From: an uncultured Planctomycetaceae bacterium
GTDB taxonomy: Bacteria > Planctomycetota > Planctomycetia > Pirellulales > UBA7805
Length of the DNA stretch: 55,724 nucleotides
Direction: 5' to 3'
NCBI GenBank assembly: GCA_964347545.1
Contig: CAYFZZ010000192.1
Coordinates: forward strand, 1-55,724
The notes under the pieces were generated by a model. It did no database searches and was not told where the DNA came from. It worked only from the letters and a program-made list of their open reading frames with translations. Shown piece by piece: positions 1 through 55,724 of the stretch. How positions within the stretch are numbered: the first letter of the stretch is position 1; every line of letters starts with the position of its first letter. A program made the position numbers and the translations under genes.

Positions 1-2
1 CG

Positions 3-479
3 TTGGCTGGATTGTTGTACCCAATCTCTCTACAGTCGCTCACCCAACAGTCGAATCTATCGATCTACGTGAATTTCGGGGTCTCGCACATATTGTGTGG
101 GCTCATTGCCGCTGTGTACCCTTTCTTTCTGATCACATTCCTGTCGGTTCGCGTATTTTATCCAACGCTTATCGATCGAGGACATCAGGATGGCAGTGAT
201 GTCGTCGCATTGGGCCGCGTGAGCCGACGCATGAATGCCTATCTGTTCCTTTCCGGTAGTATTCCGGCCATTTCGATCGCGATGCTGGTGTTGGCCGGCC
301 TGTTGACCGAGTCGCACGGGACTTTAGCGCTCTCAGTGTTGAGCGCTGTCGGCGTCGCCGGTTTCGGTCTGGCGTTTTCACTGTACAGGACTCTGCAACG
401 CGATCTTTCGGCCCTGGCCCTGGCCGCTTCGCCCGCTGAATCCCTGTCGGTAGTTTCCAGGTCACTCAACGAATTTTAG
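3..479 (+). CDS. C-terminal part of a polytopic membrane protein (5' end outside window), function unknown
   Basis: The open frame runs from the window edge to TAG at 477-479. It has several hydrophobic helix-length segments (VSHILCGLIAAVYPFFLITFLSV, IPAISIAMLVLAGLL, ALSVLSAVGVAGFGLAFSLY). GC is lower than in the rest of the window. Confidence 0.55.
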   Translation: MAGLLYPISLQSLTQQSNLSIYVNFGVSHILCGLIAAVYPFFLITFLSVRVFYPTLIDRGHQDGSDVVALGRVSRRMNAYLFLSGSIPAISIAMLVLAGLLTESHGTLALSVLSAVGVAGFGLAFSLYRTLQRDLSALALAASPAESLSVVSRSLNEF

Positions 480-620
480 TGCCACCCAAGGAACCGGCGA
501 GCGGCGGGCACAAGACGACTGAAAACGATACTCCGACAGGTGACCTTACACAGGATTCAAATCAGCAAGCGAACGTCTCCGGCTCGCCGTCGGATGTGAC
601 TGGCGTACCAAAGTCAGCTC

Positions 621-656
621 GAAAAAAGAAGGCTCGACCTCCAGAGAGGCCGAGCC
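621..656 (-). terminator. Rho-independent terminator for a minus-strand transcript
   Basis: On the minus strand this reads GGCTCGGCCT-CTCTGG-AGGTCGAGCC, a 10-bp stem with one G-U pair (arms 647-656 and 631-640). It is followed by TTCTTTTTTC (621-630). There is no T-run on the plus-strand side, so it is unidirectional. Confidence 0.6.
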
Positions 657-666
657 CGTGACTCGA

Positions 667-768
667 TTATCGGATCCGGTTAAAGATCCTCACGAGATGG
701 TGACTGCCGCTACCCGGCAGCCCGCCGGCTACCTTAGCCGCAGCCACCTCGCTGGTTTGTACAGTCAT
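667..768 (-). CDS. Candidate 33-aa small protein (MTVQTSEVAAAKVAGGLPGSGSHHLVRIFNRIR)
   Basis: ATG at 768-766 is preceded by AAGGAGGTG about 12 nt upstream. TAA lies at 669-667, and the intrinsic terminator starts about 10 nt after the stop. I recognise no homologue. The ORF is below the size cutoff of the ORF track. Confidence 0.3.
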   Translation of the reverse strand: MTVQTSEVAAAKVAGGLPGSGSHHLVRIFNRIR

Positions 769-1136
769 ATAACAACGGACCACCTCCTTTCTCTAACAGA
801 GTTCCCCGCAACCAGAGGCTTACCAGCACCCCCGCCTTCGCGGGCCGTTAGTCCGTCGTGCCGCGTAAGCACGACCCGTCAGCTTCTATGATGATTAATT
901 CGCCTGGCCGTGCAAGCCCAACCGGGGCAGTCACCCCGTTTTACCCGATGCACAGCCCCTCGGGACGCGTCACCGCTGGCACAAGCCCAGCCCGCCAGGG
1001 GCTCAGCACCGCGGTGCTTGCCGGAACCCGCCGTGGCTGCTGTCACCCTGCTGGGCAAGGCCACCGGCAGGCAAAGACCAACCGGGACGCGACCGGTCAT
1101 CCCGCCACCGCCCGCCGGGGCCCGGCCGTGCCAGGC

Positions 1137-1769
1137 CTACTGGGGCCGGTCCTCCTCCCCCGTCTCTTCCGCCGAACCGGCCCCTTCCCCCGGGCCCTGA
1201 GCGGCGAACGTGAGGGCCGCCGAATTGATGCAGTACCGCTTGCCCGTTGTCTGGGGAGGGCCGTCGTCAAAGACGTGGCCCAGATGAGCGTCACAGCGGC
1301 TGCACAGCACCTCGGTTCGCACCTGAAACAAGCTGCGGTCTTCCTCTTTCGCGACGTGTTCTGCCTCCAGCGGCCGGTCGAAACTGGGCCAGCCCGTGCC
1401 CGAGTCATACTTGTGTTCCGAGGCGAACAACGGCTGCTCGCAGCAGACGCACCCGTACACTCCCTCCTCCTTATGATCGGCATACGCGCCCGTCCCAGCT
1501 CGTTCCGTGCCCTTGCGGCGGGTGATCTCATACTGCAGCGGCGTCAACTGAGCTCGCCATTCTGCATCCGTTTTCACAACCTTTGCCTGTTTGTGCATCC
1601 TGTGTCCCTTTTCTTGCTGGACCGCTCCTGCCGTACCACCCCCGGTTGCTGATCCTGAGGCCCCCCCGCGGCCAGCGGCCAGTTCGGCCTGCGGCCGACA
1701 GCCCGCCAGGGCGACGATGGTTGCGCCGAAAACCGAGGTGACAGCCAGCGACCGGATGCTGTGGTTCAT
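1137..1769 (-). CDS. msrB: Peptide-methionine (R)-S-oxide reductase MsrB, lipoprotein-type signal peptide
   Basis: It carries two CxxC zinc motifs ([25 protein letters not shown]) and the catalytic RYCINS motif. The N-terminus [24 protein letters not shown] contains a lipobox. Confidence 0.9.
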
Positions 1770-1793
1770 GGGGTACCCTCTCTGGGGGAAATT

Positions 1794-3002
1794 TTACGCC
1801 TCGACCGGGTCTGATTCCAGTTCCAGCGGGGTCGTCCAGTCACCGCGGCAGGTGGCTTGATAAGCATCGACCAGTCCGCGGACCACCGCGGGGCAGCGGG
1901 CGGCCACGTCGTTCACCTCCCAGCGGTCGTCCGGTTTGGCGTACAGTTCCAGCCTTTGGTCTGCGGCGTGTCGCAGGAACCAGGCTGGTGTCCGTACCGC
2001 CCAGGCCCCCTCCTGGCCCATTACCACGGCCCGTGTCCGCCGCGAGGCGTCCGGCCTGGCCCCGTCCAGCAGATTCACCGCCGGGGGAGGGCCTGGGCTG
2101 CGGGTCGAGCCGGAAAACCAGTCTCCCAGGGTCGCGTAGACGTCGGCGGGCTGGACCAGCTGTGGGCAGCGGATCGCGGCGCCCGCCCCGGGGGCCCGGA
2201 CCACCAGGGGCACCTGGATCAGTTCCCCGTACAGCGGTTCACCCTCCCCTTTGCGCCGTACCGGACCCACCTGGCGGTGTTCTCCCAAGGGAAACCCGCG
2301 GGCCGCGACGATCATCACCAGGGTCTGATCGGACAAGCCTCGTTCGTCCAGCGCGTGAAAAAAGGCTCCCAGACACTCATCCCACAACGTCACCTGTCCT
2401 GCGTAAGCCTGGGTGTAGCCCAGCAGCACATCGGGATCGTAGTCTTCTGCCAGGCTAAGACAGGGCACCGTGGCTGTGTCCGGTGGTGGGGGATCGTCTT
2501 GGTCCGCATAGGCCTCTCGGAACCTGAGTGGCGCGTCCCAGCTGGTGGCCAGGGCCCGGGTGTGCAGCCACAAGAGGGTTGGCTGATCGAGGGTATGGAG
2601 TTGAGCGATGGCGGCGGCAAAAAACTGGCCGCAATGCGTGGCTTCGACCTCTTCGGCCGGCTGCTGTTGGTCCCGCAAGTCGACCAGGGATCGCGCGTCA
2701 AACTGGTCTGCTCCCGCCAGCCCCGCCACCTCGGTGTCGTCCGTCAGCAGACAGGTTGCCGTGCCCAGCGATTTCATGTGGTCCGGTAAGGGAGGAGCCA
2801 GCCGCGGTGTCAGGGCATGGCTGCCCCGCCACCACGATTCGTACAACAGGGGCAACCGGGGGCTGTCGATCAGGGCTTGGTCGAACAGCAGGGACTGGCT
2901 GGCAAACTGGTCGAAGTGAGGGGTGTGGATCCACGTGTTGCCGTAGGCACCCAGAAACCCGGCAGACAAGCGATCGACGACGAGGCAAACGGCGTGTTTC
3001 AT
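1794..3002 (-). CDS. Sulfatase-fold (alkaline-phosphatase superfamily) protein lacking the formylglycine motif
   Basis: The N-terminus VCLVVDRLSAGFLGAYGNTWIHTPHFDQFA resembles the sulfatase N-terminus. The position of C/S-x-P-x-R reads SPRLPLLYE. Start chosen at ATG 3002 (MKHAVCLVVD), and the ORF could extend to 3053. Confidence 0.75.
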   Translation of the reverse strand: MKHAVCLVVDRLSAGFLGAYGNTWIHTPHFDQFASQSLLFDQALIDSPRLPLLYESWWRGSHALTPRLAPPLPDHMKSLGTATCLLTDDTEVAGLAGADQFDARSLVDLRDQQQPAEEVEATHCGQFFAAAIAQLHTLDQPTLLWLHTRALATSWDAPLRFREAYADQDDPPPPDTATVPCLSLAEDYDPDVLLGYTQAYAGQVTLWDECLGAFFHALDERGLSDQTLVMIVAARGFPLGEHRQVGPVRRKGEGEPLYGELIQVPLVVRAPGAGAAIRCPQLVQPADVYATLGDWFSGSTRSPGPPPAVNLLDGARPDASRRTRAVVMGQEGAWAVRTPAWFLRHAADQRLELYAKPDDRWEVNDVAARCPAVVRGLVDAYQATCRGDWTTPLELESDPVEA

Positions 3003-3127
3003 GGACGCAGCGGAAAGATCGTTCTTTTTTCCTTGCCGGCCGGTGCCCCTCATCGTCCGTCGGGCCGCTCACCGTATTTTCGCTTGGCGAGCGACGGCCC
3101 GCGGGATCGCCGGCTGACCCGGCGGGT

Positions 3128-5203
3128 TCACCTGGGCTGCTGGCCCAGGACCTCTTTGGCCGCCGCGACCACAGCGGCGGGGGTCATGCCAAAGTGTTCG
3201 TACAACGTCCCATAAGGTGCCGAGGCCCCAAAACTGTCCATACCGATAAATTTGCCGCAGGGCCCCAGGTACTTTTCCCAACCCTGGCCCACACCCGCCT
3301 CGACGGCCACCCGCGCGGTCACCTCGGGGGGGAGCACCTCATGGCGATAGGCCTCCTCCTGCTGGTCGAAAATCTCCCACGAGGGGAGGCTCACCAGGCG
3401 GGCCCGCGTCCCTCCCGCCGTCAGCTGCTGGTAAGCCTCGACGGCGATCGCCAGCTCACTGCCGGTACCCATCAAGATCACCTCGGGCGGGCCCTGGGGG
3501 GGATCCGCCAGCACGTAACCGCCGCGCCGGACGCCTGTGGCGGGGGCATACTGGGTGCGGTCCAGCGTCGGGATGGCTTGTCGGGTCAACACCATGGCCA
3601 CCGCGCGGTCTGTCTTGGGCAGCAGGCTGCGATAGGCCTCCGTGACCTCGTTCGCGTCCCCCGGGCGGACGACGACCATCCCGGGCATCGCCCGCAGGGC
3701 GGCCAGGTGTTCCACCGGCTGGTGGGTGGGTCCATCTTCGCCCAGCCCGATGGAGTCATGGGTCAGCACGTAGATGACCGGTTGCCGCATCATGGCGCTC
3801 AACCGCATCGCCGCTCGCATATAGTCGGTAAACACGAAAAACGTGGCGGCGTATGGCCGCAATCCGGTCAGGGCCATCCCGTTGCAGGCCGCAGCCATCC
3901 CATGCTCGCGAATACCAAAATGCAGGTTGCGGCCCGCATACTGTTGGGGACCAAAATCGCTTTCGCCCTCGATGAGGGTCATGGTGGACGGTGCCAGATC
4001 GGCGGATCCGCCCAGCAGCCACGGGACTTGGGCCGCGATGGCGTTGAGGACTTTCCCCGAGATGACCCGCGTTGCCGCTCCTTTGGCATCCGCCGGGAAG
4101 GTGGGCAGTTCGCTGTCCCAGCTGGCGGGCAGCTCGCGACGTTGGATCATCTGCCACTGCTGGGCCAGGTCCGGAAATTCCGCGGCATACTGTTGGAAAC
4201 GCTGGTCCCACTCCCGCCGCAGTTGTCCGCCTCGAGCGCCCAAGCCGTCGGCAAAGTGGGCTTTGACCTCCTCGGGGACCAGAAAAGTTTCGTCCGCCGG
4301 CCAACCGTACGCTTCTTTCGTCAAGCGTACTTCCTCGGGTCCCAGGGGTGCCCCGTGGGCCCCGTGGGTATTGGCCTTGTTCGGAGAACCGTAGGCAATG
4401 ATGCTGCGGACAATGATCAGCGTGGGGGATTCCTGATTCTGTTGAAACGCTTGGAAGGCGCGTCGCAGCGACGGCAGATCGTTGGCGTCCGCGACCAATT
4501 CGACTCGCCAGCCCAAGCCTTCGAACCGCGTGGCGACGTCCTCGCTGAAGGCCAGCGCCGTATCACCTTCGATGGTGATATGGTTGTCGTCATAGATCCA
4601 GCACAAATTGGCCAGCTTCAGGTGACCTGCCAGCGAGGCGGCCTCGCTGCCAACCCCTTCCATCAAGTCTCCATCGCTGCACAAAGCGTAAGCGTTGAAG
4701 TCAAACAATTCATGGCCGGGCCGGTTGAAATGGGCGGCCATCCAGCGGGCCGCGATGGCCAGCCCCACACTGGTGGCGATGCCCTGTCCCAGGGGTCCGG
4801 TGGTCGTCTCGATGCCGCATGCCTCCCCGTATTCGGGGTGGCCCGCGCAGGGGCTGTGCAACTGCCGGAAATTGCGGATGTCGTCGAGGGAAATGGCTGG
4901 GTGTCCGAGCCCTCGGCCGGTGCCGTCCACCTCCTGGACCGCTGCCAGGTGCAGGAGGGAGTAGAGCAGCATCGAGGCATGTCCGCAGCTGAGCACAAAG
5001 CGATCGCGGGCCGGCCAGGTCGGTGCCGCCGGATCATACCTCAGAAACTCGTTCCACAGGGTGTAGGCCACCGGGGCCAGCGCCATGGGCGTGCCGGGAT
5101 GGCCGCTATTGGCCGCCTGCACCCCGTCCATGGCTAAGGTGCGGATCGTATCGATGGCCAGTTGAGATATTTGGCGGGTGCTCTGATCTACAGTCGACGA
5201 CAT
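3128..5203 (-). CDS. tkt: Transketolase
   Basis: The N-terminus MSSTVDQSTRQISQLAIDTIRTLAMDGVQAANSGHPGTPMALAP is colinear with TktA. A TPP-binding motif (GDGDLMEG-like, SDGDLMEGV) is present and the length fits. ATG 5203 has GGAGGGGGGAAG upstream. An alternative ATG lies at 5227. Confidence 0.95.
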   Translation of the reverse strand: MSSTVDQSTRQISQLAIDTIRTLAMDGVQAANSGHPGTPMALAPVAYTLWNEFLRYDPAAPTWPARDRFVLSCGHASMLLYSLLHLAAVQEVDGTGRGLGHPAISLDDIRNFRQLHSPCAGHPEYGEACGIETTTGPLGQGIATSVGLAIAARWMAAHFNRPGHELFDFNAYALCSDGDLMEGVGSEAASLAGHLKLANLCWIYDDNHITIEGDTALAFSEDVATRFEGLGWRVELVADANDLPSLRRAFQAFQQNQESPTLIIVRSIIAYGSPNKANTHGAHGAPLGPEEVRLTKEAYGWPADETFLVPEEVKAHFADGLGARGGQLRREWDQRFQQYAAEFPDLAQQWQMIQRRELPASWDSELPTFPADAKGAATRVISGKVLNAIAAQVPWLLGGSADLAPSTMTLIEGESDFGPQQYAGRNLHFGIREHGMAAACNGMALTGLRPYAATFFVFTDYMRAAMRLSAMMRQPVIYVLTHDSIGLGEDGPTHQPVEHLAALRAMPGMVVVRPGDANEVTEAYRSLLPKTDRAVAMVLTRQAIPTLDRTQYAPATGVRRGGYVLADPPQGPPEVILMGTGSELAIAVEAYQQLTAGGTRARLVSLPSWEIFDQQEEAYRHEVLPPEVTARVAVEAGVGQGWEKYLGPCGKFIGMDSFGASAPYGTLYEHFGMTPAAVVAAAKEVLGQQPR

Positions 5204-5573
5204 CACGTTTGACTTCCCCCCCTCCATGATTTTGAGTCTGGGATTTTGAGTCTGGAACACGCATGGCTTTGCCCGCCCGCGGGTGGTCTTCCACCCGGAT
5301 CCGGGGCCCGCCACCGGTGGCCGCCAGACGGTTTGCACAAGCGGTGGCGAACCGGCCGCCGGCCCCCGGGCCGCCGCAACAGGCGTCCCGCTTCCAACCA
5401 CTGTAATGCTAGTCACTTAGGGCCGAAATGCGGGCGTCGAATCGGTCGAGTTTAGTGGCCCGGGCCCGGCCCCGTCAATGATCCCGCCTGCCTCGCTTGG
5501 GCAGGTACCCCTTGGGGCGGGCACAACTTGGGGCCCGGCAGCAGGTTATGCCCCCTCACCCCAAAACGCCCGC

Positions 5574-5978
5574 TCAACCGCCGCTCAAGTAACCCGCGCT
5601 GGAGCGAAAGAATTTTCCCCGCCGTGTGGCGACTTCGGTGGCCGATTCTCGCTGGCGGTTCTCCAGATCCGTGAGGTTCGCCAGGCAATGCCGGCAATGG
5701 ACCTGTTGCAGATGAAAGGCGATGTAATCTGCCAGGGAGGGGGGTAAGACCCCCAGCAGATAACTGCCCAGCTGCTGTCGGGTCGGGCAGGTCAAGCGGT
5801 GACGCCGCCAGATTTCGCCCAGCGAGTGAACCCCGGCGTCGCGGCGGGCGTGGACATCGGCCAGCTGCTGGGTCAGCTGGGGATTTTCGCGGAGGGACAT
5901 TTCCACGTCCGCCATCTCTGGGACCGGCAGGGCTTCGTCCAGGTACGCTTCCAGATGTGCCGTCGAATAAGAGCGCAT
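5574..5978 (-). CDS. Small soluble Zn-finger (zf-HC2-like) putative anti-sigma factor
   Basis: It starts 9 nt after the ECF sigma stop. It contains a Cys/His cluster (LTCPTRQQ ... HLQQVHCRHCLANL). I see no TM segment. Start taken at the MRSYSTAHLEAYLDE methionine. Confidence 0.6.
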   Translation of the reverse strand: MRSYSTAHLEAYLDEALPVPEMADVEMSLRENPQLTQQLADVHARRDAGVHSLGEIWRRHRLTCPTRQQLGSYLLGVLPPSLADYIAFHLQQVHCRHCLANLTDLENRQRESATEVATRRGKFFRSSAGYLSGG

Positions 5979-5986
5979 GGGTAATC

Positions 5987-6631
5987 TCAGTTGGCCGTAT
6001 CCGACAACTCGGGAAACACATCCTGGTTCAGCCCCAGTTTCCGCAGGGTTTTCCGCAGGCGTGCCAGGAAATCGAATTTGAAATTCGCCACCTGCTGTTC
6101 GGTCAATCCCAAGGCCGCTGCCACCTGCTTGTTCGGCAGCCCGCGGACTTGCAGCAATTCCATACATTTCAGTTTGGTCCACTCGTTCCGCTCGCGCCAG
6201 TAGTCCAGCTGTTCACGCAGAGCTCGGGCCAGCGCATCGGCTTCCAGCGACTTGCGCTCGCCGCTGCGCGCCAGGCTGCTGACCGCACGGCGCCCGTCGG
6301 GCAATTCGGGGGCTCCCTGGCTGGTCGGCGGCGCGAGAGGGATGACCGGTCGCCGCCCTTCGCGGCGGAGATAGTCGGTCAACTTGTGGGCTGCAATCGA
6401 GAACAGGTAGCTTTCCAGCGACCGGGACTCGTCAAAATGAGGCAGGCTGGTCAGAAAACCAACGAAGGTCTCCTGGACGACATCTTCACTGGCCTCGCGA
6501 CGACCGATCCGCGTTTGCACGAAGGCCAGCAAGCGGCCTTCGAACCGAGCGATCAGCTCGTCCCAAGCCTGGGGCTCGCCGCGTCGGATGCGTTGGACCA
6601 GCAAGGTATCGGATTCTGAGGCGAGTGACAT
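5987..6631 (-). CDS. ECF-type RNA polymerase sigma-70 factor
   Basis: Region 2 is recognisable (LLVQRIRRGEPQAWDELIARFEGRLLAFV ... DVVQETFVGF). So is the region 4 HTH (LPNKQVAAALGLTEQQVANFKFDFLARLRK). Confidence 0.9.
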   Translation of the reverse strand: MSLASESDTLLVQRIRRGEPQAWDELIARFEGRLLAFVQTRIGRREASEDVVQETFVGFLTSLPHFDESRSLESYLFSIAAHKLTDYLRREGRRPVIPLAPPTSQGAPELPDGRRAVSSLARSGERKSLEADALARALREQLDYWRERNEWTKLKCMELLQVRGLPNKQVAAALGLTEQQVANFKFDFLARLRKTLRKLGLNQDVFPELSDTAN

Positions 6632-6702
6632 CGGTGTTTTTCAGGATGAGTCGAGCGTGACCACCGGCCACAGGAAGTTTGGCAAAAGGGCGGCGAGCGG
6701 AA

Positions 6703-7560
6703 CTACCAATGGGTCAGCAACAGGGTGGCCCCACTGGCCAGCAGGCCACACAGCGTGGCGGCAGACCATCCCAAGCGGCGTCGATAACGACCTTGGGTAG
6801 CATCATCGACCCGGAGGCAACTGCAAATCGTCAACAGGGCCAGCAGCACTGCCGCCAGGCCGACACCGGCCTGGCGCAAACGTTGCTGGACCACGGCTTG
6901 CCGAGCCCACAGCCACAACTGGTCGTGCGCTTCGCGCCCGATGCTCAACCGCTGGTAAACCTCGTGCATGTCGCCAAACGAATGCCTGCGGGTTTCCACA
7001 TGTTCGTCCACGACGACCAGATCGCGTAACCCGGCGGGGGGGAGGGAAAGGGCGAGCCCTTTGGCGTGGGCGATATTTTCATCCACGTATGCCCGCACGA
7101 CCTTGTGCAATTCCTCGTTCAGCACCCGCTCGCAATCCAGGATCCGGGCGTGCGGTCCGGAACGGATGACGGTGGGCGTGCTGCCCTCCCGCCGGTCCGG
7201 CGGGTCGGTTACCCAATCCGGCGCGGGCCGGTCGGGCAGCGCCAATCGCGGGGGCACGTCGGAGTCGGCCGCCGCCTGTTCGACGACCGGCATGCCGGCC
7301 AGCTGCGGGTCAGGCAGGGCGACTTCCCCCGCGCGGGGGCTGGTGGACAACCGAAGTTGGCTGGGACCTTGGGGACGACCCTGCAGGAAAAGTAGGGCCA
7401 TCCCGCACAGTCCGGCGACGGCGCCTAACGTCAGCCAGGGTAGGGCACCCAGCCGGAGGGCCTTGACCAGCAGCACGAGCCCACCGACCACCAGGGCCAG
7501 GAGGAGCAATCCTGCGGCGACGGCCAGCGCGGCGGAGAGGAAAACGGTAGGAACGGACAT
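6703..7560 (-). CDS. Membrane protein, unknown function (2 N-terminal + 2 C-terminal TM helices around a soluble middle domain)
   Basis: ATG at 7560 lies 10 nt downstream of the kinase stop. Both ends are hydrophobic, and codon GC3 is high like the neighbouring genes. Confidence 0.65.
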   Translation of the reverse strand: MSVPTVFLSAALAVAAGLLLLALVVGGLVLLVKALRLGALPWLTLGAVAGLCGMALLFLQGRPQGPSQLRLSTSPRAGEVALPDPQLAGMPVVEQAAADSDVPPRLALPDRPAPDWVTDPPDRREGSTPTVIRSGPHARILDCERVLNEELHKVVRAYVDENIAHAKGLALSLPPAGLRDLVVVDEHVETRRHSFGDMHEVYQRLSIGREAHDQLWLWARQAVVQQRLRQAGVGLAAVLLALLTICSCLRVDDATQGRYRRRLGWSAATLCGLLASGATLLLTHW

Positions 7561-7569
7561 GATCCGGCC

Positions 7570-9645
7570 TCAAGCGGTTGGCGTTACGGGGCGTCGAGGT
7601 TTGGCCGACCAGGGGCTGGACAGTTGCACGGCGACGGCCACCGTCGCGGCAAACATGAATCCCCACGGCTGGGGAAACGCAGCCCAGTTGGCGGGGAAGG
7701 GCCACAGGAGGTACAACGCTCCGGCCCACGTGACGGCGACCGCGGTCGACCAGAGGCTGAGCCGTGCCGAGCGATTGGGATGGCTCAGCCGCCACCAGCG
7801 GACTAGCAGAAAGAGAAAGCCGAAGTAAGACAAGTAGGTCATCAAAGCGTGGGGCGCGAATTGATCTGCGACAGCAGAAGGGGACGGACCGGATTTTGGC
7901 TCAGCCCCGGCCCACACGGGCTGAGCGGAAAACTCGTGCGGCAGGCTGACCCACAGATGTTGCTGGACCCCGTAGGCCGCCCCGCCCACCAGGAGGCCCA
8001 CGACCAGCATCCAGAACCGCCGCACCGCCGGCTCGGTATCGCCACCTTCCCAAATTTTTCCCGGGATCAACACGCCCCACGTGCCCAGCGTGCTGGTCAA
8101 GGCCAGCCAGGCGTACTGTTCGCTACTCGCTTCCACGCCGCGCAGCAGCAGCATCACCAGGCTCATCACCAGGCAAACCACGCCGCTCAGCACCATCGAC
8201 CCGCTCAACTCCGTCATCTTCTCCCGCGCCGTCTTGACGGGCAGGGGGGGCGAACTGGGGGTAGGCCAGCGTCGTCGTCGAGCGTGGGCGGGGTGGGGAT
8301 TGCCCTCGGCCACGGGGGGACCACTGGCCGCCGCTGCGACGGGAGGCGGCGGCGATGCCGCCGCAGGCCCCGCCAGCGGCTGGGCCGAGCCAGCCGATGT
8401 CCGATGGCCGAGAGACCAGCAGGCGCGATAGACCAGGTAGGTCAGCACCAGGCAGACCAGGGCCGGAAACAAAACCACGGACGTCTGGAGGATCAACCAG
8501 ATGGCCCCGGCGATAAAGACGACCTTCACCAGCGTGTTGAACTGGTTGTTCCAGGCGCTGCCGAACTGAGCACACTGTTGCTTGACCCACCGCAGGATCG
8601 GTTCTTCGGTCTCCTCGGGGGGAGGAAGGGCCGAGGGCGGTGGACCTGCCAGGGGGGCGTGGTCGGTCGCATCGTCGGCCAGCTGGGCCATCACCGCCGG
8701 GTCCCTGGCCGGATGCGCCTCGCTCGCGGGGAGCAGGGGCGACGTCTGGGGCGCCAGGGGGGTCGGCGCGGGGGCGGAAAGCGGCGGGAGGTCGGCCAGC
8801 AGCTCGGCCGCGGAAGCGTAACGGACGCGGGGGTCCTTGGCCAGGGCCCGACCCACAATCGTCCGGTACGGTTCGGCCAGCCTCGTCAGATCCGGTTCGG
8901 CCGTCAAATGCTTCATCAAGATCTCGCCGACGCTTTCCCCCTCGAACGGGACTCGGCCCGTTAACATCTCGTAGCAGATCACGCCCAGCGCATAGAGATC
9001 GATTTCCTTGCCGTAACGCCCGTTGGCGATTTCGGGCGCCATGTAATGGACCGTACCAACGCTCTCGGTCTGTCCGCTGCGCCGACTGCAGGAAATGAAT
9101 TTGGAGAGCCCGTAATCGCCAATCTTGACCAGGCCGTTTTCGGAAAAGATGTTGCCCGGCTTCAAATCGCGATGCACGATCCCCGATTCGTGCAGGTAGG
9201 CCACGCCGGCGGCGATGCCCCGGATCCAGGCGTTCGCTTCCTCGGGGGGCAGGCCCTCGGGGTGTAGGCGGATCACCTCTTCCAGCCGCTGACCCGCCAC
9301 ATGCTCCATGACCACCCAGTGATCGTCACTGGGGTCACAGCGGATATCGTAGAGCGCCACCAGGTTGGGATGTTTCAGGTTCAGGCACTGCACCACGCCG
9401 CGGAGTTCCACATCGAAGTTGCGGCGGATCAGTTTTAGGGCGACTTCCTTGCCACCGTCGCTGACGGCGAAATAGACCTCACCGAAACCGCCGTGACCAA
9501 TCCCCCGCTTGATGGTAAACCCGTCCAGGGGCCGGGAACCGCTGCGGTAGATGAATCGCCGCTGGTCTCGGGCCGAGGGGTCAGACGCCGAGCCGTCTGG
9601 GGGCTGAGCGACGGTCAGATCGGCTTGTTCGGTACGAACTTTCAT
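7570..9645 (-). CDS. Ser/Thr protein kinase with Pro-rich linker and large polytopic C-terminal membrane domain
   Basis: Hanks kinase motifs are present: GHGGFGEVY, VALKLI, HRDLKPGNI, DYGLSK and APE. After about 300 aa there is a P/A-rich linker, then at least 8 hydrophobic segments. Confidence 0.9.
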   Translation of the reverse strand: MKVRTEQADLTVAQPPDGSASDPSARDQRRFIYRSGSRPLDGFTIKRGIGHGGFGEVYFAVSDGGKEVALKLIRRNFDVELRGVVQCLNLKHPNLVALYDIRCDPSDDHWVVMEHVAGQRLEEVIRLHPEGLPPEEANAWIRGIAAGVAYLHESGIVHRDLKPGNIFSENGLVKIGDYGLSKFISCSRRSGQTESVGTVHYMAPEIANGRYGKEIDLYALGVICYEMLTGRVPFEGESVGEILMKHLTAEPDLTRLAEPYRTIVGRALAKDPRVRYASAAELLADLPPLSAPAPTPLAPQTSPLLPASEAHPARDPAVMAQLADDATDHAPLAGPPPSALPPPEETEEPILRWVKQQCAQFGSAWNNQFNTLVKVVFIAGAIWLILQTSVVLFPALVCLVLTYLVYRACWSLGHRTSAGSAQPLAGPAAASPPPPVAAAASGPPVAEGNPHPAHARRRRWPTPSSPPLPVKTAREKMTELSGSMVLSGVVCLVMSLVMLLLRGVEASSEQYAWLALTSTLGTWGVLIPGKIWEGGDTEPAVRRFWMLVVGLLVGGAAYGVQQHLWVSLPHEFSAQPVWAGAEPKSGPSPSAVADQFAPHALMTYLSYFGFLFLLVRWWRLSHPNRSARLSLWSTAVAVTWAGALYLLWPFPANWAAFPQPWGFMFAATVAVAVQLSSPWSAKPRRPVTPTA

Positions 9646-9814
9646 GGCCCACGACCTGTGCGTGATCGGCGTGCAGCGAAACGGGAGGGACCCGTGACGT
9701 TGCCAGACCTTTTCATTTTAGGGAACACTTTAGTCGCGTGCAGCGGCCGTGTGTTACCGCGAGTTGAGATGGATGAAAGTCGCCCATGACCGTTCCCGTT
9801 CAGCCCACCAAAGT

Positions 9815-9859
9815 CCCCTCTCCCCCATCCCCCGGCACGCCGGGGGACGGGGGAGAGGG
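9815..9859. repeat. GC-rich extended hairpin (CCCCTCTCCCCCATCCCCCGGC-ACG-CCGGGGGACGGGGGAGAGGG)
   Basis: An almost perfect 20-bp inverted repeat read directly from the sequence. It sits in the FHA-kinase intergenic region. Confidence 0.6.
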
Positions 9860-9936
9860 TACCGGAGGCGTGTCTGGCAAGCAGGGGAAACAGCGCCATC
9901 TTTCCTTCTGCTGCCATCCGGTAAAGTGTTTTCATT

Positions 9937-10599
9937 TTAGACACTTTCCATCGCCAAGGAAAAATCCCTCCCGCGGACCGTGATCCCGGGTCCCTGACCC
10001 CCTCCGGCGGGGCCGCGGTGACCATGAATTTCGATTTCCCCCGCGGTGTGGCATGTCCACTGTTGGTTATCGCGAAACAGCACGACCTCCCCAGCCAGGT
10101 GGGGGGCGACAATGTGGCAAGTGGGGCTGGGTCCCAGGATCAGCGTGTCGGCCATCAGGATCACACCGTCCACGGCCGGCTGCGTGCGGTGGTGGCTGAC
10201 CAGGTCCAGCCGAGCGGTCGCGCTGAGCGGATGGGGTTGGCGAAAGTTTAGCTGGACGTGGGAGCTGAGCTGAATCAGCGCACCGTCCCGGAGGTTCGCC
10301 GCTGACGGTAACTTGTGGTGGTCAATCCGCGTTTCCGCCAGCGGGACGGCGACGTACCCCTCGGGATCGCGGCGGATCGTCAGGTGCCGCCGCGAGATGT
10401 CGGCTTGGAGGGGCACGTCGACACCAGGTGTGGGCAAGGCCTGGCCCAGGATGATCCGATCCCCTCCACAGACGAGGAACCCGCCCACGGCATCGACCCA
10501 CAACAACAGCCGATAACCGGCCGGAAACGCCATCCCTTGGCCCCCCAGGACGGGGTGGCCGAACGAGTGCGATCTGGAGGGGGGGATTCCGGCGACCAT
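9937..10599 (-). CDS. FHA-domain protein (two FHA-like halves)
   Basis: The first half reads ILGQALPTPGVDVPLQADISRRHLTIRRDPEGYVAVPL ... NLRDGALIQL. The second reads LILGPSPTCHIVAPHLAGEVVLFRDNQQWTCH ... ITVRGRDFSL. Start chosen at ATG 10599, downstream of the preceding gene's stop. Confidence 0.75.
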   Translation of the reverse strand: MVAGIPPSRSHSFGHPVLGGQGMAFPAGYRLLLWVDAVGGFLVCGGDRIILGQALPTPGVDVPLQADISRRHLTIRRDPEGYVAVPLAETRIDHHKLPSAANLRDGALIQLSSHVQLNFRQPHPLSATARLDLVSHHRTQPAVDGVILMADTLILGPSPTCHIVAPHLAGEVVLFRDNQQWTCHTAGEIEIHGHRGPAGGGQGPGITVRGRDFSLAMESV

Positions 10600-10693
10600 G
10601 TTCGTCGTGTCCTGGGGTGGATATTTGCTGGATCCTCTCCGGGCAGCCCCCGTGGCTGGTCCCGGCTGTCCGCCCTGCCCCTGCAAGGCTGGA

Positions 10694-11497
10694 CTATCGT
10701 GTCCGACCGGCGACCAGCTCCTCCCCGTCCAGCGGCTGGTCAAAGTACTCGGTGATCTGCTGCTCGAGGTCGGCCGCCGCGGGCTCTTCCAGGATGATCT
10801 CGCCCCGATATTGGCCTTCGGCGTTCACGATCCGTTCGGCAACATCCAGCCGCGTGCGCAGCTTGGTAATCAGCTCTTTGCACCGTCCCAGACGGCTATC
10901 GTCCACGTTGATTTCGCTGGACGTCTGGGCGACTTCGACCATTTTCAACCGTGCTTCCAGGTTTTCCACGTCGACTTCCAATTGCCGCTTGGCGGCCAGC
11001 ATGTGCTCCAGCTTTTGCCGAGCTGCCTCCAGGCTGCGTGTCCGCGCGTCGTAGATTTCGCGCAAACTGGCCAGCGTGGCATCGTCCGTCTTGTACCGCT
11101 CAAAACGATTAGCCAAATCCCTCCGCACCTGGCTGACGGTGTAATAACGCCCAGCATAGGTATAGCCGTCGCGGGGCGAAGTCAGATCGTCCCGCAGGCG
11201 GACGATATCTGTTTTCTCCTGCGCCAGGTTCTCTTCCGCCTGGGCAATCTGCCGCTGCAGCCGTTCCACTTCGACCTCTTCCGTGGCAATCACATGCATC
11301 GCCTTGCGGATATCAGGTAGCAGGTTCTGGACCATCTTCCGTGCCCGATCGATCTCGAATTCCACGGGCACCTTCTCTTTGACCGAATCCTTCATCCAGC
11401 CCACGCTGGTCCCGACATAGCTGGCGGCATCCCGGCCACAAAAGAAGAGGGACAGGAGGGCGAGGCTGGCGGTGACGATAAGCATTTTCCGGACCAT
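10694..11497 (-). CDS. N-terminally membrane-anchored coiled-coil protein, PspA/IM30-like
   Basis: ATG 11497 is preceded by GGAGGAAA. A TM/signal anchor (MVRKMLIVTASLALLSLFF) is followed by about 230 aa of heptad-rich sequence (EVERLQRQIAQAEENLAQEK ... LEVDVENLEARLKMVEVAQ) laid out like PspA. Confidence 0.7.
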   Translation of the reverse strand: MVRKMLIVTASLALLSLFFCGRDAASYVGTSVGWMKDSVKEKVPVEFEIDRARKMVQNLLPDIRKAMHVIATEEVEVERLQRQIAQAEENLAQEKTDIVRLRDDLTSPRDGYTYAGRYYTVSQVRRDLANRFERYKTDDATLASLREIYDARTRSLEAARQKLEHMLAAKRQLEVDVENLEARLKMVEVAQTSSEINVDDSRLGRCKELITKLRTRLDVAERIVNAEGQYRGEIILEEPAAADLEQQITEYFDQPLDGEELVAGRTR

Positions 11498-11699
11498 GAC
11501 AGTTTCCTCCACGTGGGGGTGCGGCGAAGAGACAGGCCGCGGACCGGCCCGTCCAGGTGTTGCTACTCGTATTTCGCCCCGGCCGGCCCGATCTTGGCAG
11601 TCCCCGGGGTAATTTGACAGATTTTTCCTAAGTCGTGGCGGGCAACGGGATGCGAGCCCGGGGGGGGAGGAGCGGCGATGGGGCCTCCGGCGGCACCCG

Positions 11700-11760
11700 C
11701 CAGGCCGCTCGACCAGGCCGCTCGACCAGGCCGCTCGACCGGCCCGCTCGACCGGGCCGC
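11700..11760. repeat. 13-nt tandem repeat (CAGGCCGCTCGAC x3, then two degenerate units)
   Basis: Read directly from the sequence in the intergenic region between the PspA-like gene and the PilZ gene. Confidence 0.85.
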
Positions 11761-11924
11761 CGTCGCAGGCGCTCCGCAGACGACCCTCGCCGCCCCTCCG
11801 CCCTCGGGGGGAATCCGCCGTCCGCAGCCGATGCTGCCCTGGGCCCAGGGGATGGTCGGCCGGCCCCTGGCAGCCGGCGGTCAGAGGGTCTGGGGGAAGC
11901 GGGCTGGTGGGCGGCAGAAATTTT

Positions 11925-11953
11925 TTGACATGACCCGCCTTGTGACCTAAGTT
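11925..11953 (+). promoter_or_regulatory. Candidate sigma-70-type promoter (TTGACA-17 nt-TAAGTT) upstream of the PilZ gene
   Basis: TTGACA at 11925-11930 is preceded by an A/T tract (GAAATTTTT). A 17-nt spacer leads to TAAGTT at 11948-11953. This implies a leader of about 210 nt. Confidence 0.35.
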
Positions 11954-12169
11954 TGCGATGGTGTTGTCTGCCGGGCGGGTTCCCGCCTGCGGCCCCTCTG
12001 CTGACCGTTCGACCCCTGTGGGTGCTCGCACCAGGTACCTCTGCGCGCGTGGTTCCCAGAGGGCGGAAGGGGGTGGAGGAAGGGGTGGGCCGAGCTCGGT
12101 GGGGGGGCGAGGGCAAAGGTTGTGGTGATGGGTTGAGCAGCGAGCTGGTGGCTGCAGAGAGGAAGGGCG

Positions 12170-12649
12170 ATGAGATCGTCGATTTCCCCCGCCAAGCAGC
12201 AGGTGCGATTTCGTATTCGTCGCGATCTGCGGACGATCAAGAAAGTGCTGAGACAGATCCGGCAGAGCGAGCATCTGGCCAGCCACTGCCTGTTTGGGCG
12301 GCGGACGGAAGCGCGGTTGCTGGATCACGTGGAAAGACGGGTTGCCCAGCGGGCACCGTTAGAACTGCCAATTTACGTGACGGTTGCGGACTACGACGGG
12401 CGGGATGCCGTGGTGTGGGAGATCGAGGGGGGCGAAGCCCTGGCGATCACCAAGGATGTCTCCTTGCGGGGTGTCGGTTTCACCCACGAAGAACCCTTTG
12501 AGGGGGATTATGCCCTGGTGACCTTTGAGCTGTTGGATGCCGAGCCTATCTCGTTGCTGGTCGAGATGCGGTGGACGAATCTCGTGCGGGGTCGGCTGTA
12601 CTTGAGCGGCGGGAGGTTTGTGGGGATCCCGATTCCCTGCGCCGATTAG
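12170..12649 (+). CDS. PilZ-domain (c-di-GMP-binding type) protein
   Basis: An RxxxR-like motif (ERRVAQRAP) is followed by D-x-S-x-x-G ([10 protein letters not shown]) at PilZ-like spacing. The stop overlaps the hisG stop in a convergent arrangement. Confidence 0.65.
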
Positions 12650-13521
12650 TCGATGACTTTGTTCAGCGGATACTCGACAATCCCGCGGGCTCCGGCCACT
12701 TTCAACTGGGGAATGATCGTGCGGACGACCGCTTCGTCGATGACGGTGATCACGTCGACCCAATCGTCATCCGCCAGGTTGGAGATCGTGGGATTTTGCA
12801 GCGAGGGCAAGATCGCCAGCACCTCCGGCAAGCGGTTCCGGGGCACGTTCACCATCAAGCCCACCTTGCCTTCGGCGGCGATGGCGCCTCGTAACATCAA
12901 GGCGATATCGTCGATCTTCTGTTTTTTCCACGCATCCTGCCGCGCCGCGTGATTGGCGATCAGCCGCGTCGTGCTCTGCAAGATCTCCTCCACGATCCGC
13001 AGATTGTTCGCTCGCAGAGAACTGCCGGTTTCCGTGACCTCCACGATGGCATCGGCCAGCTTCGGCGGCTTGACCTCGGTGGCCCCCCAGCTGAATTCGA
13101 CTTTGGCTTCCACGCCATGCCGAGCCAGGAAGTTTCGCGTCAGCCCGACCGCCTCGGTGGCGATCCGCGCGCCCTGAAGGTCCTGGACCGACTGCACCGG
13201 CGAGTCGACCGGGACGCATAATACCCACCGTACGGGGCGTCGGCTGGCCTTGGAAAACACCAGTTCCTCGACTTCGTAGACATCCGCGCCGGTCTCGACA
13301 ATCCAGTCGTATCCCGTCAAACCGGCGTCCAGCACGCCGTCTTGGACATAGCGAGCCATTTCCTGGGCGCGGATCAACATGCACTCGATTTCGTCGTCGT
13401 CAATCGCCGGAAAATAGCTGCGACTGGAAAACGTGATCTTGTAGCCGGCCCGGCGGAACAGTTCGGCCGTCGCTTCCTGGAGACTGCCGGCGGGGATGCC
13501 TAGTTTCAGCAGGTTAGACAT
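12646..13521 (-). CDS. hisG: ATP phosphoribosyltransferase, long form
   Basis: [27 protein letters not shown] ... DAGLTGYDW ... [15 protein letters not shown], 291 aa, with a C-terminal regulatory domain. Confidence 0.92.
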
Positions 13522-13592
13522 GGGGGACCTGGAATCGGTGCTCGGGGTTCGCTGATCAACGATGGCAGAGCCAGGGGAGGTGGGGCAGCGGG

Positions 13593-13988
13593 TCAATGGC
13601 TGCCATAGACTTCTCGCGGGTCGAAGATTTGCGGGCCGACGACCCGGGTGCCATCCGGGGTAACCTCGTGAAAGAAACAGCTGCGGCGGCCGGTATGGCA
13701 GGCGGCCTGGCCCACCTGGTTGACCTTCAAGAGGATTGCGTCGCAGTCGCAATCGTAAAACACCGCAGCCACCTCCTGCACATGCCCGCTTTCCTCCCCC
13801 TTGCGCCACAATCGCTGGCGGCTGCGGCTGTAATACACAGCCCGCTTGGTCTGCAGGGTTTCCTGGTAGCTCTCCTGGTTCATGTACGCCAGCATCAACA
13901 CCTCGCCCGTCGTCATGTCCTGGGCTATGGCGGGCAAGAGACCATCGCCCTTGCTGAAGTCGGGACCCGTTGGTGGCGTTTCGGCCAT
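13593..13988 (-). CDS. hisI: Phosphoribosyl-AMP cyclohydrolase (monofunctional HisI)
   Basis: [53 protein letters not shown] ... [11 protein letters not shown] ... [10 protein letters not shown]. Start taken at the MAETPP methionine. Confidence 0.9.
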
Positions 13989-14322
13989 CTCCAATTCTCG
14001 CTGTGCCTTCCCGCCCTGGTGCCCGCTGCCGCAGAACCTGGCCGTGGCTCGTTTGGCCGTCCAAAGGTCGCATTGTAATGAGATTCGCTCAGCAAGTCCA
14101 TGAACGACGGCGACCCGGCGGTGGCGAGAACCGCTTGGTCTGGCCCACCGGACCGCGGTGGTCGCGTGGCCCGCCGGCTGGGCAGCCGATTCCCCACACG
14201 CCCCGGCGGGGGCCGTCACCGATGGGGCAGGGCTGCCTGATGCCAGTTCGCGTGGCTGCCCGGCGGTGGCAGAACGATCCGCGCAAGATGCGGCGGTTTC
14301 CTGGCGGGGAGGCGGCCAGGAC

Positions 14323-15465
14323 TCAGGTGGAGAGGGACGAGGCCAGGGCGGACTGGCTGCTGGTCACGCCCACCGGCACGTTCCGCCCCCCCTGCAGTTC
14401 GTCCCGCTCGTCCTCGACCGCCGTGTCCGCCAGCAACTGCTGGAAGCCCGTCTTCAAAGACTCTGCGCGGGGGGGCGTCCACCATTGACGAAAGGCCTCG
14501 CAGGCTGCGTCCAGTCGCCGCTGCTCGTCGGCCACCAGCAGCTGCATGCGTTGCCCGGCCTTTTTGCCACGGATTGCTTGCCGCCAGGTGTCGAATAGGC
14601 GGAGGGCGGTGGCGTGGTCATTGATTTCGCCCAGCTTTTCCTGCACGATGGCAAACACGGGGTACAGGTCGTGGCGTAACGCGTCGGGGAACGCGCCGGC
14701 GTAGATTTCCAAGGCGTAACGGAGCCGTTTGCCCACAATCCGCATCTCGTGCAAAGCCTCAATCTGGCTCAAGTCGCTGGTCGCAGCCTGGAAAAATTTG
14801 GCGACATCCACTGGCAAGCGCTGCCGCGCGAAACTGCCGAATGTCTGGGGGAAGTCGGCTGGGGGACGGATGCGTTTGATCAGCCGCCGCATCCGGCGCT
14901 TCAAATGTTGGCGTAAGGCACGGCGGTATGCCTTGCGCGCGGGTCGCTGGGCCTCTTTCCGCAGCTTGGCGATCCTGCGCAGGACTTTCTGTGTGCCATT
15001 CTTGTTCTCTGAGCCCGAGAGTCGCTCCAGCCGTTCTGCCAGCACGTCCAGATCGCGGGCTTGACCCACCGCTCGCCGCAAACGCCGTAGTTCTTTCCGC
15101 ATCCGGCCGGCGCGGGAGGCAGGCAGGACGGGAGCAAAGATGTCCATGGCGGCGACCGCGCGACGGGTGGCCACGCGCAATTGATGCACATGTTCCACAT
15201 CGTTGGGCGACTTCTGCCCCGCCAGGGCCAGAAAGCGTTGGACTTCGTCGAACCGTCGAGCCAGCGCGCGGCCGGCCACCTGGGTCACCAGCATTTCGGG
15301 ATGGGTGTCAAGCCACTTTGCTGCCACGGTGGGGATGCTTTCTGCGCAAATGGAGACCCGGATAAGCGTTGCGACTGCCAGGCGTCTCAGGCGGCACCAC
15401 CGGTTGACGAGCGTGGCGGGCCACCGAACAACTGGGACGGCACCCGGCAGAGACCAGGTGGGCAC
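14323..15465 (-). CDS. CHAD-domain protein (polyphosphate-associated family)
   Basis: [17 protein letters not shown] ... [16 protein letters not shown] ... [15 protein letters not shown] are typical CHAD repeats. The start is uncertain: GTG at 15465, or ATG at 15294. Confidence 0.75.
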
Positions 15466-15571
15466 CGCTCCTGAAGGACCTACCTTCCAGTGTACCGACC
15501 CGGGGCGGTCATGGTAAGCAGCCGTTTTTCCCGGGCCTCAGGAGGGGCTGGCGGCCCCGGACGGCGGGGTG

Positions 15572-16249
15572 TCAGGAAACGGCCTTCCGGTGCCGTACAT
15601 CTTCGCCTTCCACCAGGAACACGACCTCTTTGCAGATATTCGTGGCCTGGTCCCCGATCCGCTCGAGATGCCGGCCGATCAACACCTGGGCCACGGCCGC
15701 GGAGATATCTTGAGCTCCGGCGAGGACCTCACGGAGCACGTCGTCGGTAAACAGCTCCTTCATGACCTGATCGTTCAAGGCGTCGACCAGGTCGTCCTGA
15801 GTTCGGGTGGCTTTGGCCTTGGCGGGATCCTTGCGGAAGTAGGCATCCAGGGCGTCATCCACGATGCGGTAGACCAGGTCCGCCATCTGCTTCAACTTGG
15901 GACGAATGGGTTGCGCCTGCGGGTCCGCAGGCATCATTTCCAGCGCCTCGCAGACATTCAGGCACTGGTCCCCCATCCGTTCCAACTGCGAGGTCACATG
16001 CGTGATGACCAAAAGGTCACGCAGCGCGGTAGCCACGGGTCCAAAGACGGTTAACATGCGGACCGCTTCGCGATCGATCTCCATCTGCATCCGGTCCAGT
16101 TCCGTCTCTTTTTGCCGTAGTTCTTGTTGAACCTTTTGCTGGCGATCTTTGACCATGCTGGTGATCAACTGGACCATCGATTTGGCCAGCGCGGCCATCT
16201 GATCGAGTTGCTGGTGCAAGGCATGGAGTTCTTCATCAAATCTTTTCAT
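15572..16249 (-). CDS. phoU: Phosphate-transport regulator PhoU
   Basis: Two PhoU repeats are present (RMGDQCLNVCEAL, RIGDQATNICKEV). ATG 16249 has GAGGTGG 5-8 nt upstream. Confidence 0.9.
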   Translation of the reverse strand: MKRFDEELHALHQQLDQMAALAKSMVQLITSMVKDRQQKVQQELRQKETELDRMQMEIDREAVRMLTVFGPVATALRDLLVITHVTSQLERMGDQCLNVCEALEMMPADPQAQPIRPKLKQMADLVYRIVDDALDAYFRKDPAKAKATRTQDDLVDALNDQVMKELFTDDVLREVLAGAQDISAAVAQVLIGRHLERIGDQATNICKEVVFLVEGEDVRHRKAVS

Positions 16250-16305
16250 CCTGGCCACCTCGATCTGTACCCGGGAGGGATGGGGGGAAGTGTTGGACGC
16301 GGTCC

Positions 16306-17100
16306 TTATCCGTACCGTCCTTGAATGTAGTCCTCGGTCTGCGACTTGCGGGGGTTGAAGAAGATATCCGTGGTCTTGTTGTGTTCGATGATTTCACCCA
16401 GCAGCATGAAAATACATTCGTCACTGGCTCGACGGGCTTGAGCCATATTGTGGGTGACGATCACGACCGTGTATTTTTCCCGCAGGCTGGCCAGCAGCGA
16501 TTCGATTTTCTCGGTCCCTTCGGCGTCGAGTGCCGAGCAGGGTTCGTCCATGAGGATGACGCGGGGCTTGAGCGGCAGGAGCCGAGCGATACAGAGCTTT
16601 TGTTGCTGTTCCAGGGTCAAGCGGGTGGCTTTTTTCTTGAGCTGGTCCTTGACCGCGTCCCACAGCGCCACTTCCTGCAAGGCCGACTCCACCAGCTGGT
16701 CCTTCTCCCGCCGCGCCAAGCTGCCGCGGCGCGTGTGAGCTCGGACGCCAAACAGCACGTTGTCATAAATCGAGATCGGCAAGGGGTTGGGGCGCTGGAA
16801 TACCATCCCCACACATTTACGCAGCTCGCTCAGCGACACATCCGCATCGTAGATGTTTTTTTCCAGGATCGTAATCTCGCCCGTGGTGGTGACATTCCCG
16901 TATCGTTCATTGATCCGGTTGAAGCAGCGGAGCAGTGTGGTTTTGCCACAGCCAGAGGGTCCGATGAGGCTGGTGATCAGGCCTTGGCGGACGTTGATGG
17001 TGACGTTGCGCAGAGCCTGGAAGTTGCCGTAAAACAGGCTGAGGTCCACCGTGCGAATGCTGAACGGCGTCTGCAGTTGGGGGGCTGTCACGGCTTCCAT
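16306..17100 (-). CDS. pstB: Phosphate ABC transporter ATPase PstB, copy 2 (canonical nucleotide-binding core, degenerate signature LTLEQ)
   Basis: Walker A is GPSGCGKTT, Q-loop VGMVFQRPNP, Walker B ILMDEPCSALD, H-loop VTHNMAQA. The signature reads LTLEQQQKL instead of LSGGQQQRL. The ATG overlaps the stop of copy 1 (TAATG). Confidence 0.92.
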   Translation of the reverse strand: MEAVTAPQLQTPFSIRTVDLSLFYGNFQALRNVTINVRQGLITSLIGPSGCGKTTLLRCFNRINERYGNVTTTGEITILEKNIYDADVSLSELRKCVGMVFQRPNPLPISIYDNVLFGVRAHTRRGSLARREKDQLVESALQEVALWDAVKDQLKKKATRLTLEQQQKLCIARLLPLKPRVILMDEPCSALDAEGTEKIESLLASLREKYTVVIVTHNMAQARRASDECIFMLLGEIIEHNKTTDIFFNPRKSQTEDYIQGRYG

Positions 17101-17867
17101 TACCCGAAGCCTCCGGTGACATAGTCGTAGGTCAGCCGCTGGTCCGGCTGGTTGAATATTTTTTCCGTCGGACCCCACTCCACTAGCTGGGCCTGGTTCA
17201 AAAACGCCACGTGATCGGCCAGGCGGTGAGCCTGCTGAACCAGGTTGGTCACCAAAACGATTGTCATCTCCTGCTTTAATTCCAGCAAGACGTCTTCGAT
17301 CTTCATGGTGGTCACCGGATCGATGGCGATCGAAAATTCGTCCAGGCAGAGGATCTCGGGCTGGTGCGACAGGGCACGGGCCAGCGTCAAACGTTGCTGC
17401 TGGCCTCCGGACAACTTGGTGCCCAGCATCTGCAGGCGGTCCTTGACCTCGTCCCACAGCATCGCTTGTTTCAGGCACTTTTCTACCAACCCATCCAGGG
17501 TGTGCCGATCGTGGATCCCGGCCCGCCGGGGCGCGTAAGCCACGTTTTCGTAGACAGACAGGGGGAGACCCACCGGGAGGGGAAACACCATCCCCACCCG
17601 CCGCCGCAGCTCGTACACGTTGCGGAGGCCGAAAACGTTCTGGCCGTCCACGCGCACCTCGCCTTCCACCCTGGCGGTCGAGATGAAATCGATGGTGCGG
17701 TTGATGCATTTCAGCAGCGTGGTCTTGCCCGAATTGGCAGGCCCGATGATGCCGAAAATCTGTTTAGCCGGCATCTCCAGCGAGATGTTTCGCAGGGCCA
17801 CATGCGATCCGTAGCGGACCGTAACCTGCTTGAATTCCACCTGGGGCAACACGAGAGGGCCTACCAT
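17100..17867 (-). CDS. pstB: Phosphate ABC transporter ATPase PstB, copy 1 (canonical signature, degenerate Q-loop and H-loop)
   Basis: Walker A is GPANSGKTT and the signature is LSGGQQQRL. The Q-loop position reads VGMVFPLP and the H-loop reads VTNLVQQA. The ATG overlaps the pstA stop (ATGGTAG). Confidence 0.9.
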   Translation of the reverse strand: MVGPLVLPQVEFKQVTVRYGSHVALRNISLEMPAKQIFGIIGPANSGKTTLLKCINRTIDFISTARVEGEVRVDGQNVFGLRNVYELRRRVGMVFPLPVGLPLSVYENVAYAPRRAGIHDRHTLDGLVEKCLKQAMLWDEVKDRLQMLGTKLSGGQQQRLTLARALSHQPEILCLDEFSIAIDPVTTMKIEDVLLELKQEMTIVLVTNLVQQAHRLADHVAFLNQAQLVEWGPTEKIFNQPDQRLTYDYVTGGFG

Positions 17868-19129
17868 TTCTTGCGGGACCGCAGGTAGATGCGCAGCACG
17901 ATGGAAAAGCTATTGACGACCAGCACCAGGCCGACCAAGACCACGGCCGTGCCATACAACAGCTGGTCGCTGACGCCACGAACCTGCGTCGAGAGGGCAA
18001 ACAGATGATAGGACAAGGCCATGAAGCGGTCTGCCAGCCCATACGGCAAATAGGCTTGCCACCCCGTGTCCGGGATCTGCAGGTACAATAAGGCGCCAGT
18101 AAACAGGATGGGCGCCGTTTCGCCGGCGGCGCGGGCTACTTGCAGGATCACGCCGGTAAGAATGCCGGCCAACGAATTCGGCAAGACGATGGTGCGAATC
18201 GTCTGCCAGCGGGTGGCGCCCATGTTCCAGCAGGCTTCGCGGAAGGAAGTTGGCACGGCGGCCAGGGCCTCCCGCGTACTGGTAATGATCACCGGCAGCG
18301 TCATCACGGCGACGGTGCAGGAAGCGGCCAGCAACGAGCGTCCCATGTGGGCAAAGTAGACGAAGGCCCCCACGCCAAACAGGGCGTGCACGATACTGGG
18401 TACGCCTGCCAGATTCACCACCGCCAGGTTCACCAGCCGGGTGAACCAGTTATCCCGGGCATATTCATTCAAATACACCCCGGCCAGGACCCCGATGGGA
18501 GCCGCCACGATCAGGGAGATCAGGACCAGGAAGAAAGTGCCGATTAACGGAGCCCAGACGCCGCCGGCCGTGAGGTTATCGCGGGGATTGGTGAAGAGGA
18601 AGTCCGGTGAAAGGGCAGGCCAGGCCTTGAAGATCAGGTAGCCCAGCGTCGCCACCACGGGGGCCACGCAGATCAGGGCCATGGCCAGAAAGATGAATTT
18701 GGCCAGCTGTTCGTGGCGTTTTTTTGATTTTTCGACATCCGTGGCCGTGAACATCTCGCGGTGGATGACCTGCAGCCGCTGACCGCGGCTCAGCGGCAGC
18801 TGCCCTGCTTGGGCTCGCCGGGACAAAGCTTCCACGGCGGTTTGCAGGCTGGTCCAGGGGGCCAGTTCGCTGCCGTCTCCCTGGACCACGGCCCGGGTGT
18901 CGACGTAAAAGCGATACGTCGGCCGCCGCCGCGGCCGGGCAGCCCCCGCTGCCTGACAAGCGACCTCGACGTCGCAGACTTCCGGCACCCTGCCCTCCGC
19001 CTGGCCCCGGGCCAGGCTGGCCAGGGCCTGCTGCAGCGAAGCATAAGGTCGCTGGGCCGAGCCGTCTCCATCGGGGCTGGCCTCCGGGGCAATGAAAAGG
19101 TGCAGATCGTCTTCTGCGCGGTTAGTCAC
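17861..19129 (-). CDS. pstA: Phosphate ABC transporter permease PstA with ~125-aa N-terminal extension
   Basis: The C-terminal ~295 aa are colinear with PstA (PLIGTFFLV ..., EAA-type loop SFREACWNMGATRWQTI). The GTG start overlaps the pstC stop by 8 nt. An alternative internal ATG lies at 18754. Confidence 0.85.
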   Translation of the reverse strand: MTNRAEDDLHLFIAPEASPDGDGSAQRPYASLQQALASLARGQAEGRVPEVCDVEVACQAAGAARPRRRPTYRFYVDTRAVVQGDGSELAPWTSLQTAVEALSRRAQAGQLPLSRGQRLQVIHREMFTATDVEKSKKRHEQLAKFIFLAMALICVAPVVATLGYLIFKAWPALSPDFLFTNPRDNLTAGGVWAPLIGTFFLVLISLIVAAPIGVLAGVYLNEYARDNWFTRLVNLAVVNLAGVPSIVHALFGVGAFVYFAHMGRSLLAASCTVAVMTLPVIITSTREALAAVPTSFREACWNMGATRWQTIRTIVLPNSLAGILTGVILQVARAAGETAPILFTGALLYLQIPDTGWQAYLPYGLADRFMALSYHLFALSTQVRGVSDQLLYGTAVVLVGLVLVVNSFSIVLRIYLRSRKKW

Positions 19130-20057
19130 TTGTCTGGCCCCGGATGCCCTTGACCACCAGGTCGGCAGTGAGGTTGACGAAGAACGTGATCGTCAACAAC
19201 ACCATCCCGATGACGAACAGGGCCCCATAGTGTTCGTCCCCCGGCACAGTTTCCCCCAGTTCCGCCGCGATAGTGGCGGTCATGGTTCGCACCGGGTCCA
19301 GCACGCTGTGGGGAATCTGAATGGCGTGCCCCGTGGCCATCAAGACCGCCATGGTTTCCCCGATGGCGCGTCCCACGCCCAGCAAGACGGCCGCCAAGAG
19401 GCCGTTTTTGGCTGCTGGGAACAGCACGCGATAGACAATCTCCCAGCGGCTGGCCCCCATGGCCGTGGCCGCCTCGCGATACGTGTCCGGCACGGCCCGC
19501 AGGGAATCCTCGGATACCGACACAATAATCGGCACGCTCATCAAGGCCAGGATGATCCCCCCGTTTAAGACGTTGATGCCAATCGGCGCGCCGGTCGCCC
19601 AGATGATGATCGGGTTTAACACCATGTAGCCGATGAATCCCCAGACTACCGAAGGGATGGCCGCCAGCAGTTCAATCACCACCTTCAGGGTCTCTTTCAC
19701 ACGGTTCCCCGCGAATTCCGAAACGTAAACCGCCGCCCCCAGGCCCAGGGGGACGGCGATCAGCATGGCCAGGATCGTCACGGCGCCGGTGCCGGCCATG
19801 AGGGCCAAGGTTCCGTATTGCGGCCGCACGACCGAATCGGGTCGCCAATTGGGGCTGGTGAAGAACTCGCGGAGGTTCAGCCCTCCGAACAGCATGGGAG
19901 CGCCTTCGCGAACGACAAAAAAGAAAATCGCGAAGACAAACAGAATGGCGCTCCAGCCGCACAAGCGAATCACCAGCTCGACCGCCGGGCCCGTCCAGTC
20001 CAGCGCCGTATGCACCAGCTGGCTCACCGTTATCCGCGTTGATTTCGGCTGGCTCAC
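19122..20057 (-). CDS. pstC: Phosphate ABC transporter permease PstC
   Basis: A six-TM permease with the EAA loop (YREAATAMGASRWEIVYRVLFP). The GTG start is 3 nt after the pstS stop. Confidence 0.92.
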   Translation of the reverse strand: MSQPKSTRITVSQLVHTALDWTGPAVELVIRLCGWSAILFVFAIFFFVVREGAPMLFGGLNLREFFTSPNWRPDSVVRPQYGTLALMAGTGAVTILAMLIAVPLGLGAAVYVSEFAGNRVKETLKVVIELLAAIPSVVWGFIGYMVLNPIIIWATGAPIGINVLNGGIILALMSVPIIVSVSEDSLRAVPDTYREAATAMGASRWEIVYRVLFPAAKNGLLAAVLLGVGRAIGETMAVLMATGHAIQIPHSVLDPVRTMTATIAAELGETVPGDEHYGALFVIGMVLLTITFFVNLTADLVVKGIRGQTSD

Positions 20058-20060
20058 AGT

Positions 20061-20984
20061 TTACTCAGCGGGCACATCACGGACGGGAACATATCCCATT
20101 TTCAAGACGATCTTTTGGCCTTCCTCCGAGAGCATCCAATTGATGTACTCCTGGGTGGCCTCCGACGGTTCCCCTAAAGTGTACAGGTACAGGGGCCGCG
20201 CGATCGGGTAAAATCCGTCTCGGGCGGTACTGACGCTAGGTGCGACCGCCGGGGAATCCGCCTCGGTGGCAATCTTCAACCACTTGACACCCTCTGTCCG
20301 GTAGCCCATGCCGCTGTAGCCGATCGCACACGGCGTGCGGGAAATCAAGGCGACCACATCCTTCGAGCCGCTCTGATCGATCGAACCTAACTGGAAATCA
20401 CGAGCGTTCCCTAGGATGGCTTCGCGAAAATAGTGGTACGTGCCCGAGTTGTTCTGCCGACTGACCCGGGTTATCTCGTCGCTGGCACACCCACGGTTCT
20501 GCACGCCCAACTGCGACCATTTCGTCAACTGGCCACCTTCCCCATAGATCTCTGCCAGTTGATCCACGGCGATGGCGTCCAGCGGATTGTCCGCGTGGAC
20601 GTAGACCGCCAGCGCGTCCTTGCCCACGATAAATTCCTGCGGTTCTTTGCCCGTGTTTGCCTTGGCCCGCTCGATTTCCTTCTCTTTCATCTTACGACTG
20701 GAGTTCGCCATGTCGGTCACGCCGGTGATCAAGCTGGCAATCCCCACGCCCGAACCTCCCCCCGAGACCTGAACCGAAATGTCCGGATGGATCTGGTTGT
20801 ACTCCTCCGCCCAGGCCTGCGCCAGGTTGACCATGGTGTCCGAGCCGTCGATGCGAATCGTGACCTTCGCCGTGCCCTCCCCGTCGCTCGCCGGGCCGGG
20901 GCTACTGCCAGAACACCCCGTCACGACGGTGATCAAAAACGTGGCCACCCCACCTGCTCGAACCCATTCAGCTACCGTCCTCAT
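20061..20984 (-). CDS. pstS: Phosphate-binding lipoprotein PstS
   Basis: ATG 20984 has AGGAGGAG upstream. The lipobox is LITVVTGCSG, and the PBP motifs GSDTMVNLAQAW and SGGGSGVGIASL are present. Confidence 0.9.
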   Translation of the reverse strand: MRTVAEWVRAGGVATFLITVVTGCSGSSPGPASDGEGTAKVTIRIDGSDTMVNLAQAWAEEYNQIHPDISVQVSGGGSGVGIASLITGVTDMANSSRKMKEKEIERAKANTGKEPQEFIVGKDALAVYVHADNPLDAIAVDQLAEIYGEGGQLTKWSQLGVQNRGCASDEITRVSRQNNSGTYHYFREAILGNARDFQLGSIDQSGSKDVVALISRTPCAIGYSGMGYRTEGVKWLKIATEADSPAVAPSVSTARDGFYPIARPLYLYTLGEPSEATQEYINWMLSEEGQKIVLKMGYVPVRDVPAE

Positions 20985-21075
20985 CTGCTCCTCCTGTTCG
21001 TTCTCGCACGAAGACCATTCGTGTTGCACAATCCAATGCATGTTGTATAAAAAAGCCGCCTGAAATTCACGGACT
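20985..21075 (-). promoter_or_regulatory. AT-rich pst promoter region (possible Pho-box area)
   Basis: This is the only AT-rich patch upstream of pstS. On the minus strand it reads TTTTTTATACAACATGCATTGGATTGTGCAACACGAATGG. I could not assign boxes. Confidence 0.3.
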
Positions 21076-21722
21076 GGCGCGGGAAATTCCCCCGCCGCCA
21101 CGCGGGCGGATCAGGCGGGAGGGCCGATCGACCCCCACCGGGCCGGCCGGCAACCCGCTCGGCACCCCCCCCACCGTGCCCATTTCGCCCGCCGCCCGGG
21201 CTGACGCATTGCCGAGCGTCGATGTGTTTTGGTTGGCGCGGCCCGCTGCGGCAGGCCGTCGAAAACGGCTCGCCCAGCGGGGTCTTTGCCCGTCTCCCGC
21301 GGCTCCCGCCGCAGGAAGGTACCTCCCGGGGACCGAGGTTGTCTTTGCCTGGGTTCCGATTCGGCGGGCAGCCGGGTGGGGGCCCGGCGGTGGAGCGAAC
21401 CGGGTGGGGACCGCGAGGAGAGGATCTGGTTGCAATTCCCGGCAGCGGTTGCCCGCGGACCGTCGCCGCTCCGCCTCGGCCGCTCCGCCGCACGGGATGA
21501 GGTCTGGCACGGCGTGATTGGCGGCTGGCCAGAGGCACCGCCCTGGCGTGGTCTTGGGGCAGCGGACAACGGCCATTTTCGAGCGAAATCAGAGCTATAA
21601 TGGAGGGAAGCATTCCTCCCCAGGCCTGCGGGGATCCGCCGAGGCCGCAGGGGCGAGAGGGGGGAGATGCCGACAGCTGGCACAGCGGTGCGGGCTGGAG
21701 CACGGCCACGAGAGGCAAACCG

Positions 21723-23081
21723 ATGAACCGATGGGTCTGGTTGTGGGTGGGGCTGGCAGCGGTGTTGGTGGCCGGTCTGCTGATGTATGCCCAGGTGACC
21801 GACAAGGTGCCCGTCCTGACCGCCGAGGTGACTGCCGGACCGATCCGGGAATTTGTGGACGAGCGGGGTAAGACGCGTCTCCCGCGGACCTACCTGATTA
21901 CTCAACCCTTCACAGGTCGGATCGAAGAGATCGACGTTGCCGAAGGCACGCCGGTCCAGGAGGGCCAGGTGGTGGCTCGGATTGTGCCCAGCGATCTGCA
22001 GCTGTCGGTCGACGCGGCGGCGGCGGCGGTGGAGCGGTTGGATGCGGCAATCCGGGAAAACGACGATACCAGTGTCGAGAAGACCGGGCTGCAGCAGGCG
22101 ATCGAATTCGTCAGATCGATGGATCGCACCGTCGACGCCGCTCTGGCTCGAGTCGAATCGGGCCAAGCCAAGAAGGATTTCGCGCAGAAGCAGCTGCACC
22201 GCCAGCAGAGCCTGGTTGCCAAGAACGCGTCGTCGCAGGACGAGCTGGATCGGGCCGAATTTGTGATGGTGGACAGCCGGGTCGAACTGCAGCAGGACGA
22301 ACTGGTGCACAGCGCCATGGTCTCCCTGCAGGCCGCCACCGCTCTGCTGCCCACCATGGTCCGCCAGTACATCGGGCGCAAAGACCTGTCGCACGCGGTG
22401 CTGGTCAAGCAACGTGCCGAAGCGGTGGCCCGACTGCAGCAGGTCCAGCAGGACCAGCAGCGTGGCACGCTGCTCAGCCCCGTCGATGGCATCGTGCTGG
22501 CTCGACACGTGACCAACGAGCGGTACATCCCGGCCGGCAAGGTCCTTCTGGAAATCGGTCGCTTGCAGGATCTGGAAGTCGAAGCCGAGGTGCTGAGCCA
22601 GGATGTGGTCGAGGTCCAGGTTGGCAACGAAGTCGAAATTTATGGCCCGGCGATCGGCGAGCCGCCGGCGCGGGGGGTGGTGACCCGGATTTATCCGGCC
22701 GGTTTTACGAAGATCAGTTCGCTGGGGGTCGAACAACAGCGCGTGATGGTCATCATGAAAATGAACGAGACCGACCTGCAGCGGGTCATCGAGCAGCGGG
22801 GGTTGGGGGTCGATTACCGCGTGCGGGTCCGTATCTACACCCGGCAGGTCGCCCGCGGGCTGACCCTGCCCCGCTCGGCCCTCTTCCGCACCCCCCACGG
22901 CGAATGGCAGGTGTTCGTTGTCCGCGATGGCCGAGCCCGTCGGGTGATGCTGACTGTGGGCTTGATGAACGACAGTATCGTCCAGGTTGTCCAAGGGCTG
23001 GAGGAAGGAGAAACCGTCGTGCTGGCTCCAGAATCGGGACTGACCGACGGCCAGCGGGTGGCCTCCCAAAATGAGCCATGA
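21723..23081 (+). CDS. HlyD-family membrane-fusion / periplasmic adaptor protein (no cognate pump adjacent)
   Basis: There is an N-terminal TM (MNRWVWLWVGLAAVLVAGLL) and a lipoyl-like hairpin (GRIEEIDVAEGTPVQEGQVVARI ... SPVDGIVLARHV). A long coiled coil lies between the two halves of the hairpin. Confidence 0.8.
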   Translation: MNRWVWLWVGLAAVLVAGLLMYAQVTDKVPVLTAEVTAGPIREFVDERGKTRLPRTYLITQPFTGRIEEIDVAEGTPVQEGQVVARIVPSDLQLSVDAAAAAVERLDAAIRENDDTSVEKTGLQQAIEFVRSMDRTVDAALARVESGQAKKDFAQKQLHRQQSLVAKNASSQDELDRAEFVMVDSRVELQQDELVHSAMVSLQAATALLPTMVRQYIGRKDLSHAVLVKQRAEAVARLQQVQQDQQRGTLLSPVDGIVLARHVTNERYIPAGKVLLEIGRLQDLEVEAEVLSQDVVEVQVGNEVEIYGPAIGEPPARGVVTRIYPAGFTKISSLGVEQQRVMVIMKMNETDLQRVIEQRGLGVDYRVRVRIYTRQVARGLTLPRSALFRTPHGEWQVFVVRDGRARRVMLTVGLMNDSIVQVVQGLEEGETVVLAPESGLTDGQRVASQNEP

Positions 23082-23090
23082 CGCCCCGCT

Positions 23091-23252
23091 GGGAGAGAGA
23101 AGAGAGAAGAGAGGGGAGAGGAGAGAGGGGAGAGGAGAAAGGGGAGAGGAGAAAGGGGAGAGGAGAGAGGGGAGAGGAGAGAAGGGAGAGAAGAGAGGGG
23201 AGAGGAGAGAGTGGAGAGGAGAGAGGGGAGAGGGCAGAGGAGAGAGGAGAGA
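23091..23252 (+). repeat. 162-nt polypurine (G/A) tract, imperfect ~15-nt tandem units (GGGGAGAGGAGAGAR)
   Basis: Only two pyrimidines (23212, 23235) occur in 162 nt on the plus strand. The tract lies between the HlyD stop and the SDR start. Confidence 0.9.
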
Positions 23253-23262
23253 TTGTCGAGCG

Positions 23263-24030
23263 GTGCGGGTTTCCGATCACACTTTTCTGGTCACCGGGGG
23301 GGCGACGGGCCTGGGGGCGGCCTGCGTCCGCCAGCTGTCAGCCGGCGGGGCCCGCGTGGTCGTGGCCGATATCAATTCCCGCCAGGGCCAGGCCCTGGCC
23401 GAGGGGTGCGGTGACCAGGTCCGTTTCGTTTCCAGCGACGTGAGGGACAGGGATGCCATCCAGGCCGCCATCAACCTGGCCCGCCAAGAATTCGGTGCTC
23501 TGCACGGGGCCATTACCTGCGCCGGGGTCCTGGACGCCGCTCGGCTGCTGGGCCGCCAGGCCCCGCATCCAGCGGAACTCTTCCAGCGCGTGATCGACGT
23601 CAATCTGATCGGAACGTTCCACACCCTCAGTCTTGCCGCGGAGGCCATCTCCGCCGCCACGCCGGAGGAAGACGGGGAACGGGGAGTGATCGTGATGACC
23701 GCTTCGGTGGCTGCCTGGGACGGGCAGATCGGCCAGGTGGCCTATGCGGCATCCAAAGGGGGCGTGGCCAGTATGACCTTGCCGGCCGCGCGCGAACTGG
23801 GCCGGTTCGGCATTCGCGTGGTGTCCATCGCCCCCGGCGTGTTCGCCACCCCCATGATGGAGTCGGTCAGTGACAAGGTTCGCCAGTCGCTGGAGAGCCA
23901 GGTTCCCTTTCCCCCACGGTTCGGGCATCCCGATGAATTTGCTCAACTGGTAACCCAGGTGGTGGAAAATCGGATGCTGAACGGCACCGTGCTCCGCCTC
24001 GACGGGGCCCTCCGCATGGGACCGGTGTGA
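23263..24030 (+). CDS. Short-chain dehydrogenase/reductase, 3-hydroxyacyl-CoA dehydrogenase type-2-like
   Basis: The TGGATGLGAA Rossmann motif, the YAASKGGV catalytic YxxxK and the IAPGVFATPM motif are present. GTG 23263 was chosen so that the protein starts about 8 aa before TGG. The ORF is formally open from ATG 23071 through the purine tract. Confidence 0.85.
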   Translation: MRVSDHTFLVTGGATGLGAACVRQLSAGGARVVVADINSRQGQALAEGCGDQVRFVSSDVRDRDAIQAAINLARQEFGALHGAITCAGVLDAARLLGRQAPHPAELFQRVIDVNLIGTFHTLSLAAEAISAATPEEDGERGVIVMTASVAAWDGQIGQVAYAASKGGVASMTLPAARELGRFGIRVVSIAPGVFATPMMESVSDKVRQSLESQVPFPPRFGHPDEFAQLVTQVVENRMLNGTVLRLDGALRMGPV

Positions 24031-24117
24031 ACGGGCAGAGTCCAGGAGGAGCGGGCCTGCACCGCGCCCTGGCGACCCGCGGCGGGTGGTCCCGCGGGCC
24101 GAACCGCCGCAGCCCCC

Positions 24118-24615
24118 TCAATGCTCGGGAGACACCTCGGGCCAAGTTCCCAGACCATCCAGTTCCGGCATGATTTCCACCAATTGATGCATCAGCATCC
24201 GGGCTAACCGCTGGACCTGGGCATTCCGTGTCTTGTGGGCCAGCGTGGCGGCGGTCTTCATGAGGCGGATCATCTGAGCTCGGCGGAGCACCGGGGTTGC
24301 GAAAGGCTGGTCCGCATCCACCAACAGCTCGGCCACCGGCACTTCCAGAACCTCTTGCCACCGGTAGAGCTGGCTGAGCGTCAAATCGGTGCTCTCCTCT
24401 TCCAGCTCGCGCAACTTGGAAATTCCTACCTTCCACCGCCGAGAGATCGCTCGCAAGGAAACCCCCTCCCGCTGACGGACCTCAGAGATGCGGTGCAGGG
24501 CGGGCCGGCTGCCGTTCGGAGGCTGGGTGGGGACCGCGCCCAGCAGCGGCTGGGATTCGCCGTCGACCCCGGCAGCGCCTTCGTAAAGATCTCGCGAATG
24601 GGCATCGGCCATCAT
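24118..24615 (-). CDS. XRE-family helix-turn-helix transcriptional regulator
   Basis: The HTH is VSLRAISRRWKVGISKLRELEEESTDLTLSQLYRWQEVLEVPVAELL. Start taken at MMADAH. Confidence 0.7.
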   Translation of the reverse strand: MMADAHSRDLYEGAAGVDGESQPLLGAVPTQPPNGSRPALHRISEVRQREGVSLRAISRRWKVGISKLRELEEESTDLTLSQLYRWQEVLEVPVAELLVDADQPFATPVLRRAQMIRLMKTAATLAHKTRNAQVQRLARMLMHQLVEIMPELDGLGTWPEVSPEH

Positions 24616-24947
24616 GTCCTCTCTTTCCACCCAGGTGGGGTCGTCAGCTGGTGGATCGCACTGCCGGCGGCGGAGAACCGTCGTCCCGCGAAAAAATTTC
24701 ACGCAGGCACGAGTTCGCCCCTGCCGGCGCATGCGCTGCGGGCCACTGTTTTGGTTTGTCTGTGCCTCTTCCGCTGCCAGCCACTACGCGGCGTTACCCG
24801 AATGGGTTCTGCTGAAAGGAGGTGGCAAGGGCCGGGACCGTCACCCGGGCGCATCCCACCGGTGTGCTTGCCTGCACAAACGCTTGATCGGAAAAGATCA
24901 AACCTCGGTCCGCGATAAGACTCATCCCTGCCAGACCGACTAATCGC

Positions 24948-24976
24948 ACTATAAAACGCCGCTCGGAATCTGACAA
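24948..24976 (-). promoter_or_regulatory. Candidate sigma-70-type promoter (TTGTCA-17 nt-TATAGT) on minus strand
   Basis: Read on the minus strand, TTGTCA is at 24976-24971, followed by a 17-nt spacer and TATAGT at 24953-24948. It would drive the HTH regulator gene through a leader of about 325 nt. Confidence 0.4.
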
Positions 24977-25047
24977 GTCGCAGGCCTGTGGGGCCTGCCG
25001 CAGGGGGCGAGCTGGGAAACCAGTGGAGGTTGGGCAAGCGTCCTCCT

Positions 25048-26157
25048 CTAGGGCCCGCTGCGGATCACTCGTCCCGAAATGTACGTATCCTCATCAATCC
25101 ATGTGCGGTGGACGTTTTCCAACTGCCAGGCGTCGGCCAGATGGTCCACGCCGTCGCCCTGCACGGCCGCCACGCCGCCTGCGATGATTTTGGGAGCGAC
25201 AAAAACGTGCACTTCGTCCACCGCGGCGATGGCGAAAAAGGTGCCCAGCAACCTGCCGCCCCCTTCGACCAGGACATTGGTCATCTGGCGGCGTCCCAGT
25301 TCGTCCAGCAGCGACTCGAGCCGGACGGTGGCCGAATCCCCCTGGCAGGCAAACACCTCGCACCCGGCGGCGGTCAAGCGTTGGGTTTCCACCGGGGGCG
25401 CATCGTGGCGGACGGCGACCAGCACTGGTGTTTGCCGGGCCGTTTTCACCAGCTGGCTTTCTGAGGAAAGTTGAGCCTGGGAATCGCACACCACGCGGAC
25501 CGCGGTCCGGGGACCCGGCGGCCGCGCGGTCAACAGCGGATCGTCGGCGTCCGCCGTATGGCAGCCGATGACGATCGCGTCCACGCGTCCCCTTAGTTGG
25601 TGTACGATGTGGCGTGACTTCGAGCAGGAAATCCAGCGGCTGTCGCCGGAGGCCGTAGCCACTTTTCCGTCCAGGGTCATGGCCCACTTGGCGAGGACCC
25701 AGGGCCGCCCGGTTTCGATCCGCTTGAAGTACGGCGCGTTCAGTTCGCGGGCTTCCTCTTCCAGGACGCCGCTGCCAACCTCGATTCCCGCGGCCTCCAG
25801 TTCAGCCGTTCCGCCGCCCTGGACTTGGGCGAAAGGGTCCCGAGTGGCGATCACGACCCGCTGGATGCCCGCCGCGATGATGGCCTCGGTGCAGGGGGGC
25901 GTTTTGCCCTGGTGGCGGCAAGGTTCCAGCGTGACATACAGGGTGGCGCCCCGCGCGGCGGGGCCCGCTTGGCGCAACGCTTCGACTTCGGCGTGCGGCT
26001 GGCCGAAGGCCGTGTGGAATCCCTGGCCGACGACCTGCTGGTCTTTGGCCACCACGCAGCCCACCATGGGGTTCGGTTCGACGCGGCCTTCCCCTTGGGC
26101 AGCCAGTTCCAGGGCCCGCAGCATGAATGGCTGATCTTTTTCGGAAGGCGGCATCAC
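25048..26157 (-). CDS. ribD: Bifunctional riboflavin-biosynthesis deaminase/reductase RibD
   Basis: The deaminase motifs HAEVEAL and LEPCRHQGKTPPC are present, and the C-terminal reductase domain follows (KWAMTLDGKVA ...). Confidence 0.93.
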   Translation of the reverse strand: MMPPSEKDQPFMLRALELAAQGEGRVEPNPMVGCVVAKDQQVVGQGFHTAFGQPHAEVEALRQAGPAARGATLYVTLEPCRHQGKTPPCTEAIIAAGIQRVVIATRDPFAQVQGGGTAELEAAGIEVGSGVLEEEARELNAPYFKRIETGRPWVLAKWAMTLDGKVATASGDSRWISCSKSRHIVHQLRGRVDAIVIGCHTADADDPLLTARPPGPRTAVRVVCDSQAQLSSESQLVKTARQTPVLVAVRHDAPPVETQRLTAAGCEVFACQGDSATVRLESLLDELGRRQMTNVLVEGGGRLLGTFFAIAAVDEVHVFVAPKIIAGGVAAVQGDGVDHLADAWQLENVHRTWIDEDTYISGRVIRSGP

Positions 26158-26268
26158 GGCGGCCCGCGGAGGGCGACAGCGGGCTGAGGAAGGGAAAAAG
26201 CGGGGTGGGACCGTCTCCGGTCCCCGCGGCTCTTATTCTGGCAGATTCCGGGCCGCTTCAGTAGCCGG

Positions 26269-28407
26269 TCAAAAATCGGGCGTCCAGATGGCGGACTTCT
26301 TCTCCTGCCCGGCCGGGGCGGACTCGGGAGTCCAGATCTGGGACGACGGTTCCGCCCCACCCGGCTCGGCTTGCTCGGCAACCCCCGTCGGCGGGCCGGC
26401 CGCTGCCCCGCCCGCCATGGCTTGCAGCCGCTGAAAAAGGCCCACGACCGCTTCGGCAATCCCCGGCTCGTGCCAGTGTTTTGTCCGCAAGCGATGTAAT
26501 ACCCGTTCAAATTCTGCTTGTTCGCCGCGGGCCAGGCGTAATTCGAGTTCAGCCACGTGCCAGGGCGCCGGTGATTTTCCCGCCTCCCCGGCGGCCTGGC
26601 GGGCCCGTTCCAGGTTTTCCAGGGCGGCTTGGCTGTCGTGTTCCAGGCGGGCTAAGGTGCCGTAGACGTCCGCCCGGTTGACTTGGGCGGAGTCCCGCAA
26701 GCTGTCGCGGGCGACGATCTCATGCCCCAGACGGCGGATGGCGGGGTAGACCAGGCACGCCACGCTGCGTCGGTAACAGCTCACCAACTCCTGGTCGCTC
26801 AGCTTTTTCGGGACCAGCCGCGCCAAGCGTACCAGGGGCAAGCGGGTGACATCGATCCCGCTGGGGTCAATCGGTTCAAGCGCCGCGAAACCCAAGGCCT
26901 GCCGCAAGCCGTCAAAATCGGATTCCACCTGGGGATCGTCGCGGGCCAGTTGCAACAACAACACGGCCGCCAGGACCCTTGTACGGTAGGCCGTCTCGCC
27001 GGCCGCCTCGCGGGGCGTCTTGCCGTCCAGGACCGGGTTCGGCAAGCCGGTCCACACGTCCCGCAGCATGTCGCGGCGCTGTTGAGCCAGCAATGCCTCT
27101 CGACGCGCGGGGGGCGTATCTGGGGGGAGCCGCCAGTTCCAGGTCAGCGCGTGCTGCAGGCGGCTGACTTGGGTCAAGGTGGTCTGCTGAGCGGGATCTG
27201 CCAGGTCCGGGCCGACGACCTCGCGGAGCGTGGCCGTGGCCTTGTCGAAGCGGTCATCCTGGTACAGCACATATGCCAGGCGCGGCTCGCGGTCGGTTTC
27301 GCGCCCAAACAAATACGCCTGGCCCAGGACCAGCGGGATGTGGGCCAGCTGCAGGTCCACACCGCTGGCGGGCAGGGGGCGGTCCAGGATCCAAAAGGCG
27401 GCTCGGGGGGGTGGTTGTCCCTCGGCCAGCGGCGCCAGGGCTGCCGCCGGAACCGGGCTCGCCAACGGGGCCACGATACACTGGTCCAACACCCCCTGCA
27501 GGTCGCCGACCGGATAGGTTACCTGCACCAGGTCGACCATCTCTTGGGAGAGATGCGTATCGATCAGCTGAGCGATGGCGGCGGCCTCGACGGCGTCGTC
27601 CAGGGGTACGTCCGGCAGCGAGGCGTATTTTTGCCAGGCGGCCACGGCCGCATTGGTGTCGGCCAGCCAGGACCGCAGGATGGACAAATTGCGCCAGACG
27701 GCCGGGGCGTTGCCAGATCGGTCGACCAGAGCGGCGAATTTTTGTTCGGCCGCCCGCCAGGCACCCCGGTTGGCCAGCTGGCTCGCCTCGGCAAACGCCT
27801 TCTGCCAGGGCGCCTCCTGCGGCGGCTCGTCCAGCACCAGCTGGTCTTTCAGCAGGACCGGGACCTGGGGTGAGGCCCTCAGCGCGGAAATCGCCGCCAG
27901 GGCGTCGGCATCCTGGCCACGCGTCATTCCCGCCTGCAACAACAGGTGAGCCTGTCCCGCCAGGATCTCGCCGTCCTGCAACAGCGTTTCACCCACGTAG
28001 CCCAACGCCGCGTAGACGCGGGTCGGCAGCTGGTCCCCTGGGATGTTTTCCAGGGCGTGTTGCAGAGCTCTCACGGCCGCTCGGCCACCCTCGGTGGCCG
28101 CCAGCTGGATCGCGCGTTCTGCGAGGGCCACCGGATTGTGGGGATGAGCCGCGTCGAAACGATCCAGGGTCTCTTTCAAATCCTCGTCCCGCTCCAGCTC
28201 GCTCAACAGCAACGCCTTGACGGCCAGCAGGCAGGGACGATCGGGGTACTTGGCCAGCGTCTTATCCACGTGCTCGAGGCACGCCTGCCGCTGCTCCCCG
28301 CCCAGCATCTTGTCGATCGTCTGCAATTCGCCCAACAGCTCGTGACAGCAGAATTTGATCTTCTTGCCGGTCCCGCCTGGGCAAATCGTATAACGATCCA
28401 GTGACAT
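26269..28407 (-). CDS. Large soluble protein with N-terminal SEC-C-like Cys motif and TPR-like helical repeats, function unknown
   Basis: CPGGTGKKIKFCC at the N-terminus resembles the SEC-C metal-binding motif. The rest is helical and repeat-like, and coding-type GC3 is maintained throughout. Confidence 0.7.
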   Translation of the reverse strand: MSLDRYTICPGGTGKKIKFCCHELLGELQTIDKMLGGEQRQACLEHVDKTLAKYPDRPCLLAVKALLLSELERDEDLKETLDRFDAAHPHNPVALAERAIQLAATEGGRAAVRALQHALENIPGDQLPTRVYAALGYVGETLLQDGEILAGQAHLLLQAGMTRGQDADALAAISALRASPQVPVLLKDQLVLDEPPQEAPWQKAFAEASQLANRGAWRAAEQKFAALVDRSGNAPAVWRNLSILRSWLADTNAAVAAWQKYASLPDVPLDDAVEAAAIAQLIDTHLSQEMVDLVQVTYPVGDLQGVLDQCIVAPLASPVPAAALAPLAEGQPPPRAAFWILDRPLPASGVDLQLAHIPLVLGQAYLFGRETDREPRLAYVLYQDDRFDKATATLREVVGPDLADPAQQTTLTQVSRLQHALTWNWRLPPDTPPARREALLAQQRRDMLRDVWTGLPNPVLDGKTPREAAGETAYRTRVLAAVLLLQLARDDPQVESDFDGLRQALGFAALEPIDPSGIDVTRLPLVRLARLVPKKLSDQELVSCYRRSVACLVYPAIRRLGHEIVARDSLRDSAQVNRADVYGTLARLEHDSQAALENLERARQAAGEAGKSPAPWHVAELELRLARGEQAEFERVLHRLRTKHWHEPGIAEAVVGLFQRLQAMAGGAAAGPPTGVAEQAEPGGAEPSSQIWTPESAPAGQEKKSAIWTPDF

Positions 28408-28443
28408 GGGAAACAGAGTGGGGGGAGGGGGCGGAGGGGCAAT

Positions 28444-29493
28444 TCAAGCGGCATGCACCGCCCGTTTTTCGCCAATCAGGTTCAGGAGGTCTCGCTGAGG
28501 ATCGGCAAACTTGCGGATCCCTTCGTCCATCAACACGTCTTCCAGGTGCTGCATATCCACCTCGGCATCGATTTCGGCCAAGATGGCTTCCGACGGCAAG
28601 ATGTCGACCTGGCGGGTAAAAGGTGTTGAATTGGCGGCGACGTAGTCGTTGGTGGCCGGTGGATTGGTTTCGATGTCGCTGCCGGCGAACGCACGAACGT
28701 ATTTGTCGGGCGTATCCTCGGGATTCTTGGTCCCCGTGCTGGCAAAGATGATCTCCTGATCCAGCGGGCACGATTTGTCGGCCCAGAATTGGCGGTTGTC
28801 CTGCCACAGCCGCTTGGCGTTGACGATGCCGACCAGGCCCTGGGCTGCCTCCGTAAGTTGCGGCACGTGCTGGGCCGTATAGACGTCCACCCGCGAGACG
28901 AAAATGCTGTAGACACTTTTAAATAACGCCAGGCCGTTGGCGCGACGCTGAGCGCCGCGCCAGATGGCGTCCCGGGCGGCATGATATTGTCGCAAGGTGA
29001 AGATCAGCGTCACGTTCAGGGTCAGCCCGGCCGCCGCCAGCTCTTCCACAGCCGCCAGGCCGGCTGCAGTGGCCGGCACCTTGATCATCCGATTCTGGTG
29101 GCCGCGAGCCCACTGTTGAGCCAGCTGGAGGTACTGCTCGACCCGCTCCTCGTGCGAGAGCCCCAGCTGGTCGTCCTCCAGCAGCGGATCGACTTCAAAG
29201 CTGACATAGCCGTCATTGCCTGACGTGGACTGCCACACGGGATGGAATACCTGCTGAGCGTGCTGGACCAGGTCATCGGTCATCTGCCAGGCGATCTCCT
29301 CGTCGGTCAACCCCGCCCCCATGAGGGTCTTCAGTTGCTGGTCGAAGCGGCCCGACTTGATCAGATCCGAAACGATCACCGGGTTGGACGTGGCGCCCGT
29401 CGCGCCAACCGCTCGGCTGCTGACCACCAGTTCCGGGTCGACCGAGTCCAGCCAAAGTTTGGTTCCGGTGGCGATGAGAGATTCCAGGGACAT
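28444..29493 (-). CDS. tal: Transaldolase
   Basis: [18 protein letters not shown] and [10 protein letters not shown] are present, plus the Schiff-base lysine context [10 protein letters not shown]. Start taken at MSLESL. Confidence 0.9.
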
Positions 29494-29886
29494 CGAAGGG
29501 TTCTCGCGGGGGTTGGGGGATTTCCGCTGGTTGGTTTCCCGGCGGGGAAGGATCGTCAAGTTCCGCCCTGCCGAACCGTGGCAGGATCGGTCACACGGGA
29601 AATCACGGCCGGGGTGGGCATCACTGCTGGCACCGCTGGCCCGGGCCGATTCGCCCGCGAACCGGGTTTGCGGGGAGGGAACGGCCTTCGACGATTATAT
29701 CCGATGGGGCAGGGAGGGCAGCATGGCCCACCGCGGTAAATTATTCGTTATTTTCCAGTTTTTTCGATTATTTCTATTGTGATACCCGGAAATGGCCGAT
29801 GAGGCATCTGACCGCCTGTGTGCAGCGGGCGGGAGATCTGCAAGCATTCGCATTCAGGGGGGCCAACTGATGTGGAGGCATGATCG

Positions 29887-31269
29887 GTGTTGCGACCGGC
29901 CACGTCAATTCTGGCTTTCTTGGCTCTTTGCCTCTGGGGCATCGTCGGCGTTGGATTAGGACAACCGCCGGCCGGGCTGGACGAGATCCCGCCGCTGGAG
30001 CTGCCGACGCCCGAGGAGGGGAACGGCAATTGGGACCAGCTGGGGGACGAAATCCCCGATCTGGGCGAGGGCCCTTCCGAGGAATTACCCGAACCGCTGG
30101 GCAATGGGGATCGCGCCGGCGCCGATGGGCAGCAGCCGTCGGCGGGGGCGGAACCCGAGCAGTTGTTTGAGGGCTATGGCGAGCAGTACGAGCACGAAGA
30201 TGAGATCCGGGTGGACTACCTGGCCCCGATCTACAGTTCCGGGGAGTGGCTGGATTGCGGCACCTGGCTGGCTCATCTCGATTTCATGCTCATGTGGCGC
30301 TCGGTCGGCCAGGATACCCTTTTGGGGGAAGATACGATCCTGAACGCCGCGGGGCAGGTGGTGGCCCGTCGGCCCCTGGTGACCACCAACGTGGGATTCC
30401 GGATCACGCCCGGAGGCCGGATCAAGCTGGGCAGGTTCCTGACGCGGGATGTCTATAACCGCGACGTGATTACCGAAATCGAATACATGGGCCTTGTCGA
30501 TTTCCAGGTGGGTACCCAGCTGGCCGGTATCGGGAACGCGGGGATTCTGACCGCCTTGGATCCCTTTTTCGAGCCTGGCGGCTTTACGCCCACCATTGGC
30601 GGATTCAACAACTCGACATTCCAGCGTTTCGATTACAGTTCGGACCTGAACAGCTTTGAAATCAACACCCGCCTCCAGTATCGTCTGGGTCGCGACCGGC
30701 TGGTGGCCATGCCGGATGGGACGTGGAGCCGCCAGTTGGCCAGCACGCTGGTGCCTGCCTGCTTTATGGGGTTCCGCTATATCAAGGAGCAGGAGACCTT
30801 GTCGTGGGTCAGTCGCGTTAACGGGTTCCCCCTGGACGTCTATCGCGGCGACTACATCGTCGACACCGTGAACGAGCTGATAGGCTTCCAGGTTGGCGGC
30901 GACGCTCGGCTGCAGCACAAAAACTTCAACGCCGCGCTTCGTGTGAAAGGTGGCACTTTTGTCAACTTTGGGGACTCACGACGTTTTATCCTCAGCAATG
31001 ATCCCACGCCGGGCCGGATAGTGTTTAACCCGCCCTTGCGTACGACCCAACAGGATGAGGTCCTGGCGATCGCCTTGGAGGCAGGACTTAAGGGTGCTTA
31101 TCACGTGAACCCCAACCTGACGTTTCGGTTGAGTGGCGATGTGATGTGGCTGCATGGGCTGGCCGTGGCTCCTGAGCAGCTGACGTTTGAGCCGAGTCGC
31201 GGGCGGATCGATATGAGCGGAAATATTCTCTATCTGGGTCTTTCGACCGGAGTTGAGCTGATTTGGTGA
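29887..31269 (+). CDS. Outer-membrane beta-barrel protein, BBP7-like (planctomycetal family)
   Basis: GTG 29887 has GGAGG 9 nt upstream. A signal peptide (MLRPATSILAFLALCLWGIVGVGLG) and an acidic Pro-rich linker precede alternating beta-strand-like sequence. The protein ends in ...LSTGVELIW, an aromatic OMP-type C-terminus. Confidence 0.7.
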   Translation: MLRPATSILAFLALCLWGIVGVGLGQPPAGLDEIPPLELPTPEEGNGNWDQLGDEIPDLGEGPSEELPEPLGNGDRAGADGQQPSAGAEPEQLFEGYGEQYEHEDEIRVDYLAPIYSSGEWLDCGTWLAHLDFMLMWRSVGQDTLLGEDTILNAAGQVVARRPLVTTNVGFRITPGGRIKLGRFLTRDVYNRDVITEIEYMGLVDFQVGTQLAGIGNAGILTALDPFFEPGGFTPTIGGFNNSTFQRFDYSSDLNSFEINTRLQYRLGRDRLVAMPDGTWSRQLASTLVPACFMGFRYIKEQETLSWVSRVNGFPLDVYRGDYIVDTVNELIGFQVGGDARLQHKNFNAALRVKGGTFVNFGDSRRFILSNDPTPGRIVFNPPLRTTQQDEVLAIALEAGLKGAYHVNPNLTFRLSGDVMWLHGLAVAPEQLTFEPSRGRIDMSGNILYLGLSTGVELIW

Positions 31270-34202
31270 TGCAACGGCCTTATTTTTTTACGCGTAAATC
31301 GTTCCTGATTTTGCTGGCCGCCGTGTTCCTGCTGCCGATCGCCCTGCGCGGCGCGCGGATCGCTTTGGAAAACAACAAGAATGACGTCACCGAGTGGCTG
31401 CCGGACGGTTTTGCGGAAACCAAGGAGCTGGACTGGTTTCGCCATCACTTCCTGGGCGAGCAATTTGTGGTGATCAGCTGGGAGGGTTGTACCCTGGACG
31501 ACCCTCGCGTGGAAATGCTGGCCCGCAAACTGGTGCCTGACCACGAGTCGCCTGACAACGAGCGTCAGCGGTCGTTTTTCAAGAAGGTGACCACCGGTCC
31601 GCGCGTGCTGGCTCAGATGACCGACCCCGAGGGGAGTCTCAAGCTTAGCCAGCGAGAGGCCAAGCGGCGGTTGCAGGGGTCGCTGATCGGACACGACGGG
31701 GAAACGACCTGTGTCCTGGCCACCTTGCACGAAGGGGCCCTCCGCGACCTGCGGGCCGGCATCGGCCGCTCGTGGCCGCTCACCCAAATCCTCATGGGCC
31801 GCGAGGACGGCATTCTGTACCAGCTGGCTGTCAAGGAATGTGCCATTTCCAAGCCATCTATCCACCTCGGCGGACCGCCGGTGGACAACGTGGCGATTGA
31901 CGATGAAGGGGAAATCACCCTCATGCGGCTGGTAGGGCTCTCCGCCCTCGTCGGCCTCTGCCTCTCGTACTACTGCTTTCGCAGCAAGCGGGTCACGCTG
32001 ATGGTCTTCTGCTGCGGCGTCTACGGCGCGGCCGCCAGCCTGGCCATTGTCTACTTCACCCGGGGGGTCGTCGACGCCGTGCTGATGTCGATGCCTTCGG
32101 TGATCTACGTCCTGGGGCTCTCCGGGGCGATCCACCTGGTCAACTACTACCAGGACGCGGTCCGCGAATCAGGTCAGGAGGGAGCCCCGGGACGGGCGCT
32201 CAAGCACGGCTGGTTGCCCTGTACCCTGGCTGCGGTCACGACGGCCCTGGGGTTGGGCTCGCTGGTGACCAGTGAAGTGGTGCCGATCCGTAAATTCGGG
32301 AGCTACACCGCCTGGGGTGTCTTGTTCACCCTGGTGATCCTCTTCACCCTCCTGCCGGCCCTGTTGCAATTGTGGCCGCCACCCCGCCGCCGCCAAGTGA
32401 CCGCTCGGCCGATGGACCAGCAGCCCCCCGCCCGATGGGGCACGCTGCTGGACCGCTTTGCCTGCTGGATCGTCGGCCGCCATGTGGTCGTCACTGTGGT
32501 GTGCTCGATCGTGATGGCGATCCTGGCGATGGGCCTGCTGAAGATCGAAACCTCCGTGCAGTTGCTGAAACTCTTCCACAGCAAGGCCGACATCATCCAA
32601 GACTACACCTGGTTGGAACAGAACCTGGGCAATCTGGTGCCGATGGAGGTGGTGTTGCGGGTGCATCCTTCGCGGATGCGAGAAGCGGACGACGAGCTGA
32701 TGTCGGCAGAGGGCCGTTATCGGTTGACGTTTCTCGAGCGGATGGAGCTGGTGGAGGCGGTGCAGGAAAACATTGAACGCCTGCCAGAGGTCGGTCGAGC
32801 GTTGTCGATGAACACCTTTGCCCCCGTGTTGCCACCCAAGGCGGGCAGCCTGGCCACCTTTACCGAACGTTCCGGATTCAATGCCGGCCTGGCAAATCAC
32901 CGGGAAGAGTTCCTCGCAGGCGAGTACTTCCGGGTCGGTGAGGAGGGAGAGGAGCTGTTTCGGATCAGCGCGCGGTTGGCGGCGTTAAGCGACGTGGATT
33001 ACGGTCATTTCGTGGACGATATCCGCGGAGTGGTGCGGCCCATTCTGGCGGCCTACCGGCAGCGGGATCGGATCCTGGCCGAAATGGGCAGCCAGCAGGG
33101 TTCGTTCCGCGGCAAGCGGGTCTGCGTGGTAGGGGTTCCTCGCTGGAAACGCCCCACCAAGGAGACCCCGCCTCCCACGGCGGCCACCCCTTCAGACGAA
33201 CATCCCACCACCAGCCAGATCCTGGCCGGGACGCTGTACGACGCCTTACGGGTGGCGGGGGTCAAGGTCAGCCCGATTTTTGAGGCCGCTGCGGATTATG
33301 AGGCCACTAATTTCATCCGCGCCGGCGACGACAATCCGAAAGCCCAGGAATTCTTCAAAAAATTTGACCTGGTCTTTATTGCCAGCGATCACCCCTCAGT
33401 CGCCTCACGGTTTATCATGCGACATGCCCGGGCCTACATCGACGCGCGCCAGTTCGATCCGCTCAGCGTCGATCCCCAGGCAGAAATCGCGTCCGGGCTG
33501 AGGCCGGTCTACACGGGCGTGGTGCCGCTGGTCTACAAGGCTCAACGCGAGCTGCTGCAGGGCCTGGTGGAAAGTATCGGGCTGGCCTTCGTCTTGATCT
33601 GCATCGTGATGATCGCCATTCTCCGCTCGCCTTCCGCCGGCCTGTTATCGATGATTCCCAACGTATTTCCCATCGTGATGGTGTTTGGCTTCATGGGCTG
33701 GGCGGGGATTCTGATCGATATCGGCACGATGATGACGGCCAGCGTCGCCATGGGGGTCGCCGTGGACGACACGGTTCATTTTCTGACCTGGTTCCGCCGC
33801 GGCATTCTCAGCGGGCTCGACCGCCGAGGTGCGGTCCGCCTGGCCTATGCCCGTTGTGCCACAGCCATGATGCAAACGACGCTGATCGGCGGTCTGGGCT
33901 TGGGCGTGTTCGCGCTCAGCACCTTCACCCCCACGCAACGATTCGGCTACCTGATGATTGTCCTCTTGGTCACCGCGCTGGTCGGTGATTTGATCTTTCT
34001 GCCCGCTCTGCTGGCCGGACCGGTGGGACGCTTCTTTACCGGCCGCCTCCAACGGCAGGCTCTGCGGCGACAGGCCCCCGAGGGACAAGATACGCCGGCT
34101 CACGGCGTGCCGGCGCCGCACTTTGCCAGTCAGCCCCGGCATGCCCCCTCGGCGACATTTTCCCAGCCGCCCGATCCCCCCCGCTCGTCCCCCGGCGGCT
34201 GA
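31269..34202 (+). CDS. MMPL/RND-superfamily (SSD-type) transporter, ~977 aa
   Basis: There are two blocks of 5-6 TM helices separated by large soluble domains. Typical motifs include SMPSVIYVLGLSGAIHLVNYY and MTASVAMGVAVDDTVHFL. The ATG overlaps the barrel gene's TGA (TGATG). Confidence 0.85.
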   Translation: MQRPYFFTRKSFLILLAAVFLLPIALRGARIALENNKNDVTEWLPDGFAETKELDWFRHHFLGEQFVVISWEGCTLDDPRVEMLARKLVPDHESPDNERQRSFFKKVTTGPRVLAQMTDPEGSLKLSQREAKRRLQGSLIGHDGETTCVLATLHEGALRDLRAGIGRSWPLTQILMGREDGILYQLAVKECAISKPSIHLGGPPVDNVAIDDEGEITLMRLVGLSALVGLCLSYYCFRSKRVTLMVFCCGVYGAAASLAIVYFTRGVVDAVLMSMPSVIYVLGLSGAIHLVNYYQDAVRESGQEGAPGRALKHGWLPCTLAAVTTALGLGSLVTSEVVPIRKFGSYTAWGVLFTLVILFTLLPALLQLWPPPRRRQVTARPMDQQPPARWGTLLDRFACWIVGRHVVVTVVCSIVMAILAMGLLKIETSVQLLKLFHSKADIIQDYTWLEQNLGNLVPMEVVLRVHPSRMREADDELMSAEGRYRLTFLERMELVEAVQENIERLPEVGRALSMNTFAPVLPPKAGSLATFTERSGFNAGLANHREEFLAGEYFRVGEEGEELFRISARLAALSDVDYGHFVDDIRGVVRPILAAYRQRDRILAEMGSQQGSFRGKRVCVVGVPRWKRPTKETPPPTAATPSDEHPTTSQILAGTLYDALRVAGVKVSPIFEAAADYEATNFIRAGDDNPKAQEFFKKFDLVFIASDHPSVASRFIMRHARAYIDARQFDPLSVDPQAEIASGLRPVYTGVVPLVYKAQRELLQGLVESIGLAFVLICIVMIAILRSPSAGLLSMIPNVFPIVMVFGFMGWAGILIDIGTMMTASVAMGVAVDDTVHFLTWFRRGILSGLDRRGAVRLAYARCATAMMQTTLIGGLGLGVFALSTFTPTQRFGYLMIVLLVTALVGDLIFLPALLAGPVGRFFTGRLQRQALRRQAPEGQDTPAHGVPAPHFASQPRHAPSATFSQPPDPPRSSPGG

Positions 34203-34609
34203 ACGGGACGCGGCCAGGGCCGCGCGTCCGCAAAGACACCCCCCCCCGCACCGAGCGGGTTTCCCCGATCCGCTTCCGGATCACCAGACCGTTCGTCTCC
34301 TTCCTGCCGTCCGCCGCCTCCCGACCACGGCGTCCGCCGGCCCACCGCCGCTCGGCCCGGGTCTGCCAGCCCCACGGGCAGCGCGGGACTTGGGGTGGCC
34401 CGATCCGGCCAGCTGCCCTCAGCCAGGCCGCACGCTCACCACGTCCCTTCTGGCCCTCCTTCCGCCTTCAGGCGGTCGGGAACGCGCATCGCCCCTCGGC
34501 GGGCGGGACACGGCGCTGGTCCACTGGGCATCCGCCCCATCCACCCGCTTCTGACAAAAATTTGTGGGGTGCGGTAAGATGAACAAGCCGTCAACGGTTG
34601 GCCCTTACG

Positions 34610-35956
34610 ATGCTGTTTCCCCTCCCCTTAGCGCCTTTCGAAGAGTACATGCTGGTCGATGACCGGCCGGCATATCCGATGAACTTCTTCCTGCGGTTGC
34701 GGTTTGAGGGCCTGTTCAACCCTGCCTTGCTGGAAGAGGCATGTGGCCAAAGCGTGGCTCGGCATCCGCTGCTGTCCGCCCATTTGCAGCCGGCCCGCGG
34801 AGGTCGGTTCCAGTGGGTACAGCCCTCCCACCGCTCGTGCCCGCTCAGGTGGCGCACCACAGCGGGGGGCGAGGAGCCGATTGGGGCGATTGACCTGCAG
34901 CGCGAACCGGGACTGCGGGTTTGGGCCACGGCCGAAAAAGACGGCACAGAGCTGTTGCTGCAGTTTCATCACAGTTGTTGCGACGCCGTGGGCGCTTGCC
35001 AGTTTGTCGAGGATCTGCTGGTCTGCTATGCCGGCCTGCAGGGAGGGGCTGGGTCACCAGCCGATCTGCGGCCGGTGGACGCGGCTGGTCTTTTGTCGCG
35101 GGAGTCGTACGGTGCGCCCGGCTGGCAGTTGACGCGGCTGTTTGGCCAACAGTCGCTCGGTCTCCGGCGAGCCCGCAAGTTTTTCATGCGCAACGCCGTG
35201 CCGCTCAAGCCGGGCGTCGAGCGGGTTGCGGAGGATTCGCTGCCCGACGATTTTCCCAGCAGTTGCGTGCACGAATTCGACCAGCCCCAAACGGCAGGGC
35301 TGCTGGCCGCCGCTCGGGCAGCGGGTACGACGGTGAACAATCTCTTGCTGAGGGACCTCTTTCTGGCGCTGGAGGCGTTTCGAGCGCGGCGGGAGATGAG
35401 CTGTGGGGAGGATTGGTTGCGGCTGGCGGTGCCGGTGAATATGCGGTTGCGCGGGGACGAGCGGTTGCCGACGGCGAATTTGGTAAGCATGGTGTTTTTG
35501 GACCGCCAGTCGCGCGAATGTGCCGATCCGGCGGCATTGTTGCTCAGCCTGCATGACGAAATGCAGCTGGTCAAGCAGCGGCGGTTGGGACTGACCTTCC
35601 TCCTGGCCCTCCGCTACAACCGCAAGCTACCCGGCGCGATCGCTCGGCTCCGCCGCCGCACCCAGCGGGCCCTCTGCCAGGGTACGGCCGTGATCAGCAA
35701 CCTGGTCAGCCCCTGGGAAAATTCCAGTCTGCGGCGGCCGGATGGCCAAATCGTGGCCGGGGATGTCCTGTTGCGACGCGTCGATTTTCTGCCACCCCTG
35801 CGCCCGTACACGGCCGCAGCGGTCGGCGTGGTGACCTGTGCCCAACGGTTGTGCCTGGCCCTCCACTACGATTCGCGGGTATTGAATCGCGAAGAGGCCG
35901 CAGAACTGCTGGAAAACCTGGTCCGCGGTATGCAGCGGTCGCAGGCACCGGTCTGA
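34610..35956 (+). CDS. Free-standing condensation-domain (PapA5 / WS-DGAT-like) acyltransferase
   Basis: LLLQFHHSCCDAVG places an HHxxxD(G/A) motif at residues 120-126, and the length is about 448 aa. No A or T domains are attached. A TTG alternative start lies at 34598. Confidence 0.8.
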   Translation: MLFPLPLAPFEEYMLVDDRPAYPMNFFLRLRFEGLFNPALLEEACGQSVARHPLLSAHLQPARGGRFQWVQPSHRSCPLRWRTTAGGEEPIGAIDLQREPGLRVWATAEKDGTELLLQFHHSCCDAVGACQFVEDLLVCYAGLQGGAGSPADLRPVDAAGLLSRESYGAPGWQLTRLFGQQSLGLRRARKFFMRNAVPLKPGVERVAEDSLPDDFPSSCVHEFDQPQTAGLLAAARAAGTTVNNLLLRDLFLALEAFRARREMSCGEDWLRLAVPVNMRLRGDERLPTANLVSMVFLDRQSRECADPAALLLSLHDEMQLVKQRRLGLTFLLALRYNRKLPGAIARLRRRTQRALCQGTAVISNLVSPWENSSLRRPDGQIVAGDVLLRRVDFLPPLRPYTAAAVGVVTCAQRLCLALHYDSRVLNREEAAELLENLVRGMQRSQAPV

Positions 35957-36407
35957 CCAGGACCACCGGGTGCGTGCTGATCTTTCCTGCGCGCCTTGAC
36001 GCCTTGGCGTGAAACAGAATTCCGAACCGGAGATCGCCGCGCGGCCTGCGGCGGCCACCAAAACGTCCGGATGGTGAAGAGGAGCGAACCGGGTCAACGG
36101 AGGGCATGGCCATGCTCTGTTTCCTCCGTTACCTCATGTTCAAAAAATGCACGCACCTTGCGCCGCTGTTGATTGGTTGCAGCGCAAAGGTCGCCGAGAG
36201 GAAAAGTCCGCCGGCCGAGGTTTCGGAATTTTTGCTTTGAATTTGTTTCGGATTTCGAAATTCGGATTTCGGATTTTCCTCCGGCCAGGCAGTCTGTTTA
36301 TTTTTGACAGGATCGACATGAGGTTTTGGTCAGGTTGGTAGTTTAAATGTCAGTTGTCCCGGCCGGGGACGACCGGCCGAGAGGGGGGAGGCGGACCGCC
36401 GGTCCGC

Positions 36408-37718
36408 TCAGGCCAGGCGGGATGGTTCGGCGGCGATCAGCACGGCCACCGCCTGGCCCATCTGGGCTTGATTCAGCAAGAGGGCCACCGGTTTGCCCAG
36501 CGGTTGGGATTGACCGTGGACGACGTTCACCGGGCATTCCGCGTCGGGTTGCTGGTAATTGAGCGTCACGGGGATTTCACCGTGGGCCAGCCCCAGCAGG
36601 CTGGCGACGGCTTCGACCGCGCCTCCCCCGGCCCCGATGTCGCCGAAAAAACTCTTGGGGGCCGTGACGGGGACATCCCCCAGCACATCCCGGATGGCCT
36701 GCGCCTCGGTTCGGTCACCTTCGATGGTGGCGATGCCGTTGGCGTTGACGTGGCCGATGTCGGCCGGTCGTAGTCCCGCCGCTGCGAGGGCCGCTTGGAT
36801 GCCGGCCCGAATCGCCTGGCCCTCAGGCGGTGACCCCTGCCGGGTCGGTGGCTGGAAGGTACTGCCGTAACCGAGGATCCGCCCCAGGATGCGGGCCCCT
36901 CGCTGCTGAGCATGTGCTCGGCTCTCCAGCACGAACGAAGCGGCCCCTTCGCCAGGCACCGTCCCATCGCGGTCGGCGTCAAAGGGGCGGCAAGCGGTGG
37001 AGGGGGGGGAGGGGCAACGGTGGGTTAACTGGTTGCGAAGGCGGAAGTCGATGCAGGTGGGATGAATCTGCGAACTGGTACCGCCGGCGATGATCACATC
37101 CGCCTGGTTTCGCTGGATCACCCGAACGGCCTCGGTCAGAGCCTGCAGGCTGGAAACATCCCCGAGGGTGATCGAGTTATTGGGGCCCCGTGCGTCGTGA
37201 GCGATACCGATGTGGCAAGCGGGCATGTTGGGAAGGTATTTCAACAGCCACAAGGGATACATCTCGGAGAGGGCCTGGGATCCCCAACGAGCGAATTCGA
37301 ATTTGCCGTTGACCATGCAACTTCGCATCGGATCGACAATTTCCTCGACCTCGCAGTACATCAGGTCGGCCCCAAAAATAACCCCCACCCTTTCCGGATC
37401 GACGGCGGCCTCTTTCAGTCCGCTGTCGCCGACCGCCATATCGGCCGCGGCGAATCCGAGCTGAATGTCGCGGCACATGACCTTCAAGCTCTTCCGCGGC
37501 CGCACATACTGCTTGGGGTCGAAATCGTCGACCTGCCCGGCCAACTTGCAGGGGCAGTTGCGGTTGTCAAAGGCGGTCAGTTCGCCAATCCCGCTGCGCC
37601 CAGCCTGCAGGGCGTCCCAGAAGGCGTCCAGGCCAATGCCGATGGGGCTGATCACCCCCATACCGGTGATCACGACTTCGCGCTGCGGCGAATCAAGTTG
37701 ATAGCCACGGGAGTGCAT
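36408..37718 (-). CDS. Beta-ketoacyl-ACP synthase II (FabF)-like protein lacking the Cys-His-His triad
   Basis: It is colinear with FabF (VVITGMGVISPIG ... DVIIAGGTS ... RPFDADRDGTVPGEGAA). The triad positions read TLGDVSS (Cys to Asp), VNANGIAT (His to Asn) and KSFFGDIGAGGG (His to Asp). Confidence 0.85.
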   Translation of the reverse strand: MHSRGYQLDSPQREVVITGMGVISPIGIGLDAFWDALQAGRSGIGELTAFDNRNCPCKLAGQVDDFDPKQYVRPRKSLKVMCRDIQLGFAAADMAVGDSGLKEAAVDPERVGVIFGADLMYCEVEEIVDPMRSCMVNGKFEFARWGSQALSEMYPLWLLKYLPNMPACHIGIAHDARGPNNSITLGDVSSLQALTEAVRVIQRNQADVIIAGGTSSQIHPTCIDFRLRNQLTHRCPSPPSTACRPFDADRDGTVPGEGAASFVLESRAHAQQRGARILGRILGYGSTFQPPTRQGSPPEGQAIRAGIQAALAAAGLRPADIGHVNANGIATIEGDRTEAQAIRDVLGDVPVTAPKSFFGDIGAGGGAVEAVASLLGLAHGEIPVTLNYQQPDAECPVNVVHGQSQPLGKPVALLLNQAQMGQAVAVLIAAEPSRLA

Positions 37719-37965
37719 CGGGCGGGGCAGCGGCGGGCTCGAGGATTTAGAAGCGGCACCGGTGAGAGGGCCAGCAGCCCCAGCAGCCGGTAGGTGTGGA
37801 AGACCCCACATCCTAATCGGCGGCTGAAAAACCATCAAGATTAGAGCGCCGCTGGGCGTCCCCCACCCCACCGTTACGGTCAGGCCGCTCGGCCAGCGAG
37901 GAAGGCCCGCCAGCCGGTAAAGTGCTCGGCACACTGACCGCCGCGCCGCCCAGCCACCACCGCGC

Positions 37966-39135
37966 CTAAGATCCCGCTTCGCTATCCGCCGGGTAGTCGT
38001 ACAGCCGGTGCGTTTTGACCAGCCGGGCCCCCCCCTTTTCCAAACTGCGGCGGGAAAGCCGATTCGACTCGGCCACCCAGGAGAATTCGCATTCCTCGAT
38101 GCCGTAGTCCAGCACCTTGGGCAACAGGCCTTGGAGGACGACGAGGCTGAGCCCCCATTTTTGGTACTCGGGCACCACCGTAGTCGCGATGGCGCGAATC
38201 CGCTTGATCTCGCGCCGCTTGCTCAGCAGCTTCCAGAAACCCCACGGGAACAGGCGACCATCGGCCTGGCGAATGCGGGGGTTGAAATCCAACAAGGCGA
38301 AACAAGCACCGACCACCTTGCCCTCCACCTCGGCGATGCTGGTCAGCTGCGGTTCAATCAGCCACCGCAAGGCCCGGCTGAAATGCCGTGCCTCCGAGTC
38401 GGTCAACGGCACAAATCCCCAATTGTTGGCCAGGGATGCGTTGTAAATCTGCAAGTAGGTATCGACTTCCTCGCGAAAACGGGATTTGTCCAACGAACGG
38501 ACCTCTACCTGGAAGCGGCGCTTGGCTTCCTCACCAATAAACGCCAGCTTTTCGTCCAGCCCTGCCAGCATGTTGATGTGACCCCAGAAGGAAAGCAGGT
38601 CCTGGGATTTGCGGAAACCAAATTCTTCCACCAAACGCGGATAATACGGCTTGTTGTACGTCATCATGAACGTCGGCGGTTCGTCGAAGGCATCGATCAG
38701 CAGGCCACATTCGTAATTCATCGACGGGTTGACTGGTCCCCGCAGTTGGTGGATCCCCCGTTCGGCAAACCAATCGCGGACCGCCGTGAACAGCCCGCGG
38801 GCCACCTCCGAGTCGTCCACCGACTCGAAAAATCCAAAAAAGCCTCGCTGTTCCTCGTGATAGCGGTTGTGGCCGTGATCCAGGACGGCGGCAATCCGCC
38901 CGCAGACCGCCCCCGCCCGGGTGGCCAGAAACGTCTGAGCCTCGTTTTGCTCGTAGAAGGGGTGCTTCTTGTAACCGACCAGCTCCTGCTGGTTCAGCCG
39001 CAGAGGAGGGATCCAGTGGGGATCCTCGCGGTACAACTGCCAGGGATATTCCAGAAATTGCTTCCGCTGGCGGCGCGTGGTGACCGGCTGGACCTGAAGA
39101 GCGGACAAGGGTGCCTCCGCCGTCGGTTGGCGCAA
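37966..39135 (-). CDS. GNAT-like acyl/acetyl-transferase family protein (~390 aa, uncharacterised family)
   Basis: FLEYPWQLYREDPHWIPPLRL ... GRIAAVLDHGHNRYHEEQRGFFGFFESVDD ... LRGPVNPSMNYECGLL matches my recollection of a widespread uncharacterised GNAT-fold family. The start codon is uncertain (TTG 39135). Confidence 0.65.
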   Translation of the reverse strand: MRQPTAEAPLSALQVQPVTTRRQRKQFLEYPWQLYREDPHWIPPLRLNQQELVGYKKHPFYEQNEAQTFLATRAGAVCGRIAAVLDHGHNRYHEEQRGFFGFFESVDDSEVARGLFTAVRDWFAERGIHQLRGPVNPSMNYECGLLIDAFDEPPTFMMTYNKPYYPRLVEEFGFRKSQDLLSFWGHINMLAGLDEKLAFIGEEAKRRFQVEVRSLDKSRFREEVDTYLQIYNASLANNWGFVPLTDSEARHFSRALRWLIEPQLTSIAEVEGKVVGACFALLDFNPRIRQADGRLFPWGFWKLLSKRREIKRIRAIATTVVPEYQKWGLSLVVLQGLLPKVLDYGIEECEFSWVAESNRLSRRSLEKGGARLVKTHRLYDYPADSEAGS

Positions 39136-39210
39136 GGGTTGGGGACGCTGAGACTGGCTGAGCAGTGTAAAGGCCCCTTCGGGGGACGGTCAAGGTAATC
39201 CTGGCCCGGG

Positions 39211-39407
39211 AAGGGGTGAGGGGGTCAGGAGTGAGTGGGTGAGTGGTGAGTGGGGAGTGGTGAGTGGGGAGCGGGGAGCGGGGAGCGGGGAGGGGGTGAA
39301 ACAGGATTGTCAGCTGCAGAAGGCATCCAGTAGGCTGAGAGGCCGACAGGACTTCCAACCGCGTTTTTCTCCACCCCCTTACCCCTCCACCCCCTCACCC
39401 CCTCACT
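39211..39407. repeat. G-rich microsatellite block (39211-39297; GGGGAGC and GTGAGTGG units) and complementary C-rich block (39371-39407)
   Basis: Read directly from the sequence. Positions 39213-39225 (GGGGTGAGGGGGT) are perfectly complementary to 39389-39401. The blocks lie in the divergent intergenic region between the GNAT-like and epimerase genes. Confidence 0.8.
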
Positions 39408-39418
39408 CGGGTGCAGCC

Positions 39419-40432
39419 ATGGCCCATTTCCTGGTCACCGGCGGAACCGGTTTCATCGGCAGCCACCTGGTCGATACCCTGCTGGCCCGCGGGCACCAGG
39501 TCACTTGTCTGGCTCGACCCTCCCCCCGCACCGAGCGCCTGCAGGGCCAGGCGGTGCGGCTGGTGGAAGGCGACCTGTGCGACACGGCGGCGGTCCGGCA
39601 GGCGGTGGAGGACTGCGACGTGGTTTTTCACCTGGCCGGTTCGGTCAAGGCGCTCCAGCCAGAAACGATGCTCAAAACCAACGTCGAAGGCACACGGGTC
39701 CTGGCGACCGCCTGTGCCGCTCGACCCACTCCCCCCACGCTGGTGCTGACCTCCAGCCTGGCGGCGGCGGGACCCAGCCCGGCGGGGCAACCGCGACGGG
39801 AGGGGGATCGTTGTCAGCCCGTGTCGGTCTACGGACGCAGCAAGCGGGACGCTGAACTGGTGCTGGAGGAATTTGCCCAGCGGCTGCCGGCCAGCGTGGT
39901 ACGGCCTCCCATCGTATTTGGACCCCGCGACCAGGGCATGCTGGCCATGTTCAAGGCGATCCGCCGGACGCGGATGCACCTCCTGCCTGGCTACCGCCGT
40001 CGCACCTATTCCCTGATCCATGCTGCCGATCTGGTGGAGGCCTTGCTGCGGGTCGCCACCCAAGGATCGCGGCTGGCTGCGGCCAGTTCCGAGGGTGGCC
40101 ACCAGGGTTATTACTACGTGGCCGACGATCAGCAGCTGACGTACGGCCAGTTAGGCAGCATGATCACCCGCGCTCTGGGCGGCCGCTGGGTGCTGAACCT
40201 GCCGATGCCTGAGTGGAGCGTTTGGTTGTCGGCGTGGGTCAACGACCAAATCTCCCGCCGGCGGGGGGAGGCACACGTGTTGAATATTGACAAAGCCCGC
40301 GAGGCGACGGCCGGCAGCTGGACCTGCTCGGCGGAAAAAATCGAGCGGGAACTTGGCTTCCACACCGCCGCGCCGCTGGCCGAACGGATGCAGGAAACGG
40401 CAAGCTGGTATCGAGCCGAGGGGCTGTTGTGA
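39419..40432 (+). CDS. NAD(P)-dependent epimerase/dehydratase-family reductase
   Basis: MAHFLVTGGTGFIGSHLV Rossmann motif and YGRSKRDAE (YxxxK). Confidence 0.88.
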   Translation: MAHFLVTGGTGFIGSHLVDTLLARGHQVTCLARPSPRTERLQGQAVRLVEGDLCDTAAVRQAVEDCDVVFHLAGSVKALQPETMLKTNVEGTRVLATACAARPTPPTLVLTSSLAAAGPSPAGQPRREGDRCQPVSVYGRSKRDAELVLEEFAQRLPASVVRPPIVFGPRDQGMLAMFKAIRRTRMHLLPGYRRRTYSLIHAADLVEALLRVATQGSRLAAASSEGGHQGYYYVADDQQLTYGQLGSMITRALGGRWVLNLPMPEWSVWLSAWVNDQISRRRGEAHVLNIDKAREATAGSWTCSAEKIERELGFHTAAPLAERMQETASWYRAEGLL

Positions 40433-40612
40433 CACCTTCCCTGCACTCAGGCGGTCTGCAGGGGGGGACCGGGCTTGCGGGCGCCGGCCATCGGCGACCC
40501 ATCCGCCGCGGGCCGGCGGGCGCCGCGGTCCAGCGGCGACGGTGTCGGTCAGCCGGAGGGGGCCACGCCGCAGCCCCCGGTCCTGGGGGGGCCTGAGGCC
40601 CCGGCGGCAGCC

Positions 40613-43252
40613 TTAAAAGATCCCCAGGGCGACGAAGCTGTAGCGGACGACCAGGCCGGCGGCCACCACGCTGACCATGCTCATCAGCTTGATCAAAATA
40701 TTCAAGCTGGGACCGCTGGTATCCTTGAAGGGGTCGCCCACCGTATCCCCGACCACGGCGGCCTTATGAGCGTCGGTCCCTTTGCCGCCGTGCGCGCCGG
40801 CCTCGATGAATTTCTTGGCGTTGTCCCACGAGCCCCCCGCGTTGGCCATGAAGATCGCCACGCAAAAACCGCTGGTCAGCGTCCCGGCCAGGAGGCCCAG
40901 CACGCCGGAGACGCCCAGCAGGAGGCCGACGGCGACCGGGGTGGTCAGCCCCAACAGGGAGGGCACGATCATTTCCCGCTGAGCGGCCTTGGTGCTGATT
41001 TCTACCGGCCGCGCGTAATCGGGTGTCGCGCTGCCGTCCATAATCCCCGTGTTCTCGCGAAACTGCCGGCGGACCTCCTCGACCATCCCCTTCGCCGCGC
41101 GGCCCACCGCCTTCATCGTCATGGCGCAAAAGACGAACGTCGACATGGCCCCCAGGAAGATTCCCACCAGGACCTTGGGGTTCATCAGGGAGGCATCATA
41201 GTAGCGGGTAAAGTCTGGCAGGGTGGCGGTGTGCACCGGAACCAGTTTGTCCCCGGTGGCCTTAAAGCTGACCTCACCCTCTTCCTGAACCAACAGGTCG
41301 CTCACATTGGCCGGTTCCACCTCAAACGACCTGTTCTTCCACGGCTGGCGAATCGCCTCTTTCCGCAGGTCACTGGGCATGGCCAAAAAGGTATGCGTGT
41401 GCGTCCCGCGTTTTTCCACGACAAAGCCGTTTGACAGTTTGTAGAAGCCATCTTCGGCCAGCGCCGTGGCGGCGACATCCTCGCCCCAGCGTTCGAAGCC
41501 CACGCGGACCTCTTCCACATAGGCGGCCAGGAGGGCCAGCGCGGTGAGGGCTGCCGAGCCGATGGCGAAACCCTTGCCGGTGGCGGCCGTGGTATTGCCG
41601 AGGCTGTCCAGGGCGTCCGTCCGTTCGCGGACCACAGGCTCTAGCCCCGCCATCTCCGCATTCCCACCCGCATTGTCGGCGATGGGGCCGTAAGCGTCGG
41701 TGGCCAGGGTGATCCCCAGGGTGCTTAACATCCCCACGGCCGCGATGCCGACACCGTACAGGCCCAGAGCAAAGTAATCGACATCGGCGAAATTCCAGCC
41801 CGAGGCAAAGCCGAAGGCGCAGATCGTGCCCACACAGACCGTGATCACCGGCACCCACACGCTCATCATCCCGTCGGCCACGCCACCGATGATGATCGTG
41901 GCCGGTCCGGTCACCGCCTGGTCGGCCAGCTGCTTGGTCGGTGGGAACTCGTCGCTGGTCGCATACTCAGTCCACTTGCCGATCAGCCAGCCGGCGAACA
42001 ACCCCACAATGATGCTGACCGAAACCCCCGGCAAACCGCCAAAGATCAAGGTCCCGGGCGTTTTGGGCATCAGCCACCAGGCCAGCACCATGGCGCCCAC
42101 GGCGATCAACAGGCAGGAAAGATTGATCCCCCGAGCCAGGGCCGCCAGGAGGTTTTTCTGGGTGGCGTCTTCCCGGGTCCGGACCAGGTAAATGCCCAGG
42201 ATGGAGAGAAAAATGCCTACCCCGGCAATGGCCATGGGGAGGAAGAGGGCGTTCAGCTGGGCGGCGGTGGTGTTGGTGTCCCCGGCGGGGAGGAGGCTGG
42301 TGGTCGAGTAAGCGGCCACGCCTAGGGCGGCCGTGGCCAGGATGGAACCGCAATAAGACTCGTACAGGTCGGCGCCCATGCCGGCCACGTCCCCCACGTT
42401 GTCCCCCACGTTGTCGGCGATGGTGGCCGGGTTGCGGGGATCGTCTTCCGGGATGTTTTGTTCGACCTTGCCCACCAGGTCCGCACCCACGTCCGCCGCC
42501 TTGGTGAAAATCCCTCCGCCGACGCGAGCGAAAAGGGCCTGGCTGCTGGCCCCCATCCCGAAACACAACATGGTGACGGTGATTTCGACCAGGGAGAGCG
42601 GTTCAAATCCCATCAGGGGCCATAACCAGTAGAGGAAACCGAACCACAGCGTGATGTCCAACAGGCCCAGGCCGACGACGGTCAGACCCATCACGGCGCC
42701 CGAACGAAAGGCGACCTGCAGGCCGTCGTTCAGCGACGTGCGGGCACCTTGCGAGGTGCGGCTGCTGGCCCAGGTGGCCGTCTTCATGCCGCACCAGCCG
42801 GCCAGACCGGAAAAGAAACCCCCGGTCAAAAAGGCAAACGGAACAAATCGGCTCTGCACGTTCAAACCAAAAGCGGCAATCGCCAACAGGATCACGATCA
42901 CCACGAAAAATCCGGCGACTACGGTGTACTGTTGACGCAGATAGGCGTTTGCCCCCTGGCGGACATAGCCGGCAATCTCCACCATCCGCTCGTTTCCTTC
43001 GTCGGCAGCCATCATCTGCTTGTAAAATTTCCAGGCCTGCAGCAAGGCGGCGATCGATCCCACCAGAGCAATCAGCCAGACCAGGATCACCGTGGGCGAC
43101 GCCGATCCGCTGCCGGCGCCTCCGCCGCCGGAAGCTTCTCCGGCCCAGGCGCAAGCGGCGCCGAGGTTGAGCAACATCAGACAGCCAACCGCTGCCATCC
43201 ACGAGGAAACCGATCGAACCGACGGTAGAAGACAGGCACGCAATTTCAACAT
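40613..43252 (-). CDS. hppA: Membrane-integral pyrophosphatase (K+-dependent type by GNTTAA), 879 aa
   Basis: [55 protein letters not shown] and [14 protein letters not shown] are present. Extra sequence includes an N-terminal segment and a loop insertion of about 100 aa. Confidence 0.93.
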
Positions 43253-43450
43253 TTCTCTCTCACCGATGACTGGAGTGTGTGGGACGGGCGGGGAAATTCA
43301 GGCTGCAGCCACGCCGCCAAGGTGGGTCACTGGTCGTGTGGGTGCGTCCCCGGGGTCAAGCACCGACTGGTGGTGCGACCGCCTCCCGCCCAAGGGACCG
43401 GCCAGCGTCGAATACCGGTCCATGGGGGAAGTGGTAACAATAAGCCAGGA

Positions 43451-43480
43451 AGTGTAATTAACGGGGTCTGCGAGTGTCAA
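43451..43480 (-). promoter_or_regulatory. Candidate sigma-70-type promoter (TTGACA-18 nt-TACACT) for hppA
   Basis: Read on the minus strand, AAAAAGTGAG precedes TTGACA (43480-43475). An 18-nt spacer leads to TACACT (43456-43451). The implied leader is about 190 nt. Confidence 0.4.
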
Positions 43481-43620
43481 CTCACTTTTTCCCGCTCAGC
43501 CCGACCTCCCGCAGCGGCCGCGTGGCGGAGGTGAAAAAGCGTCCGCAGAACCGGGAGGCGAGCGTCCCGGTTGCCGCCCGATGGGGCCCCCACCCGCCAG
43601 GCCAGCGGTGGCCAGGCCGC

Positions 43621-45030
43621 TCAGACCCCAGCACCGCTCAGCGGCTCCTCGCTGCGGTCGCGACGCAGCTGCCGCACCAGGCTCCGCAAACGCTGGTGAT
43701 ACTGGTGGCGGTCCTGTTGCCATTTTTTGAGCAGTTCCGCCTGCTCCAGCTGCTGGCGGTCCAGTTCCTGTTCGCGCGCGATCAAGCGGGCCGCTTGCTG
43801 TTCGATATCCATTTCGCGACGTCGGACCCAATCCTGCAGCTCTTTCTTTTCGCTGATCAGCTTGAGGTGCTGATTGGCCAGTTGTTGATGAGCCGCTTGC
43901 AGCAGTTGTTTTTCCTCCACGGCCGCGTTCCGCTGCAGGTCGTAGCTTTCCTCCAGCCGCCGGCGGAGGCGGCCCAGTTCGGTGGTTAAGGCCGGCGCCG
44001 GCACCGCCCGGCTCAGCTTGATCCACAGCTCCTGCGTCGCCAGCCGCAAGGCCAGCGCCTCGCGGTGCAGGTCCACCACCTCCTCTCGCGTCCGACCCAG
44101 GGCCGCTTGGCGAGCGTCGAGCTGAGTGCTGCGGCGGGCCAGGGCGGCCTGCCGCTGCTGCCACTGGTCGTCCAACTCCCGCTGACGTTGGGCCAGTTGA
44201 GTGCGAACTTCACGGTGCTGGGACTCGCTGCGCTGGCGTTCGGCCTTCAACTGCTCGCGCTGAACCTCCAGGTCGGCCTGGCTGTGGGCCAGCATCGCCT
44301 CGGCTTCGTCCAGCTGCTGTTGGCGAGCGGTGAATTCGTCTACCGCCCGCTGGTAGTCGGCTTGAAAAGACTCCCGTTTCCGCTGCTGCCACTCCTGCTG
44401 CTGCCGCTGGAACTCCTCTTCCACCGCCCGCCGCCGACGCTCGACCCCCTCCAGCAGCTGCTGGACCAGGGCCACGGACGCTTGCCGCCGGAAGTCGATT
44501 TGTTGCTGTTGCTGGCAAAGCTCCTTTTCCTGCAGCTGCCGTTGCTGCTGGAGTTTCTCCACGGCGGCAGCCACTTTGCCGGATAGTTCACCGTCGTCGG
44601 CCGCCCGAACCTGCTGCTGGCCGACCGCGGTGGCCAGGGCCGCTTCCGAGCGGGAGATGGCCTGCTGGCGGTCGTCCAGCTGCTCAGCCCGCCGTTCCAG
44701 CTCTTCCTGCCGCTCCTGCAGCCACAAGCGGGCGGCCCGCATCTGCGTGTCCGACTCGGCCGACCGCGCATTCAGCTCGGCCTCGCGGCGATCAAGCTCG
44801 CGCCGCATCGACTCCAAATGGCTGGCCAGTTGAGCGGCATGGGTGTGAACCTGCTGGAGGTCCGGGACGTCCGGGGAGGGGGAACGACCGCCAGCGGCCA
44901 CCGCCGCGGCCACGGGGCTGGGCTGAGCCACGCGGTCGGACGTGGGCCGCTGAGCCGGATGGGCGGCATCGATCCGCAAGAAAGGCCGATCTTGGTCTGC
45001 CGGCGGCGGGTCGGGGGTTTCCGAGGACAT
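43621..45030 (-). CDS. Q/E/R-rich coiled-coil protein, function unknown
   Basis: ATG at 45030. There are about 400 aa of continuous heptad-like sequence. I recognise no enzymatic motifs. Confidence 0.65.
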   Translation of the reverse strand: MSSETPDPPPADQDRPFLRIDAAHPAQRPTSDRVAQPSPVAAAVAAGGRSPSPDVPDLQQVHTHAAQLASHLESMRRELDRREAELNARSAESDTQMRAARLWLQERQEELERRAEQLDDRQQAISRSEAALATAVGQQQVRAADDGELSGKVAAAVEKLQQQRQLQEKELCQQQQQIDFRRQASVALVQQLLEGVERRRRAVEEEFQRQQQEWQQRKRESFQADYQRAVDEFTARQQQLDEAEAMLAHSQADLEVQREQLKAERQRSESQHREVRTQLAQRQRELDDQWQQRQAALARRSTQLDARQAALGRTREEVVDLHREALALRLATQELWIKLSRAVPAPALTTELGRLRRRLEESYDLQRNAAVEEKQLLQAAHQQLANQHLKLISEKKELQDWVRRREMDIEQQAARLIAREQELDRQQLEQAELLKKWQQDRHQYHQRLRSLVRQLRRDRSEEPLSGAGV

Positions 45031-45236
45031 GGCCGATGGGGTGTGAGGACCGATGCCGGGCGTCAGGGGGCTTCGCCGCTAAATTCACGCTAACCGGCAA
45101 ACCTTCTCCAACCTCTTTCATCGGCCCGCGACCGGTCGGGCCTTGATCGCAAAAGGACCAGCGTCCCTGGCAGTCCCCACCGCCGCAGCCGGCGGGGCCA
45201 TCCCCGCTACCGGCATGCTAGCACTGCCCGCTCGAC

Positions 45237-46397
45237 TTACGGGGCCCAGTCTCGGTGGGGTCCGGCGTGGATCACCGGATCGGCAGCGGCCTGTCCCGCG
45301 TGGATTTCCTGTTCGGCTGCCGCCACGCTGGCCGCGTCCGGGTGCAGCTGGAGGGCCAGATCGTAGCTGGCCGTTTCGCCGGCGGCCAGCTGGACGACCC
45401 GTCCCTTTTCCGATTCAAAGCTACGGGGGTTGGGGAAATTGGTGCCCGGTTCCAGGCCGGTCACATACCCGTCCGCTTCCGGCGGGTTATTCTTCCACTG
45501 GGTGAAACAGGGAAGCTGCCGCGTGTTGAACTTCAGGCTGACTCCCTGCTGGCCATCGGCGGCCTTCAGCAAGGTCCGCGTCCAGCCGTGGGCGTCCCCC
45601 AGCAAATCGAAGAAATAGACCCGTTCTCGCGATCCCGGCTCGACCGGCTGGTAGGTGCTCCAGTGAGCCACATCCCCGGCGGCGTGCTCGTCCCGCGGCG
45701 CCATCTCGCGGACAGCCGCGACCAGTTCTGCGCCGGGCCTGTTCAGGGGCGGCCCGAAGTTGATGTGATACAGCAGTTGAGCTTCTCCCGGATTGCCCGA
45801 GAAGTTGGTGATCTCGTCATGAATTTCCAGCAGCGTTGAGTCGGGTTGGGTGGTGATGGTGGAGGTGAGCCGCAATTTGTGAAAATGGAAGCGGGTTTCT
45901 TCGACCACGCCCGTGACGGAAATTTCTCCCGACTGCGGGTCCACGGAAACCTGCAGCTGGTGCGCGGGTCGGTTGGCGATCAGGCCGTGCAGGGGATAGG
46001 TCAGCATGCCCCGTTCGTCGAAATCGGGCGCCCCGTTGCTCAACAACCCGCAGCGGACCAGTAGTTCGTCAAAGCCGTACAGCCAGCCCAGCCCGTTGGG
46101 TTCCATGACCGGCACATAGCTGGGATGGACCGGTCCCCGCACGGGTGACTGCCAGCCGATTTCCGTTTGCCCGTGCCAGGCTTTCCAGATCCCCATCCCC
46201 CGGTCGGGAAGGACGGCCAGGCGGAGCGTCCCGTTGTCGATGGTCAGCAGCTGCACGCCTTCCTGCAAACCGCCGCGCAGGGTCTCAAGTTCGATCCGCC
46301 CGCCGGAGGCGGCTGCCAAGGCTTCGCCTGTCAGCAGCCACGATTCGGGGCGATGGTTTTTCGAGGTATCCCGCAGGTTCCAGGTTTTTACCGACAT
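45237..46397 (-). CDS. Aldose-1-epimerase-fold protein (DUF4432-like)
   Basis: MSVKTWNLRD ... LLTIDNGTLRLAVLPDRGMGIW ... YPLHGLIANRPA ... LLYHINFGPP matches a mutarotase-like pattern from recollection. ATG at 46397. Confidence 0.7.
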   Translation of the reverse strand: MSVKTWNLRDTSKNHRPESWLLTGEALAAASGGRIELETLRGGLQEGVQLLTIDNGTLRLAVLPDRGMGIWKAWHGQTEIGWQSPVRGPVHPSYVPVMEPNGLGWLYGFDELLVRCGLLSNGAPDFDERGMLTYPLHGLIANRPAHQLQVSVDPQSGEISVTGVVEETRFHFHKLRLTSTITTQPDSTLLEIHDEITNFSGNPGEAQLLYHINFGPPLNRPGAELVAAVREMAPRDEHAAGDVAHWSTYQPVEPGSRERVYFFDLLGDAHGWTRTLLKAADGQQGVSLKFNTRQLPCFTQWKNNPPEADGYVTGLEPGTNFPNPRSFESEKGRVVQLAAGETASYDLALQLHPDAASVAAAEQEIHAGQAAADPVIHAGPHRDWAP

Positions 46398-46657
46398 GGG
46401 ACGGCACTCCGCTGCACAAGTCGCGACGAGAAGAAGACGGATGTTGAATGTACGCCGCAGCGGGGACGTTTTCCAGAGATCGCCGGCAGGGTCGCTGCTC
46501 AACACGCCGCAGGAAGCGCCTGGCGCGGTGAGCCTCGCGGCGGGGGAGCTCAATCCGCCCTGCCGACCCGGCCTGGACGGCCGCCGCCCCCTGTCCGCAA
46601 ACCGCCGCGGAGGGGGCACAGCGGGGTGGCACCCGCCGTCGCGAGGCGGTGGGTGCC

Positions 46658-46686
46658 TTGTCAGCGATGCAGGTTCGACATAAAAA
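46658..46686 (+). promoter_or_regulatory. Candidate sigma-70-type promoter (TTGTCA-17 nt-TAAAAA) for the sugar gene cluster
   Basis: TTGTCA at 46658-46663, a 17-nt spacer, then TAAAAA at 46681-46686. It sits about 100 nt upstream of ATG 46783. Confidence 0.4.
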
Positions 46687-46782
46687 AGCGGTTTCCAGGC
46701 ACGCAGGCAGGCTGCCCGCGGGTGGTGGTTCGGCACGGAGGCGAGTGGAGACGAACGAGCCTCAATCGGTGCGGAGCTTACC

Positions 46783-48048
46783 ATGATTCGGGTTGCAGAG
46801 CGGCATGCCAGTCCGGTCGCTGGCAAGGATAATGTCAGCAGTCTTCTTTCCCGAGCTCTGGATGCGGGCGGTGGCCTCCTGCGGCTGACCCCCACCTGGG
46901 TGCCGCGCAGCTTCCTCCACCCCGGTCGCCGGATCAAGCTGGCACCCGCCGACTGGTACGCCTTCGGGGCTGATCGGGGAGGGATCGACGAACGCTGGTT
47001 TGCCAGTACGACCGAGGCTGCCAACGAGAACCGTGAGCCCGACGAGGGGCTCAGCTACATCGTCTGCGAGGGCCAGCGGTTCCTGCTGAAGGACGCCATC
47101 GCCGAAGACGGCCCGACCCTCATCGGCTCGGCGATCAGCGACCGCTTCGGCCGGTGGCCGGTCTATTCGAAGTTTTTCGACAACATGGGGCCCATCCCCC
47201 ACCACATGCACCAGTCCTTTGCCGACGCGGCGCTGGTCGGCCAGGAGGGAAAGCCAGAGGCCTACTATTTCTCGCCGCAGATGAACAACGTCGACAACAA
47301 TTTTGCTTATACCTTTATGGGGCTCGAGCCGGGGACGAGCCGTCAGCAGTTGCGGCGGTGTCTGGAAAACTGGGACCAGGGAGACAACGGGATTCTGGAC
47401 CTGAGCCGGGCTTACCGCTTGCGGCGGGGAACCGGCTGGCTGATCCCCCCCGGCGTGCTGCACGCCCCAGGGTCGCTGTGCACCTACGAACCCCAATGGG
47501 GCAGCGACGTGTTCGGCATGTTTCAGTCGCTGGTCGAAGGCCGCGAAGTCCCCTGGTCACTGCTGGTCAAGGACGTGCCCCCCGACAAGCACCACGATCT
47601 GGACTACATCATCGGGCAGCTGGACTGGGAAAAGAACGTCGACACGCATTTCAAGGATTCCCATTACGTCGAGCCGATCCAGGACGAGAGCCGTTCGGGT
47701 GACGGCTATACCGATCTGTGGATTACCTACGGCACCATCGACGGCCAGCAGCTGTTTTCCGCCAAGGAGTTGACGGTCCAGCCGGGTGCCAGATGCACCC
47801 TGCAAGACCCCGGCGCCAGCGGCTGGATCACCGTGCAAGGCCGCGGGCGGATGGGCAAGCTGACCCTGCAGACCCCAGCCATGATTCATTTCGGCCAGGA
47901 GACCGAAGACGAAGTCTTCATCAGCCACCAGGCGGCCGCCCAGGGGGTCGAGATCGAGAACACGGGCAGCGAGCCGCTGGTTGGGCTGCGCTACTTCGGT
48001 CCCGACGCGCACGACAACCTGCCCCAGGTCGGGGATCACCGCCGCTAG
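46783..48048 (+). CDS. Cupin-type sugar isomerase-like protein (class I mannose-6-phosphate isomerase-like)
   Basis: The [20 protein letters not shown] and [14 protein letters not shown] motifs resemble PMI-type metal-binding cupins. Confidence 0.65.
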
Positions 48049-48082
48049 GGGACCTGTTTCGCGGAGCAACGAAAGGAAATTG

Positions 48083-49123
<1,041 letters not shown>

Positions 49124-49200
49124 GCCAGCCAGCCGTCCCCACGAGGGCGAACGGCCAAATCGGGAAATGCCAGTTGAAAGCGAATTGAGGTAGTAAAACC

Positions 49201-50346
49201 ATGTCCGCAAAACGGCTGAACATCGGCGTGATCGGTTGTGGCTTTATGGGCCGAGCCCATTCGAATGCGTACAACCGGGTCAGAAATTTTTTCGATCTGC
49301 CCTACCAGCCGGTGCTGCGAGCGGCTTGTGCTCGGAGCGAAGCGGAGCTGCAGGCGTTTGCCGACACGTGGGGTTACGAGTCCGTGGAAACCGATTGGCG
49401 AAAACTGGTCGCTCGGGATGACATCGATGCGGTCGATATCTGCGTGCCCAATAATTTGCACTGCCAGATCGCTCAGGCCGCCGCGGAACAGGGCAAGATG
49501 ATCCTCTGCGAAAAGCCGCTGGCCATGAACGCCGAGGAAGGGGAGGCGATGTGCCAGGCGGTGGAAAAGGCCGGGGTGGCCAATACCGTGTGGTACAACT
49601 ATCGCCGCGTCCCCGCAGTGACGCTGGCCAAACGCCTCCTGGAGGAGGGCCGCTTGGGGAAAATCTTCCACTACCGCGCCAATTTCCTGCAGGACTGGAC
49701 CATCGCCGAAGACCTGCCCCAAGGGGGCACCGCCCTCTGGCGGCTCGACGCCGCCGCCGCCGGCAGCGGCGTCACCGGCGACCTGCTGGCCCATTGCATC
49801 GATACGGCCGTGTGGCTGAATGGGTCGATCCAGGACGTGAATGCCATGACCGAGACCTTTGTCAAGCAGCGCCAGCACGCGTTGACCGGGAAGGTCGAAC
49901 CGGTAGGCATCGACGATGCGTGCGCCTTCCTCTGCCACTTTGCCAACGGTTCCCTGGGCCTCTTCGAATCGACCCGCTATGCAAGGGGCCACAAGGCGCT
50001 CTACACGTTCGAAATCAATGGCGAACACGCGTCGATCAAGTGGGACCTGCACGATTTGCATCGACTGGAGTGGTTCGACCATCGCGACGAAGGAAGACTG
50101 CGCGGGTGGCGGTCGATTCACGTCACCGACCACGGCGGTGACCACCCCTACATGGACCACTGGTGGGTGCCCGGCCTCCAGATCGGCTACGAACACAGCT
50201 TCGTGCATCACGTCGCCGATTTCTTGCTCAGCCTCGACAGCGACCAGCCCTGCCACCCCACCTTCCGCGACGCGCTGGAGACCCAAAAAGTCTGCGACGC
50301 GGTGCTCAACAGCGCCCAACACCGCAGCTGGCAGGTCGTCGGCTAG
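49201..50346 (+). CDS. Gfo/Idh/MocA-family NAD(P)-dependent oxidoreductase
   Basis: The [17 protein letters not shown] Rossmann motif and the CEKPLA (EKP) motif are present. Confidence 0.9.
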
Positions 50347-50362
50347 TCCCCACGCCGTCGCT

Positions 50363-50495
50363 GCGGGTTGCGGGTTGCGGGTTGCGGGATGCGGGATGCG
50401 GGATGTGGGTTGCGGGATGCGGGGTGTGGGTTGTGGGTTGCGGGGTGTGGGTTGCGGGATGCGGGATAGGGGATACGGGATGCGAGTTACGGGAT
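50363..50495 (+). repeat. 19-unit tandem heptamer array (GCGGGTT / GCGGGAT / GTGGGTT variants)
   Basis: Strict 7-nt periodicity read directly from the sequence. Every unit carries a GGG or GGGG run on the plus strand. Three more units recur at 50693-50715. Confidence 0.92.
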
Positions 50496-50519
50496 TCGCG
50501 ATCGGAAACCGCTCGCGGT

Positions 50520-50690
50520 AGAGGGCCGGTCAGGCTGGGGTGTTCGCCCCAAAGGGGCGAGACCCGATAGCCCAGGCCGGAGGCCTGGGTGGGCCATGAG
50601 AAAAAAATCCCAGCCCCAAAGGGGCGTGACCCGTTGGTTTTCCTCCAGGGCTGCGCCCTGGCCTGTCTTGTCACGGCCCATGGGGCCCGT
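50520..50690. repeat. REP-like string of short GC hairpins
   Basis: CGCCCCAAAGGGGCG appears twice, at about 50545 and about 50614. CCCAGGCCGGAGGCCTGGG, CAGGGCTGCGCCCTG and GGCCCATGGGGCC are also present. Confidence 0.5.
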
Positions 50691-50740
50691 GTTGTGGGAT
50701 ACGGGTTGCGGGAAAACCTCCTGTTCGTGATCGTATTCCT

Positions 50741-50782
50741 ACTCGTACTCGTACTCGTACTCGCAATCGCAATCGTAATCCC
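50741..50782. repeat. 7-unit tandem hexamer (ACTCGT x3, ACTCGC, AATCGC, AATCGT, AATCCC)
   Basis: Read directly from the sequence. Confidence 0.85.
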
Positions 50783-50989
50783 AGAACCGCTCCGCCATGG
50801 CCAGTCCGTTTCGATGACGATGACGAGCACCGCTGCGCTGAGCACGAGCAGGAGAATTTTTAAGGGCCCGACGGTGGTCGTCTTCCGTGCAACTCAACCG
50901 CGGAGCGGTTGCAGCGATTAGCCCAAAGGTAAGCGCAGCGCCACCTCCGGAAGTCTACCAAAGGACAGGCATTATCGGCCTCTTCGGTC

Positions 50990-51081
50990 GATTGATGATT
51001 GACGAGTGTTGATTTTTGAGGTGCCGAATCAGGCGGCGCGGCGTTTCCACTTCGCAAATCAACAATCATCAATCATCAATC
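50990..51081. repeat. 26-bp AT-rich imperfect inverted repeat (24/26 pairs) around a 40-nt GC-rich spacer
   Basis: The left arm is GATTGATGATTGACGAGTGTTGATTT (50990-51015). The right arm is AAATCAACAATCATCAATCATCAATC (51056-51081). Confidence 0.85.
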
Positions 51082-51402
51082 AGAATTCGGCAGGCAGGCG
51101 GGGATAACGGGCTTTTCCGCCGGGGGACTTGTGTCGATTGACGCCGCCGGTGGCCGCCACCCAACTGAGCATGGGGACGGCTTCCCGTCATGCGGGGAGG
51201 GGACCCTGGTTCCGCGGGGTGACCCGCCGCGGGGCCGTCTGCCCCGCCATCAGGCCCGGGGGTGCTGGCTGGGAGGGCCTGCCAGCAATGCCGGCACGCG
51301 ATTGCCGTTGCCGTCGCGGGGCGCTTGCCGATAAAGTCCCTCCGCCTGCCGCCGGCACCCTCGGCGTCCCTCTGGTTGCTCGGATCTGGTCCTCCTCCCG
51401 CG

Positions 51403-53232
51403 ATGCTTGCCAAATTCCCCCACATCTCGCCGCTGGCCAAGCTGCTTGTCTGGCTGGGCCTGGTGGCCGTGCTGGCCGCACTCGTCCAGGCGGTGGCCTG
51501 GTTGGCGGGTACGGATTTTCACATTCTGGCCAGCGGCAAAGGTGGCCGGGGGGTGCTGTTGGCGCTGGCCCTCTCCAGCTTGCTGGCCATGATCGCCCTG
51601 GATCGCCGGCCCATCTCGGATTTTGGCCTGTTTGTGGGACCGCGGTGGAAGAAACTGTGGCTGGGGGGCCTGGTCATCGGGGCCACGACCTATCTGGTTT
51701 ACGCAGGTTTCGCGCTGGCCCTGGGGGGCTACGAGGTCAGCTTCGAGCGGATCACGGCGGCCCGGGCAGGCAAGGGGGTCCTGGCCGGGATGACCGCCAT
51801 GCCGCTGGCCCTGGTCCAGCAGATTCTCTTCAGCGGGTATTTGCTGGGCATGTTGCGACAGCGTTACAGCCGTCTGGCGGCGGTTGTGATCCCGGCCTTC
51901 CTGTTTGCCGTGATGGGGCGTTTGCACAATCCGCTGGCGGTGTTGGAACCGAGCGGTCAACCGCTGATCATCGGCCTGTTTCTGGTGGCCACCTTGTTGG
52001 GCACCTTGCGGTTGTTGACCGGCAGTATTCTCTTGCCGGCCGGGTTGCTGGCCGGCTGGATGTTTGTCCGCCGCGTGCTGGCCAAGACGGCCCTGGTGGT
52101 GCCCGCGTCCGAATCGGTCTGGACGCCGTGGCTGGTGCCCCGCGGCGATACCCGTCAGGGTCCGCTGATGTGGCTGTTGTTGAGCGCGGCCATTGCCGGA
52201 TGTTGGTGGGCCTTGCGGCGGCGGGGCGAAGCGGTCTTGCCGGCTGAGACGACGGGGATTGACGCCGATTTCAAACGCGTGTTTCCCCTCTTTCACGGCA
52301 GCGTGCTGGCGCCGCTGGATGTCTGGATCGAGCGGTTGGTGGCGGCTCGTTTCCGCATCGGCTGGGTCTATCTGCCGCGGTTGATCGTGGCCCTCGTGCT
52401 GTCGGCGGCCAACACCCTCCTGTCGCTGCCCGAACGACTGTTGTTGCCCTGGCTGTTGCGGCGGCGGACCGTCCCGGACCCGGTGTTCATTGTGGGTCTT
52501 CAGCGGACCGGCACCACGCATTTACACAACCTCATGGCGCTCGATCCCCAGTTCTGTACCACGCGGGCCTACCACATTTTCAACCCGGTCGGTTTTCTCT
52601 TTTCGGGCTGGCTGCTGGCGCCCCTGTTGCAGGCCTTCCTCCCCTGGAAGCGCCCCATGGATGCGGTGCGGTTTCACCTGTTTGCGCCCAACGAGGAGGA
52701 GTTTGTCCTGGCGGGGACCTGCGGGATTTCCCCCTACTGGGGGATGACGTTTCCCCGGCAATGGCCCGCTTACGACCGGCTGACCTACATCGACCAGCTG
52801 CCCGCCGCTGACCAGCAACGCTGGAAACGGCACTATCTCTTGTTCTTGAAAAAGCTGACCTGCTTTTCCGGCAAGCGGCCTTTGTTGAAGAGCCCCAACA
52901 ACACGGGCCGGGTGGCCGTCCTGCGGGGCATGTTTCCCCAAGCCAGGTTTGTCCATTTGCATCGCGATCCGGAGGTGGTCTACCTCTCGAACGTGCGTCT
53001 GGCTCGGGAAGCGCATGTGATCAACCAGCTGCAGGATCCCCAGCCGGATACCTCGTACCCCGCTCGGTTTCTGGAAAACTACGCCGCCATGGAAACGGCC
53101 TTTTACCGGGAGGCGGATCCGCTGCCCCCCGGCTGCGTGGTCGAGGTCGGTTTTGAGCAGCTGGAGAAATCGCCGGTTGCGGTACTGCGGCGGGTGTACG
53201 ACGAATTGGGCTTGGAGTGGACCGGGGCGTAG
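51403..53232 (+). CDS. Fusion protein: degenerate CPBP-like polytopic membrane domain + sulfotransferase domain, ending at an in-frame TAG
   Basis: The N-terminal ~330 aa contain multiple TM helices, with LVQQILFSGYLLG at the position of the CPBP EExxxR motif. The C-terminal domain has the PAPS 5'-PSB-like motif FIVGLQRTGTTHLHNL and RDPEVVYLS. Start at ATG 51403. Confidence 0.8.
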   Translation: MLAKFPHISPLAKLLVWLGLVAVLAALVQAVAWLAGTDFHILASGKGGRGVLLALALSSLLAMIALDRRPISDFGLFVGPRWKKLWLGGLVIGATTYLVYAGFALALGGYEVSFERITAARAGKGVLAGMTAMPLALVQQILFSGYLLGMLRQRYSRLAAVVIPAFLFAVMGRLHNPLAVLEPSGQPLIIGLFLVATLLGTLRLLTGSILLPAGLLAGWMFVRRVLAKTALVVPASESVWTPWLVPRGDTRQGPLMWLLLSAAIAGCWWALRRRGEAVLPAETTGIDADFKRVFPLFHGSVLAPLDVWIERLVAARFRIGWVYLPRLIVALVLSAANTLLSLPERLLLPWLLRRRTVPDPVFIVGLQRTGTTHLHNLMALDPQFCTTRAYHIFNPVGFLFSGWLLAPLLQAFLPWKRPMDAVRFHLFAPNEEEFVLAGTCGISPYWGMTFPRQWPAYDRLTYIDQLPAADQQRWKRHYLLFLKKLTCFSGKRPLLKSPNNTGRVAVLRGMFPQARFVHLHRDPEVVYLSNVRLAREAHVINQLQDPQPDTSYPARFLENYAAMETAFYREADPLPPGCVVEVGFEQLEKSPVAVLRRVYDELGLEWTGA

Positions 53233-53397
53233 CAGCGACGGTTGGAAAGTTATCTGGCCGGGCTGGCGGGTTATCAGAAGACGCGGCACAAAACGCTGAG
53301 CGAATTCGAGCGTGGGCAGATCCGCGCCACGATGTTGACCTTCCTCCACCGCTGGGGTTATGAGCCCGCAGCGGCAGATCGGCATAAAGCGGCCTAG
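53233..53397 (+). other. In-frame continuation of the sulfotransferase ORF beyond TAG 53230-53232 (54 codons, stop TAG 53395-53397)
   Basis: It translates as QRRLESYLAGLAGYQKTRHKTLSEFERGQIRATMLTFLHRWGYEPAAADRHKAA, which looks like protein sequence. It ends 2 nt before the next gene's ATG at 53400. Confidence 0.6.
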
Positions 53398-53399
53398 GC

Positions 53400-54629
53400 A
53401 TGCAGGCATACCTCCTGAAGACCGACACGGTGATCTCGCCGTTCCTGCGGCCAGCCCCTCAGATGCGGGTCCACAATCTGCCCCTGGGCAGCTGGCTGGA
53501 GACGTCGCTGCGGGATCTGGGCTGTGAGGTGGCTTGGATCGACTCCCCCGCAGAGGTCCGCAGGTTGCCCGCGTTGGTGGTTAGCGACAACTTGTTCGCC
53601 ACTTTCCCGGCGCTGAAAGCCTTTCTGCAGCAGGCGCGGCGGGCAGGAGGCAATCACCGCGCCGCCTTGCTCAGCTCGCCCTTGACCGAAAAGATGGTAC
53701 CCGCCCTGCAAGGGCCGCTGCTGACCGATTCGGCCGGCCGGCAGGTCCGCGCCTACGACGCCTATTACCTGGACCACATCGATCCCAGCCGGGGGTGGGA
53801 CCAGCAAGCCCGCCTGCTGTCCATCCCCCACCGCGTGCGGCTGCGGCGTCTGCGTACCAATCGCCAGTTTGAGGCCAGCCGGCGTTTTGTGGTGCCCCTC
53901 TCGACCGTCTACCTGGCACCGGTCCGGCATTGGGCAACCCTGCTGGCCGCCAACCTGCTGGGCATGAACGGCTTCTTTCTCCGCCTGGCTCAGCGGCACT
54001 GGCCCCGCGTGGCCCTCTTGCCGCTGCTGGCCGCCGGCCGCTCGGGCAGTTTGTTTCCGGGGGTGTGGCGAGCGAAGACGTATTTGGCGGGCAGCAGGTG
54101 CAGCGTGGCGGCCACGGCTCACGTAGAAGCCAGCACGCTGGGCCGCCGCGTGCGGATCGAACCCCAGGCCGTCGTCCGTAACAGCGTGTTGGATGATTTT
54201 GTCGAAGTCCGCGCCGGGGCGGTCGTCGATGGGTGCGTCCTGGGGCCAGGGGTGATCGTCGAGACGGGGAGCCATTTGCGGGGATGCGTGGCCGAGGAGG
54301 CGGCCTGTATTGGCGCTCGGTTCGTACAGCTCTCCGTGTTCGGCCGCGAATGCGTGGTCTGTCCCGAATCCGGGATCGCGGATTTTGTGATGCGGGGCAG
54401 CGTGAAGGTCAACCTGGATGGTCGTAAAATCCCCAGCGGCTCGCGCTATCTCGGCGGCTGCCTGGGCGATCACGCCTTCCTGGGTCCCACCATCGCGCTG
54501 CCGGGAGGCATGGAAATTCCCAATGGCTGCCAGCTGATCCCCCATCCGCGGAGCATGGTGGGGGACCTCCAGTCCCCCTTGCCTCCCACCATCCTGCGAC
54601 TGGATCGGGGTCGTCGACGGGCTGCCTGA
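53400..54629 (+). CDS. Left-handed beta-helix (hexapeptide-repeat) protein with N-terminal nucleotidyltransferase-like region, function unknown
   Basis: The C-terminal half shows repeated [LIV]-G-x-x-x-x hexads (VEASTLGRRVRIEPQAVVRNSVLDDFVEVRAGAVVDGCVLGPGVIVETGSHL ...). ATG at 53400. Confidence 0.65.
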   Translation: MQAYLLKTDTVISPFLRPAPQMRVHNLPLGSWLETSLRDLGCEVAWIDSPAEVRRLPALVVSDNLFATFPALKAFLQQARRAGGNHRAALLSSPLTEKMVPALQGPLLTDSAGRQVRAYDAYYLDHIDPSRGWDQQARLLSIPHRVRLRRLRTNRQFEASRRFVVPLSTVYLAPVRHWATLLAANLLGMNGFFLRLAQRHWPRVALLPLLAAGRSGSLFPGVWRAKTYLAGSRCSVAATAHVEASTLGRRVRIEPQAVVRNSVLDDFVEVRAGAVVDGCVLGPGVIVETGSHLRGCVAEEAACIGARFVQLSVFGRECVVCPESGIADFVMRGSVKVNLDGRKIPSGSRYLGGCLGDHAFLGPTIALPGGMEIPNGCQLIPHPRSMVGDLQSPLPPTILRLDRGRRRAA

Positions 54630-54708
54630 ACGAGCGTGGCCAGGCGTTTGGTGGCAGTTGCCCCGCATGATGCTTGACAGCGTCGCGGAGGGCCTGCCAA
54701 GCTGCAAG

Positions 54709-54780
54709 TTTGCTGGGCAGCTTCCCTTTGCTGAGCAGCTTCCTTTTGCTGAGCAGCTTCCTTTTGCTGAGCAGCTCGCC
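54709..54780 (+). repeat. 18-nt tandem repeat x4 (TTTGCTGAGCAGCTTCCT)
   Basis: Read directly from the sequence. The two central units are identical and the outer units differ at 2-3 positions. The array ends 14 nt before ATG 54794. Confidence 0.9.
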
Positions 54781-54793
54781 AGTCGCCCGCGCC

Positions 54794-55474
54794 ATGAACT
54801 ACCTCGCTCACGCTCGTCAACACCTCAACCACCCCTACGTGGTCGCCGGCACGGCGCTTCCCGACTGGCTGAACGTCTGCGATCGCCGGCTGCGGGTCCG
54901 CCGTCGGCATGCCGAGCCTTTTTTGTCGCATCCGGACGAATCCCTGGCCGCGATCGCGCGGGGAGTCCGGCAACATCATGACGACGATGCCTGGTTTCAC
55001 CAGACCCCAGCGTTCGCTCAGCTGTCGCTGGAAATGACCGTCCGCGTCCGCGAGGCGCTGGCCGGCGACGAGGGGATGCGGGTCTACTTTTTGGGGCATA
55101 TTTTGGTCGAGCTGCTGCTGGACGCGGCCCTGGCCGCGGCCGATCCGCAACTGCTGGATCGCTATTACCAGGCGCTCTCCACCGTCGATCCCGCTCGAGT
55201 CGCGGGGGCGGTCCGCCAGATGAGCGGTCGCCCGGCGCCGCCCCTGGCCGCCTGGATCCCGCGGTTTATCGCCGAACGCTTCTTGTGGGACTACGCCGAC
55301 GATGACAAACTGTTGTGGAGGTTGAATCAGGTCATGCGGCGGGTGGGCTTGGCGCCCCTTCCCGCCCGCTTGACGCAGATCTTTCCCGCAGCGCGACGAC
55401 AAGTTGCCCAGCAAACCATTCCGCTGCTGACGCCAGCTGAACAAGGCACCGCGTCGGCAGCGGAAGCCAAATGA
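54794..55474 (+). CDS. Acyl carrier protein phosphodiesterase (AcpH)-like protein
   Basis: The N-terminus MNYLAHARQHL plus HHDDDAWFH and GHILVELLLD match the AcpH-family pattern from recollection. The frame is open upstream to TTG 54674, through the repeat array. Confidence 0.65.
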   Translation: MNYLAHARQHLNHPYVVAGTALPDWLNVCDRRLRVRRRHAEPFLSHPDESLAAIARGVRQHHDDDAWFHQTPAFAQLSLEMTVRVREALAGDEGMRVYFLGHILVELLLDAALAAADPQLLDRYYQALSTVDPARVAGAVRQMSGRPAPPLAAWIPRFIAERFLWDYADDDKLLWRLNQVMRRVGLAPLPARLTQIFPAARRQVAQQTIPLLTPAEQGTASAAEAK

Positions 55475-55489
55475 CCAAGGTAAACTGCC

Positions 55490-55724
55490 ATGAAGTACGG
55501 CATGAATTTGTTGTTGTGGACCGGTGAACTGAACGAGGACTTGATCCCGGTGCTGGAGTCCCTCAGGGAACTCGGTTACGACGGTGTGGAACTGCCCCTG
55601 TTCAACTACGAGCTGGATTATGCCGGCTGGAGCCAGCGGCTGGATGACCTGGGCTTGGCGCGGACGGCCGTGACGGTGCGGGGCGCCGAGGATAATCCCA
55701 TCAGCCCGGATGCCGGAGTGCGAG
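55490..55724 (+). CDS. Xylose-isomerase-like TIM-barrel protein, N-terminal fragment (3' end outside window)
   Basis: MKYGMNLLLWTGELNEDLIPVLESLRELGYDGVELPLF is a typical N-terminus for this family. The frame is open to the window end. Confidence 0.75.
   Translation, partial: MKYGMNLLLWTGELNEDLIPVLESLRELGYDGVELPLFNYELDYAGWSQRLDDLGLARTAVTVRGAEDNPISPDAGVR

Follow-up and report, generated by a model that had tools for sequence, protein, structure and literature searches.

The transporter HpnN of diderm bacteria needs no partner of the TolC type to move lipid from the inner membrane toward the outer one, and, to our knowledge, no dedicated barrel gene is associated with it. Likewise, we know of no function or partner assigned to the outer-membrane barrel family BBP7 (PF07585). 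How the outer membrane of planctomycetes is built and supplied is poorly understood, and how lipids are handed on, once past the inner membrane, by transporters of the HpnN/MmpL type is an open question. The role of HpnN has been described, as has the sterol transport of Methylococcus capsulatus via BstA, the periplasmic binding protein BstB, and the all-helical BstC (PMC10942540). In mycobacteria, the pairing of PapA enzymes with MmpL transporters is established and the roles of PapA1, PapA2, and PapA3 have been described; the outer-membrane partners of the mycobacterial MmpLs are still to be established (reviewed in PMC6463170). Where a barrel gene immediately precedes that of an HpnN/MmpL-type transporter, its product would offer a concrete candidate for the outer-membrane step that is missing.

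An arrangement of this kind is present in the window (the whole stretch of 55,724 nucleotides analyzed here). According to the ORF listing, its + strand carries the genes for a barrel protein, for a transporter of the MMPL Pfam family (hereafter MMPL), and for a stand-alone condensation-fold enzyme (Table 1). The sequence-only reading had proposed that the three constitute one dedicated, three-tier system, in which MMPL exports an acylated lipid or glycolipid completed by a PapA-like enzyme, with the barrel taking charge of delivery to the surface. This interpretation is partly supported: the individual genes were largely as described, and the linkage between enzyme and exporter was not supported. 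On balance, the locus is better read as a mosaic than as one dedicated three-gene system. Profile scans against Pfam and NCBIfam covered part of the ORFs of the window, and gene order was compared across 85 non-identical loci with MMPL orthologues, of which 64, 58, or 53 were informative, depending on the question; the transaldolase gene upstream served as the negative control for synteny.

Table 1. Features of the locus (positions refer to the window).
Feature	Positions	Strand	Basis
Transaldolase, divergent housekeeping neighbor	28444..29559	-	PF00923, 177 bits
Predicted outer-membrane beta-barrel protein, 460 aa	29887..31269	+	ORF, RBS, AlphaFold2, Foldseek
MMPL-Pfam, HAE3/HpnN-like RND-superfamily transporter, 977 aa	31269..34202	+	PF03176, NCBIfam, PDB match
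Spacer from MMPL stop to condensation gene, 407 nt	34203..34609		Coordinates
Promoter-like element, CTGACA-N18-TAAGAT(GAAC)	34551..34584	+	Motif scan; 26 nt upstream of condensation ATG
Stand-alone condensation-superfamily acyltransferase (predicted), 448 aa	34610..35956	+	PF00668, PDB match, AlphaFold2, Foldseek
FabF-like ketosynthase homologue without catalytic triad (KS-like)	36408..37718	-	Pfam, NCBIfam, FabF alignment
GNAT-fold acyltransferase, about 385 aa (388-aa protein)	37966..39135	-	Orthologue Pfam matches, GNAT structure match
Extended SDR (NAD-dependent epimerase/3-beta-HSD/HpnA-like)	39419..40432	+	PF01370, 133.7 bits

The barrel gene starts with GTG, preceded by GGAGG 8 nt upstream. 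The N-terminus of its product is hydrophobic and signal-peptide-like (residues 3–18 form a hydrophobic helix in the AlphaFold2 model) and is followed by a 95-aa acidic linker rich in E, G, P, and D with a net charge of −23. Over residues ∼125–460, a beta-barrel of about 12–14 long strands was modeled, with a pLDDT of 70–95 in most blocks and a whole-protein mean of 62.2. All of the best PDB matches of this model retrieved with Foldseek were outer-membrane barrels (a Legionella porin, OmpT/Pla, FadL, and OmpG; E-values down to 2e-9). The terminal Trp was invariant in 10 homologues, so that the protein has the features expected of an outer-membrane barrel, namely, antiparallel barrel strands between a signal-peptide-like N-terminus and an aromatic last residue. 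The model, thus, supports an outer-membrane-protein fold, in agreement with the signal-peptide barrel proposed from the sequence. The accompanying description as BBP7-like with an aromatic C-terminus can be retained for the Trp and for a distant relationship, not for family membership: PF07585 scored 15.1 bits (E 0.013) versus a cutoff of 26. The kinship, which runs through the homologues P0006–P0010, must be remote because the window protein stays below the cutoff while P0006 and P0008 pass it (28.7 and 27.3 bits, respectively).

At the junction of the barrel and MMPL genes, the sequence reads ATT TGG TGA TGC AAC, the ATG at 31269 sharing one base with the TGA stop codon, exactly as the overlap (TGATG) had been reported. 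PF03176 matched the MMPL protein in two stretches (58.3 bits; cutoff 20.5), which supports, at the level of sequence, its assignment as an MMPL-Pfam protein of the RND superfamily. HAE3 and HpnN were the best NCBIfam models, and the best PDB sequence match was again HpnN (E 1e-6), which belongs to the HAE3 branch of RND (Burkholderia/Rhodopseudomonas; PDB 5KHN, 5KHS, and 6WU0). However, the scores were far under the family cutoffs, both for TIGR00921 (120 bits) and for the HpnN equivalogs TIGR03480 (84.6 vs 751.85) and NF052374 (38 vs 1100). The cutoff of the mycobacterial-type MmpL subfamily, TIGR00833, was missed as well (69.6 vs 874.7 bits). The hydropathy profile (TM1, residues 11–29; loop, 30–215; cluster, 216–366; segment, 406–424; loop, 425–765; cluster, 766–915) shows, as in HpnN, two periplasmic loops and membrane segments grouped into two clusters, in the RND 1+5/1+5 manner, with seven segments distinct before residue 425 and TM11 undetected by the simple scan. 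D269 in TM4 and D833, D834, T835, and H837 in TM10 were invariant in 27 orthologues and are candidate residues of the proton relay. MMPL is probably an HAE3/HpnN-type member of the RND superfamily, powered by the proton-motive force. On the model of HpnN and MmpL3, from which the direction and nature of transport are taken, its most likely task would be to carry an amphipathic lipid from the inner membrane toward the outer one. A further likeness to HpnN is the HpnA-like SDR encoded nearby; in contrast, hopanoid biosynthesis genes were found neither among the window ORFs scanned nor among the listed called genes of related loci, and no sterol synthesis genes were seen. The Bst system is similar in concept, that is, an HpnN-like inner-membrane RND transporter with further parts toward a diderm outer membrane, and MMPL and the SDR weakly matched BstA and SdmB (sterol demethylase), respectively. 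Its resemblance ends there, as the partner in the window is a beta-barrel and BstA is matched with a negligible 19.4 bits (cutoff 1400).

The condensation ORF opens at a TTG (34598), while the deposited protein begins with the ATG listed in Table 1; numbered from this ATG, HHSCCDA occupies residues 120–126. The enzyme scored 31.7 bits with PF00668 (cutoff 30.6), and its AlphaFold2 model (pLDDT 92) resembled both free-standing and NRPS condensation domains in Foldseek (TM 0.6–0.72), which bears out the earlier description of a stand-alone condensation enzyme ∼400 nt downstream of MMPL. The catalytic residues H120, H121, and D125 (HHxxxD) were invariant in 54 homologues, with HHACCDG as the family consensus. 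It is likely active as an acyltransferase acting on O or N. PapA5 (1q9j) was its best PDB sequence match (E 0.0027; HHSCCD aligned to HHCMAD) and only rank 46 by fold, the enzyme being no nearer to PapA5 than to NRPS condensation domains or AzeD. All PapA family models were missed: the PapA5 model NF006787 with 24.1 bits versus 396, NF006790 with 21.7 versus 716, and PF16911 (PapA_C) with 22.4 versus 30. WS/DGAT enzymes share the condensation-superfamily fold and an HHxxxDG-type motif, and the window protein gave weak WS_DGAT_C and WES_acyltransf matches, yet PF06974 remained below its cutoff (18.1 vs 20.7 bits); precomputed PF06974 or PF03007 matches exist for several homologues. The family is an uncharacterized, Pirellulales-wide one between PapA5 and WS/DGAT.

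With respect to the dedicated three-tier system, the likeness to the mycobacterial PapA1/PapA2–MmpL8, PapA3–MmpL10, and PapA5–MmpL7 pairs is plain, as the gene of an HHxxxD condensation-fold enzyme, whose catalytic motif is intact and whose fold is modeled with confidence, neighbors that of an MMPL-Pfam transporter. The locus has all three gene types in one direction, an arrangement shared by the nearest relatives (L001/L002). Beyond these, it is not conserved. Among ∼59 informative loci, the condensation gene adjoins MMPL in two lineages only, both with at least 85% MMPL identity (1/58, plus L001); at 77% MMPL identity and below, it is absent from this position, for example from L007 (77% identical, with 7.1 kb of downstream sequence) and from the MMPL loci of Adhaeretor mobilis and Bremerella volcania. 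Condensation homologues of 38–50% identity have unrelated neighbors, and six other contexts of the family contain neither MMPL nor barrel within the fetched range. Lack of co-conservation or co-transcription of the three genes had been named beforehand as refuting the earlier idea, at whose core stands the enzyme–exporter pairing, and it is the condensation gene that is not co-conserved. Nor is the spacer preserved: the 407 nt of the window and the 860 nt of L001 can be aligned only at the promoter-like element. The CTGACA-N18-TAAGAT element, composed of sigma-70-type hexamers (a kind not validated as promoters in Planctomycetota), is unique within the window, 0 being expected from shuffled sequences. 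Identical hexamers at identical spacing precede the condensation orthologues of L001/L002, L101, and L099, which makes four lineages with the window, and in L099 no MMPL lies upstream. The condensation gene is, hence, probably transcribed separately, from this promoter-like element. Also, no type I polyketide synthase gene was found near the locus in the Pfam/NCBIfam scan. Because the condensation gene is joined only in the closest relatives and is preceded by its own promoter-like element, the three-part export route lacks support in its proposed form, and we consider it very unlikely. In its favor, the KS-like and SDR genes, which belong to a set recurring with MMPL, are neighbors of the condensation gene in L099 and L101 as well; some functional tie of the enzyme to that set and, hence, indirectly to MMPL is conceivable. 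The analogy to PapA–MmpL drawn here, thus, rests on a recent, lineage-specific adjacency, so that the barrel–MMPL pair and the KS-like/GNAT/SDR genes are better targets than the condensation enzyme.

As to the barrel–MMPL pair, the barrel gene was found directly upstream of MMPL, on the same strand, in 25/64 informative loci, namely, in 9/9 with at least 60% MMPL identity, in 15/32 between 42.5 and 60%, and in 1/23 below. The neighborhood expected from the sequence-only reading, thus, exists, but is not peculiar to the pair: in 53 loci, the barrel adjoined MMPL 20 times, the transaldolase control likewise 20 times, and a 712-aa protein (X712) 22 times. Since the transaldolase is beside MMPL as often as the barrel, much of this adjacency reflects block synteny. 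This raises the possibility that a BBP7-type porin, an independent MMPL for envelope lipids, and an unrelated housekeeping acyltransferase are merely neighbors in an old Pirellulales block that includes RibD, the 712-aa protein, transaldolase, barrel, and MMPL. Genes for RibD, HisG, and adh_short are likewise common to the window and L018. Consistent with this, each of the two genes occurs at the position without the other: behind the barrel lie two PQQ_2 propellers and a hydrolase (L010 and L012) or ThuA (L014), and MMPL lacks the barrel in B. volcania and at least seven other loci. Moreover, outside one clade, that is, below 64% MMPL identity, the spacer is mostly 114–488 nt (23 nt in L009 and 2.3 kb in L032), which leaves room for a separate promoter. 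Against mere neighborhood speaks that no locus with both genes departs from the order in which the barrel directly precedes MMPL in the same direction, and that in nearly every locus of 64–100% MMPL identity the two are immediately adjacent (envelope-to-hit gap of about 3 nt), even though barrel identity drops to about 35% across these loci. In addition, MMPL exceeded 1,050 aa in 16/17 orthologues without a barrel versus 3/21 with one, because of an extra 100–160-aa periplasmic insertion, a difference that hints at a link between barrel absence and insertion and is perhaps phylogenetic. Pure block synteny is, on this evidence, possible but rather doubtful.

For the favored reading as a mosaic, barrel and MMPL would form a two-gene unit, immediately adjacent in the clade of the window and overlapping in the window itself, and the gene arrangement suggests that the barrel may be the outer-membrane acceptor for MMPL. 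Only in the immediate clade of the window would the condensation gene have come to lie between MMPL and the KS-like gene, and any role of its product in MMPL cargo would be a lineage-specific addition rather than the basis of the system. AcrB–AcrA–TolC, too, comprises an RND-superfamily inner-membrane protein encoded with an outer-membrane protein; in contrast, MMPL is of the HAE3/MMPL rather than the HAE1 type, and the barrel is of the monomer type, its fold matching OmpT, FadL, and porins instead of TolC. As the Pfam/NCBIfam scan detected no membrane-fusion protein or TolC-family (OMF) domain in the genes between 26.2 and 43.2 kb, and as the barrel fold is not that of TolC, the locus does not fit a tripartite RND efflux pump. 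A more far-reaching version, which we hold to be improbable as a whole, would combine the non-TolC barrel and the HAE3/HpnN-like transporter into a two-component, trans-envelope lipid export system of Pirellulales that dispenses with a membrane-fusion protein. The 95-aa acidic, Pro-rich barrel tail would then span the periplasm to the MMPL loops, and lineages that have lost the barrel gene would compensate via the insertion, which lies in periplasmic loop 1 of MMPL. The cargo would be an unnamed envelope lipid from the KS-like/GNAT/SDR set, to which the condensation enzyme might contribute further acylation in the window clade.

As candidates for producing or altering the cargo of MMPL, the KS-like, GNAT, and SDR proteins, which recur with it across Pirellulales, are to be preferred, and they point to an undescribed lipid pathway widespread in this order. 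What had been said of them from the sequence (a triad-less KAS-like protein, a GNAT-like protein, and an NAD reductase) proved accurate. In the KS-like protein, whose likely start is M73 of a 508-aa ORF running to 37934, alignment to FabF of T. thermophilus revealed Asp, Asn, and Asp in place of the catalytic Cys, His, and His, and the FabF cutoff was missed (TIGR03150, 296 bits vs 493.75); in 14/14 MMPL-linked KS-like proteins, Asp or Glu takes the place of the catalytic Cys. The GNAT copy of the window has no Pfam match itself, Acetyltransf_1 matches 12/13 of its orthologues and 17/21 distant members, and the family profile matches GNAT structures; this uncharacterized family is large (7,600 cluster representatives at E ≤ 1e-3). 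The SDR ORF, which extends to a GTG at 39239, belongs to the extended, NAD-dependent type and stays below the HpnA cutoff (TIGR03466, 147 bits vs 367.65). Genes of the set lie within 10 kb of MMPL in 19/58 loci, and remain together despite their order and orientation being shuffled (e.g., in L054, L044, L064, and L068). In L018, L022, L025, and L057 (MMPL 64–66% identical), the KS-like gene begins 62–82 nt past MMPL, with no condensation gene between them. The presence of the set and that of the barrel were uncorrelated, the four classes comprising 7, 9, 9, and 20 loci.

Three open reading frames, all on the plus strand, occupy the places at which the sequence-only reading had put an outer-membrane barrel, an MMPL transporter and a stand-alone condensation enzyme. 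Their products are a protein with an outer-membrane barrel fold, a transporter of the MMPL/HAE3 type within the RND superfamily, and a condensation-fold enzyme whose HHxxxD motif is intact. Translation of the barrel gene starts at a GTG codon, with GGAGG located 8 nt upstream, and the hydrophobic N-terminus is followed by a 95-aa stretch rich in E, G, P, and D (net charge −23). AlphaFold2, supplied with 10 homologues, predicted a closed β-barrel from approximately residue 125, with pLDDT values between 70 and 95 for most barrel blocks; the whole-protein average was 62, lowered by the disordered N-terminal third. The top Foldseek matches in the PDB were exclusively outer-membrane barrels (the Legionella Dot/Icm-associated porin, OmpT/Pla, OpcA, FadL, and OmpG), and the C-terminal residue, tryptophan, was invariant in 10 of 10 homologues. 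The protein had also been termed BBP7-like; it scored 15.1 bits against the BBP7 Pfam model (cut-off 26), which more distant members of its own family exceed, and the term thus describes a remote relationship rather than membership. The acidic, Pro/Gly-rich tail following the signal peptide (residues 26-120) is predicted to be disordered, carries the short conserved motifs PPLELP and IPDLGD, and is long enough to bridge the periplasm.

Features of the window considered in the analysis
Feature	Position	Strand	Remark
Housekeeping block	12646-26157		HisG to RibD
712-aa protein and transaldolase	26269-29559	both -	used as synteny control
Outer-membrane barrel	29887-31269	+	460 aa
Disordered tail of the barrel	29962-30246	+	residues 26-120
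MMPL transporter	31269-34202	+	977 aa
Condensation enzyme	34610-35956	+	448 aa
KS-like protein	36408-37718	-	FabF-like homologue
GNAT acyltransferase	37966-39135	-	388 aa
SDR	39419-40432	+	extended type
Rce1-like/Sulfotransfer_3 ORF	51262-53229	+	656 aa

The ATG of the transporter gene has one base in common with the TGA of the barrel gene (...TGG TGA TGC...); the TGATG overlap noted earlier is thus real and would be compatible with translational coupling. The transporter passed the MMPL Pfam model (58.3 bits), its hydrophobic segments form two clusters and its loops span residues 30-215 and 425-765, resembling the 1+5/1+5 arrangement of RND proteins, and the acidic residues in TM4 and TM10 were invariant in 27 orthologues. 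The best NCBIfam models were HAE3 (120 bits) and HpnN (85 bits), and HpnN (PMC10942540) was also the closest sequence relative in the PDB. Both models were missed by far at their equivalog cut-offs, so that the protein can be likened to HpnN and HAE3 in its working mode but not assigned to them; by NCBIfam subfamily model it is not a mycobacterial-type MmpL either. By analogy with HpnN and MmpL3, the proton gradient would drive the transfer of an amphipathic lipid from the inner to the outer membrane. The locus differs from a tripartite pump in having neither a membrane-fusion protein nor a TolC-like fold. The Bst sterol system offers a conceptual parallel, the periplasmic and outer components of which are not barrels (PMC10942540). 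Within a limited set of papers, searches on BBP7, on the outer-membrane proteins of planctomycetes, and on their MMPL/HpnN proteins found no description of a barrel paired with an HAE3/MMPL transporter.

Related loci were collected by scanning genomes with the barrel alignment, by scanning metagenomes with the alignment of the 27 MMPL orthologues, and by looking up individual homologues; neighbouring genes were identified by tblastn and by HMMs built and iterated on six-frame ORFs. After identical copies had been dropped, 85 loci with an MMPL orthologue (39-100% identity) remained, and the census was taken at the level of loci. Of the 64 loci with sufficient upstream sequence, 25 had the barrel gene directly upstream of the MMPL gene and co-directional with it: 9/9 at MMPL identities of at least 60%, 15/32 between 42.5 and 60%, and 1/23 below 42.5%. 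The iterated barrel HMM, run over the six-frame ORFs of all loci, recovered no barrel upstream of the seemingly barrel-less MMPLs beyond the 37 already known. In nearly all loci with at least 64% MMPL identity, the envelope-to-hit gap between the two genes was ∼3 nt (the exception, L018, looks frameshifted); outside this clade the spacer mostly measured 114-488 nt, for example 320 nt in Adhaeretor mobilis HG15A2 (L013), whereas L009 (23 nt) and L032 (2.3 kb) fell outside this range.

How much this adjacency says about function was gauged from the genes on the other side of the barrel. Where 3.2 kb or more of upstream sequence was available (53 loci), the MMPL gene was adjoined by the divergent transaldolase gene, which encodes an enzyme of the pentose-phosphate pathway, in 20 cases and by the barrel gene in just as many; the conserved 712-aa protein was present in 22. 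A transaldolase being found next to the transporter exactly as often as the barrel marks the region as an old syntenic block, and adjacency alone is therefore no proof of function. Furthermore, barrel and MMPL each occur beside the transaldolase without the other, the barrel in L010, L012, and L014 (where it is followed by ThuA), the MMPL in Bremerella volcania and in seven or more other loci. That barrel, MMPL, and neighbours are linked by nothing but an old chromosomal block is a serious rival explanation, if one of rather low probability. In favour of a real link, the relative orientation of barrel and MMPL never changes, and their immediate adjacency is kept across the clade in which barrel identity drops to ∼35%.

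An unexpected anticorrelation between barrel presence and MMPL length also speaks against this explanation, but it is perhaps purely phylogenetic. MMPLs with a barrel upstream comprise ∼965 aa (18/21 do not exceed 1050 aa, 3/21 are longer), those without one ∼1170 aa (16/17 exceed 1050 aa). The latter are longer because 100-160 aa are inserted after residue 98 (window ∼31560); the insertion lies in periplasmic loop 1 and shows NWGG..EKW..G..WYYLLP.GEL..W.G. as a conserved motif; examples are the homologues P0156, P0157, P0163, P0164, P0179, P0191, P0194, P0207, and P0239. The insertion could compensate for the absent barrel or simply mark a clade.

Several further observations concern the block itself. 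The 712-aa protein has no Pfam domain and a Cys-rich N-terminus (CPGGTGKKIKFCC); together with the transaldolase it remains beside barrel and MMPL across 24% to 82% identity, and its gene was relocated downstream in Adhaeretor mobilis (L013). Farther upstream in the window lie housekeeping genes for HisG, a CHAD protein, the binding protein, two permeases, and ATPase of a phosphate-type ABC transporter, an adh_short reductase, and RibD. Three of these (RibD, HisG, and adh_short) recur near the MMPL gene of L018, which shows that synteny is long-range. In L010 (11817-15950) and L012 (7875-11974), the barrel is followed by two tandem PQQ_2/BamB-like β-propeller proteins and an α/β hydrolase.

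At least one of the genes encoding the KS-like protein, the GNAT, and the SDR was found within 10 kb of the MMPL gene in 19 of 58 informative loci, across Pirellulales; the recurrent neighbours are a Cys-less KS-like protein, a GNAT of ∼385 aa, and one or two extended SDRs. In L018, L022, L025, and L057 (64-66% MMPL identity), the KS-like gene starts 62-82 nt past the MMPL gene and is followed by the SDR gene, and neither a condensation gene nor a GNAT gene was found in these four loci. L064, L065, and L068 carry GNAT and SDR genes, both in + orientation, directly after the MMPL gene, and order and orientation vary further (KS+ SDR− SDR− GNAT+ in L054; KS+ GNAT− SDR+ in L044). That the genes remain beside the MMPL gene through such rearrangement argues more strongly for a functional link than an unchanging gene order would. 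The KS-like protein of the window has Asp, Asn, and Asp where the Cys-His-His triad is expected, confirming that it is triad-less; the cysteine is replaced by Asp or Glu in 14/14 MMPL-linked members, whereas the true FabF in L087 retains the triad. The window copy of the GNAT had no Pfam match, but 12/13 of its orthologues and 17/21 distant members matched GNAT models, and its profile matched GNAT structures; at E ≤ 1e-3 the family numbers 7600 cluster representatives (50% identity), which makes it a very large one. The SDR is of the extended NAD-dependent epimerase/3-β-HSD type, with HpnA as the best named model, below its cut-off.

This set, which is without match to known pathways, is a better candidate for a partner of the transporter than the condensation enzyme. 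Functional readings of the locus are all based on gene neighbourhood, and the one we favour, with modest confidence, is a mosaic: a barrel-MMPL pair beside the KS-like/GNAT/SDR set, with the condensation enzyme as a recent, separately transcribed neighbour. Going solely by gene arrangement, the barrel may receive or insert the transported lipid, which the KS-like protein, the GNAT, and the SDR may synthesize or modify. The pair and the recurrent set are leads for planctomycete envelope biology.

Three known lipid pathways were considered for the locus. A sphingolipid route, with the GNAT in place of bacterial ceramide synthase and the SDR as CerR, was dropped because no serine palmitoyltransferase-like gene was present among the window ORFs scanned or in the conserved set, and because only general GNAT similarity was found. 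For a hopanoid or sterol route, the best named matches (HpnN, HpnA, SdmB, and BstA) all missed their cut-offs by a wide margin, and triterpenoid genes were not seen. A wax-ester route, with the condensation enzyme as WS/DGAT and the SDR as fatty acyl reductase, is plausible, although all its matches are sub-threshold (PF06974, 18.1 bits) or non-specific (PF07993, 76 bits, among 13 SDR families). The distant sulfotransferase of the sequence-only reading, 15 kb away, is a single ORF combining an Rce1-like CAAX-protease membrane domain with a Sulfotransfer_3 domain, and was seen in no related locus.

The condensation protein, deposited with its start at ATG 34610, narrowly passed the Condensation Pfam model (31.7 vs 30.6 bits). 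Its HHSCCD aligns with HHCMAD of PapA5, and HHxxxD is invariant among 54 members of the family. The confident predicted model (pLDDT 92) superposes on stand-alone and NRPS condensation domains with TM scores of 0.6-0.72, AzeD ranking 1 and PapA5 ranking 46. The enzyme thus belongs to the condensation superfamily, whereas membership in the PapA family is not demonstrable; most likely, it would acylate a hydroxyl or amine, with a thioester as acyl donor.

Within the fetched ranges, the condensation gene was near an MMPL gene in only two lineages, that of the window (including L019, a fragment of the window sequence) and the L001/L002 clade, the MMPL of which is 85% identical. It was absent from L007 (77% MMPL identity; 7.1 kb of downstream sequence available), L003, A. 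mobilis, B. volcania, and all other MMPL loci. Orthologues in L101 (68% identity) and L099 (55%) are convergent with a KS-like gene and near an SDR gene; upstream of the condensation gene in L099 lie a GDSL lipase and an adh_short gene, and no MMPL gene. Homologues at 50%, 47%, 46%, 43%, and 38% identity have neighbours unrelated to the genes of the window locus. The window has 407 nt between MMPL and condensation genes and L001 has 860 nt; these spacers cannot be aligned, and the only element they have in common is CTGACA-N18-TAAGAT, 26 nt before the condensation ATG in the window, where it occurs once (0 expected from shuffles). Identical hexamers, again 18 nt apart, precede the orthologues in L001/L002, L101, and L099. 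Conservation of this element, a consensus match rather than a mapped promoter, in four lineages, one of them without an upstream MMPL gene, argues for the condensation gene being its own transcription unit. A repeat search between 29.4 and 36.5 kb revealed neither meaningful repeats nor ends of insertion elements around the gene, Rfam had no match over the whole window, and a terminator scan performed no better than on shuffles.

The proposal that condensation enzyme, MMPL, and barrel constitute one three-tier lipid system is therefore unlikely, despite the fact that the genes themselves had been described correctly: of the trio, only barrel and MMPL are recurrently co-conserved, and the link between condensation enzyme and transporter is lineage-specific at best. 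The PapA-MmpL pairing of mycobacteria (PMC6463170) remains a fair analogy for the gene order in the window, but not for the evolutionary behavior of the family. In L100 (988-4862), the gene of a condensation homologue (46% identity) precedes two co-directional genes, for a fatty-acid desaturase and for a glycosyltransferase of the GT21 (ceramide-glucosyltransferase-like) type, an arrangement that hints at members of the condensation family acting on membrane lipids.

Follow-up and report, generated by a model that had tools for sequence, protein, structure and literature searches.

Ketosynthase (KS) paralogues with an altered catalytic Cys have been known from planctomycetes by sequence since 2009, when the R. 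baltica FabF paralogues RB3714 (NP_865682, Asp163) and RB4527 (NP_866153, Glu163) were listed and grouped with unusual anammox paralogues (Rattray et al. 2009, PMC2649909). One of these two proteins retains the Lys and one has Asn in place of the second His, and the anammox FabF homologue Kuste3606 was given as Val/Asn/Glu at the Cys/His/His sites (PMC2649909, Table 2). The chain-length factors (CLFs) Iga12 and ActB are also without the typical triad (PMC2649909; bioRxiv 10.64898/2026.05.19.726425), so that a preliminary description of the gene treated here was wrong in stating that CLFs replace only the Cys. The anammox protein amxFabFmut, with Val or Thr at the Cys site and Asn, Glu or Cys at the His sites, is inactive alone and is purified together with the intact amxFabF2, the two forming a KS/CLF-like heterodimer that is active and decarboxylates malonyl-ACP (Granatino et al. 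2026, bioRxiv 10.64898/2026.05.19.726425). This active pair is a direct precedent for the loss of a whole triad in a functional partner subunit. The S. brodae amxFabFmut crystallises as a homodimer (bioRxiv 10.64898/2026.05.19.726425), and homodimers of such proteins are therefore possible.

The gene considered here lies at positions 36408..37718, on the minus strand, of a 55.7-kb window, the window being the whole stretch of planctomycete DNA that was analysed. It encodes P0002, a 436-aa FabF paralogue that was assigned to a KSbeta (CLF-like) type from its domains, alignment to FabF structures, an AlphaFold2 (AF2) model and dN/dS. A longer, GTG-initiated frame reaches position 37934; the ATG at 37718 was taken as the start because each of the five nearest homologues (76-84% identity) has the same length of 436 aa and aligns over 100% of the query. 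The protein carries PF00109 (residues 13-269, 4.5e-38) and PF02801 (residues 279-388, 2.2e-20), and residues 13-413 align to positions 1-391 of the 407 in the NCBIfam FabF model (TIGR03150). It is nearer to FabF profiles (1e-88) than to polyketide synthase (PKS) KS profiles (1e-45), and its scores fall below the cut-offs of both the TIGR03150 equivalog (297.0 bits, cut-off 493.75) and PRK07314 (297.7 bits, cut-off 387). The AF2 model, built with 55 homologues as input, had a pLDDT of 91.7 and a pTM of 0.92, and its top 40 PDB matches were all FabFs (TM 0.86-0.88, 30-34% identity), so that the KAS II fold is predicted to be intact. P0002 is thus like FabF/KAS II (TIGR03150) in fold and length and colinear with it over ~400 residues, as the preliminary description had proposed; unlike FabF/KAS II, it is without the Cys-His-His triad and the GFGG/Phe gate.

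The active-site replacements were located by HMMER alignment to the FabFs of T. thermophilus (1j3n), Synechocystis (1e5m) and B. subtilis (4ls5), in which the motif regions aligned without gaps. Asp187 (GAT codon, 37158..37160) occupies the site of the Cys nucleophile (Cys163 in E. coli FabF), Asn327 (AAC, 36738..36740) that of the first catalytic His (His303) and Asp360 (GAC, 36639..36641) that of the second (His340), and the Lys is kept as Lys355 (AAG, 36654..36656), five residues before Asp360 (all on the minus strand). The C-terminal gating loop is degenerate as well: active KSs have NSFGFGGxN, whereas P0002 has LNQAQMGQA (36450..36476, minus strand), with the Phe gate lost and Gln419 in the loop. 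The absence of the triad is also seen in an alignment of the paralogues, and neither the FabF structure alignments nor the AF2 model offered an alternative alignment that restored a Cys or a His; the earlier assignment of Asp, Asn and Asp to these sites, with the Lys retained, was correct. A set of 65 near-invariant positions was derived from 25 active KSs, and P0002 keeps 41 of them, many being Gly, Pro or charged residues. The 24 that it alters include many around the active site, among them the Cys, both His, the Thr two residues past the first His, the Ser-Ser preceding the Lys and the NSFGFGGxN gate. Read from the sequence, this pattern is that of a pseudoenzyme, and it is close to certain that P0002 is incapable of condensation. 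Without the Cys it could not load an acyl chain. Malonyl decarboxylation of the KS-Q type requires both His, so their loss argues against this activity in P0002 too.

A word-seeded search for homologues returned more than 7000 matches, the best 120 of which are from Planctomycetota/Pirellulales, with 57-84% identity. A homologue was present in all 121 sampled genomes of the same order, most of them with 2-3 copies in distinct score classes. This order-wide family, mostly with at least two copies per genome, fits the description of RB3714 and RB4527. Compared by published description, P0002 is like them in being a planctomycete full-length FabF paralogue with an acidic residue at the Cys163 site; unlike them, it has additionally lost both His. 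It is, then, a further member of the planctomycete family noted in 2009 and not a new kind of enzyme. The preliminary description overstated how unusual it is: the exact D/N/D combination was found only in this genome, the orthologues being D/H/D at 82-84% identity and D/C/D at 76-77%, and the replacement of the whole triad adds only a small, lineage-specific step to a pattern already known.

A phylum-wide sample showed that the best relatives of P0002 from outside the order (270-390 bits) adjoin another KS, and 20 such KS-adjacent loci were retrieved. In eight genomes, from six other planctomycete families, a relative whose Cys site is occupied by D, E or N precedes a C/H/H KS by 0-120 bp; this KS shares 55-61% identity with one on contig C165 of the present genome (KSalpha, below), and in five of these eight the full operon FabZ-like HD1/(FabG)/ACP/FabZ-like HD2/KSbeta/KSalpha is found. 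In the family f81 both members of the tandem are still C/H/H. A maximum-likelihood (ML) tree recovered KSalpha and KSbeta as sister clades, each with an SH-aLRT of 97; the f81 proteins were basal within the KSbeta clade, and all Cys-less proteins, including P0002 and its in-genome paralogue, fell into one clade (SH-aLRT 99).

The operon of the present genome on C165 consists of the intact C/H/H KSalpha (3440-4732), the FabZ-like HD2 (4771-5310, with 39 bp between it and KSalpha), an ACP with a C-terminal extension (5280-5663) and the FabZ-like HD1 (5762-6268), and it is without a KSbeta gene. The same KSbeta-less operon occurs in G105, a second genome of the order, with a KSbeta-A gene 3 kb off on the opposite strand. 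A search for a co-conserved catalytic KS, suggested in the preliminary description, thus yielded KSalpha as a candidate: it was found, with 60-77% identity, in 117 of the order's 121 sampled genomes, KSbeta-A being less conserved (48-62%), and every genome of the phylum sample with a KSbeta-type match also has KSalpha. The present genome encodes three C/H/H ketosynthases, one large PKS and a second KSbeta copy (KSbeta-B, E/H/N; 6525-7865), which lies beside fabF (9256-10503) on contig C276. On the best reading, the KSbeta copies of this genome have been relocated, one to a site beside fabF and P0002 to a site beside a tandem-GNAT gene and a barrel/MMPL pair. In the simplest history a FabF-like KS would have been duplicated in tandem within a dedicated ACP/dehydratase operon, after which the upstream copy would have lost catalysis; this copy would then have duplicated again in the class Planctomycetia, and its descendants would have scattered away from KSalpha. 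Two-KS proteins of 816-878 aa (P0173, P0196 and others) were considered as possible Rosetta-stone fusions and rejected as generic KS-KS' didomains, which give no specific support because both of their halves are nearer to FabF and KSalpha than to the P0002 family.

The anammox system resembles this arrangement in several respects. Like amxFabFmut (PDB 9s5h), P0002 is a planctomycete FabF-derived protein in which all three residues of the triad are replaced, and the amxFabFmut system is FAS-like, with its own ACP and FabZ-like dehydratase, a likeness that it shares with the KSbeta/KSalpha operon. The anammox proteins differ in that Val, Thr or Phe takes the place of the Cys, where P0002 is acidic; the anammox pairs recovered from two genomes (G152 and G182) are V/N/K/E and F/N/K/E beside a C/H/H KS. 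The gene order also differs, the intact KS being first in these two anammox genomes and the Cys-less gene first in the other planctomycetes, and the amxFabFmut gene adjoins the genes of its partner KS, ACP and FabZ-like protein, whereas the P0002 gene does not, the partner-type operon being on C165. The anammox protein scores 150-157 bits against P0002, compared with ~230 bits for ordinary FabFs, and in the best ML tree the anammox pairs lie outside the clade of KSalpha and KSbeta (SH-aLRT 96). An origin of the Cys-less planctomycete proteins independent of the anammox pair is thereby suggested, and it stays at a suggestion because a single clade of all Cys-less proteins was not rejected by the AU test (p = 0.254).

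With the CLFs of type II PKSs (actinorhodin 1tqy_B, Iga12 6kxd), P0002 shares a KS fold without the nucleophilic Cys, and KSbeta, like a CLF, appears to derive from a tandem KS duplication and to evolve faster than its partner. A CLF forms a heterodimer with a catalytic KS, which for P0002 is a proposal by analogy. Unlike the CLFs, which have a conserved Gln at the Cys site, P0002 has Asp, and no Gln occurred in this column among the 120 best homologues or among 113 family representatives. CLF genes are translationally coupled to KSalpha, whereas the P0002 gene is unlinked from any KS. Adjacency to a catalytic KSalpha is found in the relatives of P0002 outside the order; within the order a KS lies within ~9 kb in 1 of 24 group-A loci from other genomes and is lacking at that distance in the remaining 23.

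These observations can be joined in a reading to which a probability of about 0.55 is given, namely that P0002 is a relocated, CLF-like partner subunit of KSalpha (or of FabF). Its ancestor would be the upstream gene of an ancient planctomycete KSbeta-KSalpha tandem. Lacking the Cys it would carry out no acyl loading, and lacking the His pair no decarboxylation of malonyl-ACP; it would then most likely be the non-catalytic half of a KS dimer, with KSalpha (C165) as the probable partner and FabF as a less likely one, and, like a chain-length factor, it may mould the acyl tunnel and the site at which the ACP docks. Its grounds are the ancestry of the protein, the former adjacency of the two genes, their co-occurrence and the precedent set by the anammox pair, by analogy with which a heterodimer is proposed for this organism; the product may be linked to the neighbouring tandem-GNAT acyltransferase and barrel/MMPL exporter. 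The heterodimer partner had been one of several roles put forward in the preliminary description, and it gains support from the nearest relatives outside the order, which lie directly upstream of an intact KS, and from the sister-clade relationship of the two proteins. Against the partner reading stand the absence of any other KS gene from the window, the presence in this genome of two KSbeta paralogues versus one KSalpha, the near-invariance of the acidic residue and the homodimer formed by the S. brodae amxFabFmut. Since no KS adjoins the P0002 gene, the hallmark of KS/CLF pairs, adjacency with translational coupling, is absent here, and the co-occurrence of KSalpha and KSbeta within the order is weakly discriminating because both are near-universal there.

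Upstream of the KS-like gene, on the same strand and separated by a 247-nt gap, is a gene for a 389-aa protein (37966..39135, minus strand). Direct Pfam, NCBIfam and PDB sequence searches with this protein gave no match. Its homologues carry PF00583/PF13480, are named GNAT N-acetyltransferases and, at 59-67% identity, are about as conserved as the KS-like family; its AF2 model (pLDDT 83.8) has its best PDB matches among tandem GNATs (2wpw, 7q3a, 5kf1, MshD and FemX), which include the clavulanate tandem GNAT 2wpw, MAB_4324 and a glucosamine N-acetyltransferase. The neighbour is accordingly named a tandem-GNAT acyltransferase here, as predicted from its model and its homologues. A consensus scan of positions 35800-39500 gave a single sigma-70-like promoter match (39164..39193, minus strand), just upstream of the GNAT gene, and none in the gap that separates this gene from the KS-like one, a result weakly consistent with co-transcription of the two. 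An HpnA-like NAD-dependent epimerase/reductase (SDR) gene (39239..40432, plus strand) diverges from the GNAT gene. Convergent to the KS-like gene are an outer-membrane barrel-like gene (29887-31269, plus strand) and a gene for an MMPL/HpnN-like RND transporter (31263-34202, plus strand), and between the latter and the KS-like gene lies one for a PapA5/WS-DGAT-like condensation-domain acyltransferase (34598..35956, plus strand).

Parts of this arrangement recur. Of 26 loci from other genomes (24 group-A loci and the two f7 loci L052 and L053), 10 have the GNAT gene upstream of the KS-like gene in the same orientation; in 11 of the 24 group-A loci the KS-like gene is directly met by a convergent barrel and/or MMPL gene, with gaps of 22-42 bp where MMPL is present. 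The 24 group-A loci show a recurring one-strand block of RibD, a 712-aa unknown protein, transaldolase, the outer-membrane barrel and MMPL; convergent to it are a gene for 375-395 aa and, after it, the KS-like gene, often with the SDR epimerase next, which recurs near the GNAT/KS-like pair in five loci (L008, L013, L015, L016 and L019). About half of the group-A loci are without all of these neighbours (L007, L009, L014, L018 and L027-L031). The preliminary description had remarked on both a GNAT-like gene and a condensation-enzyme gene next to the KS-like gene. The former is the conserved upstream tandem-GNAT gene; among the relatives, only the closest one (L008) has the PapA-like gene at this place, and the gene appears to be a recent insertion. 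In three loci a gene for ~390 aa precedes a KS-like gene; the idea that these form one conserved partner family was rejected, the 389-aa protein of the window having no similarity to the 386-aa protein of L007 or the 402-aa protein of C276.

The same neighbourhood lends itself to a different explanation, in which a KSbeta copy, after leaving its operon, became a homodimeric, putatively acyl-ACP- or lipid-binding, presenting or scaffolding subunit that works with the co-transcribed tandem GNAT on a lipid exported by the MMPL/outer-membrane-barrel pair. The recurrence of the GNAT gene upstream and of the barrel and MMPL genes convergently, the lack of a promoter-like site between the GNAT and KS-like genes, the about equal conservation of the two families and the absence of a nearby KS all speak for such a stand-alone role. 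However, the block of neighbours includes the unrelated housekeeping genes for RibD and transaldolase, and because of these the genes may be neighbours through inherited synteny, without being functionally coupled; moreover, the convergent genes are not co-transcribed with the KS-like gene, and some half of the group-A loci do without these neighbours. This explanation is the chief rival of the partner reading and is regarded as possible, though clearly tentative. A more specific version, in which the excised KSbeta would be an autonomous, putative acyl-ACP-binding or presenting subunit for the GNAT and the resulting N-acylated lipid would pass to the MMPL pump and the barrel, is somewhat doubtful; if true, it would mean that a dead ketosynthase had been repurposed as the substrate-delivery module of a planctomycete envelope-lipid pathway.

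Two further explanations, altered chemistry and decay, are tied to the residues themselves and to the selection acting on them. The carboxylate at the Cys site could be a general base or an oxyanion-hole mimic, making P0002 a malonyl-ACP decarboxylase (a KS-Q-like primer), a thioesterase or an enzyme with some other new activity; a carboxylate-based chemistry had been among the suggestions of the preliminary description. Among the best 120 homologues the counts are E80/D39/A1 in the Cys column and K119/R1 in that of the Lys, so that Glu or Asp and the Lys (Lys355 in P0002) are each found in 119 of 120; E/H/H or D/H/H members of the family retain the His pair of decarboxylation, and dN/dS is low. 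However, in the same 120 homologues the counts are H71/N31/D12 at the first His and N87/H10/Y9/D8 at the second, and among 113 full-length representatives of 50%-identity clusters, drawn from 1.84 billion proteins, the Cys column reads E49/D37/G9/A6/C4/N3/R2/S2/F1. Glu or Asp thus makes up ~76-99% of the family, 24% of the cluster representatives being non-acidic, and close members have R (L026, P0131), A (L029, P0123) or G (P0132) at this site. The acidic side chain would then be strongly preferred yet dispensable; its near-invariance suggests that it keeps some role beyond simple loss of the Cys. Catalysis by the carboxylate is argued against by the replacement of the acidic residue, by A, G, R, N or S, and by the drift of both His sites, the residues needed to cooperate with it varying freely. 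P0002 itself is without both His, the Phe/GFGG gate and the Thr past the first His, and altered chemistry is considered unlikely.

The other explanation, that the gene is a decaying pseudogene or relic under relaxed selection, could draw on the complete loss of the triad and on the variation of the His positions among relatives. The frame is open and full-length, however, and dN/dS is 0.09 between P0002 and its 84%-identical orthologue in L008 and 0.13-0.25 in five other pairs of the family, far from the value near 1 that the preliminary description had named as a sign of decay. With the 41 of 65 core KS positions kept, the confident fold prediction and the presence of the family in every one of the 121 genomes, this explanation is effectively refuted and is held to be extremely improbable. 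That P0002 is functional and under strong purifying selection is well supported by these sequence comparisons. So is the non-condensing role first proposed for it: the nucleophile, both His, the Thr and the GFGG/Phe loop have been replaced and yet the protein is constrained.

What is likely to be new, then, is the finding that the relatives outside the order lie upstream of an intact KSalpha in an ACP/dehydratase operon, by which a candidate partner for P0002 is identified. In polyketide synthesis and, according to the 2026 work, in the anammox FabF system, chain length and priming are under the control of ketosynthase paralogues that have lost catalysis. A very widespread and uncharacterised planctomycete family, often with 2-3 copies per genome, is now placed in this class, its KSbeta gene having dispersed to other lipid-related loci, away from the KSalpha operon. 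This provides concrete, testable protein pairs for how Pirellulales build and export unusual envelope lipids.

KSalpha, an intact ketosynthase of the window's own genome (G000), is encoded on another contig, C165, in a dedicated ACP/dehydratase/KS operon (positions 3440-6268, minus strand, partly covered by the compared locus L003), where a FabZ-like protein of 168 aa, an ACP of 127 aa, a second FabZ-like protein of 179 aa and the FabF-like KS itself, of 430 aa, are encoded together. The ACP carries a C-terminal extension and is about 45 aa longer than a normal ACP, and the KS scores 489.9 bits against the FabF equivalog cut-off of 493.75, i.e., marginally below it. An operon of this type is kept across Planctomycetota.

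The same genome also contains a second dead-KS paralogue, of 446 aa and with E/H/N at the Cys/His/His positions of FabF, which lies at the end of a canonical fabD-fabG-fabF operon on contig C276 (6525-12804, minus strand). There, fabF and the paralogue are separated by the gene for a protein of 402 aa, whose N-terminus resembles a signal peptide and for which no family match was found; in G215 (locus L044), which belongs to a different order of the same class, the E/H/N paralogue directly follows fabF.

In the window, the sole sigma-70-like promoter match of the region (39164-39193, minus strand) falls inside the 103-nt divergent spacer (39136-39238) between the tandem-GNAT gene, upstream of the KS-like gene, and the SDR epimerase gene. 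The surroundings of the GNAT/KS-like pair vary among other genomes. At the locus of protein P0066 (L011), a fatty-acid desaturase gene (PF00487; 8586-9764 of that locus) is inserted between the two, with another desaturase 6 kb off; here, in one lineage, the locus has recruited a further gene for lipid modification. Two loci of family f7 (L052, G007:C180; L053, G034:C137) carry a second KSalpha-like gene 7-8 kb away from the pair; its product shares about 60% identity with KSalpha. The pairing of the outer-membrane barrel-like gene with the MMPL transporter gene is not universal in this block, since in L013, L015, L016 and L022 (families f28 and f14) the barrel gene directly adjoins the KS-like gene, without an MMPL gene in between.

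Seven polypeptides of 816-878 aa (P0173, P0196, P0213, P0217, P0224, P0257 and P0260) contain two KS domains each, the N-terminal half intact-looking and the C-terminal half more divergent, and look like natural fusions of the KS-CLF type. KS-KS gene tandems occur at the operon position of the KSbeta-KSalpha pairs in four loci of family f81 (L035-L038; genomes G178, G203, G228 and G249), with Cys-His-His in both members, and the upstream copy branches basally to the Cys-less KSbeta proteins as a whole, the family of the window's KS-like protein. This double-C/H/H tandem may represent the ancestral state that preceded catalytic loss, or it may be a heterodimer of two active KSs.
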